From: Octopus bimaculoides
Lineage: Eukaryota
Direction of reading: 5' to 3'
Length of the DNA stretch: 64,000 nucleotides
NCBI RefSeq assembly: GCF_001194135.2
Contig: NC_068982.1
Span: 22,538,014-22,602,013 of the forward strand
Of this stretch, positions 1 to 64,000 are shown piece after piece. Under the pieces are notes generated by a model, which had not been told where the DNA came from, searched no databases, and saw only the letters and a program-made list of their open reading frames with translations. Each line of letters starts with the position of its first letter. Position 1 is the first letter of the stretch. A program made the position numbers and the translations under genes.

Positions 1-3000
1 ACTGCTATTTAATGCATTGTAACTTTTGAGTGCACTGGTTTACAAGATGCTAAGCAGTTTTTGGTCAAGATTATTTTCAACGCTATGTTGGTAGGTGTTA
101 GTAATCTTACCTTTTCCTTTTCTTTTTTTACACCTGTTACCTGTTTTATCAGTAATCCGATAATGTAGTCTAATTGTCCTTCTATTTGTTTTTCACTTGT
201 GTGTAGATGTTACCTTCCATATTACTAGAAATATGTAGAACCATCTCATAGCCTCGTTACATCACCTTGCACTAACCTAATAGTCTTTTTTGTATGTGTA
301 TGTATTTGCATACAAACATTTGGAATGTAGGTAGGTTAACATTGTTTTGTGTTTTATTTATTAATAATTACATAATAATTGTCACAATAAACACGTAATT
401 TTACCGTTAAAACTAAATGGCTGTGTTTGTTAACCTTGTGTTGCAAGTTCGATTTGCTAGTTAACACTTTTTTTTTTTTTGTTGGGGATTAGTTGTTGCT
501 CTCCCTATGTGCTTAAATGCCACCTTTGTAATTTATAGGTTTCATCCTTGAAATTATATCCAAATGTTAATAAAATTTAGCATGCATCATCGTTGGTTGT
601 AGTTTGTATTTAAAATATTTAAGTTTAGTGTCTCAGCTAAATTTGGTTTGTAGTTTTGTTTAATGTAGCTCAGTATTATAATATATATATATATAGAAAG
701 AAAGCATGTTCAGGTTCTGTAACTTTCAAAAGGTTTTTCTCACTTGTAGTCAGTATAGTTTTGGATGGTTGAATAGTTTTACCATTGAGTTTAATAAATG
801 GTATGGTGTGAAGCTTTAAAACAATATATGTGAAATAATGGTAAGCCAAAATTAATAAATTAATGTATTGTTGGTCATAAATCGTCTGGACCCTGAATGG
901 AATATCATTTACCAAGTAGTTGAAATTCTAGGAAAGATATTATAAATACTATCAACTTATACTGAATATAATACTGTAGTTAAACTAGTGACTGAGGCAT
1001 GACATTTCTATCTACATGGCTTTTGTATTGGTGTTTCTAACTGCAGCTCAAAGCCTTTTCCATTTCCTTTTTTTTTTTGTCTTCATCTTGGTGTTGTAAT
1101 GTATAAAATTCTCCAAAGTTACTTGACTGAGCAAATTTTCACAAAATCTCTGTTCCATCTTGAATAATCTAGCTTAGAAAATTTGAGTGTTTAAGCATAG
1201 CTGGTATTACTAAGGTTGTAAGTTTCACAATTTGTTTTTCATATTGGCAGATTAAATCTAGTTTTACTGTCTAAATTTATCTTCCAGTTTTTTTTTCTGT
1301 ATTCGAAGAAAGGCTGTTTAATCAGATGATTATATAACTGGGGGGGCTCATTAAATCTCACATTTTTTGAAAATGTGGCTTTAGAAATAACTTAGTGATA
1401 CTAGATGCAATTCAGATTTTAAAATGCTGCAATTTTTCTTAATGAACAGAATATCAATCAAGAGGGTAAACTCTCCAAAAAATTCTAGTTCAAAGGTTTG
1501 AAAGCTGGTCTGGATTGAATGCTCATTGTTTTAAATCTACTTTTATCATGCTATCATCAGTTAGATGAGACTCCTTGATGATGTATTTCTATAGTTGTAT
1601 ACTCTTACTGATGCCAACCCTTAGTTGCTTTTGAGTTAAATACTTTATGCGAAAGACACACATGAAAACATACTCATGTTCACACACACACACTTAGATG
1701 CACACAATGGTTTTCTGTTCTGTTTCTATCTAGTTTCACTTGACAAGGCACTCTGAAGTGTGTCGTAGAAGACAATTGCTCAAAGTCAGATTGAATTTGA
1801 ATCTGTGTGGCTGTGGAGTGTTCTCCTTGATCACACTGCCATGCCTATCCCTGGCTCAATTTCGAAAGGATAGATTCAATTGTTTAAATTTAAATATTTT
1901 TAATTAACACACTTTATTTACAGTTTCTAGTTTCTTCTTACATATCTGTATTCGTGGTAAATTGCTTCATGATGAGAATGTTTAGGTTTCGATGTATTTT
2001 GTGTGTATGGAGTAGCACTTTCCAAATATATTTCTCATAGCAAGGACACCTTGGACAAGGTAATTCTGGACACATAATTTGAAAACAAGATGGATTAGTC
2101 TTAACTGGAACACTTTGATCATAGATCTGTTTCATCTGGGCAGGTTTAGGGATTAGATTACACTAAATTGATGGCAGGAAATTAACTGCCTATACCTACT
2201 TGTCGATAAACCAGAGGTAATATGAACTGCAGGTACATTTATAGTTTATATGCATTTTCAATGGTTTTCTCCATATGATATATGTATATGTTGACCTGAA
2301 ACTAAATAATAGTAATAATGAATGATGCTCAACATGGTTGCTCAGCCAGCGAAGAATAGTAGCAGCCAACTCTCACTCTTTCATTTATTTGATTAGGGTA
2401 GGCTGATCTAGTTCTAAACGACATCAGCAAAGGACCTATTTGCTGACGCAGTTGTGGGATGCGCTGTTCTTGGGTGTGTGGAACGGATGTTCGCAAAATG
2501 ATTGCTTTTGATTGTCACTCTGATCTGTCAGGGCTAATGAATCTCTATTGAAGGTGTAAGCTAAAGCAGCTGTCATTATTTTTATGTTTTTAACTTTGGA
2601 ATTTGTTGATTTCAGACTATTATAATTATGATCCTACGTTTAACATGAGAATTGAGTTCTGCGATAGTGTAGGTTTAATAATATCAGATGCCTTGCTCTA
2701 AGCAGAATCTACAAAAACTACTTAAGTGTCAGAAGCTCGGTCTTCTCGATGGTACCTAAAGCTACTGCATTGTTGGAAACCCATTCAGGGTCACAAGCGT
2801 ATTGCTCCTTAACCTGAATGCTTCATCTGAGTGCGGCAATAAGAACTAAATTAGCCTTCACTTGCAGAAGTGTTCCAGCTACAGTCTTTTGCCCATCAAA
2901 GCTGGTGTCTTGAGTTGCGATGAGCCAGGAAAGACACTGGAATTATTACTACTGCTACATAAATTTAATTTTTAATTATATTATTATTATTAATAATAAT

Positions 3001-3408
3001 AATAATAATAATTGTTGTTATGGTCAGATGCAGTTCTGGGCTGCCTTGGGTGATCTGCTTCAGTTTTATTCATGTTTTCAATGTTTCACATCAAATGACT
3101 CCAGCGAATGTTGAGGCCAAGTTATAAATTCAAAATTGTACAAATCTTGAGGAATATTAATTGTTCAAGCATAACTGTAAGTTTCCTTTGCTACATGTTG
3201 GGGACAATCCATTAGTACTGGATTGGTCAGTGATGCACAAGTGGAATTTGTTAGATAGGAATTATACTGAAGTGTGTGTGTGTGTGTATATATAAACATA
3301 TCAATGACAAAATTCATGAACACTTGCTTTTAAGCAGAAATAACTTGTATTTATTGGGTTGCACGGATGCCCTCTTGTTACTCTCATCATTATAAATGTT
3401 GGGAACCA

Positions 3409-3612
3409 GCACAGCAAGCTGGCAGAATCATTAGCACATCTGACCAAATGCTTAGCAAGATTTCTGGCTCTTTACATTCCGAGTCTAAATTCTGCTGTGG
3501 TTGACTTCACCTTTTTATCGTATCAGTTAAATAAGTACCGGCGGAGCACTTTGATCAATGTAATGACTTAGTACTCTCTGTGAATTGCTGGCCTTGTTCC
3601 AGAATTAGAAAT
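3409..3612 (+). mobile_element. Decayed octopus-type tRNA-derived SINE
   Basis: aagctggcagaatcattagcac...aaattctgctgtggttgacttcacc...gaattgctggccttgttccagaattagaaa; co-linear with younger copies at 60858, 61940 and 62105. Confidence 0.7.
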
Positions 3613-5770
3613 ATCGTTATGACCATCATCATGATTATTATCAATACTAATTGTGGAATTATCGAATTGTTACAGTACGTACATGTGGGAGTTCAACTTC
3701 AGCTGAAGTCAGTTTTGCCTTTTGTCCTTCCTGGTCAATGAAATACAAGTACTGGGGCTGGTATAATTGACTAGTCACTCCCTCTCTCAAGTTCAATCCT
3801 TCGCAGCTACGTTAGAAGCAATTACTTCTGCTTTCATCACAAACCAGTACCGAATGGAGAAAGAATTTCAACTGCGTATTAAAATAAGAGAAACTGAGCT
3901 AAAATATTTATTCAAGTATCTTGGCTTTTACTTTTCTGCTGTGGATACCTGAAAGGCTTTATGGTGTGTTTTGGGTAGAATATATTGAAATTCATGGTTT
4001 ATATTGTTAGAAATCTAGATCAGACACGACATAAAGTAGTGTAGGTTAAAACGATGCACAAATTAGGTTCTGTGGATCAAATTATAATTTGTCTCTGATT
4101 CTTAATCCCCATCTCTTCTTTCCACCCTCCTATAAATTATTTCAATTTACAATAAAATTACACCTTTAGTTACTTTCGTTTTTGAAAACGCTCTTGTATG
4201 TAATGCTGTTAATGTGAGTGGATCATGTCTGTCTATTAAGATTACGTAATGCTGTGCAAAGAATTAAAAGTCCTCAAGGTAGATTTCATAGGAACAATAT
4301 TTTATTGGAAGTAACTTAAAATAGTTGTTCATACTATTAGTCTTTTTAACTTAACACTAGAAAATTAGAAATATGTCTTAAAATTCTTAAATATCTTGCT
4401 TATGTGTTTGAAGATGAGAATAAAAGGTTGTTTGTTTTTGAATGCGCTATCAATTTTATTAAGCAAATAAATAATCTTCATCTTCCATTTCGGTTTGTAT
4501 GAATTTTCAGTTTTGTTTGTTTTTAATCAACATAGTTTAATTTTTGACCATTTTTTTTCCTTTTGCGTAATACATTAACTTTGATGTAAATTTCCTTAAA
4601 ATTTAAAAATTATTTATTATTAGCATAAGTAGATATAATGATCGAAACATGTTACAAGTTATGAACTTGGATAGTTGTTCCTGTGACTTGCTTAGTTATT
4701 TGGGTGCAAACGGACTTGAGTTTTATGTATGTTATTTGCAAATTAATGAAGGTGTCATGTATATTATCAGTTAGTTTCATAACAATATCAAGTAAGACCT
4801 TACTACAAAAGTAACATTGAGGTACAACTCCGCCCATTTATCAGTAACACACTTTGAAACTAACATCAAAGGTTTTTCTCATATATATATATATATACAG
4901 CTGTCGACTATAACGAAAAGCTTCAGTAGAACTATAAACAGTAAAAAAAGAAACAATTTTCTCTATTCACATTGACGCTTTTTCTTTTGTATGTCGATAA
5001 TAAAGAAAATGGTCTCTGCATATAATTAAATTGTTTACATTTGCTGTCATGAATCCTAATCTTATTAAACTAGGTTATTACTAAAAGTAACTTCAGAAGA
5101 CCATTTTAAATTTTATAATCTCGTTCTCAATTTAAGTGATGTATTTATCATAAATTCACCTCCTTTTCAGTAAATGCGTTTCACTTAACCAACTGCTCAT
5201 ATTGGAATTATATATAGTGAATCTTTTTCAAGTTAGGTGTGATGTTACATCAAAGCCGAGCAACTATCAGTGATTAATCCTAGAATTTGTGAATTACTGC
5301 TTGGCTAGAAGTTGTAAGCTCTTGGGTGCAACTTTAGTGTCATATCATGCGTTAAAATTGTAGCATTCATATACAGAGTAATTTTTCCACATGAAAGTGT
5401 TGCATTAGTTGTTAGATCAAAGATGTTACAGCCCTTACTATTTTAAGAGCTAAAGCTTCGTTGATAAAAGGAATATAATATGAAATAGTGAAGCTAAAAA
5501 TCACTTGTACTCTCTCTTTATTCTCTTTCTCCATGTGTAAATTACATATGCATTACTTTTATAGGTTTGTCAAAACAAATTGTACCAATTAACCAATTAA
5601 ACACCTAAGTAATAAAATTGGCTAGTCTTGTAAAATTCTTATTTGCAATGAGACCCAGGCTCAAAATCATAAGTTTATGATGTTACATACTCTGCTATTT
5701 GTAATTTAGACCAATAATATATTGATGTTAATTTATAGCAGAATCAATAGCTATGTCACTTTGTTTTCTG

Positions 5771-5848
5771 GAAGGATGAAAGCCAAAGATGACCTCAGCA
5801 TGATTTGAACTCTTTATATTCTGAGGTCAACTTTGCTTTTCATTTTTC
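5771..5848. repeat. Short head-to-head fold-back of two SINE core fragments
   Basis: gaaggatgaaagccaaagatgacctcag ... ctgaggtcaactttgcttttcatttttc; imperfect 28-bp arms with a 22-nt spacer. Confidence 0.6.
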
Positions 5849-6615
5849 TGGGGTTGATAAAATAAATATTAATGACTTATAGGGATGCAGCATTTCGTTA
5901 TGCAACCATGATGTACTATAAAGTATATTAAACATTTTTATAAGCCAATACCGTGTTCTGTGTTAGCAGTGTGCTTTACACCACTTGTTAAGGCTATAAT
6001 TTCTGTAGAATATCTAGAGATAATCTTAACAATAAAAAAAGTACCCTGCAGTAGAAGGTATTGACTTGACCCATCTCTTAGAACTGTTGGCCTGGTGCCC
6101 AAATATTGAACTATTTTTATGAAAAGGCTGTAGAAAGAATATAGTATAAAATGAACCTCTTTTGTCAGTTAAAAGGTCTGAAGTACATAAGTTGTAAATG
6201 AAATAAATTGAGCGCCTAAAGCAACTTAACAAATGATTGGTTCAGAAGAAAACCGACTCAATTAGATACATAACTATTTTTTCTCATGACAGATTACAAT
6301 AAAAGAAAAAGATGATATCGTAAGTTTCTTCCTACGAAGAATTTAGAATAAAGGTTAGGTAAGAGTAAAGTCCTAAATTTTGTAACATTTTCCTTAAAAA
6401 CAATTACATTTACCATACGTTACAAACGTAATTGTTTGTCTTCGTAGAAACCTAAATACTTGATTGTCTCTGAAACAGTTGAATTAATATCTGGAATCTG
6501 ATTATATATAACGCATATTTCATTTTAACATTCAGTTGGAATGAACACATTTTTGCTGATTCCCACTTCAATAATCATTCATGATTCTGGTTCAACAGCT
6601 CGGATTAGGACTTTA

Positions 6616-6750
6616 TCATCATCTAATGTCCGTTGTCCATGCTGGTATAGGTTGGATGTTTTGACCAGAGCTGGTAAGCTGGATGGCTTACCAAACTCCA
6701 GTCTGATTTGGCATGGTTTTCTATGGTTGGATGCCCTTCCTAACGTCAAG
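6616..6750 (-). mobile_element. Decayed SINE 3' tail ((GAT)n-ended family)
   Basis: catcatctaatgtccgttgtccatgctgg...ggatgcccttcctaacg; similar to 18584-18721. Confidence 0.65.
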
Positions 6751-8210
6751 TTATACAATTGCCCCTCAAAAAATTTTTAATTCCTTTGAAATTATGGTAT
6801 TGGAAATATTTGGATGTGAAAGAAATGTTTACATGATTTCAAATGCTTTTCAACTTTGCATATGTAATAAGAAGCACTTATATCTAACTAAAAATAGTTT
6901 CCATACAAAAATTCCTCTGTAAAATGTTTTATGCATAGCTTTATTGAACTTTTAAGTTCTTTTTAAGTTGCAGTTTCTAGTTTTCAGTACTAAATAGAGC
7001 AAAAAAAAAAAAAAAATTATATACCCAAGAAAAATTAATTTACACAAGTTTTATGGTCTTGAAGAAAAACACTTCACAATTGACATTGGAAAACCTTGTA
7101 ACAAAGTTTGTAGTACCAAATTGAGCCAAAACCCGAATTTAATTTCTGTTGGTTTATATTCAAATTTTCCTCATGAAATGTTGTTTCTGCTGGTACTGAC
7201 AGTAATCTTAATTACCCACTTTATTAATTATCTGCCATATTCACCACTTATATTTTAATTTAAATAGTGTTCATGTTTTGTTTGTTTGTTTTGTGTGTGT
7301 GTGATGATGCCATTGTTAAAACTTCAAAATGTTGCTTAAAATGTTTTTGCTAATGCCTGCATGGGAACTTCACTTTAAGCTCCAATGAGGATGTAATTTT
7401 CTGAGTCGTGTTCTCTGAAAACGTCCTTCTTATCAGTGTTAAAACTAAGACAAGCGATTTCATTAAGAGGTGAAAAATACTTCATTTCAGAACATTTCTC
7501 TGCTTAGCCTAAAAATCCTTTTCTTTACTATTCCAATACTAAGAAGTATTATTAGAAGAACTATCCTCGGTCCATACCACAGTATCTCATAACAATAGTT
7601 TTTTTTTTTTCAGGACATATTTATGGATATTTATGAATAATAATGTCATCAGTTGCAGGTTTCCAATGGTTCATTGTACATTTTCTTGTTGCTGCTCTTC
7701 TCCTTTGTCAGTCTACATTTACCAAACATAAGATATACACAGATGTACACATGGGATTCTACACATGATCTCTTGATCATATTTATTCCCGAGTTATTAG
7801 GTCAGTTGCTAGCTATTGGAGAAGACACTTCCTCAGAGATGCATTACATTTGGATTGGACATAAAACCACTTGCTTCTGAAGCGAACTACATAACCACTA
7901 GCTTGTGCTTTTTATCAGACTCATTTTCTCTCTTGAAATGGCTCTTTATTCTGAGAACTACCATACAGTGGATATCTTCTGCTGTGCTAATTGAAAACAC
8001 CATTCTGATTCAACTAATTGGATTTGAACAATTGTTTTGGATACAATTTAAGCTTTGTGTTATTCGTAGTGGCTGAAATCTGCCCTAATTCACATGTAAA
8101 GTGTGTGTGTGTGTATTTATATACATATGTATTTGTATTTATAGATATGCAAATATATATATATATATATATATGCACATACACACACAAAGTTTGTTCA
8201 TAAATATGTC

Positions 8211-8358
8211 GTGACTGTGTGGTTTAGAATCTTGCTTCTAAACTATGTGGTCTCACATTCAGTCCTACTGCAGGACACCTTGGGCAAGTGTCTTCTATTG
8301 CTCCTGGTTGACCAAAACCTGAGTGGATTTGGTTAGCAAAAACTGAAAGTAGGCTTGT
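8211..8358 (+). mobile_element. CORE-type tRNA SINE 5' part
   Basis: gtgactgtgtggtttag...caccttgggcaagtgtcttct...gagtggatttggttagcaaaaactgaaag; CCTTGGGCAAGT resembles the CORE-SINE motif. Confidence 0.7.
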
Positions 8359-8537
8359 GCACACTTTTGCCGAGATGTCACATGACATTCGTAAATGGGA
8401 AACCTCTCTGACCATGGGACATCATGGTATAGCGAATGTTAGATCTACATTTATATATATATATATGTATATTTATATCCATATGTATATTTATATCCAT
8501 ATGTATATTCATTTCTGCATGTATATTAGAAAATTTT

Positions 8538-8790
8538 TACAGTTCTATATTTAAGAGATCAGAAATTAACATTTGATGGATATTTGTCCTCATCTTGTTT
8601 GTTGTTAACACAATGTTTCAGCTGATATTCCCTCCAGCCTTCATCAGGTGTCTTAGAGAAATTTCAAACCTGGGTTCTCAATTCTTAAGATATTTTTCGA
8701 TGTTGTTGTTATTATGCAGGTCACTATCTGGAATCGAACTCAGAATCTTGGGGTCAGTAGCCCATGCGCTTAACCACTACGCCATATGCC
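8538..8790 (-). mobile_element. tRNA-derived SINE with a Penelope-like, hammerhead-containing 3' part (complete copy)
   Basis: Minus strand begins GGCATATGGCGTAGTGGTTAAGCGC..., with A box TGGCGTAGTGG (8774-8784) and B box GAGTTCGATTCC (8730-8741). A short AAT/AAC linker, a hammerhead-like module and an ...ATCTCTTAAATATAGAACTGTA end follow. Confidence 0.75.
8608..8651 (-). ncRNA. Minimal type-I hammerhead ribozyme motif, probably inactivated (stem III ACGT to ACAT)
   Basis: Minus strand ACAC-CTGATGA-A-GGCTG-gagggaatat-CAGCT-GAAAC-AT-T-GTGT; intact CUGAUGA and GAAA cores. Confidence 0.55.
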
Positions 8791-8794
8791 AGCA

Positions 8795-8990
8795 GGCTGC
8801 TGACCCCAAGATTCCGAGTTCGATTCCAGGCAGTGACTTGAATAATAATAATATCGGAAAATACCTTAGGAATGAGAACCCAGGTTCAAAAGTTCCCCAA
8901 CACACCTGATGATGGCTGGAGGGTATATCAGCCAAAACGTTGTGTTGACAACAAACAAGATGAGGACAAATATCCATCATATGTAAATAA
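8795..8990 (+). mobile_element. 5'-truncated inverted copy of the same SINE (right arm of a fold-back)
   Basis: Near reverse complement of 8569-8762; retains the B box (GAGTTCGATTCC) but lacks the A box. Confidence 0.75.
8902..8945 (+). ncRNA. Minimal type-I hammerhead ribozyme motif, probably inactivated (G12 to A)
   Basis: ACAC-CTGATGA-T-GGCTG-gagggtatat-CAGCC-AAAAC-GT-T-GTGT. Stem I ACAC/GTGT, stem II GGCTG/CAGCC, palindromic ACGT stem III; GAAA is mutated to AAAA. Confidence 0.55.
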
Positions 8991-11900
8991 TGTAGGAAGT
9001 TTTTGTTTCCACCTGTAAAGTGATATATCGGAAAGTTAATTTACGTTATTTGATCTTATTTATTAAAACGGTTTATAACAATTTCATTAAACTGTAACAG
9101 TTCGATATACATATACTTGGATTAATTAATTCTGTTTTGATGTGTATCTTAATTTATAAATCATGACTGTTATCAAAATTAGTGGGTCTTGAATCTCTTA
9201 AATTGCTTAATGTTATCAACCAGTTATTAAAATAGGCTTGATCTCAAAGTTTATTACAGTAAGTGGCTTAGACTGTTTTTCACCTGGTATCTTATATAAT
9301 AGTTTTTGGGTACCTGTTTACTAGACAAATCCCGTTTTCTATGATAGCATACTATATATATATATATNNNNNNNNNNNNNNNNNNNNNNNNNNNNNNNNN
9401 NNNNNNNNNNNNNNNNNNNNNNNNNNNNNNNNNNNNNNNNNNNNNNNNNNNNNNNNNNNNNNNNNNNNNNNNNNNNNNNNNNNNNNNNNNNNNNNNNNNN
9501 NNNNNNNNNNNNNNNNNNNNNNNNNNNNNNNNNNNNNNNNNNNNNNTCATTCTCACTCTTTACCAGATTGGTTTCAGTGAGTCACTTAGTTAATCCATTT
9601 GCATCTTATCCAATCATTCCGATTCGTATTTCATGTCATTAGAAATATTATTTATTTTCATTTTTCCTGTTGTATAATGTTCATGCATTAGCACTCTCTG
9701 ACCTACTTTTTACATAGAACTTGTCATGAAGATCTTTGCAGATGCATTATCGATGGTTGTAACTAAAGCATAATGAGGCCAGGAGATATCGACAATTTTT
9801 TCCTACTATTTCATAAGAACTCTGCCCATGAGTTACAAACTTGACTAGTGAATTAATGATTTGTCACTGGAGAGTTTAATTTTAAAGAAAGGCTCAAGTT
9901 ATAAAATTCTTTTCCATGGAGTAACTTTGTCACTCAAACTGTTACTCATACTTTTGCTAAATGTTGCTTCATTTATGGCATTTGCTGCCTGCCTTATGAA
10001 CCAAAATTCTCTTTGTCTTTGAAAGCTTAGCATTTGTACTGTAGGTTTATATTTATTCCATTTTCAACTTAATATTATCTTGGCTTTGTAATTTTGTTTA
10101 GACACTCTGATAACATCATTCAAGCTTAAGAAATTTTAATTAGATTTAAGTACTTGCTAGTTTTTTTATATTTTCTTTTCTTTCATATAATACACATAAG
10201 CCAGTTTTAATTACATTATCGAATACCACTTTTTGTTTTTATTAAAAATTGCTATCATTATTAACATAACTTTAAGAGAAAGATTTGCTCAATTTTTTAA
10301 TCTTGCAAATTACTATTGATTTCTAATGTAGACACGAGGCCACAAAGTGTGAAATTATTGGTATAGTCATTGTGATCAGAATCATTATTTGACTGGTACT
10401 TGATTTTATTAAATGAAAAGCAAAGTCCTTATCAATACCAATGTGATTTGAACTCATAATGTAAAGAGATGTAACTAAATATTGCAAAGTATTTTGTCTG
10501 GCATTCAATTCTGTCAATTTGTTTTGGAAATGGTAATAATAACATTGCAAACAAGAAAGTCAAGAAGATAGAAAATACACTAAATTAAATTTCGTTATCA
10601 CGACTGTGGATGCTTAGTAGCAAAAGGGTAAAATTTGTGTCGATCCTCATTACAGCATGAGGTTGAATCCCACCAAAGCTATCATACTAAATAATTCGAC
10701 ATGAAGACATGCAAGTCCTCCAAAACTCTACCTTCTTTGGAACAGTATTTTTAGAAGGGCACTTTCTAAGTCTTTTTGTGAGAGTTTGTTACTTAACTGC
10801 ATCCATTTTGAGAAGTCACCCATTTCTACAATCCATGACCTATTTCATCGTACAAGCTTCTCTTTCGCTTGAAAGCTTGCAGCATGTCTTTTCTATCTCA
10901 TTGAAGGATAAATTTTTCACCCACACAATACAATATACTTAAAATAAATAAATAAAATTCATGTAATTTTCCAATATTAAGGAATGGTAACTATTTGGAA
11001 CTGAATTTGTAAACGAGTGTAGGTATGTAAACAAAAGAATGAGTGTATAACATCTCATAGGCACATACATACAGCAATTAAAATATAAGAAGCTTGGATG
11101 CCACTGGATTAGGATTCAAAGAAGTTGAATTGTAAAATTGTTATGAATAGTCTTGTTCAAATTCGTTATCTAAAGAGTGGAAGGTCACACGCTGATAATG
11201 TACTGGCTACTTTCGATAGATCTTCATGTAAACCTTTCACATTGCAAACATTGTGTTCTGTGTCCTTGACCCCCTCCTTGTTTTATTGGCAGGGTGGGTA
11301 GATATTGCCATCTACAAGAATGTATTCCATGTACTGGAGACTCTTTCAGCTCCTCGTCGCTGAAGGGTAATGCATTGTGTTGTCTGTTGAGACTGTGAAG
11401 CATTTGCATGACCTCACATCAATGCATTTCTCAGATTTTATCTGTACTGTAAAAACAATTTATAACCTTCACATGTATTTATCATGTTTTGCATCATCTG
11501 AACAACATTTTGAATGTCAGAAAATGATCTTCGGTTTAAAATCCTGAAATAAAGTGTAAATCTTGAACTGACAGTGGAATTATTTTGATCTTTACAGACT
11601 ATGATTTATGGATTATAATAAGATGCTGCTAGTTTTAATCAGTTTAATACACCTTAAACAAATGTATTGGCTTGGAACTGGGAAATGTTGTTATTGATGC
11701 AATTGATTGGTTCATTCATTTGGATATGACAATATTGCTAATGATGCAAACTTAGATATTTAGAGGGATTTTACAAAGCAAATTATTAATTTGCTGTGTA
11801 AACTGAGTATGTTATATGGAACCTCAAGCAGATTGATGCAAAAGGGTTAAATATCTTTTTATTAATTTGAAATGATCATATAAAAATACAGTTTTTCATT

Positions 11901-12274
11901 TATAGAATAGAAATATTTTGCTTAGATATTTTAATGCTCCAAAGAATTCAAACTATATACTTCTAACGTTAGAATTGATGATAGTTTAAGTGTTTTATCA
12001 ATATAAGAAATCTGTATTATACATACCTTTCATTTTGAAGAAGCCTGAAAGTTTTCTTTTTTCTACTTCAAATTCTATTTTCTTCCTCATATGAACATTG
12101 GATTTACATATACCACATTCCTGATAGTGTCATCATTGTTGTGTTAGCACCCACTTTTGTATGAGGTAAATTTTCTGTAGCCAGATGCCCTTTACATGCA
12201 TTTCGCACAAGATGAACAACATTGCGTAAGATGATGGTGATGTTTGTTTACAAACATCACTTGCTGCCAAAAGA

Positions 12275-12430
12275 ATGACACACACGACAGGCTTCTTTTA
12301 GTTTCAATCTGTGAAATCCAGTCTAGGCTTATAGTAGAGGATAGCTGCCTAAGTATCTGGGCAGTGGAAATGAATCTGAAATCACATGGTTGAGAAGCAA
12401 GCTTAACCACATAGCGATACTAGAGCCTAT
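12275..12430 (-). mobile_element. Decayed CORE-type SINE
   Basis: acaggcttcttttagtttc...agtagaggatagctgcctaag...cacatggttgagaagcaagcttaaccacatagc. Confidence 0.55.
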
Positions 12431-15400
12431 ATTGTGTATTAAATCCCTTTTAGGGTTCTGTTTTGCTCAATTATTGTCAATAACTTGAGCATGAAGGTGC
12501 TGTGCGTTCCTAATCTAGAGACAAATATGATTGCCTAAATCTACTGCATTAACTTTTCATGCATATGTAAGAGTCTAAGCTTGTCTTTTGCTAAGACCTA
12601 TTTTTATAAATAGGTGATTTTATTTACTTGAAACAATCCAGTTTAGTATCCTAAAATGATGTGCAAGTCCAATTTTGTGTTAACCCTTTTGCTTTCAGGA
12701 TCCTCTGCCAAATGCAATGCTTATGTATTCATTGTTTAGAATTAATCATACAGTGTCTCATAGCTTTGGAATTTCGATAGTATTATTGTTTAGGTATGAT
12801 AGGCCAGATCAGGCCAGTTTGAACATAAAACAGAATGTCTGGGCCGGATATGACTGGTTTAGATTATTAAGGGTTGATGTGTATAAATTGTATACATGAA
12901 CATCTTATTACTGTCTTCTTAAATGTTATGCTATTTTAGTTGTACTTTACATTAATTTCCTGTCTAAATAGCAAGGCTAAAAATGTACTTTAGGGCGTGC
13001 ATTGAACTTGTTGTCAGTATAAAGTATTGGGAGAAATTTGTTAGAATTTCATTTTAATTAAAACACCAATTCAGTTTTTAAGTTTGTGTTTTGAAGTGTG
13101 ACATATATGAAGGCATTGTCAAAGCTCCAGTCTGGGATTAATACTATAGGGATCATAAAACACTTATGACAAACCTACTCCCTGTAGAGAATGTTTAGCA
13201 ATGTGATTATAATAGAAGAGAAAAAGATATCTTGTTGGGGTTATTAATAGAATATTAAAGGATATGAAGAAATTATTCATGGTCTAGTTGTCACTTAATC
13301 TCAACTGGCTTTTTTTTATTATTATTATTACAATGGGGAGAATTGCTAAGAAAATCATATTACTTTCTGTCGAATTATTTATGAAAGATGTTATTTCTTC
13401 TTTAAATCTTTCAAAGCCAGCAGATTTTTATCCTGTATTACACAAAGCTTTCCCTCCTAAATTGTATTTGCTTTAGTGGTTAAAGGTATGCAAGTGTCAC
13501 AATTTGGGTATGTCTTAGATGTTTCCTTTTTTTAACAATGGTTTAGAGTTGGGTTGGGTTGTCAAAGAATTTAATGGTTGCCTGCAAATTTTAGTATTGC
13601 AGAGATAATTCTCCAGTGGAGGGAAATAGATGAAAGAAAAAGAAGTACCAAAGATATGTAATCATTTATAATTTCAATGTTCAGTAGGTGTATATTTGTT
13701 ATATGTTAGGAAAATATTATAAAATAGTATAAAACACTTTCCAATATTTATTGAATGATGGTTACTGTATCAGGTACCCTAAATCTCAGTATATTTAGGG
13801 CATTGCATTTAAGTTTAGTTATAATTGCAAGCTTTTGATGATTGCCTGAATTTAAAAGTGATTTATATATGTACAGTTTAGTGGCAAAGCTATCTTTAGA
13901 GCTCAGAAAATTTTTAATTACACAAATAAGGATACTGCTTCAGCTGAGATTAACTAAATATCTTCATCCCATGCATGAATTGATATTTTATTAGATGTTA
14001 GCAAGTTTGCTATAGCCTTGGGTTTGATCCCATTGCATTTAGGTAGTAATTCTATATCAGGCATTTGATAAATTTTCTAGATAATTATTTGTACAGTTGC
14101 CCTACAAGGCAACTGATTTGTTATTCTTATTTCTCTTTCTACATTTACATACCTACAAATGCTAGCTGTGAGTTATTACCTTTGGGTTAACAATTTTCAA
14201 TATTCACAGTTCTGAAGCAATCTCAATAAGTTTGGATTGGGGTATCGTTTAGTTGCGAAACTTTTTTTTGCTCTCTGATCTTTGCAACACTATCTCTTTA
14301 GAGAATCATCGATGTGGTTAAATCAAATATTTAATAAATTTATTTTCAGTCTGTTACTTCATATTTATTATAGAAAATGTTACAGCAATGCAAATAAAAC
14401 TGAAGTAAACACTGTTAAATGATGTAAAAAATATTACCTGAATCTAATAAATATGATTTTATGTAAAAACTTCATGCTTAAAATTTTGAATTTATTTGAT
14501 ATATAGTTGTGATAAAGAGAATTAAAACATTAATTTAAACAGTGGAACAGGGAAAGTTTTAGTCACAAATATCAGAAACATAAAAGAAAAATCATCTTGC
14601 GTGTTTAAATGTTTTGGCAATATTTCTACTTAAAATGCTTAGTTTTTGTTTTTGTTTATCATCTCTGTTGAGGACTTTAAAATAAATTGGCTATATAAAT
14701 GTCTTTGAAGACCTAAAAAATAAAAAGTTGAATTAAAATATTTGCAGCCTCCTTAATCATTAAATTTGAAACAACTATCACATATGAATCAATGAGCCAG
14801 TATGTCAGTGTCTTGTAAGATATATATTAACTGTATATATCAATAGTAAGCATTCAACATACGTAAATCGTACCTGAGTCACAACTAATCTTTATTTCAT
14901 ATGGAATTTCTTTGGTGAATATCACATCGACAGTTTGCATCATCACTTGTCAGCAAACTATTTCTGGTTATGACTTTATGTCCAAGGCAAGACAATAATC
15001 TTTGCCAATCAGCTCTTCTTTTGACAGTAGCTTAGGGTAGTGGTTTTCAAACTTTTTCCTTTTGACTTGGAACTCTTACATGATTTCCAGGGAGTAGGGA
15101 GAAGATCTTGTAAAGAGTTGGAGAAACTACTACATTTTACAGATGACATGCACTATCTTAATTTTGTGATGAATTCAATGAAACAATGTGTTTGAAAAGG
15201 AGCACTAGAATTATTTTTACGTAGGTCACATTGAGAAGCATTGGCTTCAAAACCCTCATGATATTAAATCTGCCTGAGACCACCAAATGATCAAAATTTC
15301 ATGTTATATTTCAAACCTCAGCTTAATAATGACATTTTATGTGATTCTTCCTTATTTTCCAATTGAATTGAAACATGTGTAGAGTGTTGTTCAACAAAAA

Positions 15401-18400
15401 TTTGGTAACGAGTTAGGGGGTTTCTTGTGGGTTTTACTTTTCAAGTAGTTCTGTCTACCACTGACTTTGTAATGTATCAGATTTTCTCAGATAACTGATT
15501 GAATGAAGTCATGGAATGCCAAATGCTAAATTTATTCTAGTATATTAATTATTCTTCCTTTTCTCCAAGCTGTTGTAAATATCTATTCATTGCATTGCAA
15601 CACTTGATGTTGTGAGGCCTACTCTTAAAAAGATGTACACTTTGGGTGGTGCCTTGAGTGGAGAAAATTGATGCCAAATGTTAAATTCTATATGCCACAC
15701 GTGTTTGTATTCTTCTTAGAATGATTTATTTTCATTACATAATAGTGCACAGTATTAATGTATAGCAGTCTATTTTTGAAGGATCTGGTCCCTTTCAGGA
15801 AAGCTTTTGCATGCTCCTTAGGACTAACCAGCTTGTGCTTGACTGCTATTGGCATGGAATCTGTTTCGTCTTTGGTTTACAAAGGCATGGCGGATGGTTG
15901 AGAGAAGTTTGCTTCACACCTACTTGATTTTGGATTCAGCTCCATTGTACAAACTACCTTTCCCTGGGCTGACCAGTCTTGCGAATGGATTTGGTTTGGA
16001 CAAAAGACGTGTGTACACGCAGAATGGAGAGAGAGGCATGTGCAATTGCTTCTATCTGAAAGTACAGTGGTAGTATTTTCAGTCTCTCACGCCAACAAAT
16101 TGTCTGATCACTTTCTACCTTCAAAATCATATGGAATAAAAGATCCTTTACTTGCAAAAATGGAACATTTAGCACCAAGGAGGATATCTGGTTATGAAGT
16201 AACATTTTTATCCAATCCATGCAAAAATGGGATTTACAAAATAGAAAAACAAAATGAAACAAAAAGCCTGTGTAAAAATGAATGTAAAATGAACAAAAAT
16301 TACTGTAGCATTCCTCTTTTCATCAAAATATGTATGAAAAAATTTTATTTGTGAAGCTGTTTACCGTTTAGTAAAACAAATTTCACAATCACTTTTCAAC
16401 TTGAAACGAAATATTGGTGCCATTTTTTTAAATAATTATTTATACGTTTGTACTCTGCAAATTGGTTGGTGTTTGAGACCAGACACAGTAGCCTAGGGTA
16501 GTTTTTCTGCATGGCTGGCTCCTGTCAACCATCCTACCCATGCATGCATGGAAGATGGACATTAAATGATGATATTGATGATGGGTCAGTTCAGCTGCAA
16601 TTCAGTTTAAGGTTGAGCAGATATTTTATCCTCTGAGTTTATATCCATAATGTGTGATTGTAGGGAGATTTTGCTATTTCCAACATATTGCGTAAGCCCA
16701 GTAAAAGTTTCCTTGTTGGCTTGTTTTATATTGAAACTGAATAAAATATGTCACATAGCTGAGCTTAGATAGTAAATTCCTTTTGAGAAACCTTGTTTAA
16801 AAATGCTACTGTATGTTGCTACCTCCAGGCATATAAAACATGACTGCAATAAATTAATTTTTATTCTTATAGTATAGGAATTCTTCAGCATTGTTTATTG
16901 TAGCAACCAGCACTATAAGTATTAGGAAGTATTCATTAGTAAATGGCTGTTTAATTAATTGATGTAAAGAGAAGAGATTTAAATTTGTTTCAAGCCTTAA
17001 TGTGTATTAATGCTTTTTCCAAGTGTGTTAACTTTGAGGTGAACTAGTTGGAGTTAGTAAATGAAAGGATAAAAAATTGTTCTTAGGAGCATTCATTTTC
17101 TTTTTGTCATTGCAACATATATTAATAATACATGATGACTGTATATTATTGCTGATTCTGACTTCAGAATTTAGGTTCAATTAACCCTTCCAGATATTTT
17201 ACTGCTTCTCTTTAAATTTAGGTTCAGAGCATAATGTGTAATGAAATGTTTAAATTCACTTAGGGTACAAATATTTTCACATTCTTGTAAATAATTTTAT
17301 ACACTTGATGTCCACTTTCTGAGTTTTCTAGAAAGTTCTTTACACAAAATCACATATTTAGATTTAAAAGCATTGGTTGTAAGAGCGTGTTATGTTGAAA
17401 GGTACAGGCTACAGTGTTGAAGATCACAAAATATAAATTGATAACCAACCAGCAATCCAAGTTGACATTATTTTATGAATTCTCTTGGAGTGCATGTGCT
17501 TTAAGTAGAAACATTTTAACTGCTTCATAATTACATTTCTGTGTTTCAATTAAGTCTTAAAATAATCAGATATTTAAATTGGTATTATAAGACTTATTTG
17601 TGCATAATAAAATGAGTTTTGGCTTATTTTATCCAACCTCTGTCCATTATGGCAAAAATTGCCCTAATTTTGTCCAGTTTGGTCACTTTTTCCATTTAGT
17701 CTGCTTTTATATTTGCATTAAAACAAACAAAAGTAAATAATTAATGGTTTTAAAGTCCTGGAAATGACTGATTGGGTCCAGTTTCTTCTGAAATTCATGA
17801 AATAGAAACAAATTTCTGTCACAACTCTTTCTGGAGAGCATTCTTTTCGCCACTGTTGTCTCACTGCAAGAAATTGAAATGTTCATATCAAGGCCACCAT
17901 GTAGGGTTTAAAAAAAAAAAAAATTTTTGTTGTATCTGAAAATGATCCAAAGAGAGGTGTTATTATTAAATCTGAAATTTCATGTAACTTTTTAAAAAAG
18001 GATTTGTATAAATGCTGAACCTAAGGATTTAGAAGAAAAGGTAGCTAAGAAAAATAAAACAGAACCAGGACATGCACAATTCATGCTGTAACAAACATTA
18101 CATCTTGTACAAGTGTTTACATGTACATGATGTAACTTTACTCATTTACTTGAACTGGTCACATTTTCTTCAGTATTTTGATTTTAACGGAAAGCATACA
18201 GTCAGGCAGTTTCAGAAAACGAAAGAGTTAATGAGCTTAATCATAATATTACTTTGAGTGAAAATATAATCATACTAATACTAATTTTTTCACCTTGATT
18301 AATTAGACAAATTGCAAAAAGTATGCTGTGAATTTCTATTACCATAGGAAAGTAATATTACATGGCAATCAGATTGATTTAAGCATTATTAATGATTAAA

Positions 18401-18583
18401 AATAAGCATGTTTAAGATCAAGTACAATTTTATATTAGGTTTATATCTTCAGTAATAATCAAAAATTCTTTATTATAATTTTGAAAATGTTATATATTAA
18501 AATGTTTGGCTTGCTAAAGGTAAGCCAAGGTTAAATGATTTTTATTTCTTAATATGGCTAATTTGTTTGACCCATCTCTTCAC

Positions 18584-19160
18584 CATCATCATCATTTGAC
18601 GTCCGCTTTCCATGCTAGCATGGGTTGGGCGATTTGACCGAGCACTGGCGAACCAGATGGCTACACCAGGCTCCAATCTGATCTGGCAGAGTTTCTACAG
18701 CTGGATGCCCTACCTAACGCCAACCACTCTGAGAGTGTAGTGGGTGCTTTTTACGTGCCACCGGCACGAGGGTCAGTCTGGTGGTACTGGCAACGGCCAT
18801 GCTCAGATGGTGTTTTTTTACGTGCCACCTGCACAGGAATCAGTCCAATGTTTTGTTCACATGCCACTGGCACAAGTGTCAGTAAGGCGAAGCTGGAAAT
18901 GATTGCACTTAAATAGTGATTTTTACGTGCTACTGGCACGTAAGTGAGACTGCTACTCTGGTAGTGATCCCACTCAGATGGTGCTGCTAGCGCTCCACTG
19001 GCACAGGTGCCAGTCATAGACTTTGGTTCAGTTTCGATCTCACTTGCCCCAACAGGTCTTCGCAAGCTGAGTTTAGTGTTCAATGAAAGAAGCTTGGCAT
19101 GGGTGCCAGTCATCAAATTTGGTTCGATTTCGATTTCACTTGCCTGAACAGGTCTTCCTT
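18584..19160 (-). mobile_element. Long (GAT)n-tailed SINE-like element with internal tandem hairpin units
   Basis: Starts with (CAT)n on the + strand. Contains five GTGCCAC(C/T)GGCAC-like units (18754, 18821, 18860, 18925, about 18997) and a roughly 55-bp direct duplication (about 19007-19061 and 19103-19157). Confidence 0.8.
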
Positions 19161-22100
19161 GGTTCTATATTTCTAATATTGTATTATAACTAAAGAGTAG
19201 GTTATACAACCTTGCAGAAGTTAACATTTCATTCAAAGAATCAGTAATGGGTTATTACTCCTGCAGATGAGGTTCCAGGCATCTTGTTGAGAGCCATTGC
19301 TTGTTTGTCAAAAAAGTTTTAAGAGGGTGTGAAGATAACTCCCTCACGTTTTCTTTTATTGAAGAAACAATAAAATCTATCATAAATAATTTAGCTATTC
19401 TTTTAGTCAGTTTGAGTGTTCCACTTTGTAAGTGGCTAGTAGAAATTATGAAAATCAATGCATTTTAACATATTGAAACTTTTTTTCACCCCCATGCTTA
19501 TGGTAGTTACTCAATTTCAAATGTGAGTTTTGCTTGTATTAAACCTAAGATATATTTACTTAATCTGAACTCAATAAAAGCACTTCACTTTTTCTTGTAG
19601 CATTGAATATGAAAATGAGATTGCAAAAATATGTGATGTATATAAAACAAAATAGTTGGATTATGTTGAGTGATGTGTGTATATTTAGCAAGAACTGTGT
19701 TTATAAAACGACTGTTTATTTTAATGCATGTAAAATATAGATTTGTATAATGCTGGAACATGCTGATTTTCATTATTAGCCTTGCTTTCCATATCTCAAC
19801 ATGTATGTCTGCAGCAATATTTTGTGGCTTCAAATTACGACTTAACGGTATCTCTTCAGTAAATCTCAATTAAAATCTGTCAATTTATCTGTATTTTTAT
19901 AAAAATTTTCCCTTCTAAGTATAGGAAACTATTGAAAGATTTGCAAAATGTAATGAAGCTATTTCACCAATGGTTAATGCCAACAGTCACTTGCCATTTT
20001 ATGATGGGTAATATCATTAAAATATTGGTTAGTGGTTATAAAAAAAAGAATCTGGCAAGCCAGCTATGTTTGACATTTAGGCGTAATTAGATAGGTTAGA
20101 AATCACTTAAGTTATTTTTCTACAAATTCAGGTTATTTTAGAAACGTGCATAATTTTTATCTTTTTTCCATATTTTGAAACCTAACCTTCGCGTAGCTAT
20201 TTGGAGCTACACTTTGAGAGGAGTTCAGTTCATGATATAAATATTGGTATATTGTAACAGCCTTTTCTGTTTGTCAGGATATAAGGCCTCTGTTATTTAA
20301 TGGATACAAGTTTATAAAATGGTGTCATCTCAATGTATTGGAAGGGATGTTTGTTTTTTCTGTTAACTTTCTCACTCCCTTTCTATCTCTCTTCATATGC
20401 ATGTTTGAAAATTTGGCAGTGACTGGATAAAGACTGAACTTAAGTAAATAAGTAGATGTTAATGGTTCTTAAAATAGAATGCTTGATGGCTCACAGAAAT
20501 GTCTAGGAACCTGTAACCTGTATTCACAAATTTCAATATCCAGAAATTTTATAATTCACTGTAGTCAGGAAAACATGGTGATGCATTCATGCACTTGTTT
20601 TTAAAGTTGTTCAATGGGCCCTTTGATATCATGTGATGTACTGACTGGTAAAGATATTAGTTTGGAATTTACATTTTTTCCTTTACCAAAAGAAATAGAA
20701 ACTGAAAACAAAACCATAGACACAGAAACCACTTGTTAACCAGTTTTATTGGGTGCTCTGTCAATGTCCTAATTAAACTATTGTTGCTATATTTTCAACT
20801 TACATTTTCTCTTGTGGAGTTGTCCATGAATTCCTCTACACAGTACCTTCTTATCACTGATCATCTATGATCATCTATTTTTGTTAAAAATTATTAAAAT
20901 CATCCAACAAAGTTCTTAAATATTTTGAATGCATGTGTATTTACATTTTGATTATGTGAAAGTCTAACGTTGGCATGTCAAGAACTTCTGTCAATAAATT
21001 GCCTGCTCACTTTTTGCCTTCAAGTCCATCTGGAATAAGATCTTCTACTTGAAAAACGAGGGGGCATCCAGCTATAAATGAATGCTTCAATAACATATTC
21101 ATCTAACTCATGCCAACATAGAAAAGCAGATGTGGAACAAATGAATGAGAAGTTGCATCTCATACTGAGTAGATGAATTTCTCATCCAATATTACCTAAT
21201 ATTATCATATCAGTAGTATGTGTCCAGTGTTAGTTTTTAATCTGAGGGTTTATGCTCAGTATTTCTTGAAAATACATCACCAAATTCAATTACTCTTTAT
21301 TTTCTCGTTAGAATGTGTTTGTTATTTTGTAACTACAGTGTTGCATTAGCACAATTATTATTTTTTAACCTCTAACTGCTATCTTTTCTTTGTACTGCAG
21401 TTATATGCTCATTTTGTGTATTTAACTATTTATGGTAATTAATAATAGGTAATTTGAATAATTCTGTCATTTCTAATTGTGTGTGGGGGTGAGTATTTAC
21501 TTCCATTAATTATAAGTTTTTATTGGTTATGGAATATGACATTATTTGTATGAAAGGGAATTTATAAAACATATATATGAAATGTTGGAGGACAAAGAAT
21601 AATGGCCATTGAATGGAAATGATTTGAATCAATGATGATTTGTGTGATATGTTTCACCATAGATGTGATTATCAAAAATATTAGTTGAAACTGCTAACTC
21701 CTGTTGTTCTATAATTTTATAATTTCTACCAATGTAAATTAGTAGTTATGTGAAGTTTTAATGTTTTATAGTCTAATGACTTATTCCCATTAGTAACTTC
21801 ACAAGTGCTAAACAACAATAAAATTATCTTCGTCTCAAAAGAAGCATGCATAATAATATAGGTTGGAAATTATTTTCTTGTTTGAATACTTACAACAATT
21901 TTTAATAATAGCAGACAAGTTTGAAAAATAATTAACTGTGTTGAAGCATGTGTGTGTATGTGTATACATGCACAAACACACACACTTGAACGACAGTTTT
22001 ATATTGTCTAAATTGAGATGTTGCAAGACAGTAAAAACAAAACAAAAAAAAATTAATTAAAATGTTGACACCACCTTCCTAACCCATCCATTACATATAG

Positions 22101-23747
22101 ATTCTGCGTAGTTAAATTTTAACTCTTTTGTTATATTTTCTATTCAAATGCGTCAACTTAGTTAATTTTGAAAATAATATATTCGGTAAAATAACTCTTG
22201 TCATTATCAAGCTGGTGGTTGAAATATCAGTTAGCTTGAAATTTTGACAAAGGTTTTAATTTAGATCCTTCAAAAGAGAAAGTTTGTATTGTAGAATTAG
22301 GCACAATATTAGGTTGATCTGTATCGAAAAGTTAAGGCAGTTGTTGATATTGTAATCAATGATATGTTATAAATATGATATATTACAAACAAGCATAACT
22401 TAATGGATATTTCATAAATATAATCATTGTCATATTGTTTTACAAACGTTTTTATATTGCTGTAAAATCGATTTATTGTATTAAATTGTAGTCAAGTAAT
22501 GGAATCCTTAATTTTCTGGAGAAATGGAAAGAGTATTTTGTATTAAAGTAATATTTCGAATGCAGTATAGTCGTGAAATCGGTTTCCAAAAGCAAACAGG
22601 AAAAAAATTTGTTTACAAATATGTTGTTGAAAAGAGCATTGTTTTATTTACTCCTCTCATGGTTTTACTCCTTTATTGAAAGTTTTACCCATGTTATTAC
22701 GCTTCACCCTTTGATACTAACTCGTTTTAAGATTGCCCCTGATTCTGTGATGCGAGCTTCCTGTTTCAAAGTAATCGAAATTTTATGTTAATTTAAGTTC
22801 TAAACAGCTTGATTCAAAGTTACGTTATTAAATTGTTTATATTTTCAAATTTAATTGAAGAAATCCAGTGTATTTTTAACAAATGTGGTAATAAACTAGT
22901 TGAAGAAATTTCACACTTCTATTTCGAGAAGACTTATTTTGAATTTGGTTTTCTTTATTGTATAATGTTTTTGAGTCCTTAAAATTTATGACTTAGTTTT
23001 CAACTTTGCCACTGGAAATATGATTTCAATATAAACCTATGATGTAAAATTTCATTGCTTATTGCTTTTTCTAGTTTTTTTCGTAACTCATGAAATCTCG
23101 AGTCATTGTAAATTCTTGGTTTCAATCAATGAATTTCATCAGTTGTAAATGTAATCATTAAAACTGATTTATCTAGTTTTATGTGAAAGTTGCTAATGAC
23201 ATTATTACATTTTATTATTTCTCTGTATATTAAGCATACATATAGTCAGCTTAATGAGCCAATGAAACGAAATTAAATATCTGATTGAGTTGTGATTGGA
23301 TAAAGAATCAGTTTGATCTCGAGATTTAAAGTTATTTAAACCCTTTTATTCAAATCTAATGACTCCCACAACAAAGGAACTGAGCTTAGTATGGTAACTT
23401 TCAAGACTAGTTTGTCAGAAACAGTAGAATTTTTATAGTAAAAATCAGTTAACCATGACTTGGGAAAAGGTAACTCTTTTCTGCCAACAAACCATTGGAA
23501 TTCGGATCTTGGAAGAAGCTGAAAATCTAAATCAGTAAAACAAGGAGTTTGTGGTGAGATAGAATTAGGTATAGTTGTTAATAAGACTACATTATTAAAA
23601 ATTATTATGAAGCGTTTAACTGCAAAATTGAATTTTATGGCAATTTCAGTAATGATGATGATGAATATCATGAATATCTGCGGAAAAATGTAATGGTTAT
23701 TTTCTGCAAGTCACATTTCTTTACTAAACTTGACATAGCTCAAGAAC

Positions 23748-23888
23748 GGCGTTAGGAAGGCCATCCAGCTGTAGAAACTCTGCCAAATCAGATTGGAGCC
23801 TGATGTAGCCATCTGGTTCACCGGTCCTCAGTCAAATCGTCCAACCCATGCTAGCATGGAAAGCAGACGTTAAACGATGATGATGATG
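23748..23888 (+). mobile_element. (GAT)n-tailed SINE 3' part, inverted relative to 18584-18721
   Basis: ggcgttaggaaggccatccagctgtagaaactctgcc...catgctagcatggaaagcagacgttaaacgatgatgatgatg. Confidence 0.85.
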
Positions 23889-24146
23889 TGTATTTCTTTA
23901 TTGCCCACAACGGGCTAAACACATAGGGGACAAACAAGGACAGGCAAAGGGATTAAGTCTATTACATTGACCCCAGTGCTTATTTAACTGGCACTTATTT
24001 AATCAACTCTGAAAGGCAAAGTCAACCTTGGAGGAATTTGAACTCTGAACACAACGGCAGAGGAAATACCCGGCGTGCTAATGATTGTCAGTTCGCCGCC
24101 ATATATNNNNNNNNNNTGCTAATGATTCTGTCAGTTCGCCGCCATA
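23889..24146 (-). mobile_element. tRNA-derived SINE, full length, interrupted by a 10-N gap
   Basis: tatttctttattgcccacaacgggctaaacac...ggcaaagtcaaccttggaggaatttgaactc...gtcagttcgccgcc; reverse complement of the family at 61940-62104. Confidence 0.8.
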
Positions 24147-25649
24147 TATATATATATATATATATACACTATAAAAGATAGATTGGTATATAGAACTACG
24201 TTATGCCGCTAAGGGTAATGAAACTTTGAGTGAATATATGTGATTTTTGCAGTAAAAGTTAAATTTAAAAAAAAAATGTAGCTAGGTTTATTGTGAAAGT
24301 ATAAATATTGGCTTATTCCTGAAAGGTACACTTCAGGATTAATCGCTTTAGACATTGATTCCCAAACTTTTGTATGCCCTGCATCTCATTTTCAAATGAA
24401 AACGTGGTACTGTCTTGGTTGTGTTTTGCAAGCTTGACTGAATACAGATAATTTGCTGATTTTGACTTGATAGGTGAAAGACCTGAATCCAAATATATAT
24501 AAATATATCCTGCAAATGAAACAAGGGCACAGTTCTTGGTCATAACCATTTATAGGTTAAATCTAAGCAAAAAATTTTGGTGTGATTAGTAGGACCAATT
24601 TAAAGAGGTGGTAATTTTGTCTTTGTTGTACTCTTTGAAACATCACAACACCTTTAGTGTATGTGGATAGTCTTAAGTTGTGAGCTCTTGCTGTAGACAC
24701 GAAGAGTGTTGTTGATGAACTTTGAAAATGAGGCTGTTTCTTTATACATGATACTTGAGTCATTAAATATTCTAACGTTTTCAACCTATGCTAAAGGTGT
24801 TGTGTTCATTATACGCATATTTAAATGCAAATATTTCTCTTCCTGCGTAATTAATTTTAACTGCTAATTTACTTTGAATTTGTAACAAGTTCAAGTGAGA
24901 AATAGTGCACGTGTAACCAGGATGAGTTTTAGTATGAGCGTTGGATTGCTAACAGTATCTTGTTTTTTTGTGAAATAGATGTTTTTGCAGTTTGCTTCTT
25001 TTATTTAAATGCTACCTATCTAACATCGTTACAGCTGTATTTTAATGCTTTTATGAATTTAACTACTAACAAATTTTACGCTTACACCTTTTGATTTCTT
25101 TTTTATTTTGTTTTATATATATAACTTTAGAATAACCATTTGGAATGTTTTTTATTAAACAATTTTTGTTACATATATTTAAATATACCGTGTGCTGTTA
25201 TATGTAGCCATCTAGTTGATATACCAGATTAAAAGTACTTTAGTGTCATAGGTGAATTTTATTAAAAGGTGGGGGGGGGACTGAAACAATGAGTTTTGCT
25301 CTGTTTGTTAGGAACAGGGATTTGTGTGCAAAACATTGTCATTATGATTGCACACTGCATACAAACTTTCAGTACAGGCTTTATTCTAATTATAATACAC
25401 CAAAATAAATAAAAGAAAAAAGCAGAAAATGATCAAGTTAAGGCTGGATCTTTAAAGTGTTAGGTAAAATCTTTAGCAGTATTTAGTTATGAATCTTTGC
25501 TTCATTAATTCAGTTTGTACTACTGTCAAACTTTCATTTCCTTAGGGCAATAAAATGAGTTCCAGTTGAGCATGGGGTGTTGAAGTCAATAAAGTGATCT
25601 ATGTCCCTCTGAATTGAGAAACTCTATGCCTATTCAAGAAATAGGTAAT

Positions 25650-26129
25650 TAAAGCTATAAAAGATTTCATCTCAATGAATGTGTATAACATGTCTGAACA
25701 TTTAAATTCAGTAATGGTGGGCATCATGAAGTCACAGGTTATCATTATAACAACTCTAGCACAAGCATTTTGAGAGGAGTTTTTAGTAGTCATCTTTTCC
25801 ACCTTCTCCATCTTGTCCTAAAGTGAGAGATCAGTTGTTGAGAAAAAATCCTAGCTGTGTTAAAAGAGGTTCTTTCACTACCAGGTGAGTCACTTGGTGT
25901 GAGACCTAGCAATTGGAGTGATTTTAAAGATTCTAGTTGAGTGATGTTCCTGATAAATGGAAGAGGAATGTGTTTTTCTTGATATGAGTGGAAATTTGTT
26001 TTCTTATTGGAGAAAGAGACAAGATGGGCATATCATTGGAAGAGGCTTTCAAGTCAGTGTGGATTTTATTAGGTTGCAAGTGAATGATGCATGGTTGGGA
26101 ATGTTTGGGAGGAATGAAGGTCACTGTCA

Positions 26130-26130
<1 letters not shown>
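25650..26130 (-). mobile_element. Possible decayed CR1/L2-like LINE ORF2 3' fragment
   Basis: Minus-strand remnants LGLT..(frameshift)..DLTW and MEKVEKMTTK resemble the LGV..DLSW and LEKVQRRATK motifs after the RT domain; heavily degraded. Confidence 0.35.
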
Positions 26131-26162
<32 letters not shown>

Positions 26163-28746
26163 TTAAATGGTGCTGGATGTCACTGGAAGTAGGTCGTTGT
26201 TGTATAACAGGAAGATAGTTGTATAGAAAATCATACCTTCATGAATATTCTGTGTGTTATTTTAAAAATTATTTTAAAATGCATCTACAAAAAACTGCAT
26301 TTAAATGATTATACTTTGTTCATGGGAAGTGTTGAATGAACTGTTTGTTTTTGTAAGATGAACAAAAATTGTTCTATCCTGAACTTTTTTATATCCTTGT
26401 TTCACCATCACCTATTATTCTGATGCTTCAAACATGATTTGTCTATTTTAGATTTATGGGGAATAACTACTTTTAGCATTGGTTTGAAAACTCTTGTTTA
26501 TAACTGGAATTAATCCTTAATCTGTACCTGTTGAACTTCTCTTCTGTTTTTCCTGTTGGGTTTGAGAGACATTGTTTGGCTGTTTGGCTCCCTATTTCAA
26601 GTTATTTGCATATGAACCGTCTAATCCACAATAGAAGAGAAAATAGCTGTTACACCCTTGTACTGATGTGTTCTGCCTGTATCTGTTATTAATTGAAGAC
26701 AATTTTCGGTCTGATTATTTCTTGGATAGAAATATGAAAATTTGGTTGTTTTGTTTTAAATTTTAGTTTTTATAGAAAATGCTATCTTAGAAAGAAAATA
26801 TCTTTGTGAATTCTTTCCATGAAGATGAATTATTGCTGTAATATGCCATTTTTTTTTATTGTATGTACATAACTGACTGTACTCCTAAAATGGGAAAAGC
26901 TATTCTTTACTTTCTCTATACAATAAATTAAAGCTTTGATGATGGAATATATTCATTGTTTTCAAAAACCAGTGAAATGTTTGCAGGAGTTTGTAAACAA
27001 AATGTTGCAAGTTGTATTAATCCTTGTTAATGCTTTTAAAGCTTATGCATGTATACAGCTGGAGAGAGAGAGAGAGAAACTATATCAGATTATAGATATT
27101 TCTCAGACACCAATTTGACATTGGTACTCTACTGTGTAATGTAAATTTAATGAGTTGTGTGTTACTGATATTTCTACATCCGATTCTACTCATCCATTCC
27201 ACCAAAAATATCACTAGGGCAATACACCTAGAATCTCAAACAAAATGAAGAGGGAAAAAATGCCTGGTAGATTAATATTCAAAACCATACTATCAGCAAT
27301 CAGCAAGTATATATAAAAAACAAAAAAAAAGTCTTTTAATTATCTGATGTTTTTAAAGTCAAAATATGTAGGATGCTGAATAATTCATCTACAGTTTTTT
27401 CTCTTTTTTAAATGTGTGGTGGGGAGGCTTTTAGAAGTAATGTTCTACATTCTGCCTTAACTTCCATCAAATAAATAATTACTTCTTGGTAATACATTTT
27501 TATCTCTTTTGTACTGTGTGCTAAGTTTCATAAAATTGTTTCCTTTACTTACTCTTTGTATTGCTGTTTGAAATTGGTTTGTGAATTTCTTTATTTTTAT
27601 TGGGTTAGTTTTAATCTTATTTCTTTTTGCATTTTATTTGTAAAATGGGCTTGAGAGCTGTGCTATAAAATTTGCTTCATAAAACATCACTTTAGCCATA
27701 CTCTTTCTGAACTGTTCCGCTAAAGTTCTTTGTAATGATGTGAACAGTACCAAACACGTGTGTAATATGACGGCTAAGCTGTGAATCCATATTTTTATCC
27801 TCATTTCTTTGTTATATTTAAGATATTTATGTTTTCATAAAAAAATAGTGGATAGAAATGTTAGCCATAAATCTTGAACTAAGTTAAATTTGAAGCGAGA
27901 ATTTTTCTTGGCTCCATGTGTTATTTTAGTTCTGAATCCTGTAGGATGACCACTTCAACACGAACAGGTGACAGATTTTAGTGCAAAAATCTGTCCATTG
28001 GCTGTCCCCGATTGCAAAAGTTTGAATTAGACATAAACATGAAATGGTAGATCCAGTGTAAGCAAAGTGCAAATTTAGCACTTTTTGTAATGAGTCTGAG
28101 GAATGAAAAAAAAGAAGATTCCTTGTTTGGTAAAATTAGAGATGCAAGGAACAACAATATGTACATTTACATATGAAGCAGTGAGGGTTGTTTTGATGTT
28201 TTAGGTTGGCATAAATATTTTTACTGCTAAATATATTTCCTTCTGTTAACCACTGAACTGTAAAATAGTTAAATCTCTTCTTTAACTAAGGAGTGCACAG
28301 TAGAAAGGGCAGCCATGGTTGGTCTATTGACCAGTAATTTAAATCCTCCAGTGCAGGTGTACACAATGCTTACACTGTGAAGACCTCATGTCCTTCTAGA
28401 CTTGAGGCAATTTTTTTTACATTACTGATGGTCTTAGAGGCTGTTTACTAATAAAGTGAGTCGAAATATGATCCTTGTATTCACACACTAACTGGAAGAA
28501 ACATTAAAGAAATGTATTATTGTAGTGTGCTATTACTGTATGTTGTTTAGTATTAAAGCATAATGCGATGATAAAGCCTGTATATTTCAATTTAGTGACA
28601 TTGGGAAGGATTATTCATTGAAACCTTTCAGAAATAGACCCCTTACTAAAAACAGATGTATTTTAGTTAGTCTTCAGTGTATTATGATCTAATATCTTTT
28701 GTATGAATTGTAATTAAATTTGTCAATTTTTAAATGTTTGTTTCAG

Positions 28747-28834
28747 AACACTTCCATATATTTGTTGGTGATTTAAGTCCAGATATTGAAACTCATCAAC
28801 TACGGGATGCCTTTAAAGCTTTTGGAGAAATATC
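28747..28834 (+). CDS. TIA1: TIA1 exon, RRM2 start with RNP2 ([30 protein letters not shown])
   Basis: tttcag|AACAC...ATATC|gtaagt; 88 nt, phase 1 in, phase 2 out. Confidence 0.96.
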
Positions 28835-31215
28835 GTAAGTATATGACTATTATGTGGTTATGGTTCTCGTCACAAGATGTTGCTTAACCATGTAAGCTCA
28901 AAGTTTGTAGTTGCTTGTCTTAAAAATCAAAAAGCAGAGCAGTATTGGTTATTTGAATCTTGGTTGGATGCAGTTGATTTTACTCCCCTATTAAAGGTAT
29001 TATAGATTCTGAAGATAGCTTGAAGCTTTGGCTTAAAACTGAGCACATACATTAGCTTAACGTAGACTTCAGTCTGACACAATGCAAAAGTTGGATTATA
29101 ATTTGAAATCACAAAAATCTATACATACATGCACACACACACACATACACCAGTATGCAGCTGCATGTATGTAAATGCAATCACTTAATGCGTACTGCAA
29201 GACATTGAAGAACTTGAGAAATATAGAGACACAATTATCTTCCTTGCTTATGAGATAAGTCTACATAATTCTTTGTGTAAAATATATTTTACACTTGTTG
29301 AGGTCAGACCATGAACATTTGAACATGCATTGGATATTATGATATAATCAATTTCTTTCTCCCTCAATGTACATGTTGCATGTAATTTTTTTTTTTTTAG
29401 GTTGGTGAGCGCTTAAAATTTCATTTTTATTTTGGAAGAAAAAAAAAATGTATGTAATTAGATAGAATCTTACCATTTTATGAACTTTGGTGTAAACAAA
29501 ACCATTTAGGTCCTTTTTTTGTACTGTAGTAATTGTAATATCAGCTTATATGTCATCCTAGAAAATAGATATACTATGTGTAATTCCCATATGATAAAAT
29601 GAATATTTTTTGACTAGAAGGAATACATTCCTAATAATTTTTTATTTTGGCCAACTGTTGAAGTATTTCATGACTTTAGTGTGTATCGGCTGTAGACTGC
29701 AGAGGACTGTCACTCGGGAAGTAAATTATTTTACCAATATACATATAATACAATCATAATGAATGAATGCTCTTCGTCTGTTTAGGCAACAGTTTGACGT
29801 TTTACTTGACAAATCTTTGCATTCTTTTAGATTACCCAGCTGATAACATCTTGGCTTTCAGTAAGCAGCTCAGATGACAGCATTGCAAAATGCCTTGTTT
29901 CTAGTTCTGCTTTCTGGATCATGGACCTTATCCAAATGATTTTCAGTAATATATTATCAATTCACTCAAATATTTCAGTGAAAAAAATGACTTTCTAGAC
30001 ATGTTGATTTACTTGGAAAGGTTTTCTGGTGTTCAAGAATTAGAATTCTCTTATCAGTGTCTACTATATAGTTTAATTGTTCTACGGGACAACCTCATTA
30101 TCTTCTTTTATTGGATGAATTTCCATTTAACTCTTCTATTGAATATTTTTTGCCTTGAGTTTTAGTAATTTTCTATGGTATTTTGTTGATATTGTGAGGT
30201 AAAGAATAGAAGCAATGTAAAATTTTAGAAATCAAGAAAGTTTATTATAGTTTAAACAATGTGATTGTTCACTTCCAATCCTTCTTACTCTACCTTCCAT
30301 ACAACGTATGCGAAAGAACTACCTAAAACACGTTGAGGTTTATAAATTTTGCCCCAATTCTTTACATTGAGACCATCCAGTCTGATTTCAAACCCACACT
30401 ATTCTCCAATATTCATTTTCCCCCCACCTTTCAAGTTTGTGTGTATGTGTAACTTCTAATTTTCATGATCACAACATGGGAAGATTGTTTTTGGTTTACA
30501 CTTTTCAGCTCAGTGATTTTAAAAATAGGAAACTTGTGTTGCTAAATTAACAGAGCTTTTTCGCCTTCTCTCTCTGTCTAAATCAGTTTGCAATAAAGCT
30601 ACTTGAGTCTAATTTGCATTAAAATAGCATGCAGTAAGTCATTGTTGAAGCCACGTTCACTATTATGTTTGCTGTTACTGTTGTTTCAGATGAGGTTGCA
30701 ATTAAAATTATACAGAAGGTATATATTATTAAACTGGCCATAGTCATTGAACTGCTCCCATGCAGGAGTACAGCCTTCGAGGGTTTAGTTGATTATATTA
30801 ACCCTTACCTCCCAGTATGTTTCAGTCTGTCGCTAATAGGTTTCAATTTGGCAAACCATAAGACTAGGATGTATAAAGTGACACAATTCACATACTTTCT
30901 TTTACACACACATGCACACACTGGCCTTTTACCGTTACCATCTACTGAATTCCACTCACAGACTATTGGTTAACCTGAGACGAAGACACTTGCACGCCTA
31001 AGGTGATTGCATAGTTGGGATTGAACCGAGAACTATGTAATTTCAGAAGTGAGCTTCTTAATTACACTACCACATCTGTACTTATAAAATGGCTTATGTG
31101 CATTATTTACCATTTTTAAAAATCAATTCTGTTTCACTTCCCCCACTCCATGCCTTTTTTTTTTATCTTCCATTTAGTTTACTAGTTTATTATTATATAC
31201 GTTTGTGTGTGTGTG

Positions 31216-31290
<75 letters not shown>

Positions 31291-34200
31291 GCGTGTGCAC
31301 ACGCTCACACACACACTCACACATGTATATGCATATACTTGCATATGTATATATGCACACACATGCACATGTGTGTAGAATATAAAATGTAATAAGGTGT
31401 CATTGACATAACTTGCGTGTTAGTGTTTGTTTGGCTGTATGGCAGAGTTTAGCTTGTGTGCTACTAAAATGTACGCTTTGTGACTGGCTCTGTGTGTCTC
31501 GTTATATTGTTATATTCAGGATGTACATAGCAGAGGTGCTATTTAGTAAATGAATTTAATTCTCTTCAATCGTTGTTATTAAACATGTCTCTGTCAGTTT
31601 TGTATGCAATAATGGTGGTAGAATGATCAGGTTGTCCTGTCAATGCTGAATTGAAATTTTGGCTCCATATTAACATTGAAAAGATTTTGTATGTGTATCC
31701 AAGAAGTTTACCTGTGTTGTCTTGTTGATCTTCCAAAAGTATTGATTATATCCCAAAACAAAAAAAGCAAAAAAAAAAATTTGAAAATGCAATATACTAA
31801 CAAATTAGGCTGAGAGTGACTTACTTTTTGCTTTATTTATTTTTTTTCCAATTTATTTCTTCTATATTTATTTAGATGCTTTTTAAATTTTTAGCTTTCA
31901 TTTGTTTTCCCTGTTTTTTTAATATTTTTTTTGAGACCTAGAGGGCAATTTTATTTGAAGAATAAATGAGGATATCGTATTTGGAGGAAATTTCCACCAA
32001 AATTTGGAGGAAATTTATCTTTTACAACTATCACATGCAATTATACTACATATATATATTTCATTGCGTTGATCTTTGTATATATATGTAAGTTTGTGAT
32101 TTTGTATTTTATTCTATTTTTTTTAAAATTTTCTGTTAAGTCCAACAAATTTACCTTTAAAACTTTGGTTAATGTATATATATTTTGTATGTATACATAA
32201 ACATGAAAAATTATATTAAAAATTAAATTCCTTGCTAAACTGGCGCCTCGGGGAAATATCCCAGAGCTCCATTGAACATGAAGAAAGGAATAAAAGGATT
32301 TTTTCTGTTGCCATTGCTCATTTTTCTTTTCCAATTCTTCAATTCCAAACATTGTTGCTGGTGCCATATTTAGTAATTGTTACTTTTCCTAACTTCAAAC
32401 AGATGACACGACCCGTCGTCCAGTGTACTACTACTACTACCAACAAATAAAGCGCAATTTGGCACAGGCTATGTATGCCTTTTCATTCCTACTTTTTTTT
32501 TCTTTTTTCCTTTCTCATTTCTTTTTTTCTCTTTTTTCCTGTAAAAACCGCTGTGTGAGTAGTGTGTGCACTTCTGCTATGTCACAGCGTTGAGTGCAAG
32601 ATAGATTGCTTGTTGGGCAGCAGCAGCAGCAAAAATGTGTGTCAGTAATCCTTGCCCTGTCTGTTCACCCAATCTTACATTTATATTATTTGCTAGTAAA
32701 CAAAACTATATATATATATGTATATATATATATGGGGACCTTTTATTTTATTTATGGCTGATATTTTCATACTTTTTGTAAAGATGTATATGTATGGTGG
32801 TGTTTGTGTGAGTGTGTGGTTATCACACATTTTTCCAACCTTCCCTGCAAGTAGTCAATACCTTCCCCTATTTTATATATAATTTTTTCTAGGAGCACAT
32901 TCTTCCCCCTTTTTTAATATTTGCATAAATTTAAGTATTTATGTACATACGTTCTACATACACACCATGGTAAATTTACTGTATATTTTTAAATTCATTT
33001 CATTTCCCCCCTCTATCTTTTTTGCATTTGTGTTGTATTTTTAATTCTCTTTCTTCCCATTTTATTTCTTTTAGTATGTATCAAAATAAATTTATTAACC
33101 GCTTTTTGCAGTGCACCAGATTAGACACTTAAAACTTTTTTCAAGCTCTCTTATTGTTTTTTGTAGCCAGAAGCAAGGAAACAATGTATCCATGGCCCAT
33201 TTGGCTATGTTGTTTCTTTGAAGCATGTCTCTGGCATTGATGGATGCTGCTGGTTATTATTAATCACTCTGATCATTACCCTCCCTCTTTGTAGGTTTTC
33301 AGTGGGTTTTAGTGGGAATGGTGAGAAGCAGGCATGCTAGTTCACATTATTTGGTAGCAATTGTATCTTCAGCTTTCTTAGAATGCACTAGAAAGGCTTC
33401 AACAGCAAAAGATCAACAATAATGCATATTCATTCGTACATAGATATTACTTAGCGTACATGTTACTGTGTATGCTCACTCACACATTCTATATACATTC
33501 AAACGCATCTACCAGTTTCCACTGAGTTTCATACTATAACTAGCTGTATTTTTTTTTTCTTATTTGTAGTAATGGATCAAGTTATATTAATACCATCTTT
33601 CATTTTGTTGACTTTTGTATTTTCTCCATTTTCTGTTTCAATCCTCTCAATTTGCTTAGTCTGTTATTGTGCCCTCCGTATTTCATTTTTCTTGTAGTTG
33701 TTTCTATTGGTTTTCATAAATATGTATATTATATTAGGCTTCTGACTGGGGCTTTTAAAGTGCGTCTGAAAATTTAATCCCTCTTTGGCGGAATTATCTA
33801 CTTGTAAAGGTATCTTTATTTTGAAAGTTGAGGTTCTTGACTGTCTGCACATACTAATTTGTATATTGGATGATCACTTCTGGTTTTATCGTCATTCAAA
33901 TTTTAGGTATACAATTTTGTTAGGACTAATTTAAATTGTTCTAATTTCTATAGAATTTGAGATTATTAAAGGCTTTATTAGGGCTTCCCCTGTTGTAGTA
34001 CCATGTTGAAATTGTTGGAAATTATGTAACAGTTTTGATTTCCTCATTTTTAGTGTTATATATATAATTCATGTATGTAAAAATGGAGAATAAAATGAAT
34101 ATTGTTGTTTGGACTCTTTCAATTGAAATTTTTCTTGTATATCTTGCAGCTTTCCTTTGTATTCATCATTTCTCAGCAAACCAACCATGTTTTAATTTAT

Positions 34201-37200
34201 ATCTCCTTAAATCCTTCTTTTGTCTTGGTTTACATTCCTTATATCATCATGGTTTTATAATAGCTGTATTTCTGTGAAATATTCATTTTTGACTTCATGA
34301 TTTCATAACCAAACTCTTTTTTCATATTATTTTTCATTCAATAATTTCTATCCACAAACATCCTTGTATTTTAAAATCTTTTTATTCACTAACATTTACT
34401 TTCCTATCCCAAGTTAGCAGTTTTTGCTAAGTAGGTCATTATATAAAAGATTGTGATTAAATTTCTACAAAATATCCTATGGTTTTTAATTCTGTAAACC
34501 TGGTTTATTAGATTCCATAAATTGCCTTCTGCTTGCCTCCAAGTTTACCTGATACCCTTTACGTTGACAATTTTATCCCAACCAACTGCATCCAATTATT
34601 CTTTCAGTATTATCTCCAATCAAGGAAAGCTAATTGCTTACCTTATTACTTGACAATTGTAAAAATACTTTAATAAACTCATTGTGTTGAATGAGTAACG
34701 GTTGTTTTAATTTAAAAAAGAAACCTAATGATTATTGAATCATTAGCTAAATCTCTAATCACTTGCTGCATCAGTCTATATATATATATATCTATATATA
34801 TATATATTTATTTATATATTTATATATGAAAACCCTGCCTAAATTTGGTAGCAGTACTATGTACATGTTTGCATAAAAACTTGTTGCTGTTAAAGCTTTT
34901 CTTCCAGCTAACCCATGCAGACAGTCCAGATTTGATCTCTATATTAAAAAGTTTTGTTTGTTAATCAATAATACTACTAACACCAATGCAGTATTAGGTG
35001 TAACAACATTGCTTTGTTATTAACTACTGAAACTTTTTAGTCTTTATGATCTGCACCAAAGTCTTTGAGTGTATCAAAAAATCTAAGTTTAGTGGAACTT
35101 AAGTAAGTGGAAAATGCCAGTCACATACACCTCAAAACTAATTTCTTTAACATAGTGGGCTATATTTTCTGCATGTAAAGAATTTTTCTTCATTCTTTTC
35201 CTGATTTTGAAGTCTTTAGAATATTAGTTAAAAACATCAGTAAAAAAACATTTGGTTAAATTAGATACATTCATTAGCTTTTAGTTTAAAAGTACATGTT
35301 GTAATGTACTTTTCATCTTTTAACTATCTATTCATTTAAAGTATAATTTTTCACAAAAATTTTCTTAGAAATTATTTTACGACTAAGCTACAGGTTCTAT
35401 GAAGCTGACTAAAACTATAATATCTGGAAGTAAATCCCATGAAGAAGTCTACATTTATAATATTTGGGAGGGAATCATCAGTGCATTTGTATTGATGTCA
35501 CTAAAATTTTTATTGGTTGCTTGTTAAACTTGTAGCTTTTTGCCACAGTTGCTTTGGTCTTTTTATACAGCCTGCTTGCCGTCATGTGTTTCAGGCTTAC
35601 TGTCTTTATAGTTCTCACTCAATTTTCTGTTTTTTGCTTTCCCCAATTTATTGCAGAGATTGTAAAATCATTCGGGATCCGCAAACCCTGAAATCAAAGG
35701 GATATGGTTTTGTTTCTTTTGTTAACAAAGTGGTAAGTAATAGTTTTTTTTTCATATTTATAATGATGTAAAAAATATGCTTGGGGTTTCTCAGAGGTGT
35801 TTGACAATTAAACAGTAATCTGAACGCAAATAATTATGGCATTCACCTCATTAATGGTATTCATACTGCTTCTTTGATCTTTTTTCTTTTTCTTTTTCTT
35901 TTTGTATTAAAAGCGGGTGTTAATGAAAATATGTATACAGTTCGGTCTAATTTCCAAAACTAATGACTACACCAAATGTTAATGTGCTGAAGGGGTTCAA
36001 TATGTTCTCTTGTATGTAACAATAAAATGAAACATTTTTTGGAAAGCAATGTGAAGTTCAGTGTATTGTTCAACTTTTGGATTATACATGTTAAGAAGCT
36101 CCTATTGAACCAGATTGTTGCCATGACTGATTGTATATTAGTCACCATTCTAAAATGTCACAACTATGCACAATCCATATGAAAATTGTTCTTTTCTTTA
36201 AAGCAAAAGAAAAAGCATTTAGTATATGTCTGACCTCAGAATTCTCTCTCTCTCAGTATCAATGCATTTGAATACTCTACATGACTGAATTGGGACTAGA
36301 ATTCTAAATCTGGGCCGCTTTTCTACTGCGGCTTATTTAGATGGAACATCTCAGCAGTTTGGAAAAACCTGCTTGGGTTGTTGGTTGCAACACACAACAT
36401 TTTCAGTGATGTTAAAACAGTTGCCTGCTCCATACTGAATAATGGATTTCTGTATTGCCATATCAAATAAGATATTGCTGACTGAAATACAATGATAGCT
36501 TTTCATAGAACCTTTTGGAAACGTTGAATATTTTTCAACTCAATGCTAAGTACTTAGTATCAAATGTTCAATTAAAATTTGATTATGGCTCAACCAGCTT
36601 TTGAAAGATATGCAATAATTCAAATCTAATCTTAATTATGACTTATTGAATGTTCCACGAGACAACATTTCCAGGACATGTTTTGCAAAAATGGGATATT
36701 CAAGAATGAGTAAGAAGCAACTGTGCTGGCACCATGCAAAGCACCCAGCAGACACTCTGTAAAGTGGTTGACGTTAGTGTTAAAGGGCATCGAACTGCAG
36801 AAAGCATGCTGAAACTGGCAACTAGAGCCTGGTGCAGCCCTCCTGCTAGCCAACTCCTGGTCATATCATCCACCCTAAGCCAGCATGGAAAACAGGTTTT
36901 AAACAATGATGATGAGGAGGAGTGTGATATTAAATCTAAAAGCTCGTAACTCCACACTGATAGCGGATACGATAGCAGGTAGCATGTAAATTGTGCAAGA
37001 TATAGGGCAAGTCCCAAAATTACTATTTCTTTAGCTCGAGATCAATCCTGATGAAGCAAAAGTAGATGTGTCATTCTATTCGTGACCGTCCTATCTTTAG
37101 GTGTATCTAGGAATTCATAATCTGTCATATTTTGTTTTAAATAATGGTATGTGTAATTTGATAGAACTCCAGCTGCTGTTTCTAGCAGGTTGTGCAGTGA

Positions 37201-40200
37201 CAGATTGACTTCATTGCTTTGGTTTTGGTGGTAATGTTAGCAATCTACTCCCAGAACATATGTCTCAAAATAGTGGCTTTTATTTGGGAGTTTTGCCAGT
37301 ATGGCTGCGTGTGCATGTGCACACACTTCATAAATAAGTAACTAAATTACCGAACTCTTGAACTTGGTTGCATGCAGTGTTCCTTATCCTTTGCACACTT
37401 TAATATTTCATATATTGACATGCTGTGAAAATATGTTTTTCCCTTTTGCAACAATGGCATTTCGATTTTAAATATGCATTTCATGTGTGACAGTTTCTCT
37501 CGTTTCCTATTCAAAAATTGTAAGATAATGAGTTCATTAACTCAATGAAGTTCGTGTCCATTGTTTGATCTGTATGCATCTCATGAGAAAACGTGAGAAT
37601 CACAAAACGCCAAACTAATTTTGCATTGTGCCTAACTTTCAGACAGTAAATTTTTAAAAACCAAATATAGTTTTGGTCATTAAAGATTTTCTTCCTTACA
37701 TTCTATCATCAGATTTGAAACACTGTTTATTGACACTATTCATTTTGACAGTCGTTTCTTCCTGAGCTGCCAAGTTATTGGTACATAAACGCATCAACAC
37801 CAGTTGTTAAGTGGTGGTGGGGGAACAGACACAAAAACATACATAGATATATACAGTGGGCTTCTTTCAGTTTTCATCTACCAAATCGACTCAGAAGGCA
37901 TTGGTTAGTCTGAGAACACATTTGCCCAAGGTGCCATGCAGTGAGACTGATCCCAGAACCATGTGATTGGGAAGCAAGCCTCTTGCCACAGCCATGCTGA
38001 TATATTCTATAATACCTTGTGAATTTTTATGAAAAATGCAGAAGAAACTGATAGGTATATATTGTAAACTAGATCAGTAAGTCTTAATGATTATGAATGA
38101 AGTTAAGTTAATTATTGGCTTTTCTAACAAAGTTCACGGACACTTAATCGATATTTTAAAAACAGTATTGTTTCTTTTAAGTGTTTGCATTCTAAACTGA
38201 TTTCTTTCGAACTGTGAGAGAAGTATGTTAAGATCTGTTCATCACGGATATAAATAATTATGGCCTGGCTTTCTCTCATTGATCACAGTTGTTAGATGTC
38301 TGCAATGTTTAAAATACTAGGTGGTGACTAGGTTTAAACATGGCTTCTGACTATATTTTATTCTTTTAGCTATTTTAATAAAAGCATTGGACTGGTAATC
38401 ATCAAAAATTTGATTTATGTAAGCCTAGGCAGCAAAAAAAAAAAAAAAGAAATCTACCAAATATGTGTATGTGCATGCGTTTGCATTATCATTTTGTCAT
38501 CCTTTTCCATGTTAGCATTCATTAGGCAGTTGGAGAGATCTGAAGCTTGTGGGGACACGTCTTGCTCTACTGGTTCACTTTCAGTATGGTTTTTTATGAT
38601 TGGATGTTGTTCCTAGTGCCAACCACTTTTCAGTGGACTGGATGCTTTTTCTCTGGCACCAGCGTTAATATGGTTACTTGGTAGCTTACAAGTTTAGAAG
38701 AACCCCACCACACGCACAACTAGGAGAGTACAAGTATGAAGTATGATGAAAAAACGCAGATTTATTGTCAGGTGCTTCAACAGAACCACAGTGTTTGCCT
38801 GTACCATCTCATTTTCTTGGTGTCATTTATCCTGAGAGTACATGTTTCATACCCTGCTGCAGGCAAGGCTTGCGTTCTTAGACAATCTAGTTTGTGTTTT
38901 TGCTGAAGTTTGCTGTATTTCCATAATGTATTGAATGACCTCATGGTTGGTCTTCTTGCATCAGGCCTTGCTTTGACTTCCTGGCTGTTGTCTCATCTTT
39001 GCTCAACAATGCAGCCCAAGTACTTGCACGTTTAGATGTGGTTTGGTTGGCCCCTTGGCATCATTAAATAAGCTACTCAGGTTTCCTGGTGGCTGTCATG
39101 ATCTTAGTCTTTTTGGTGTAACCGCTAGTTAAAATTGATAAGACTTGATTAAGTTTATCAATCAGTCTTTGGAACTCAGCTGGTGACATAGCAATCAGCA
39201 CAATGTCTTCAGTGGAACAAAAGTTATTGAGCTACCAGCTGTTGGTGTTTATACCAATCCATATCAGATATCTACCAACTTCTACATCATCTCAAAGCAG
39301 AGGCTACAGCAGACAGGTGAAAAAAAAGAGACCCTTGCAAAGTACAATCCCTGGTACTAAACCAGTGTGGATGCTTGCATTTTGCTCTAAGAACTACCTG
39401 CTGATAATGAACAGACATTGCATTAGGTTGAATGCTGGCTCCTTAATCTCTGCCATTTATTTGTAACTGACCATAGCTGAGATGTCAAACTGAGTTAATG
39501 CCTTTTTTATAGCCTGCTTTTCTCTATGATGATCCTCGTATTAAAAAATCCTAGTCTTGTGTCACCTTTTATAGAGCCTCATCTGCACTTCTGCAAGCTT
39601 TTCTTGAGTGGTCTGCATCCTCTTCATTGATATTATCAACCGGGATATTATTGGAATCAGCAATCCTTGCAACTTTGGACAGTACAATGAAAACTGTTTA
39701 CATGCAGTCATTGTCTTGTCTCACAGATTTTAATGCAATTTGATAAGGATCTAGCTTCCCAGATATCTCTTTTTCTCATCTGAATCAACTGATTCTGGTT
39801 GTTAATGAAATGAGAAATTCCTAATATGTGTATGCTTGCATAAATGTACATGTCAATTATGCTAAAATACTTGTAGGTTTCTGTTAAACATACGTTTCTC
39901 TTAACTTTTGACTTATATTTGTACAATTTCACTCAAATAGCCAATGCATTGTTAGACTTCCTCTTCATGTTTAAAGTGAGGTCATCTGATGTAAATAAGA
40001 CACCCCCTTCCCCTAACTGCTAATACTTCAGGAGCTTGCATGTTTTCATAAGTTTTTGCCCTTATATATCTTCTATTGGAATTTCAATAAGATGCATACA
40101 TTGAATAGCATGGTGACTATATTTTATTGCTAGAATGAATGCCATTTCAGTTGATACATTTTAATTAAACTTCAGGGTTAATTTAGCAATAGTATGTGGA

Positions 40201-43200
40201 AGGTGTTGAAGGCAGCAGAGTAATAAGTAGGGATGTGGTTGCTGTAGCTACAGAAAACTTTTGAGGTTAAGACAATATTCTATGATGCTATTGTTGCACA
40301 CATAGCCATCTGTACACTGCAGACCAAAAATCCCATTTTCTATATTAATAGATCAAACAAAAGCTTTCCAGAATGTCTTTAAAGACTTGACGTTTGCTGT
40401 TGAATTATATATTAATACTCTCATGCTAATGATTTCACAGCTACCTTATGGCCAAATGTCCAAGTAAGATTAAATGTGATGTATTGTTATTAATATAGGA
40501 TGCTGAAACTGCAATAAACACCATGAATGGACAGTGGCTGGGCAGTAGGCCAATCAGGACAAATTGGGCCACTCGGAAGCCGCCTGCTCCAAGTCAAAAA
40601 GACAGTAAGTAAATATACTCAATTTTTGTTTGTACTTTTTAGTGTTTCTGTTTCATAACACGCACGCACACACACACACACACACGCACGCCTATATTCA
40701 CTGAATTGGTGTAAAAATAAAAGTGATAAATTAAGAGCTCAGTTATTATGTCATTAAAAGTCCAGCATTGCAATAAAGCTCAGCAGTGGCAGTTTTTCTC
40801 ATTAACTTAATATTCCTGATAATTTTAATTCTGTCTCAGTTAAAATATATTTAATAATGTTTACCTTAATCAAAAAGCTCTTTCTTCCCTTTCTCCATCA
40901 ATCTACACACACGTACACACACATGCACTTTATCATGTTTGTATCTATCTATCTATCTGACTGATATGTTTTGTAATCAATATTTTAAGATACAAAGCAG
41001 CTATCTTATGAAGAAGTATACAACCAGTCCAGTCCCACCAACTGTACAGTCTACTGCGGTGGTATCTCTCAGGGTCTTACAGGTAAATATATTTGATCCT
41101 TAACTATTAATTAATCTTGTTCTGTGTATTTCTAAATTTTTACCACATAGCTTCATCTTTCGGTTTCTAATTTAAACTCTAAAAATTCACTTTTCAGAGG
41201 AGCTGATGAGGAAGACTTTCAATTCATATGGAGTAATTCATGAAATTCGTGTTTTCAAAGATAAAGGTTATGCATTCATTCGGTAAGTTGATTACTTTTG
41301 TTACAAGTGATTAAAGGTTCATTTACTACCTTTTCCTTAAAAAAAATTGTGTTGGCTTCAACTTAATTTGCTTAATTGTTATTTTTCGTGGTACTTGGCA
41401 TAACTGTAGTAAGTCCTACTTATACTCCATGGTCACCTCACCAGTGTAGAAAAAGCACCCATTACACTCTGTAAAGTGGTTGGTATTATAAAAGGTATCC
41501 AGCTGTAGAAATGTCATCCTTTGAATCATCCAATCTGTTCGGGCATGTAAGGCAGACATAAATTTATTATTACTGTCCATATTTTCTTAACTGTTAGCAA
41601 ATTAAATGTGGCAGTGAGAGACCATGACATGTCTTGTTCCTTAACTTTTTGTAATATCCTGTTGTATTCCTTGTAAATATTTTGGGTATTTTGGTGAAAG
41701 TAGTCTTAATTGCAGTTGTTTTAAGTTACTCGGTAGGAATTTCTTGGCAAGAAATTTTGAAATCACACACACATTTTGAAGTTGAGAAAATTTAAATATG
41801 TGATATAAGCTTATTAAAATCTCTGAACATTTGATATTTATATTGTAGCATATAATCCATAGTCAACCAATCAGTTATCATTAGTACAATTTCAAATTAA
41901 TACTTAAAGCTATTTTAGTGGTGGTAAGTGCTTAGATTCTCTTATATTAAAAACCTCGAGGTAGTGAGTGCCAAGTTGAATCTGCTAAGATGCAGATCTG
42001 AGATTTAGCCAAGCCATTTCAACTATTGACTGTCATGGTCTGTAGCTTGAACTGGTTGGGTGGGAGGCTGCCCCTCCCCTCCTTTGCTTACTTTTCCATC
42101 GCTTCGTGAAAATGAAATTTTTGGTCATATCATAAGTATACCTTCATTTAATATCTGGATTTTATAGCCTTGTGATATTTTGAGTATCAGTATTTAGACA
42201 GCTTTTGGAATCTTATTGGTTGAAACTGTCTCATTCAATGCAATGAGAGGTTTCTTGGCATTGCATAAAAATGGGTAGGTAGCTGATTGTATTGTCACTT
42301 GTCCATTTATCACTGAAAGGTGGACTAATTTTATTAACTTGGAAAGCATTGAATTCTTAAAAGCCGGTTTAGTATTTATGTGAAAAGTTCATACCTTTTG
42401 CATCAATTACTTTCATTAAAAATGCACAAAGTAATTTTATAATGCTTCTAAGTGGTATCTTAATATTTATGTTAATTGGTACTATAACACAACTTCGTTA
42501 TTGTTCTTCACTATCGCAAAGTTAATTTAGAATTAGACATTTTAAAACCTATAACATTTGCTACTTAATAGGCTAATTTTGTTAATTGTTATATATAGCT
42601 AATGAAATAAATATTTCTTAATAAAATGTTTATATCTTTCTCTCCATTAAAAGATTTTCTTCAAAGGAATCTGCTGCTCAAGCAATTTGTGGTGTTCATG
42701 GCAATGTGATTGCAGATCAACCTGTGAAGTGTTCCTGGGGTAAAGAATCTAATGATCCTAACCAAAGCAGTCAGCCAACTGTCACTAATGAGGTGTGTAT
42801 TCAAAAAATCTTTTTCGTGGAAGTTAAGTACTTCATCGTTTAACAGTTCTATGTGACCAGGCCAGTTTACTTCTTCAAGTATGTTGTTTTGTGTATTGAG
42901 ATTCAGGTGACATTTACAAAGTTTTATATAAATATCTCTTGCGTTGGCACAAGGGCAAAGTATGTTGATGACCAGTTGAGTAAATTCCTTAGTTATGTCG
43001 GTACTTTTAGCAATCATGGAATGTTGAATAGTAATTAAATGAGACCAGTAACTAATTGCTGATATGCATATTGACAACTCTATTAAATTCTAAATAATTA
43101 TATTTTGTATCTTGGGAAAGTGGTCATATTCAGTAGACAAGCAGGAGGTTTCATCTTGTGATCTAGTTATCTTTTACTATCTGATATGGATTTGTAATTT

Positions 43201-46200
43201 TCTAGCAATTGATGATTATATATAGGATGTAAAATAAAGAAGAAATGCATCGATTTCCTTTCTCTTTTCAGCAACAGCAACCTTTCTCCTCCCCTTCAGC
43301 CTATGGTCAGTTTTATGGTAACATGGGTTATTGGGGCTATCCATATCAAAATATGGCCCAGAGCAGCTATGTTCAAGGAGGAATGAATCAATGGGCAGGT
43401 TATAACTACCAAGCATATGCTGGGTAAGTGAACTTTTTACAGTTTTTGTCTTGTTACTCAATTTAAACATTTTCAATAAGTCTCAAACTACATTGATTAT
43501 CTCCAAATGTTTGTGCATGATGTTTCATTGTTACAAACAACAAAACTGCCTCTGCATTATTAATCAATCTGCTAGAAGTAGCAGCCAAATTAACCTGGAG
43601 CCACATCCATTTTGCAAGCACAGTATACTCTAGGCTACAAAACGGACCTAGTGGGTAATACAGGCAAATGGGGTGACTAATCATCATCATTGTAATGATC
43701 ACTTTTCCATACTTGCATGGGTCAGACGGAATAAGAAAGGTATTTTTCCTTTAGTCCAAACTTCCTTGGAAGATGTGAAATAAAGTGCTCATTTTACAAC
43801 TGTTGCCTGTTTTAAATTTAGCATTACTACTATCAAGACTGGGAGATACAAGCACACATGTGTAACTCCTGTGCATAGGGCTTCTTTCAGTTTCATCTCT
43901 CAAATCTACTCAAGGCTCTGCACAGCCAGTGCTATAGGAGATACCTGAGGTACCTTGTGGTTGTGCAGCAGACGGCTTGAACCACTGATAGCATAAATGT
44001 TTGCTGGTAACCAATGTATATGATTTCCATCATAGTGGTTACATCGTAAGAACATAAGTAAAACTTCCAAAACATTCTTGGCAACATCTAGCCTGTTTAT
44101 TATTTTGGCTACAAAAATCTTTATCTGCTTTGGGTGGAGTTCTTCGTACCCTCCCACTCTGTTGCTCTCTCTTACACACATACACAATCTGGTAAATGAA
44201 CTATGAAAGTGTAAAGAAGACTGCTGGATTGCAGCTTTCGTGTATTTAAAAACAACTGACATGGGATCCTACGATTAAGATAGTAACTAAACCAATATTT
44301 TCTTTTTCTTTACAGGATGAATGTCCCTGCGATGCAACAATGGGGCCAAATTCCCCTGCAGCCTGGCCAGCAACAGCAGCAATTTAATGGTCAGCAGCAA
44401 ACTATGCTTGGTTATCCTCTGCAGCAGGGTAGGTATTCTCATACATTACCTGCATATTTATCTTCATAACCCCCTTCCATTAAAGACTATTTTTCTTTAA
44501 AAGGGTGCATCATTTTTGGGGGAGAGGTGGCAGGGTTTCTTTATANNNNNNNNNNNNNNNNNNNNNNNNNNNNNNNNNNNNNNNNNNNNNNNNNNNNNNN
44601 NNNNNNNNNNNNNNNNNNNNNNNNNNNNNNNNNNNNNNNNNNNNNNNNNNNNNNNNNNNNNNNNNNNNNNNNNNNNNNNNNNNNNNNNNNNNNNNNNNNN
44701 TGGTTAATGGTTTCGTTGGTTGTCCTTTTTTTTTCTAAAGAATGTTCTTTCTTTTAATTATTGTTTTTATTTTCTTTTCTCATCATTTGGAAGAAGGAAA
44801 AAATTAATACCCTGAATTTGCTAGGCATTTTGTTCTGTTTAATTTTTTTTTTTTATTAATATTTGGAAAATAATGTTTTGTTTTATATTTTCTTAAATCT
44901 GTTACTTTTTTTTTTTTTCCCCCTCCTTTCCTACTAACTTCCGTAATTCACTTGACTTGGTTTTCTAGCAGACAATTTACCCTTCAGCTTTTCTTTCAAA
45001 GTTTGTGGATACAAGTCTTTTCCTCTGCATGCATAATGAATTTTCTCTTTCATTCCTCCCTTCATTTTCCTTCATTTATTTACTACACCCATATATTTAC
45101 CTTCCCCATTTCCCGTATTTGTTATTTTCAATTAAGCAACACATTAAATCTAGTTTAGTTTGACTCCTACCGCCTTAAATTAATATGTGGGGAACAGAAA
45201 CACTTCAGAGTTCCATATAATCTATAAACTCCTGTAAATTTTAGTTGATTATGTTATGGAAAAAAGAAAATCTTCTGTCAGTTTTGACAATAAGAATTCC
45301 AGTTGTTAGATCAACTGAACTTATCTACTCCTTTGTGTAAGTGGTTGAGAGTTCCACAGACACTTGTAACTCTTAATGTAATCTTCAGGCAAAATCAGTG
45401 TGGGGCCACGCTGAGCCACTGAATTAAAATCAAAAGTTCATCTAATGTGGTTGTCTTTGATGGTTTGTCAACCCAAGACTAGTCTTACCACTTGTCCAAG
45501 ATGCCATGCATTGACGTCAAACTCAGGGTTTTGTGATTGCAATGCAAACTTCTTTTTAACTATATGGCCATATAGGATGGGATGCAGACACAGTTGAGGG
45601 GCTAAGAGGGGCTAGGTTTAATGTACACACAAACACATATACTCACATGCACATGTACGTGCACACAAATTCAAAACACTTGTAGCCATCATTACCAAGT
45701 TTTACGGGAGAGAAAAAAGCGGGGCTATTTATTTTTTTTGAAAGCTAAAAGTTGGAATCGGTTTTTATTTTTCTATATACTACTACATATTGTCAATGTA
45801 ACAGCTTTGCATGTTTCAACTATTCTATCTGGGATTCACCCAAAGTGTAATTGCTTCATTTTTTTTTCTCTTCACATTACAATTTACTAAATTAACTATA
45901 CATACATACATATATATATAACAAGATTAAATGTTTTTTACCTCTATTTTCTCTTACTATTGCATGTAAATTTATATAAATCAGTAAGAATCTCATTTTC
46001 TTTCTCAATGAGCAGTTGGATTAGCCTAATATCTAAACATAGTCGGGCAGTTGGTAGTCTACTGGAATTAAAAATGGCAACTATATAATGCCACCAAGTC
46101 AATTACAGTGCTCACGGCTGGCATTTTAGAATGTTATCTCTTTCTCAACCCCATTCCATTTTAACTGATAACACTAACCTCTTTCTTTTTTTTTATTTCC

Positions 46201-46331
46201 ATGTTTGTCCCTTTCCTTCCAAAATACACAACAATCAGCATTTTAGCAGATATTCCCATTTGCATTTATGTTTCTATTTTGCTGACAAACGCCTTGTTGC
46301 ACTTCCTATTATATTTGTGTTTTGAATTAGT

Positions 46332-46393
<62 letters not shown>

Positions 46394-47830
46394 ATAAAAA
46401 AATAATAAAAAAATAAAAAAAAAATAAAGAAGATTGAAAGACTGAATTTACTGCAATAAGTTCCAATAATGCTTAGTTCTATTAAGGGTAATAATTGTAC
46501 AAATTAGATTGTAATGTCTCCTCCACCCCCTTTTTTAAATACCTGCTTTTATTGTCTTTTATTTAGTGAACATAGTGTTTGTAATGTGATGCTGACATCT
46601 GTTTCTCTAATGGTCTTGTCTTCAGTTCAGAATTGTTTTAAATAGCTTTCCAAAGATGCAGTTCTGTGGCTTTTGACCTTCCCTATGATGAGAGAGCTGC
46701 TTTTATCAGCTGCTTATTAGTCTCTACCTTGCCTGTTACATAGCAGTGCTGAGAAATTCCTTTCAGTGCTCTGAGACACTGTTGTTCACTAGGCTACATA
46801 ATCGGGGACAGCTATGTTTGATATTAGCTTCATCCTTCTGTTCATTGAACTCAATACCCGACTATTTGTTGCTGACATTAAATTTTTCCATTTGCTAGGG
46901 GTGATATCTCATCCCCTTTTCATCCCATGATTGCAAGCATTCTGGCATCATGCCCTCAGGCGCTGAGGTAAAATGGCTGACAGCAGGTTGGAAGATTTTT
47001 ATATACTTTTTTTTCTTCTTTCTCCACTTTATAGCTTTTTCAGCCATAGAATCTACTTCAAGATTTTTGGTTAGATTTATTCTGAATTTGGTTTTACTAT
47101 CTGGATAGATTTTCTTTACTTTTTAATAGGTACACTTCAAAATCAATATTCATACAGTTTAGCTTTTAAGCATATCTCGGATATGTTAATCACTTTATAT
47201 TAAATGCAATGTTTAAGTTTTAATTTTAATTTTTTATTTATTTCTCTTCTAAATTGTATGGAATGGGGTATATATTTTCAATAAAACCTAAATACACAGT
47301 ATTAGTTGATATATAAATATTGTTAGAAATGGGGTGAATATTGAGAGGAGAAATTAGTCCCCTTCTTCGGATTTGAAAAATGGATTTTTTTGTCAAATGT
47401 TAAATTCTATAAACCATCATTGTATCCAGTTTCTAAGCCGATCTACTCAAGGAAATGGGTTGCTTCTTGTTTTCATTTCCTTATTTCATCTATTGGGTTG
47501 TGATATTTTCAAAAGATTTAAGAAAGTAAAGCTTGTTTATGCTAAAAAGCACAGAATAATATTCCTCCCAACACTAAAGCATGCCAGTTCATGCTTTTAA
47601 GAACAAGTTATATAATTAACTGGCTTATTACTAACGTGTTTACTAAATTACACATACACACATTAATATTGAAGTATCGCTGCTATTTTACATTCTCCAA
47701 AGTTATTATTAATGTAGAAACTCCAAGGTGTGTCATTGTAGATGACTTGTGTTTTATGTAGATAAAGCTGCATGTTTTCTTGAGTTATTGTTTCGCATGA
47801 CTGGACTATATTTGTGCGTGAGTGTGTGTA

Positions 47831-47877
<47 letters not shown>

Positions 47878-50145
47878 AAAAATCGTAAAGCAAGATTATA
47901 GAATGTTTTATGTCTGGAATTTAGTTCAGAGATGGAAACCAAAAAACATTGAGGAAAGTTTTGCATGTTTTATCTTTTCATGTAATAGAATATTGAAAAT
48001 GAAAGGAAAAGCCAGTTGTTCCTGTGATGTCTTTTCAAATTAATGCAGGCATAAGATTTAATTATATTCCCCTCTGAGTCTTTTCATCAGAGAGCTATAA
48101 CAGTTTTACGTGCAATTCATGATATTGAGTTATTCGTTGTGGTTTTTTGGTACTGATCAGCTAGCATCAGTCTTAAAAATTAGATTTCTTTTGCCATGAT
48201 GTTCTACTTCCCAGGCCCCAGTTGATTTTTTTGACCCATCACTGTCATTTTTGTGGCATGATTTCAACAATGTCTAGTTGAAATGTTGTTCAATTTTTCC
48301 AGATAGCTACTTGGAAGAGGACAATTAGGTTCTGGTGGTCACAGTAAGCATTTCCAGATTTGATTTTGTCTTTTTTAACAACATTAACATTTTCAGAACT
48401 TGATTTCTTAGATGGAGTTTTTAAAAAAAAATTTTGATATTCTTTATTATTATTTCTTTGCTACAAAGTTCTTTTGGATTGCAATTTGTTGATAAATAGA
48501 TATTTTGTTGAATTTTGATAAAACCTCTCTACTCACTCCGGAAATTGATTTGAGTCGGTGTTTGGCTTGGCATTCTTTAATAGTTACTAACACAACTTTA
48601 GTTTATTTTGTTTCACTTTCAAAGATTTATCTCAATATTTCCCAATATAGAATATGGTGGTGGGGTGGGAGAATCATGCAATTTTTATGTTTAAAAAAAA
48701 AAAAACTTAATAAAATACTAAGCTAGGTTTTTTTTTTTTTTTATAGAAGTTTGTATTCCCTTGTTGCTTTTTGCTCACAAGTTTCTGTAGTGTGTTCTTT
48801 AGCTCTTTCACTTGGTAGTACATACCGTGTGAAATATTTTTTTTATATATTAAAATATGGATGAGAAGCATGGTTGGTTTCTAAAGGTTTTGCTTTTGTT
48901 TATATACATACATACATATATATATGTAAAATTTTTTTTCTTTGCATATTTCTAATAAACTGGCTGCTTTACTACATCATAAATCAGTAAGCATGTTAGG
49001 TTTGAATATCTAAATAAAAGGAGTCANNNNNNNNNNNNNNNNNNNNNNNNNNNNNNNNNNNNNNNNNNNNNNNNNNNNNNNNNNNNNNNNNNNNNNNNNN
49101 NNNNNNNNNNNNNNNNNNNNNNNNNNNNNNNNNNNNNNNNNNNNNNNNNNNNNNNNNNNNNNNNNNNNNNNNNNNNNNNNNNNNNNNNNNNNNNNNNNNN
49201 NNNNNNNNNNNNNNNNNNNNNNNNNNNNNNNNNNNNNNNNNNNNNNNNNNNNNNNNNNNNNNNNNNNNNNNNNNNNNNNNNNNNNNNNNNNNNNNNNNNN
49301 NNNNNNNNNNNNNNNNNNNNNNNNNNNNNNNNNNNNNNNNNNNNNNNNNNNNNNNNNNNNNNNNNNNNNNNNNNNNNNNNNNNNNNNNNNNNNNNNNNNN
49401 NNNNNNNNNNNNNNNNNNNNNNNNNNNNNNNNNNNNNNNNNNNNNNNNNNNNNNNNNNNNNNNNNNNNNNNNNNNNNNNNNNNNNNNNNNNNNNNNNNNN
49501 NNNNNNNNNNNNNNNNNNNNNNNNNNNNNNNNNNNNNNNNNNNNNNNNNNNNNNNNNNNNNNNNNNNNNNNNNNNNNNNNNNNNNNNNNNNNNNNNNNNN
49601 NNNNNNNNNNNNNNNNNNNNNNNNNNNNNNNNNNNNNNNNNNNNNNNNNNNNNNNNNNNNNNNNNNNNNNNNNNNNNNNNNNNNNNNNNNNNNNNNNNNN
49701 NNNNNNNNNNNNNNNNNNNNNNNNNNNNNNNNNNNNNNNNNNNNNNNNNNNNNNNNNNNNNNNNNNNNNNNNNNNNNNNNNNNNNNNNNNNNNNNNNNNN
49801 NNNNNNNNNNNNNNNNNNNNNNNNNNNNNNNNNNNNNNNNNNNNNNNNNNNNNNNNNNNNNNNNNNNNNNNNNNNNNNNNNNNNNNNNNNNNNNNNNNNN
49901 NNNNNNNNNNNNNNNNNNNNNNNNNNNNNNNNNNNNNNNNNNNNNNNNNNNNNNNNNNNNNNNNNNNNNNNNNNNNNNNNNNNNNNNNNNNNNNNNNNNN
50001 NNNTATAACTTATGTTAATTATTTTTTCTTTATGCATGCAGTTACATGTGCTAGGAGTGACCTTTAATTTTTCATTTATTGTGTTCTTTTCTCAACTCTG
50101 GTTTCTTTCTGGTATTTTTCAGGCTACCCACAAGCTCCGTACTAA
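28747..50145 (+). CDS. TIA1: TIA-1/TIAR-family RNA-binding protein (nucleolysin), 5'-partial spliced gene: RRM2 + RRM3 + Q/Y/G-rich C-terminal domain, 9 coding exons in window
   Basis: Exons 28747-28834, 35657-35732, 40499-40604, 40990-41082, 41198-41282, 42654-42792, 43272-43423, 44316-44428 and 50123-50145 all have AG/GT boundaries and matching phases. They join into [14 protein letters not shown]...[10 protein letters not shown]...[19 protein letters not shown]...NCTVYCGG...DKGYAFIRF...VKCSWGKES...Q/Y/G-rich tail, which are hallmark TIA1/TIAL1 motifs. RRM1 exons were not found in the window. Confidence 0.96.
30905..31080 (-). mobile_element. Decayed CORE-type SINE
   Basis: ccatctactgaattccactcacagactattgg...gaagacacttgc...gggattgaaccgagaactatg; reverse complement of the 8211 family. 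Confidence 0.65.
31200..31330. repeat. Compound (GT)n(AT)n(AC)n microsatellite
   Basis: Directly visible; explains the YI/HT low-complexity ORFs here. Confidence 0.95.
32403..32472 (+). other. TIA1: Candidate PTC-containing (poison) alternative exon of TIA1
   Basis: ttacttttcctaacttcaaacag|ATGACACG...GGCTAT|gtatgc followed by a pyrimidine/U tract at about 32480-32540. Splicing after the phase-2 exon gives TC+A then TGA (32404-32406). The length of 70 nt also shifts the frame. Confidence 0.55.
35657..35732 (+). CDS. TIA1: TIA1 exon, RRM2 RNP1 ([25 protein letters not shown])
   Basis: ttgcag|AGATTG...AAAGTG|gtaagt; 76 nt, phase 2 in, phase 0 out. Confidence 0.96.
36720..36925 (+). mobile_element. 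Decayed (GAT)n-tailed SINE 3' part
   Basis: aaagcacccagcagacactctgtaaagtggttgacgttag...ccagcatggaaaacaggttttaaacaatgatgatg. Confidence 0.65.
37770..37998 (-). mobile_element. CORE-type SINE
   Basis: gggcttctttcagttttcatctaccaaatcgactcag...ttgcccaaggtgccatgcagtgagactgatcccagaaccatgtg. Confidence 0.75.
38485..38670 (-). mobile_element. Decayed (GAT)n-tailed SINE 3' part
   Basis: cattatcattttgtcatccttttccatgttagc...gccaaccacttttcagtggactggatgctttttct. Confidence 0.55.
38760..39720 (-). pseudogene. Decayed RTE-like LINE reverse-transcriptase fragment
   Basis: Minus-strand remnants in the correct order: IF.TR.I.EK, LNN...[22 protein letters not shown] (YADD motif region, about 39196-39215), KKTKIM, KYLG (39015-39025); multiple stops and frameshifts. 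Confidence 0.7.
40499..40604 (+). CDS. TIA1: TIA1 exon, RRM2 end ([35 protein letters not shown])
   Basis: atatag|GATGCT...AGACA|gtaagt; 106 nt, phase 0 in, phase 1 out. Confidence 0.96.
40990..41082 (+). CDS. TIA1: TIA1 exon, linker and RRM3 start ([31 protein letters not shown])
   Basis: tttaag|ATACAA...TTACAG|gtaaat; 93 nt, phase 1 in and out. Confidence 0.95.
41198..41282 (+). CDS. TIA1: TIA1 exon, RRM3 ([29 protein letters not shown])
   Basis: tttcag|AGGAGC...ATTCG|gtaagt; 85 nt, phase 1 in, phase 2 out. Confidence 0.95.
41430..41555 (+). mobile_element. Decayed (GAT)n-family SINE fragment
   Basis: gaaaaagcacccattacactctgtaaagtggttggt...ggtatccagctgtagaaa. Confidence 0.55.
42654..42792 (+). 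CDS. TIA1: TIA1 exon, RRM3 end ([46 protein letters not shown])
   Basis: taaaag|ATTTTC...AATGAG|gtgtgt; 139 nt, phase 2 in, phase 0 out. Confidence 0.93.
43272..43423 (+). CDS. TIA1: TIA1 exon, prion-like domain ([51 protein letters not shown])
   Basis: tttcag|CAACAG...GCTGG|gtaagt; 152 nt; Q/Y/G/N-rich composition typical of the TIA-1 C-terminus. Confidence 0.9.
44316..44428 (+). CDS. TIA1: TIA1 exon, prion-like domain ([37 protein letters not shown])
   Basis: ttacag|GATGAA...CAGCAGG|gtaggt; 113 nt; continues the frame from the phase-2 donor at 43424. Confidence 0.9.
46336..46430 (+). repeat. Genomic poly(A) tract (A56) followed by an A-rich extension
   Basis: Uninterrupted A from 46336 to 46391, then A-runs punctuated by single T's. 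Confidence 0.95.
49027..50002. other. Assembly gap in the last TIA1 intron; other gaps at 9368-9546, 24107-24116, 44546-44700, 54236-54767 and 55295-55304
   Basis: Runs of N. Confidence 1.
50123..50145 (+). CDS. TIA1: Probable terminal TIA1 coding exon (GYPQAPY-stop)
   Basis: Strong acceptor ggtatttttcag|GCTACCCACAAGCTCCGTACTAA; phase 1 matches the 44429 donor and the peptide fits the domain composition. Two N-gaps in the preceding intron could hide other exons. Confidence 0.7.
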
Positions 50146-50429
50146 GTGCAGACCTTGTCGGCCCTAACTGCGATTATGTATCCACAACTGCAGCAGGGAA
50201 CACAAGAAATATTCGGTTCACCTTATAACTGCAGAAATCCTGTACATAGCACTATTAATGTAGCCATATAGCTAGAAATATATAGATTACAGATAAAAAA
50301 AAAAAAAATCCTCAAAAAGAAAAAAAAAAATTACAAAAAACAAAAAAAAAATGTAAAAAAAAATCAAGAAAACATACTAAAATAGTCATCAGTTTTCATA
50401 ATGATGATAATGACTGATAATGGTTAAAT

Positions 50430-50490
50430 ATAATAATAATAATAATAATAATATAACAATAATAATAATATTATTAATAATGATAATAAT
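50430..50490. repeat. (AAT)n microsatellite in the putative 3' UTR
   Basis: Directly visible. Confidence 0.9.
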
Positions 50491-51209
50491 GGTGGTGGTA
50501 GGAATGGTGGCAAACAGGAAAAAGCTTCTTTCCTTGCAGTAAAAGAAGAAAAAAAAGAACAAAAAGAAACAAACAAAAAAAGACAACAATTTACTCAAAT
50601 GGAATATATATATGTATGTGTATATATATATATATATGTGTGTGTGTATGTATGTATCTATATATATATGTATATATATATAATATTACCATTTTGGTGT
50701 GAAATGCACAAATGTAATGATTTTGACTCTGGATGAATGAATGACGAACATAATTTGAAAACTTTCCCTTCCCTCTACTTTTATTTGATTTAGTCTTTAT
50801 TTTAACAATTCGTGGGGACCCGTGGTTATACTTTGATACAATCTTATCAGAAGTGGAGGAAGTTTTATATACATATATATATATGTGTGTGTGTGTATGT
50901 GAATACATGTATACACGCGCACATATATATTACATGTGTATGCATGTAGATTATACACATTCACACATGCACAGTGTATGTGTGTGTGTGTATTTAATGT
51001 ATATATGTGTGTACGTATGCAATTGTGTATGTTTATAAAAAATAGTGCAACTAAGGATCTGTTTTTTAGCTGGTTGGGCGGTTTATACCTAAAGAATAAG
51101 CTTAAAAAATGTATTCTGAATCTTTTTTCAACTCTGTACCCGTGTTTAATGAATTTGGGATATTATTTTAAAACTTTCTCTCCTTTTTCTGTGGTGTGCA
51201 TGTGCGTGC

Positions 51210-51242
<33 letters not shown>

Positions 51243-53428
51243 AGTTCATGAAGTTTGGCCATGATACATTTATTAGCATTTTATGTATCCCCCCCCCCTC
51301 CTTTACAGCAGATGAAATATTCTTTCTTCCACATCCAGTTTTCTGTTTTAAACTAGTTTCCCTTATTTAATAATTCATTTTGAAAAAAGTGAAATTTTTG
51401 CATAAAAAGGAAAAAAAAGAAAAAGCCCAAGTTGTTGATTGCAAAGTCTATTTTGATAAGCCCATTTCATAAATTGCAAAGTAGTTCTATAAAGAGCAGC
51501 TGCCTGTAAAATATCTGGCTGGTTCCTTTCCATTGTTATTATTACTTAGTAAGCTTCTCAAACCTATTTGACTTTCAAATGTCCGCAAACTTATCTAAGG
51601 TTCTTTAGACACCTATAAGGTACTGTTAATGTTTTATTACTTTCAGTTATATATATATGTAATGTCCCCCTTCTCTTAGCTTTCATTAAATTGCCATCAT
51701 TGCAATTTTTTTTTTTTGTTATAGTGATGTCACTCACTGTGATCCAAATGTAAATATTTTCAATTGTGTTGCTTGTACATTTGGATGTCTTTACTCATTT
51801 CTCTTATAACTACTGTATTAATTTAATTCCTGTTAGTCGTAATGTAGAAAATTGAGTATTTTTAGTTTTATAAAGTTTTCCTGTTTGTTTTGTTTTTACT
51901 TTGGCAATTTGTAAGTGATCAGAAGTGAAATATGTACATAAATATCTCAAAGCAGCACTAACAGTTAATTTCCAGATTTTCTACGTTGTGTCTGTGTGAT
52001 GATTTGGCCTTACTGGCTCCTTCGTCTTTTTTTTTTGTCCCCCCTTCCCTTAGGAAAAAGCTCCACTCCCTAACCCCTTTCTTTAAAAAAATATCATAGC
52101 TAATAATTGTCATGGCCACAACATGGTCTTGCATTGGAATTCTGCTTCTATTTTCTCCTGTTTCTTTTTGATGTTTACTTGGGTTCTGATTTTGTTAGCA
52201 AATATTTAGTAGGTATTGTATGATATGTGTGTGTGTGTATGCTTCATACCTATTATTCACTGATCACCTATCAGCTCAGTCATTCCACACCTTAAATAAA
52301 GGGGATTGTTGATTGTTCTCATATTCCTAATATTTATTGATGACAGTCAAGTCTTTTTCCTTGACAGAGTTGTATATGCAAAATATGGTAAAACTGTATT
52401 GCTCCTAGTGTCCTAAAAAAAACTTTCCCCTCCTTCTCATGATTTGATTAACGCTAAATATGAAGGTAGCTGAATATCACTTTCCTCTAAGAAAAACATT
52501 TTCAGAACCCTGGTACGTAATTTGGATTTCATTTTCTTGAGAATGCTCTATGCAATGTTTTGTATTTAATCGTTGGATTCTAAATAGCATTTGGAACATA
52601 AGCTAGCTAAGTTAATCTTGGTAACATTGCCATGCAACATTATTTTGACAGTAACTTATTTATTTTAAAAAGGGAATTTTTGATAGTATTGAAAAACCTT
52701 ATAAGGAAAAAAAGTGGGTCAAATATATTTTTTAATAGTTTTCTCTTGTGTGTGGAAGGATATATAATTATTGCAGCCGTTTGTCCAGTTTTAAAAACTG
52801 CAACTTTCGAGGTTTGTGATCTTAGCAAAAGCAAACGTCCGTGATACTGACAGAATAACTAACTAAAAAGGTTTGCAGTAAACTATTGCACTTAGGGTGA
52901 TTTTGTAAGGGTGGACCAGCTGACTGCTGTAATTTGAGAGCATCATTTTTTGTTAACTGAATTAAGCAAAGAAGTAAGCTTATCCAGTCTGTAGAAGAAT
53001 ATTAGATGTGGAAAAAAAAAAAAAGCTAAAATGAAATAAAAAAAAGGAATAAAACAAACTTTATATTTGTACTTGGTGTCCATTATTATTTTAGTTTGGA
53101 ACATATCCCCTTCACTTAGAGAATTCAGTTGTTTAGAATGTTTTCTTAGTTGCTCAGTTTTGGCAGGCAGAGAGAAGCTCCATTTCAATGTCTGCTTTGG
53201 ACACGTCTTTGAGATGGTTTTTCCTGTTAAATTCTGATGTAGTGCTTAGGAGCCCAGTTTTAAGATTGTGCCAACAGTATAAGGTGATACTTGCATGCTC
53301 ATGAACGGCTACTTGGAAGCCCTAACAAAGACGACAGATAAAATACCTCACTTCTTTCCATCCATTTTATTATATTGTTCTTCAGTGCTTGTAATACAAG
53401 TTAAACAATGAAACAAAAAAAAAAAGTA

Positions 53429-53488
53429 AATAAAAGCCAAAAAAATAAATGAATAAATAAAAATGCAACTATGAAACACTAAATAAAT
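53429..53488 (+). terminator. Cluster of AATAAA polyadenylation signals, candidate proximal end of the TIA1 3' UTR
   Basis: Several AATAAA hexamers (e.g. 53429, 53452, 53483) about 3.3 kb after the stop, with U/GU-rich sequence downstream. The sequence is A-rich, so some may be chance. Confidence 0.35.
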
Positions 53489-53940
53489 TCAGTAAATGCA
53501 GGGGAGGGGGTAGAAAGAATTGTATCTCCTTTTAAAGAGTTTGTGCGATTAAAAATGTATACGTAAGCCTTTTAAACCTTAAGTGATATTACGAGTGGTG
53601 AGGGAGTAAGAAAACAAAATAGAATGCAGCAGATATGAACGGAAATTCCGTTTAGCGTGCCTGCCTTCTACAGCAGCACACTGAGGATTAATAGATACAT
53701 TTGAAGAAGAATGAATGTTGTTATACTTTATGTTGATGCTTCTCAAAATTGTAAAAACAAACAAACAGCTCAGTGATTACCTTATCTTCACTGAACAGTA
53801 TTTGTTGTGGGAGCAACCAGATTTTGCTGCTGTATGACTATTTCATATTGGGTTCTCTCATTGCTAATTTCGTCTACTTTGTTGAGCTTATTTCTGTCCC
53901 ACGTCCGCCCCCAGATTCCTTTCCTCTCCCTTCCCTTGCC

Positions 53941-53988
53941 ATTATTATTATTATTATTACTATTACTATTATTATTATTATTATTATT
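53941..53988. repeat. (ATT)n microsatellite
   Basis: Directly visible. Confidence 0.9.
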
Positions 53989-54116
53989 AGAAAGCATATT
54001 CATTGTATATATGTATATATCTAACCTTTTGTAATCGCTAGATATGCAAATACATGTTTATACATACATGCAAATATACACACACACGCACGCACGCACG
54101 TACATATACATGTATG

Positions 54117-54157
<41 letters not shown>

Positions 54158-55408
54158 ATATATATATATATATATTTGTATGTGTGTATGATTGGAGATA
54201 TTTTATTGGCCATTTTTCTGTTGGTTGCTTTGATTNNNNNNNNNNNNNNNNNNNNNNNNNNNNNNNNNNNNNNNNNNNNNNNNNNNNNNNNNNNNNNNNN
54301 NNNNNNNNNNNNNNNNNNNNNNNNNNNNNNNNNNNNNNNNNNNNNNNNNNNNNNNNNNNNNNNNNNNNNNNNNNNNNNNNNNNNNNNNNNNNNNNNNNNN
54401 NNNNNNNNNNNNNNNNNNNNNNNNNNNNNNNNNNNNNNNNNNNNNNNNNNNNNNNNNNNNNNNNNNNNNNNNNNNNNNNNNNNNNNNNNNNNNNNNNNNN
54501 NNNNNNNNNNNNNNNNNNNNNNNNNNNNNNNNNNNNNNNNNNNNNNNNNNNNNNNNNNNNNNNNNNNNNNNNNNNNNNNNNNNNNNNNNNNNNNNNNNNN
54601 NNNNNNNNNNNNNNNNNNNNNNNNNNNNNNNNNNNNNNNNNNNNNNNNNNNNNNNNNNNNNNNNNNNNNNNNNNNNNNNNNNNNNNNNNNNNNNNNNNNN
54701 NNNNNNNNNNNNNNNNNNNNNNNNNNNNNNNNNNNNNNNNNNNNNNNNNNNNNNNNNNNNNNNNNNNTATATATATATATATATATATATATATTACACG
54801 TGTGTGTGTATGTTATGTGTAATTGTGTGTGTAGATGAGCATTTCTTTTATTGAATGAGCGCTTGGTTACACTAGAGGTGTACAGAGTTGTTTTATGCGG
54901 TATCTAGGGCTACAGCGAAAAGCCATGCCTAAGGTGTCGTGCAACCAGCCTTGTTTTACTGACTGAGTTAGCCAATGGGTAATTGCTTGTATTCCTATCT
55001 TCTGCATGCGCGAATACGTATGTTTGTGGGTATATATGTGTGTGTGTATATATATATATGTATGTATATATATAATATGTATATGTGTATATTATTATGA
55101 ATGATCTTTCATTGCTATCTCTGAAGAACAGTTAGAAAGTTATAACCCTTTTTGAGAGAGAGAGTATGTGTGTGTGTAGCATTTCGTGGGATTAAAAGAT
55201 ATTCAGAAAAAAAAAAGTCCCCTCCCCTCCAGAAAGACTGGCCACTTTGATGCCTACTGTTGGTTGGCTAAAAAAAAAAAAAAAAAAAAAAAAANNNNNN
55301 NNNNAAAAAAAAAAAAACAAAAAAAAAACAACAAAAAAACAACAAAAAACATACAAACTGAGCACGTGAGGTTTGTTTCCTCACTCATAAAAAGAAAGAA
55401 AAAAATAT

Positions 55409-55465
55409 TGTACATACCATTTAAGTTGCACTGAAATAAAACCATGTTTGAAATTATTTCGTGGT
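55409..55465 (+). terminator. Candidate distal polyadenylation site
   Basis: TGTACATA (55409), AATAAA (55435-55440), then U/GU-rich gtttgaaattatttcgtggtttt. Composition changes to CpG-richer intergenic-like DNA afterwards. Confidence 0.35.
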
Positions 55466-56524
55466 TTTAATAATACCCCAAACTTTGATTGCTTCTCAGG
55501 ACAAGTGTAGCTTTGCACTCTTGAATTTTTATACTCTCTATCGATCTATCTCTTTCTGCTAGTCATGCTTGTTCTGAATTGATTATTTTTTATTTAATTT
55601 ATTGAGGGTTGTTAAAAGAAACAAAAATGGAAAACCTGACGAGAACCCATTGTTCGAAGAGGAAGTACAGATACCGTTTTTCATTGGAGGGGCGTTGATG
55701 TTTGTTATGCTCGTTGTTATTTTACATTTTGGAACATTATCTCAATGCTGCCCAGAGCATAACAGCTGCAAACCCCTTGAATAAATTCATATATTGAACA
55801 CGAGGGCTCACATTCTGAGTTAGTGGTGGTGGTGGGGGAATCGGATAAAAGGTATACGGATCTGAACACAAAATTTAATTTGTAGTTAGTGGTTATACAA
55901 AAAAGGTGTCGACTTTTATGCTGAAAGCTGCATCGTAATATTTACTATATCCAAATTGATACTAATGTCTCGTGGTCGTTCGACTCCTAGAATTTCTTAA
56001 AAAGCAGTCTTAGTCGTAGAATATTAACGAAAATATTGCAGAGCCAGCCGTGTTAAAACTGCCCGAAGCACACGTGCATAATATAGATATGGAAGCAGTA
56101 TTCTAGTTGACAATGTTTAGATTAAGACTTGCCATAAATTCTCCAAATTCCTGTTTAATCGATTCAGAGAAATCTCAAGAATGAGTGATAATTTAGCCGA
56201 GTTGTTATTAATGGCTGTTTAATTCCTGTTTTATGAATTCCAGAAGTAAAGACTAGAAGATAAGAATGACAGCGACACTGGCATTAAACGGGTTGCTTGA
56301 AGTGGACGCTAATCTTATTACTTGAGACATTTATTTCTGTTAGTGATTGGAATTTTAATACCAACAGAAGCCATTCTTGTCTTTGATTCCTTGGGACTAA
56401 CAGGAACATTAGAATACAATATGGAGTAAAATGAATCGCTGTGTTTCGTTAAAGTTCAAATCATACCAATCCGAATTCCGCAATTAATTTATCAAGTCTG
56501 GATTAGGTTTACTAATATGCACCG

Positions 56525-56880
56525 TTTCCCAACCCCATGGTTTTGGTTTCATTCTCACTGAGTGGCAACTCTGACCACTGTCTACTGTATTTTTGGATCA
56601 ACCACATCTTTGAGTGTATTTAGTAATCGGAAACTGAAAGTAGCCCGACATATATTAGTGTTTGTATTCCTTTGTCTTGACACCACGCCATAGTTGTAAA
56701 AAGGGCGTCATCGTCACACAAGCGATGTCCTTCGTTCCCCATCTTTCATGATAAATGTCTAGCCGTTGGAAATCTTACCTCGCTTAGAAACAAGTGATAG
56801 TGGCAGAAAAAAAGCACTTCACCGCAGACATTGTCACCCATGGAAGAAGCATGGAAAAGTCATTAAAACGGTGATTATAA
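56525..56880 (+). mobile_element. Decayed composite SINE
   Basis: ccatggttttggtttcattctcactgagtggc...gtcttgacaccacgccatagttgtaaa...agcatggaaaagtcattaaaacggtgattataata. Confidence 0.5.
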
Positions 56881-57577
56881 TATCAAGGCAGTAATGCAAT
56901 GGAATGCTCATTAGTAATTAGTTCTTCACATGTATGTTCTGACGAATAGAATAAAATAAATTAGCAGCTTTCTTTCGGGGATTGATTTTATCAGTTATTC
57001 CCTGCACAATTTAGAGAGATTATTTCGCTTTGAAGTGTTGTAGTGAGTAATAACATAAATTGTTTCTTAGTAGTTTTAAATTTGAAGAGAACATTTCTTT
57101 TTACCTAGCAGCCTAAAATATCTATGCAGCCCACATATGATAATGCAAAGGACTTTTTGGATTACTAGGTTAGTACACATACCTTGAGAAGGGTCGTTCA
57201 CACTTGGGTAAATGCTATTTTTTGAATTCAATGACTATGCAATGTAAGAGTTAAATGTAGTCTTCAGTTTCACACCCAAAGATAAAACAAGTAGGACTGT
57301 ATTGTGAAGATCATGGTTTTGAAATGCACATATCCATTGGGTACTTTACTAAAAAGCTATGTACGAAGTAACTGTAAACAGCTACAATGTATAATTGTAT
57401 ATAAAAATAAAAACATTTTACAGGGATTTTCTGCTATATAAAATATATTACTTTAATCTCAGTCCTTGGACGCATTAGTTGAACTACACTTTTCTATGTT
57501 GGTGCATGTTACCGCACATTTGACATGCTCTTTGTTTGAAACGAGGTAACATTTGACGCTTGGCGCTAAAGAGGAAA

Positions 57578-57812
57578 TCACGGCGGATCCTTTTTACCAT
57601 AGGCCCAAGGCCTGAAATTTGTGGGGAGGGGTGAAGTCGATTTCATCGACCTCAGTACTTGACTGGTTCTTAATTTTATCGACCCTGAAAAGAAGAAAGG
57701 CAAAGTCGACCTCGGCGGAATTTGATTGAACTCAGAACGTAAAGTCGGATGGAATACCGTTAAGCTTTGTGTCCAGTCTGATAATGATTCTGCCAGCTCG
57801 CTGTCTTCGGCC
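57578..57812 (-). mobile_element. tRNA-derived SINE with intact CpGs
   Basis: aggcaaagtcgacctcggcggaatttg...aactcagaacgtaaag...gattctgccagctcgctgtctt. Confidence 0.85.
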
Positions 57813-60800
57813 AATTGTAATACGCACCTGTTGCTTTCATAATTTGCTGCTTGTGGAGCAATAATCTGAGATTATATATTCTAAGATAAGCCTGTTATTT
57901 CAATGAAAAGATCAAATTGAAGGCAGTTTCAACGGAAGCTTACTTTTTACTGAACAATGTTGTAAAAAGTTTTAAGCTCCTGCCAATGACAGTTTACCAC
58001 CACGAGAACTCGCTGTCTGATGTTTTGCAACGATTTTTCATTTTCCTTACCAGCTACATGAATTCTGCTTAAACCACACCTGAAAACATTGCTAGAAGAA
58101 TCTCCACATGACCGTTTGATCTGCTATAAATAGCAGGGGCATATTAAGCTAAAACAGTTTGAAACGACGTGTTGGTACAGATTTGAAAGTCCTTAATCAG
58201 AACTGAACGCATTTGAATTAGGAAAGCAACGAGCTTTTAAAAAGTTCATTTTGCAAAAATCGTTACGAGGGAAAGAAAAAGGAGATCTTCTAAAGACTCC
58301 TCACAGGAAGGCGGTTTCGGTCCTGATCATCTCATATTCTGAGCTGGTAGCGTGCAAGATAAGTGATTTGGTTATTTCTGGTTCGAGCTATATGAAGGGA
58401 AGCGGTTTTCTCGTTGTTGAAAAACTCCCCCTACAGTTTGGTAGAGAAATTCCATAGTCGACATTTGTATGAATTGTTAAATAACATACCTGCACCGATG
58501 ACAAAGTTACCTCATGTGGACAAGAGTCAACAAAACAGTTGTGTGGTGAACTGATTGATATTTCACAGCAAAGAATCTCTAGCCAAAACGTGAAACAGCA
58601 GCCACAACGAAAACATTCAACGAAGTCACGACTCCACGGGTGCCAATCTGCTAGAAATAGAATCCAAATTTTCTTCAAAGCATGCCACCGTCCCAGAAAT
58701 TGATGTATTGGGTACTGAGAGTGTTGATGGTGAATGTTTACTGCTTGAGAAAGCCTTTGATTATAACAGGTCTGATCTGGGCTACTTCAGCTTTTTTAAA
58801 AATAAAAGCGACGATAGCCTTCCGAATATCTTCCGAGAAATGGCGATCTACTATCACTGATCATAAACCGATTGTTTTATAATTTGGTTAAACTTAAGAA
58901 TATTTGTTAGAAATTGAGTTGCTGCAAAGAAGTTTATATCTTAGTTATTTGAAACATCCTTTCTTGCAAAATGTTATCAGTAACCCTCTCAGATCTAGCC
59001 CTTATGTCTAACTTTACCCTCCACATGAGCTCCTGAGCCAAAAAGGTAAATGATTGCTTATAGAGTTCAAGAGTAACAATTGCAGGCAAACTAATGGATA
59101 GAATCGGCTGCATCTTTTTCTACGTGTGCTGATTATTACTGTTTTAGCGAGAGGACGTTTAACTTATTCCCACCATAAATAGAAATACGGTGTGGTAAGG
59201 TTAATCATGAATACGCTATACAAAATGTCTTGCAGTATCCGTTCTCATTCGTTACGTTCTCGGTTTCAGTTCCAAGAAGGTCAAAATTGCTATCTAGCCT
59301 TCCGACGTTGATGAAATAAAATATCAGTTCAGGATGGTGAATTGATAGAATTGTTTTGAACATTGAACAAAATCCTTCGTGGTATTTGTTGTCTTTTACC
59401 TCCACCTGAGTGTCCACGAGCATCTAACGAAATTGAATGTTTTCTAGCCGAAAGATGGTAACGAGAATCGATCTTTGTCTCCTACCAGTAAAATACGATA
59501 GCGAACGGAATCACCAAATGTCGTTTGTGGACATGGCAGTACACAAAAGAAAAACATATATCTGCAAATTCGGGATTGAATCTTGTATTCATCTCTCATT
59601 CACTAGCATACATTATAACCTCGTATGTGATCGTTCGACCTGCTTCAAATAACCGAATCCACCACAAACTCTATCCTACTGTCCTATGAACAAACTAAAC
59701 AAGGAATAATAGTGTAAGTGAAACTGTGAATAGACATAGAAGGCATAGTTAGAACGTCTTTTATCGCTCAGGGGCCGCAGCAGATCTCGTAAAACCATGG
59801 ACCTGCACTTGAAAAGTTCATTGGAAGGACATTTTTCTACGGAAAACCTAGTTACTTATGCATTTGATATCCAAAAAAAATAATCTGCAGTCTGGCACCA
59901 CACAGTCGTAGGCGTCGCTGTCGCTGTCAGAACGCAAAGAGCCAGAATATATACCACAAGGCATCGCATCCGTCGGTGCAACAATATTGCTAATCTACAT
60001 CCCTGGATTAGTAATATCGTTGGAACATGGGATAATACGAAATGTTGATCGTCACAGAATCTTAATGCAAGGAACCCGGATAAATAACTCAGAATTCTAG
60101 CCGATGTTCAGATTATTTTTCTAAACTGCTGCCTTGCTTTTGATCCTAGATTTCGTCAATGATGGTTAAACCAGAACAAAACGATTCTCTTCTATATTTG
60201 TGGTCTTCTCAGTATAAGCAAACACTGGTTCAACCTTCGCTCGTAGAATTTTCATTTTATTTCTTCCCGGAGCTTCTACATTGTCTTAATTGATCAAATA
60301 TACATATTTGGTTGAACCAGTGAGAAAGCCTATTCATTATCAGTCCTGCCATCTTATGCAAAACAAAAACAAAAAAAAAAAGAAAGAAAAGAAGTGGGCC
60401 AGTCACAAATTAAATGTTTTTAATCACAGTCTCATTCCTTCAGAGCTGACCTAGGGTTAAACGACAACTTTGATAGAGACAGTGTGACATTGGCTAAAAG
60501 CAGGCATGACAAATTTGTCTATTTTTAAGCAATCAGACTGACGACAGATGATTGTTATATGCAATCATGTTTGGTTAATTTGCAGTTGTAGCATGTACAT
60601 TGTGTGTAACAGTAAATAACATAGTACAACCATGATAATTATTTCTGGCAGGACCCGTGGAAATTCCACGCTTAACAAAATGTTCTTATTTCTATGTTGG
60701 CGTATAACTTTTATTTTTCAGATCTTCATAACAATGTTTCATTATGCTAAAGGTTTTGCTTATGTTTTCTATTTCGCTCCGTAGTTAACTTTGATTATAT

Positions 60801-60857
60801 CGTAGCGCTCACGCACACATCAAGACAAGCAGAATAATATTATGGATAGAGATAATA

Positions 60858-61077
60858 CAGCAAGCTGGCAGGGTCATTAGCGCGCGGAGCAAAATGCTTA
60901 GCGGCATTTCGTCCGTCTTTACGTTCTGAGTTCAAATTCCGCCGAAGTCGACTTTGCTTTTTATCCTTTCGCGGTCGATAAAATAAGTACCTGCTGAGCA
61001 CTGAAGTCGATGTAATCGACTTATGACACCCCCACCCTACGAAATTGCTGGCCTTGTACCAAAATTTGAAATCAATA
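60858..61077 (+). mobile_element. tRNA-derived SINE, full length
   Basis: caagctggcagggtcattagcgcgcgg...gttctgagttcaaattccgccgaagtcgactttgc...gaaattgctggccttgtaccaaaatttgaaatcaata. Confidence 0.85.
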
Positions 61078-61199
61078 GTTTAGATAGTGTTTTAGTGCAA
61101 GCTATCTGTTTGGAAATGTACATGAACCACAAATGTAAAGGAGCCTCTACGCGACTTCAATGAAGGATACGTGGGATAATGCTAACGGGGTTACACATT

Positions 61200-61580
61200 C
61201 TATTTATCTTTTATTTGGGCTTTCAGTCACTGGACTGCGGCCATGCCGGGGTACCACATTGAAAGGTTTGGTCGAATAAATCGACTTTAATACTTATTCT
61301 ATCGGCTTATTTTGTCAGACCCTTAAGTTACGGAAAAGTTAACAAACCAACATGGTTGTCAAGCGGTGTGAATTTTGGGGCAGACACAACGTTGTACACA
61401 TGCGCGCGTTCACACACACAAACACACGGCAGGCTTCCACACAATTTCCATCTATCAAATTCACTCACAAAGCAGTGATCGGCTCGGGCCAATAGTAAGA
61501 GAAACTTGCCTAAGGTGCCACGCATTTGTACTGATCCCAGAACGAACTGGCTGCAAAGAAAGCTACTTAACCTACTTAAA
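61200..61580 (-). mobile_element. CORE-type SINE with long 3' tail
   Basis: ttcagtcactggactgcggccatgccggggtacc...ggttgtcaagcggtg...cttgcctaaggtgccacgc...agctacttaacc. Confidence 0.75.
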
Positions 61581-61939
61581 TAAATGGATGAATAAATAAA
61601 TAAAAAAAACATAAGAGAAACTTCGGTCATTCAGTGATTGAATACCCCAGCTCAAATAAGAACACAATATGCCTAAAATATTGTTCGTTTATAATTTCCA
61701 ATGGATTATATTAACTCGTATACGACGTTGAAGGAGATTCAACTTAATAGTTTAATGGCGTGTGGGTTGATATAAACAAATGTAAAAAATAGAGATGATT
61801 GTAAGGGTGAGTTGGTGTTTCGCTTAGGCCAGTCACCTTGTCTCTAGCCTTTGTTTAACTCACAAGACATCCCTAATTGACGCGACCAGCTAAAGTCTGA
61901 TTATATTCTACAAACTTATCAACACTAATTTACGGGTGT

Positions 61940-62305
61940 AAGGCGGCGAGCTGGCGCCGAGGTCGACTTTGCCTTTCATCCTTTCGGGGTCGATAAGTTA
62001 AGCACCAGTTACTCACTGGGGTCGATGTAATCGACTTAATCCCATTGTCTGTCCTTGTTTGTCCCCTCTATGTTTAGCCCCCCTGTGGGCAATAAAGAAA
62101 TAAGAAGCGTTAGCTCGCCGGGCGAAATGTTTACCAGTATTTCGTCTGTCTTTACGTTCTGAGTTCAAATGCCGCCGGGGTTGACTTTGCCTTTCATCTT
62201 TTCGGGGTCGACAAATTAAGTACCAGTTGCATACTGGGGTCGATCTAATCGACTAACCCCCTCCCTAAAAATTTAGAGCCTTGTGCCTAGACTAGAAAAG
62301 AATAT
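61940..62305 (+). mobile_element. Two abutting or nested tRNA-derived SINE copies
   Basis: aaggcggcgagctggc + core + ...gtgggcaataaagaaataag, then aagcgttagctcgccgggcgaaatg + core + ...ccttgtgcctagactagaaaagaatatt. Confidence 0.85.
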
Positions 62306-62450
62306 TTTACTTGTGTGCGTGTGTGTGTACACTCGTAATTATGTAATTATATGCTTAGGTATGTATGGATAAAAAAGAAATGAAATCCCATACGAGAGTA
62401 TTTTAGAAAATCAAAAATGATCAACTCGATTATGGCTGAGGGTCAGCAGT

Positions 62451-63075
62451 TTACTCAAAGTAGCCACCCTCAGTCTCCAGTATGGCCTCAAGACAGCTCG
62501 GAAACCTGGCGCATGCTTTTCTCGCTGTATCCTTGGGAAGACCTTCGAACACATCCTTGGTCTTGGTCACCAGCTCGGCCTTGGTGTTACAGGCAGACCG
62601 GTTGGTGTCTTTCTCAGCCGCGCCCTACACATAGTAACCCAGGAGGTTTGTAATGAGGAGGAGGGGAACGGGCAATTAGAAGGCCAGAAATAGAGGTTGG
62701 TGAAGTTGTAGAAATTCTTCGATAACAGCTTCTGACTATTTCCGCAAGTATGGCAAGGAGCCGAATCATGCTGCCACACAGCCTTCCTGTAGCAACTCTC
62801 TCCAGCCGGGATTTGACCATCGTCTCCAGCAGCTTCAAAAACGCGTTTACATTGAGTCTGCATCCCTGTTCAAAGATGTGACGCGGCATGGTGTCACCGA
62901 CACTGGAGACACACATAAAAACCATCACAGTCTGGAGGAACCTGGTTTCCATAATGTGCAGCCTCTACATTGTTCACATAGCCTTGAGCAGCAGTCATAA
63001 CGTCAGTATTTTGACGCTCAGCCACAATCATCATGTCACAGGTAGCTGTACTCTAATATTCTGATGCTTCCAGTC
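62451..63075 (-). mobile_element. Degenerate, internally deleted Tc1/mariner-superfamily (maT/DD37D-like) transposase
   Basis: Minus-strand peptides TVMVFMCVSSVGDTMPRHIFEQG, VWQHDSAPCHT..SQKLLSKNFYNFT...WPSN and EAILETEGGYFE-stop (TAA at 62451-62453), split by frameshifts. Only a short N-terminal-like remnant lies at about 62950-63075. Confidence 0.85.
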
Positions 63076-63209
63076 TTATATGTCAGTTAAATTTTTCTCA
63101 ACTATAACTTCAATTGTTAAGCGTTTCAACGCCGTTGACTTTTCGTCAAAACATCAAGTTATACCTGAAAAGAGAATACGCAAAAACATCGTCAAATTCG
63201 TGCCGAACA

Positions 63210-63240
63210 CCCTGTGTGTGTGTGTGCACATGTTTATATA

Positions 63241-63272
<32 letters not shown>

Positions 63273-63280
63273 CGCATGTT

Positions 63281-63319
<39 letters not shown>

Positions 63320-63370
63320 AAATGTATATTCGTTAGTCCAACATATATATTATACATATATATATATATT

Positions 63371-63451
<81 letters not shown>

Positions 63452-63608
63452 ATGTATATGATATTTATAATATATATATAATATTCACAATATATATATA
63501 TTTATAATATATAAATATACATATTTATAATATATAAATATACATATTTACAATATATATATATATGATATTTATAATACATACATACATAAATATATAA
63601 TATTTATA

Positions 63609-63650
<42 letters not shown>
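63210..63650. repeat. Long compound (GT)n/(AT)n microsatellite and AT-rich low-complexity tract
   Basis: Directly visible. Confidence 0.95.
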
Positions 63651-63651
<1 letters not shown>

Positions 63652-63704
63652 TATAGGGCAGGGAATTGCCAATGAGTTAATAAAATTAATAATTAACAAT
63701 TATG

Positions 63705-64000
63705 CCAAGTAGTTCAGTATGAAAAAAACCTTTATCGGTAAAAACATTTATAATCATAAATATATAGGGGTCAGCATAAGTTGCTTCACCAACATACTGA
63801 AAATTTAGAAATAGCAGTCAAAGAAACTACTGATTCTAAACTACAATTTTTTCTCTAACGGGTGGCGATATTTACGGCACACATAGAACAAAAACAGAAG
63901 AGAAAATAAAAACAAACCTGCCTTTAGTTAATCATGTACGACGTTTCGTGATTATAAATGTTTTTACCGATAAAGGTTTTTTTCATACTGAACTACTTGG
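63705..64000. repeat. Perfect inverted repeat of at least 52 bp enclosing 192 bp (MITE-like or inverted retroelement termini), truncated by the window end
   Basis: 63705-63756 (ccaagtagttcagtatgaaaaaaacctttatcggtaaaaacatttataatca) is the exact reverse complement of 63949-64000. Confidence 0.85.

Follow-up and report, generated by a model that had tools for sequence, protein, structure and literature searches.

The window, the 64-kb stretch of Octopus DNA analysed here, carries the TIA1/TIAR gene of Octopus on the + strand, of which 285 aa were 100% identical to the O. sinensis protein XP_036367567.1. Tblastn and the sequence placed two constitutive exons on either side of the 6.8-kb intron that splits RRM2, which lies after ..FGxIS and before D(A/C)(R/K)(V/I)(V/I)(K/R)D. 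Exon A (28745..28834, + strand) encodes the first half of RRM2 and ends with GGA GAA ATA TC at 28834 in phase 2, followed by the donor ATC|GTAAGT. Exon B (35657..35732, + strand) opens with A|GAT TGT, encodes DCKIIRD, and was the target of junctions from 32472 and, mainly, from 28834.

Within this intron, the sequence and the RNA-seq depth defined a poison cassette exon of 70 nt (32403..32472, + strand), which shifts the reading frame by +1. It is preceded by the acceptor ttacttttcctaacttcaaacag, with the AG at 32401-32402, and its first full codon after TC|A is an in-frame TGA (32404..32406, + strand) that is kept in Argonauta. The product of an mRNA containing the exon would meet UGA straight after ..GEIS, leaving RRM1 and half of RRM2. 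Between the stop and the next exon junction (32472) lie 66 nt, more than the 50-55 nt of the rule for premature termination codons (PTCs), and at least seven further junctions follow downstream. The donor TAT|GTATGC at 32473 agreed with CAG|GTAAGT at 5 of 9 positions and was among the poorest donors of the TIA1 gene, in which most constitutive donors carry GTAAGT; donor weakness is expressed here purely as a count of consensus positions. From +7 onward, a U/C tract of 63 nt (32479..32541, + strand; 44 T, 15 C, 3 A, and 1 G; 94% U/C and 70% U), delimited by base counts and kept in Argonauta, is the proposed TIA1 binding platform. It holds the sole 60-nt window of at least 95% pyrimidine on the + strand of the 64 kb. 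The tract also fits binding sites for PTB, ELAV/Hu, or hnRNP C. The exon contains four CpGs (observed/expected ratio of 1.17, versus 0.31 for the intron), and at least four CpGs per 70 nt were found nowhere else in the 6.8-kb intron. On recheck, the initial annotation of the AG, the 70-nt length, TC|A TGA, the donor, the U-tract, and the CpGs proved exact to the base.

Use of the exon in RNA

The use of the exon was examined in raw RNA-seq reads from three runs (X38, X39, and X40). The junction 32472^35657, which the initial annotation had predicted, was read directly in all three runs, with 17, 16, and 11 reads joining 32472 to exon B, respectively (44 in total). The loose read ends at 32472 went on as AGATTGTAAAATCATTCGGGATCCGCAAAC, which belongs to exon B (AGATTGTAAAATC.. 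is also given for this junction). At the other end of the exon, the depth was 0-3 across the upstream flank up to 32401 and stepped at 32402-32409 from 2/0/0 to 38/11/13 in X38/X39/X40, and 43/11/14 reads at the 32403 edge (68 in total) fitted only in part. The plateau depth of the poison exon was about 48/21/20, compared with about 490/335/350 for exon A, so inclusion was estimated at about 10/6/6% of TIA1 mRNA. Agreement of the read ends at 28834 with exon B was 0.88/0.93/0.94, and the deficit tracked these inclusion estimates. We infer exon A to be the upstream partner of 32403 (28834^32403), given the step in coverage and the mixture of read ends at 28834. These results demonstrated a genuine cassette exon at 32403-32472 that carries a premature stop and is present in about 6-10% of steady-state mRNA; the direct reads of 32472^35657 and the sharp coverage edge at 32403 bore out the earlier proposal of a PTC-containing exon.

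Logan contigs from three other runs (X1, X9, and X10; run type presumed) were colinear with the genome and unspliced across both splice sites. They were judged uninformative because contigs lose minor isoforms. A search of the protein collection for a truncated octopus ORF ending in ..GEIS returned none.

Conservation of the exon and its donor region

The region 32274-32548 was 95.4% identical to Argonauta, compared with 94.7% for the coding exons and 50-57% for background intron; exon A was 100% identical. Upstream of the exon, a conserved intronic flank with the polypyrimidine tract and the acceptor AG (32274..32402, + strand) equalled Argonauta in 127 of 129 columns. The Argonauta copy of the exon measures 73 nt, with one added TAC and one substitution, and again shifts the frame by +1. 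The initial annotation had expected the AG, the GT, and the U-tract to be conserved in related cephalopods, and all three are kept in the Argonauta alignment together with the TGA and the rest of the GTATGC donor; the indels in the tract are small and confined to T runs. In a related organism, 17/17 sampled 31-mers were kept at the exon region, compared with 0.19 in the deep intron. As judged from these comparisons, the exon and its flanks are under strong constraint within octopods.

Conservation also extended downstream. A conserved intronic flank (32542..32700, + strand; 85% identity to Argonauta) includes a consensus-like GTGAGT at 32555-32560, and a second conserved intronic block, block 2 (32830..33360, + strand; up to 98% identity), is presumed to be regulatory. 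Block 2 contains GCATG motifs and an AATAAA near 33085. Coverage spoke against block 2 being an additional exon or a site of intronic polyadenylation, and both readings were rejected: the depth was 2-12, with no exon edges and no spliced ends. The Rfam scan of the conserved region yielded no family and only sub-threshold matches on TG/CA repeats at 31195-31395, the ORF search of the conserved intronic region gave none that was credible, and RNA folding of 32262-32560 was not significant (z = -0.59).

Alignment to bird TIA1 revealed a deeply conserved core over the exon/intron boundary, ACAGGCTAT|GTATGCCTTTTCATTCCTA (32464..32491, + strand). Within this core lie the weak 5' splice site, GTATGC (32473-32478), and UUUUCAUUCC (32480-32489, +8 to +17). 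Of its 28 bases, 25 matched positions 7822-7849 of the bird locus L005, where the intron and the strand are the same. The alignment score was 22, whereas dinucleotide shuffles had a mean of 10.7 (sd 1.2) and a maximum of 18, with 0/1000 reaching 22; in the reciprocal shuffle test, 0/300 reached the score. A pattern scan of metagenomes found four vertebrate-like TIA1/TIAL1 loci (L006, L007, L008, and L010) with the block in the same intron, and at each of them the block closes an exon having an AG, an in-frame TGA, and GTATGCC. Alignment A2 showed the block to be unchanged across six loci; beyond bird, it covers three more intron sequences of vertebrate TIA1/TIAL1 (four loci). Octopus and vertebrates align clearly only over the final 9 bases of the exon and the initial 19 of the intron, and the 5' half of the exon was unalignable.

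The bird counterpart, here called exon 6B, lies at L005 7764-7830, about 190 nt downstream of exon 6A, and reads S-CPQPKKGVTN*. A TIAL1-type transcript ORF (P0263) ends in ..FGKIS-CPNSKMVVKN*, and the use of exon 6B in vertebrates rests on this one assembled transcript ORF and on splice signals. Exon 6B and the octopus exon share the intron, phase, and strand, a similar length (67 nt in bird and 70 nt in octopus), the +1 frameshift, and an in-frame TGA. Common to both is the invariant ACAGGC.A.|GTATGCCTTTT.ATTCCT (ATTCCTA is also given), followed by U runs. In contrast, the octopus exon has its stop at codon 1 and vertebrate 6B at codon 11 (S-CP..N*), and the acceptor regions could not be aligned. 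These sequence features point to a putative second poison exon in the vertebrate TIA1/TIAL1 genes, separate from exon 6A, which is already published. Among the papers available to the literature search, none named a vertebrate exon 6B and none covered a cephalopod or bilaterian TIA1 poison exon.

Exon 6A itself occupies the same intron, after ..FG(R/E)IS and before D(A/C)(R/K)..., as the initial annotation had stated and as PMC4286123 and the bird locus L005 agree. It resembles the octopus exon in its length of about 66 nt, its PTC, and its weak donor followed by a U/C tract of about 60 nt (L005 7506-7640). It differs in having 11 residues (VSLKNGQNCPG) before the stop and in showing no sequence similarity; the human exon-6A product has 144 aa, of which 133 aa are followed by these 11 (PMC4286123). 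The exon-to-exon score of the octopus exon against exon 6A was within the shuffles (95/500 reached it), and the low-complexity tracts alone aligned. We therefore rejected the octopus exon as an ortholog of exon 6A, as exon-to-exon alignment gave no similarity beyond the shuffles. The initial annotation had left the choice between a conserved and a convergent element at the orthologous position; conservation now fits better, but the counterpart by sequence is 6B and not 6A.

Among other molluscs, the best profile match in two oyster species was the orthologous ATGTATG(C/G)C+U10 site (E values of 0.088 and 3.4, a 13-mer match that was not significant). Lottia had a statistically unsupported candidate at L004 7079-7143, and blastn of the octopus intron against oyster or limpet introns gave no significant match.

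The donor region is nearly identical in vertebrates, and the switch is therefore probably older than the mollusc-vertebrate split. The balance tips slightly towards descent of the octopus exon and vertebrate 6B from one poison exon of the bilaterian ancestor, whose donor and TIA-binding site (ACAGGCNAY|GUAUGCCUUUUMAUUCCU) would have stayed nearly unchanged for more than half a billion years through self-regulation. On this single-origin reading, the core would have stayed near-unchanged because the TIA protein would regulate its own pre-mRNA through it.

Proposed self-regulation by TIA1 and alternative readings

We consider it probable that the exon is a conserved poison exon of octopus TIA1/TIAR, of bilaterian origin, that serves TIA1 negative feedback; the origin, the self-regulation, and the NMD are the parts that we infer. 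In the proposed mechanism, TIA1 would bind UUUUCAUUCC, which begins 8 nt beyond the poor 5' splice site UAU|GUAUGC, together with the U runs after it, and would help U1 snRNP to use this site. More TIA1 would then cause more inclusion and more unproductive mRNA, through NMD decay and/or truncated protein, and hence less TIA1. TIA proteins crosslink just downstream of the exons that they enhance, and they are reported to recruit U1 snRNP (PMC2964331). TIA-1 RRM23 binds UUUUUACUCC with nM affinity (PMC5416816), and the invariant UUUU(C/A)AUUCC at +8 to +17 equals UUUUUACUCC at 8/10 positions. Judged by its bases, this element resembles the best known TIA-1 RRM2-RRM3 ligand and is a putative TIA1 site.

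Related feedback has been described in mammals. Inclusion of exon 6A is reportedly raised by TIA-1/TIAR (Le Guiner et al. 2001). In mouse Tia1, according to Jangi et al. 2014 (PMC3967051), inclusion of a cassette exon leads to NMD, and the NMD isoform rose when Tia1 was overexpressed and Upf1 was knocked down. The mouse exon is like the octopus exon in being a PTC cassette with well-conserved flanking introns, and its feedback follows the logic that we propose for octopus. Unlike the present case, the feedback experiment was performed in mouse, with none comparable known from invertebrates, and the mouse exon may correspond to either 6A or 6B (PMC3967051).

A less probable reading, to which we give limited weight, is that the exon is a conserved poison exon whose inclusion is set mainly by other factors, such as PTB, ELAV/Hu, hnRNP C, or Rbfox, which would be cross-regulation and not TIA1 self-regulation. 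The tract mixes U with C and includes UCUU and CUUUC motifs, and the conserved flanking intron exceeds 1 kb, far above the need of one TIA1 site. GCATG motifs lie in conserved block 2, and Rbfox2 modulates the mouse Tia1 NMD exon (PMC3967051). However, the deepest conservation is at donor +1 to +19, where TIA proteins act (PMC2964331), this piece resembles the optimal RRM23 ligand, and autoregulation was demonstrated for mouse Tia1 (PMC3967051). Cross-regulation and TIA1 self-regulation are not mutually exclusive.

Inclusion of 6-10% without an NMD block could reflect weak decay, or a truncated protein as the real output. A functional truncated protein (RRM1 and part of RRM2, about 128-135 aa), acting as an sTIA-1-like modulator of full-length TIA1, is improbable as the main output. 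The constraint falls on the splice sites and the intron flanks, and the stop is 66 nt before a junction with at least seven more downstream. No peptide is specified, because the stop is at codon 1 in octopus and comes after 10 unrelated-looking residues in vertebrates. In favour of the truncated-protein reading stand the isoform's 6-10% share of steady-state mRNA without an NMD block and the precedent of the human exon-6A sTIA-1 protein, which was detected and active (PMC4286123). Splicing noise, that is, a cryptic exon in a conserved element with another role (enhancer, non-coding RNA, or an intronic polyadenylation site at the AATAAA near 33085), was already disfavoured and is very improbable. 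In its favour, conservation reaches well past the exon, some runs gave contigs that follow the genome without a break, and an AATAAA lies within conserved block 2. Against it, Argonauta and vertebrates retain the AG, GT, stop, and frameshift exactly, inclusion was reproducible in three runs, and the searches gave no Rfam family, no ORF, a fold that was not significant (z = -0.59), and neither a coverage edge nor a pile-up at block 2.

Implications for TIA proteins and their regulation

Poison-exon feedback is a main way in which RNA-binding proteins steady their own levels. SR protein poison exons are thought to have arisen repeatedly. Ultraconserved poison exons are known from SR and hnRNP genes (Lareau 2007 and Ni 2007, cited in PMC3973340). 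The octopus exon is like these in that a conserved PTC exon with conserved flanks would keep the level of an RNA-binding protein steady. The conservation of the SR and hnRNP ultraconserved elements has been described within vertebrates, whereas part of the octopus element can be aligned between mollusc and vertebrates. The human ultraconserved element uc.313 lies in TIAL1 intron 5/6 (PMC7340126). Like the octopus element, it is strongly conserved, intronic, and in a TIA-family gene, and its intron probably corresponds; a possible overlap of uc.313 with exon 6B is a lead.

In the octopus gene, an invertebrate poison exon is used and constrained, and a portion of its sequence can be matched base for base to TIA1 and TIAL1 of vertebrates. 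If the single bilaterian origin is true, the element would be among the oldest sequence-conserved non-coding regulatory elements known in animals and, of the known animal autoregulatory splicing elements, the oldest that can be aligned. Three questions thereby become testable: the persistence of a self-regulatory splice switch since the bilaterian ancestor, the minimal RNA element that TIA proteins need at a weak 5' splice site, and the role of the conserved intronic element, possibly uc.313, in vertebrate TIA1/TIAL1.

Structure and splicing of the octopus poison exon

The + strand of the window was found to carry most of the Octopus TIA1/TIAR gene. Exons were placed by tblastn, and the conceptual product of 285 aa showed 100% identity to O. 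sinensis XP_036367567.1. Neither the exons for RRM1 nor the RSKLGLG mini-exon of isoform X1 could be located within the window, which contains assembly gaps (N runs) at 9368-9546, 44546-44700, 49027-50003 and 54236-54767; in Argonauta, the exon preceding exon A lies ~24 kb upstream of exon A. Exon A (28745-28834, + strand, 3' end ..GAA ATA TC) and exon B (35657-35732, + strand, 5' start A GAT TGT) flank a 6.8-kb intron, in which the initial annotation had described a candidate poison exon. On re-reading, that sequence description was exact: on the + strand, the acceptor ttacttttcctaacttcaaacAG (AG at 32401-32402) is followed by a 70-nt exon (32403-32472) with TGA straight after TC|A and four CpGs, by the weak donor TAT|GTATGC, which matches 5/9 consensus positions, and by a 63-nt U/C tract (44 T, 15 C, 3 A, 1 G). 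The donors of most constitutive exons of the gene read GTAAGT, in contrast to GTATGC here, and nowhere outside the tract did a 60-nt stretch of the + strand, over the whole 64 kb, reach 95% pyrimidine. The observed/expected CpG ratio of the exon was 1.17 versus 0.31 for the intron, and its CpG density was matched nowhere else in the 6.8-kb intron.

Assembled contigs from three runs read through both splice sites unspliced. Because such contigs drop minor isoforms, raw reads were sought, and those of three 2026 RNA-seq runs from the same organism (X38, X39 and X40, found by a deep-intron query) were placed on 31379-32477. The predicted junction 32472^35657 was read directly, with the exon B start AGATTGTAAAATCATTCGGGATCCGCAAAC continuing the read ends at 32472 in 17, 16 and 11 reads, respectively. 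At the 5' edge, depth rose from 2/0/0 (32394-32401) to 38/11/13 (32402-32409), and 43/11/14 reads had a non-fitting part there. The plateau depth was ~48/21/20 in the poison exon versus ~490/335/350 in exon A; the inclusion was therefore estimated at ~10, 6 and 6%. With exon B, the read ends at 28834 showed agreement of only 0.88, 0.93 and 0.94; the shortfall tracked the inclusion estimates and is what would be expected were the other reads to continue into ATGACACG... For the other predicted junction, 28834^32403, the edge at 32403 was thus seen, and we strongly infer the join to exon A, which was not read directly. The poison exon reads of X38-X40 agreed with the genome at every base, giving no sign of editing.

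About 6 of ~27 X38 reads extended beyond 32472. The read depth of 2-12x in the intron 3' of the exon (32830-33530) versus 0-3x in the 5' intron (31379-32401) suggests that the intron beginning at the weak donor is removed more slowly than the one before the exon. A consensus-like donor, GTGAGT (32555-32560), is located 83 nt 3' of the weak donor, directly beyond the U/C tract; it is also present in Argonauta and may compete with the weak donor or serve as a decoy for it.

Constraint on the exon and its flanking intron

The Argonauta hians locus could be aligned with about two thirds of the intron, at its 3' end. Background intron showed 50-57% identity and coding exons 94.7%; the identity was 95.4% over 32274-32548 and 98.4% over the 129 nt 5' of the poison exon. 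The Argonauta exon is 73 nt, with one substitution and one added TAC, so that the frameshift is again +1, and the AG, TGA, GTATGC and U/C tract are all retained. Among sampled 31-mers, 17/17 at the poison exon were retained by a related organism versus a fraction of 0.19 in the deep intron. Counting all nucleotides, synonymous positions among them, exon A was 100% and exon B 98.7% identical to Argonauta, and the remaining coding exons 91-96%.

Conservation extended beyond the exon to ~32700 and resumed in a 530-nt block (32830-33360) with up to 98% identity. Read coverage of this block was low and even (2-12x), without exon edges, and Rfam and ORF searches returned neither a family nor an ORF; we regard the block, in which two GCATG motifs (33223, 33332) are conserved and AATAAA occurs at ~33085, as presumably regulatory intron. 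Sub-threshold Rfam miRNA matches at 31195-31395 on both strands fell on TG/CA/TA low-complexity repeats and were judged noise.

Folding of 32262-32560 gave no significant fold (z = -0.59). Despite this low overall z, the MFE and the centroid structure alike predicted pairing of a conserved purine-rich box 5' of the exon (AUGAAGAAAGGAAUAAAAGGA, 32278-32298) with part of the U/C tract (32496-32523); such pairing would place the exon in a loop and make the tract inaccessible.

Relationship to vertebrate exons 6A and 6B

Human exon 6A, of 66 nt, encodes 11 extra residues before a stop, so that the product has 144 aa (PMC4286123); it therefore follows ..FGRIS, in the same intron as the octopus exon. 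In the bird TIA1 locus L005, exon 6A (7506-7570/7573, VSLKNGQNS..) ends at a weak donor that reads GTTGTA or GTAGTT and is accompanied by a U/C tract of 63 nt. Both the layout and the intron position that the initial annotation had given for exon 6A were thus confirmed. The octopus exon showed no resemblance in sequence to bird exon 6A. Exon 6A is common to both paralogs, reading VSLKNGQNCPG* in TIA1 (P0262, P0282, P0266) and IAHKNGQDLEG* in TIAL1 (P0253, P0260).

A second site in the bird intron did match: 25/28 bases were identical between octopus 32464-32491 and L005 7822-7849, the block ACAGGC(T/G)A(T/C)|GTATGCCTTTT(C/A)ATTCCTA (octopus/bird) running across the donor. The local score of 22 was reached by 0/1000 dinucleotide shuffles (mean 10.7, sd 1.2, maximum 18), and by 0/300 in the reciprocal test and in that against Argonauta. 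The block forms the 3' end of a candidate 67-nt, +1 exon (L005 7764-7830) with a good acceptor and the reading S-CPQPKKGVTN-TGA, which we named 6B; ~190 nt separate it from exon 6A, which lies upstream. When metagenome contigs were scanned for the pattern, six matches were obtained, four of which are vertebrate-like TIA1 or TIAL1 loci that share both the intron position of the block and the exon anatomy; in one (L006), exon 6B reads S-CPNSKMMVEN*. The donor region GTATGCCTTTTAATTCC is invariant in these four and the bird. In an alignment of Octopus, Argonauta and four vertebrate loci, ACAGGC.A.GTATGCCTTTT.ATTCCT was invariant, with weaker similarity deeper into the exon (CCAA.AAATAAAG). The TIAL1-type ORF of an assembled transcript ends in ..FGKIS-CPNSKMVVKN*, which suggests that 6B is spliced in vertebrates and is older than the TIA1/TIAL1 duplication. 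Since 6A, and likewise 6B, occurs in both paralogs, both vertebrate poison exons would predate that duplication.

Because the intron, strand and frameshift are the same and the 25/28 match spans the donor, common descent of the octopus exon and 6B is the best reading of the sequences. The vertebrate counterpart is therefore 6B and not 6A. The kind of element and its intron position proposed initially stand. A literature search found no publication naming exon 6B. Human ultraconserved uc.313, in TIAL1 intron 5/6 and partly overlapping an exon of one RefSeq transcript (PMC7340126), may be the vertebrate counterpart of the octopus region.

The orthologous intron of oysters contains a conserved island, at whose edge a frame-shifting candidate exon of 31-32 nt (L002 37920-37951; L003 53705-53735) reads cag|G..(31-32 nt)..CCAGAT|GTATG(C/G)C, then U10-11. 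This site was the top profile match in both species (E = 0.088 and 3.4), and the 13-mer ATGTATGCCTTTT common to oysters and octopus was not significant by shuffling. In Lottia, the best local alignment with octopus, of non-significant score, fell on a 65-nt, frame-shifting candidate exon (L004 7079-7143) with a good acceptor and the donor CTT|GTAAGA, 15 nt before the intron's only U-rich cluster. As counterparts of the poison exon, these candidates are leads only.

Proposed autoregulation by TIA1

Le Guiner (2001) reportedly found that TIA proteins activate exons of their own pre-mRNAs in which a U-rich stretch follows a weak donor. Crosslinks of TIA proteins lie directly 3' of the exons that they help to include, and recruitment of U1 snRNP by these proteins is reported (PMC2964331). 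Mouse Tia1 autoregulates via a cassette exon that, when included, causes NMD (PMC3967051). The RRM2-RRM3 region of TIA-1 binds UUUUUACUCC with nM affinity, the U-rich part being its 5' end (PMC5416816). The invariant UUUU(C/A)AUUCC at donor +8 to +17 matches this ligand at 8/10 positions, and only two motifs of this type, this one included, occur on the + strand of the window. Octopus TIA1 would bind this motif and rescue the poor donor of the poison exon, by which it would limit its own production. A literature search found no prior report that a TIA1 poison exon is alignable between mollusc and vertebrates. Autoregulatory poison exons in genes for TIA proteins are an already known class of element; what appears to be new is that part of the exon can be aligned between a mollusc and vertebrates.
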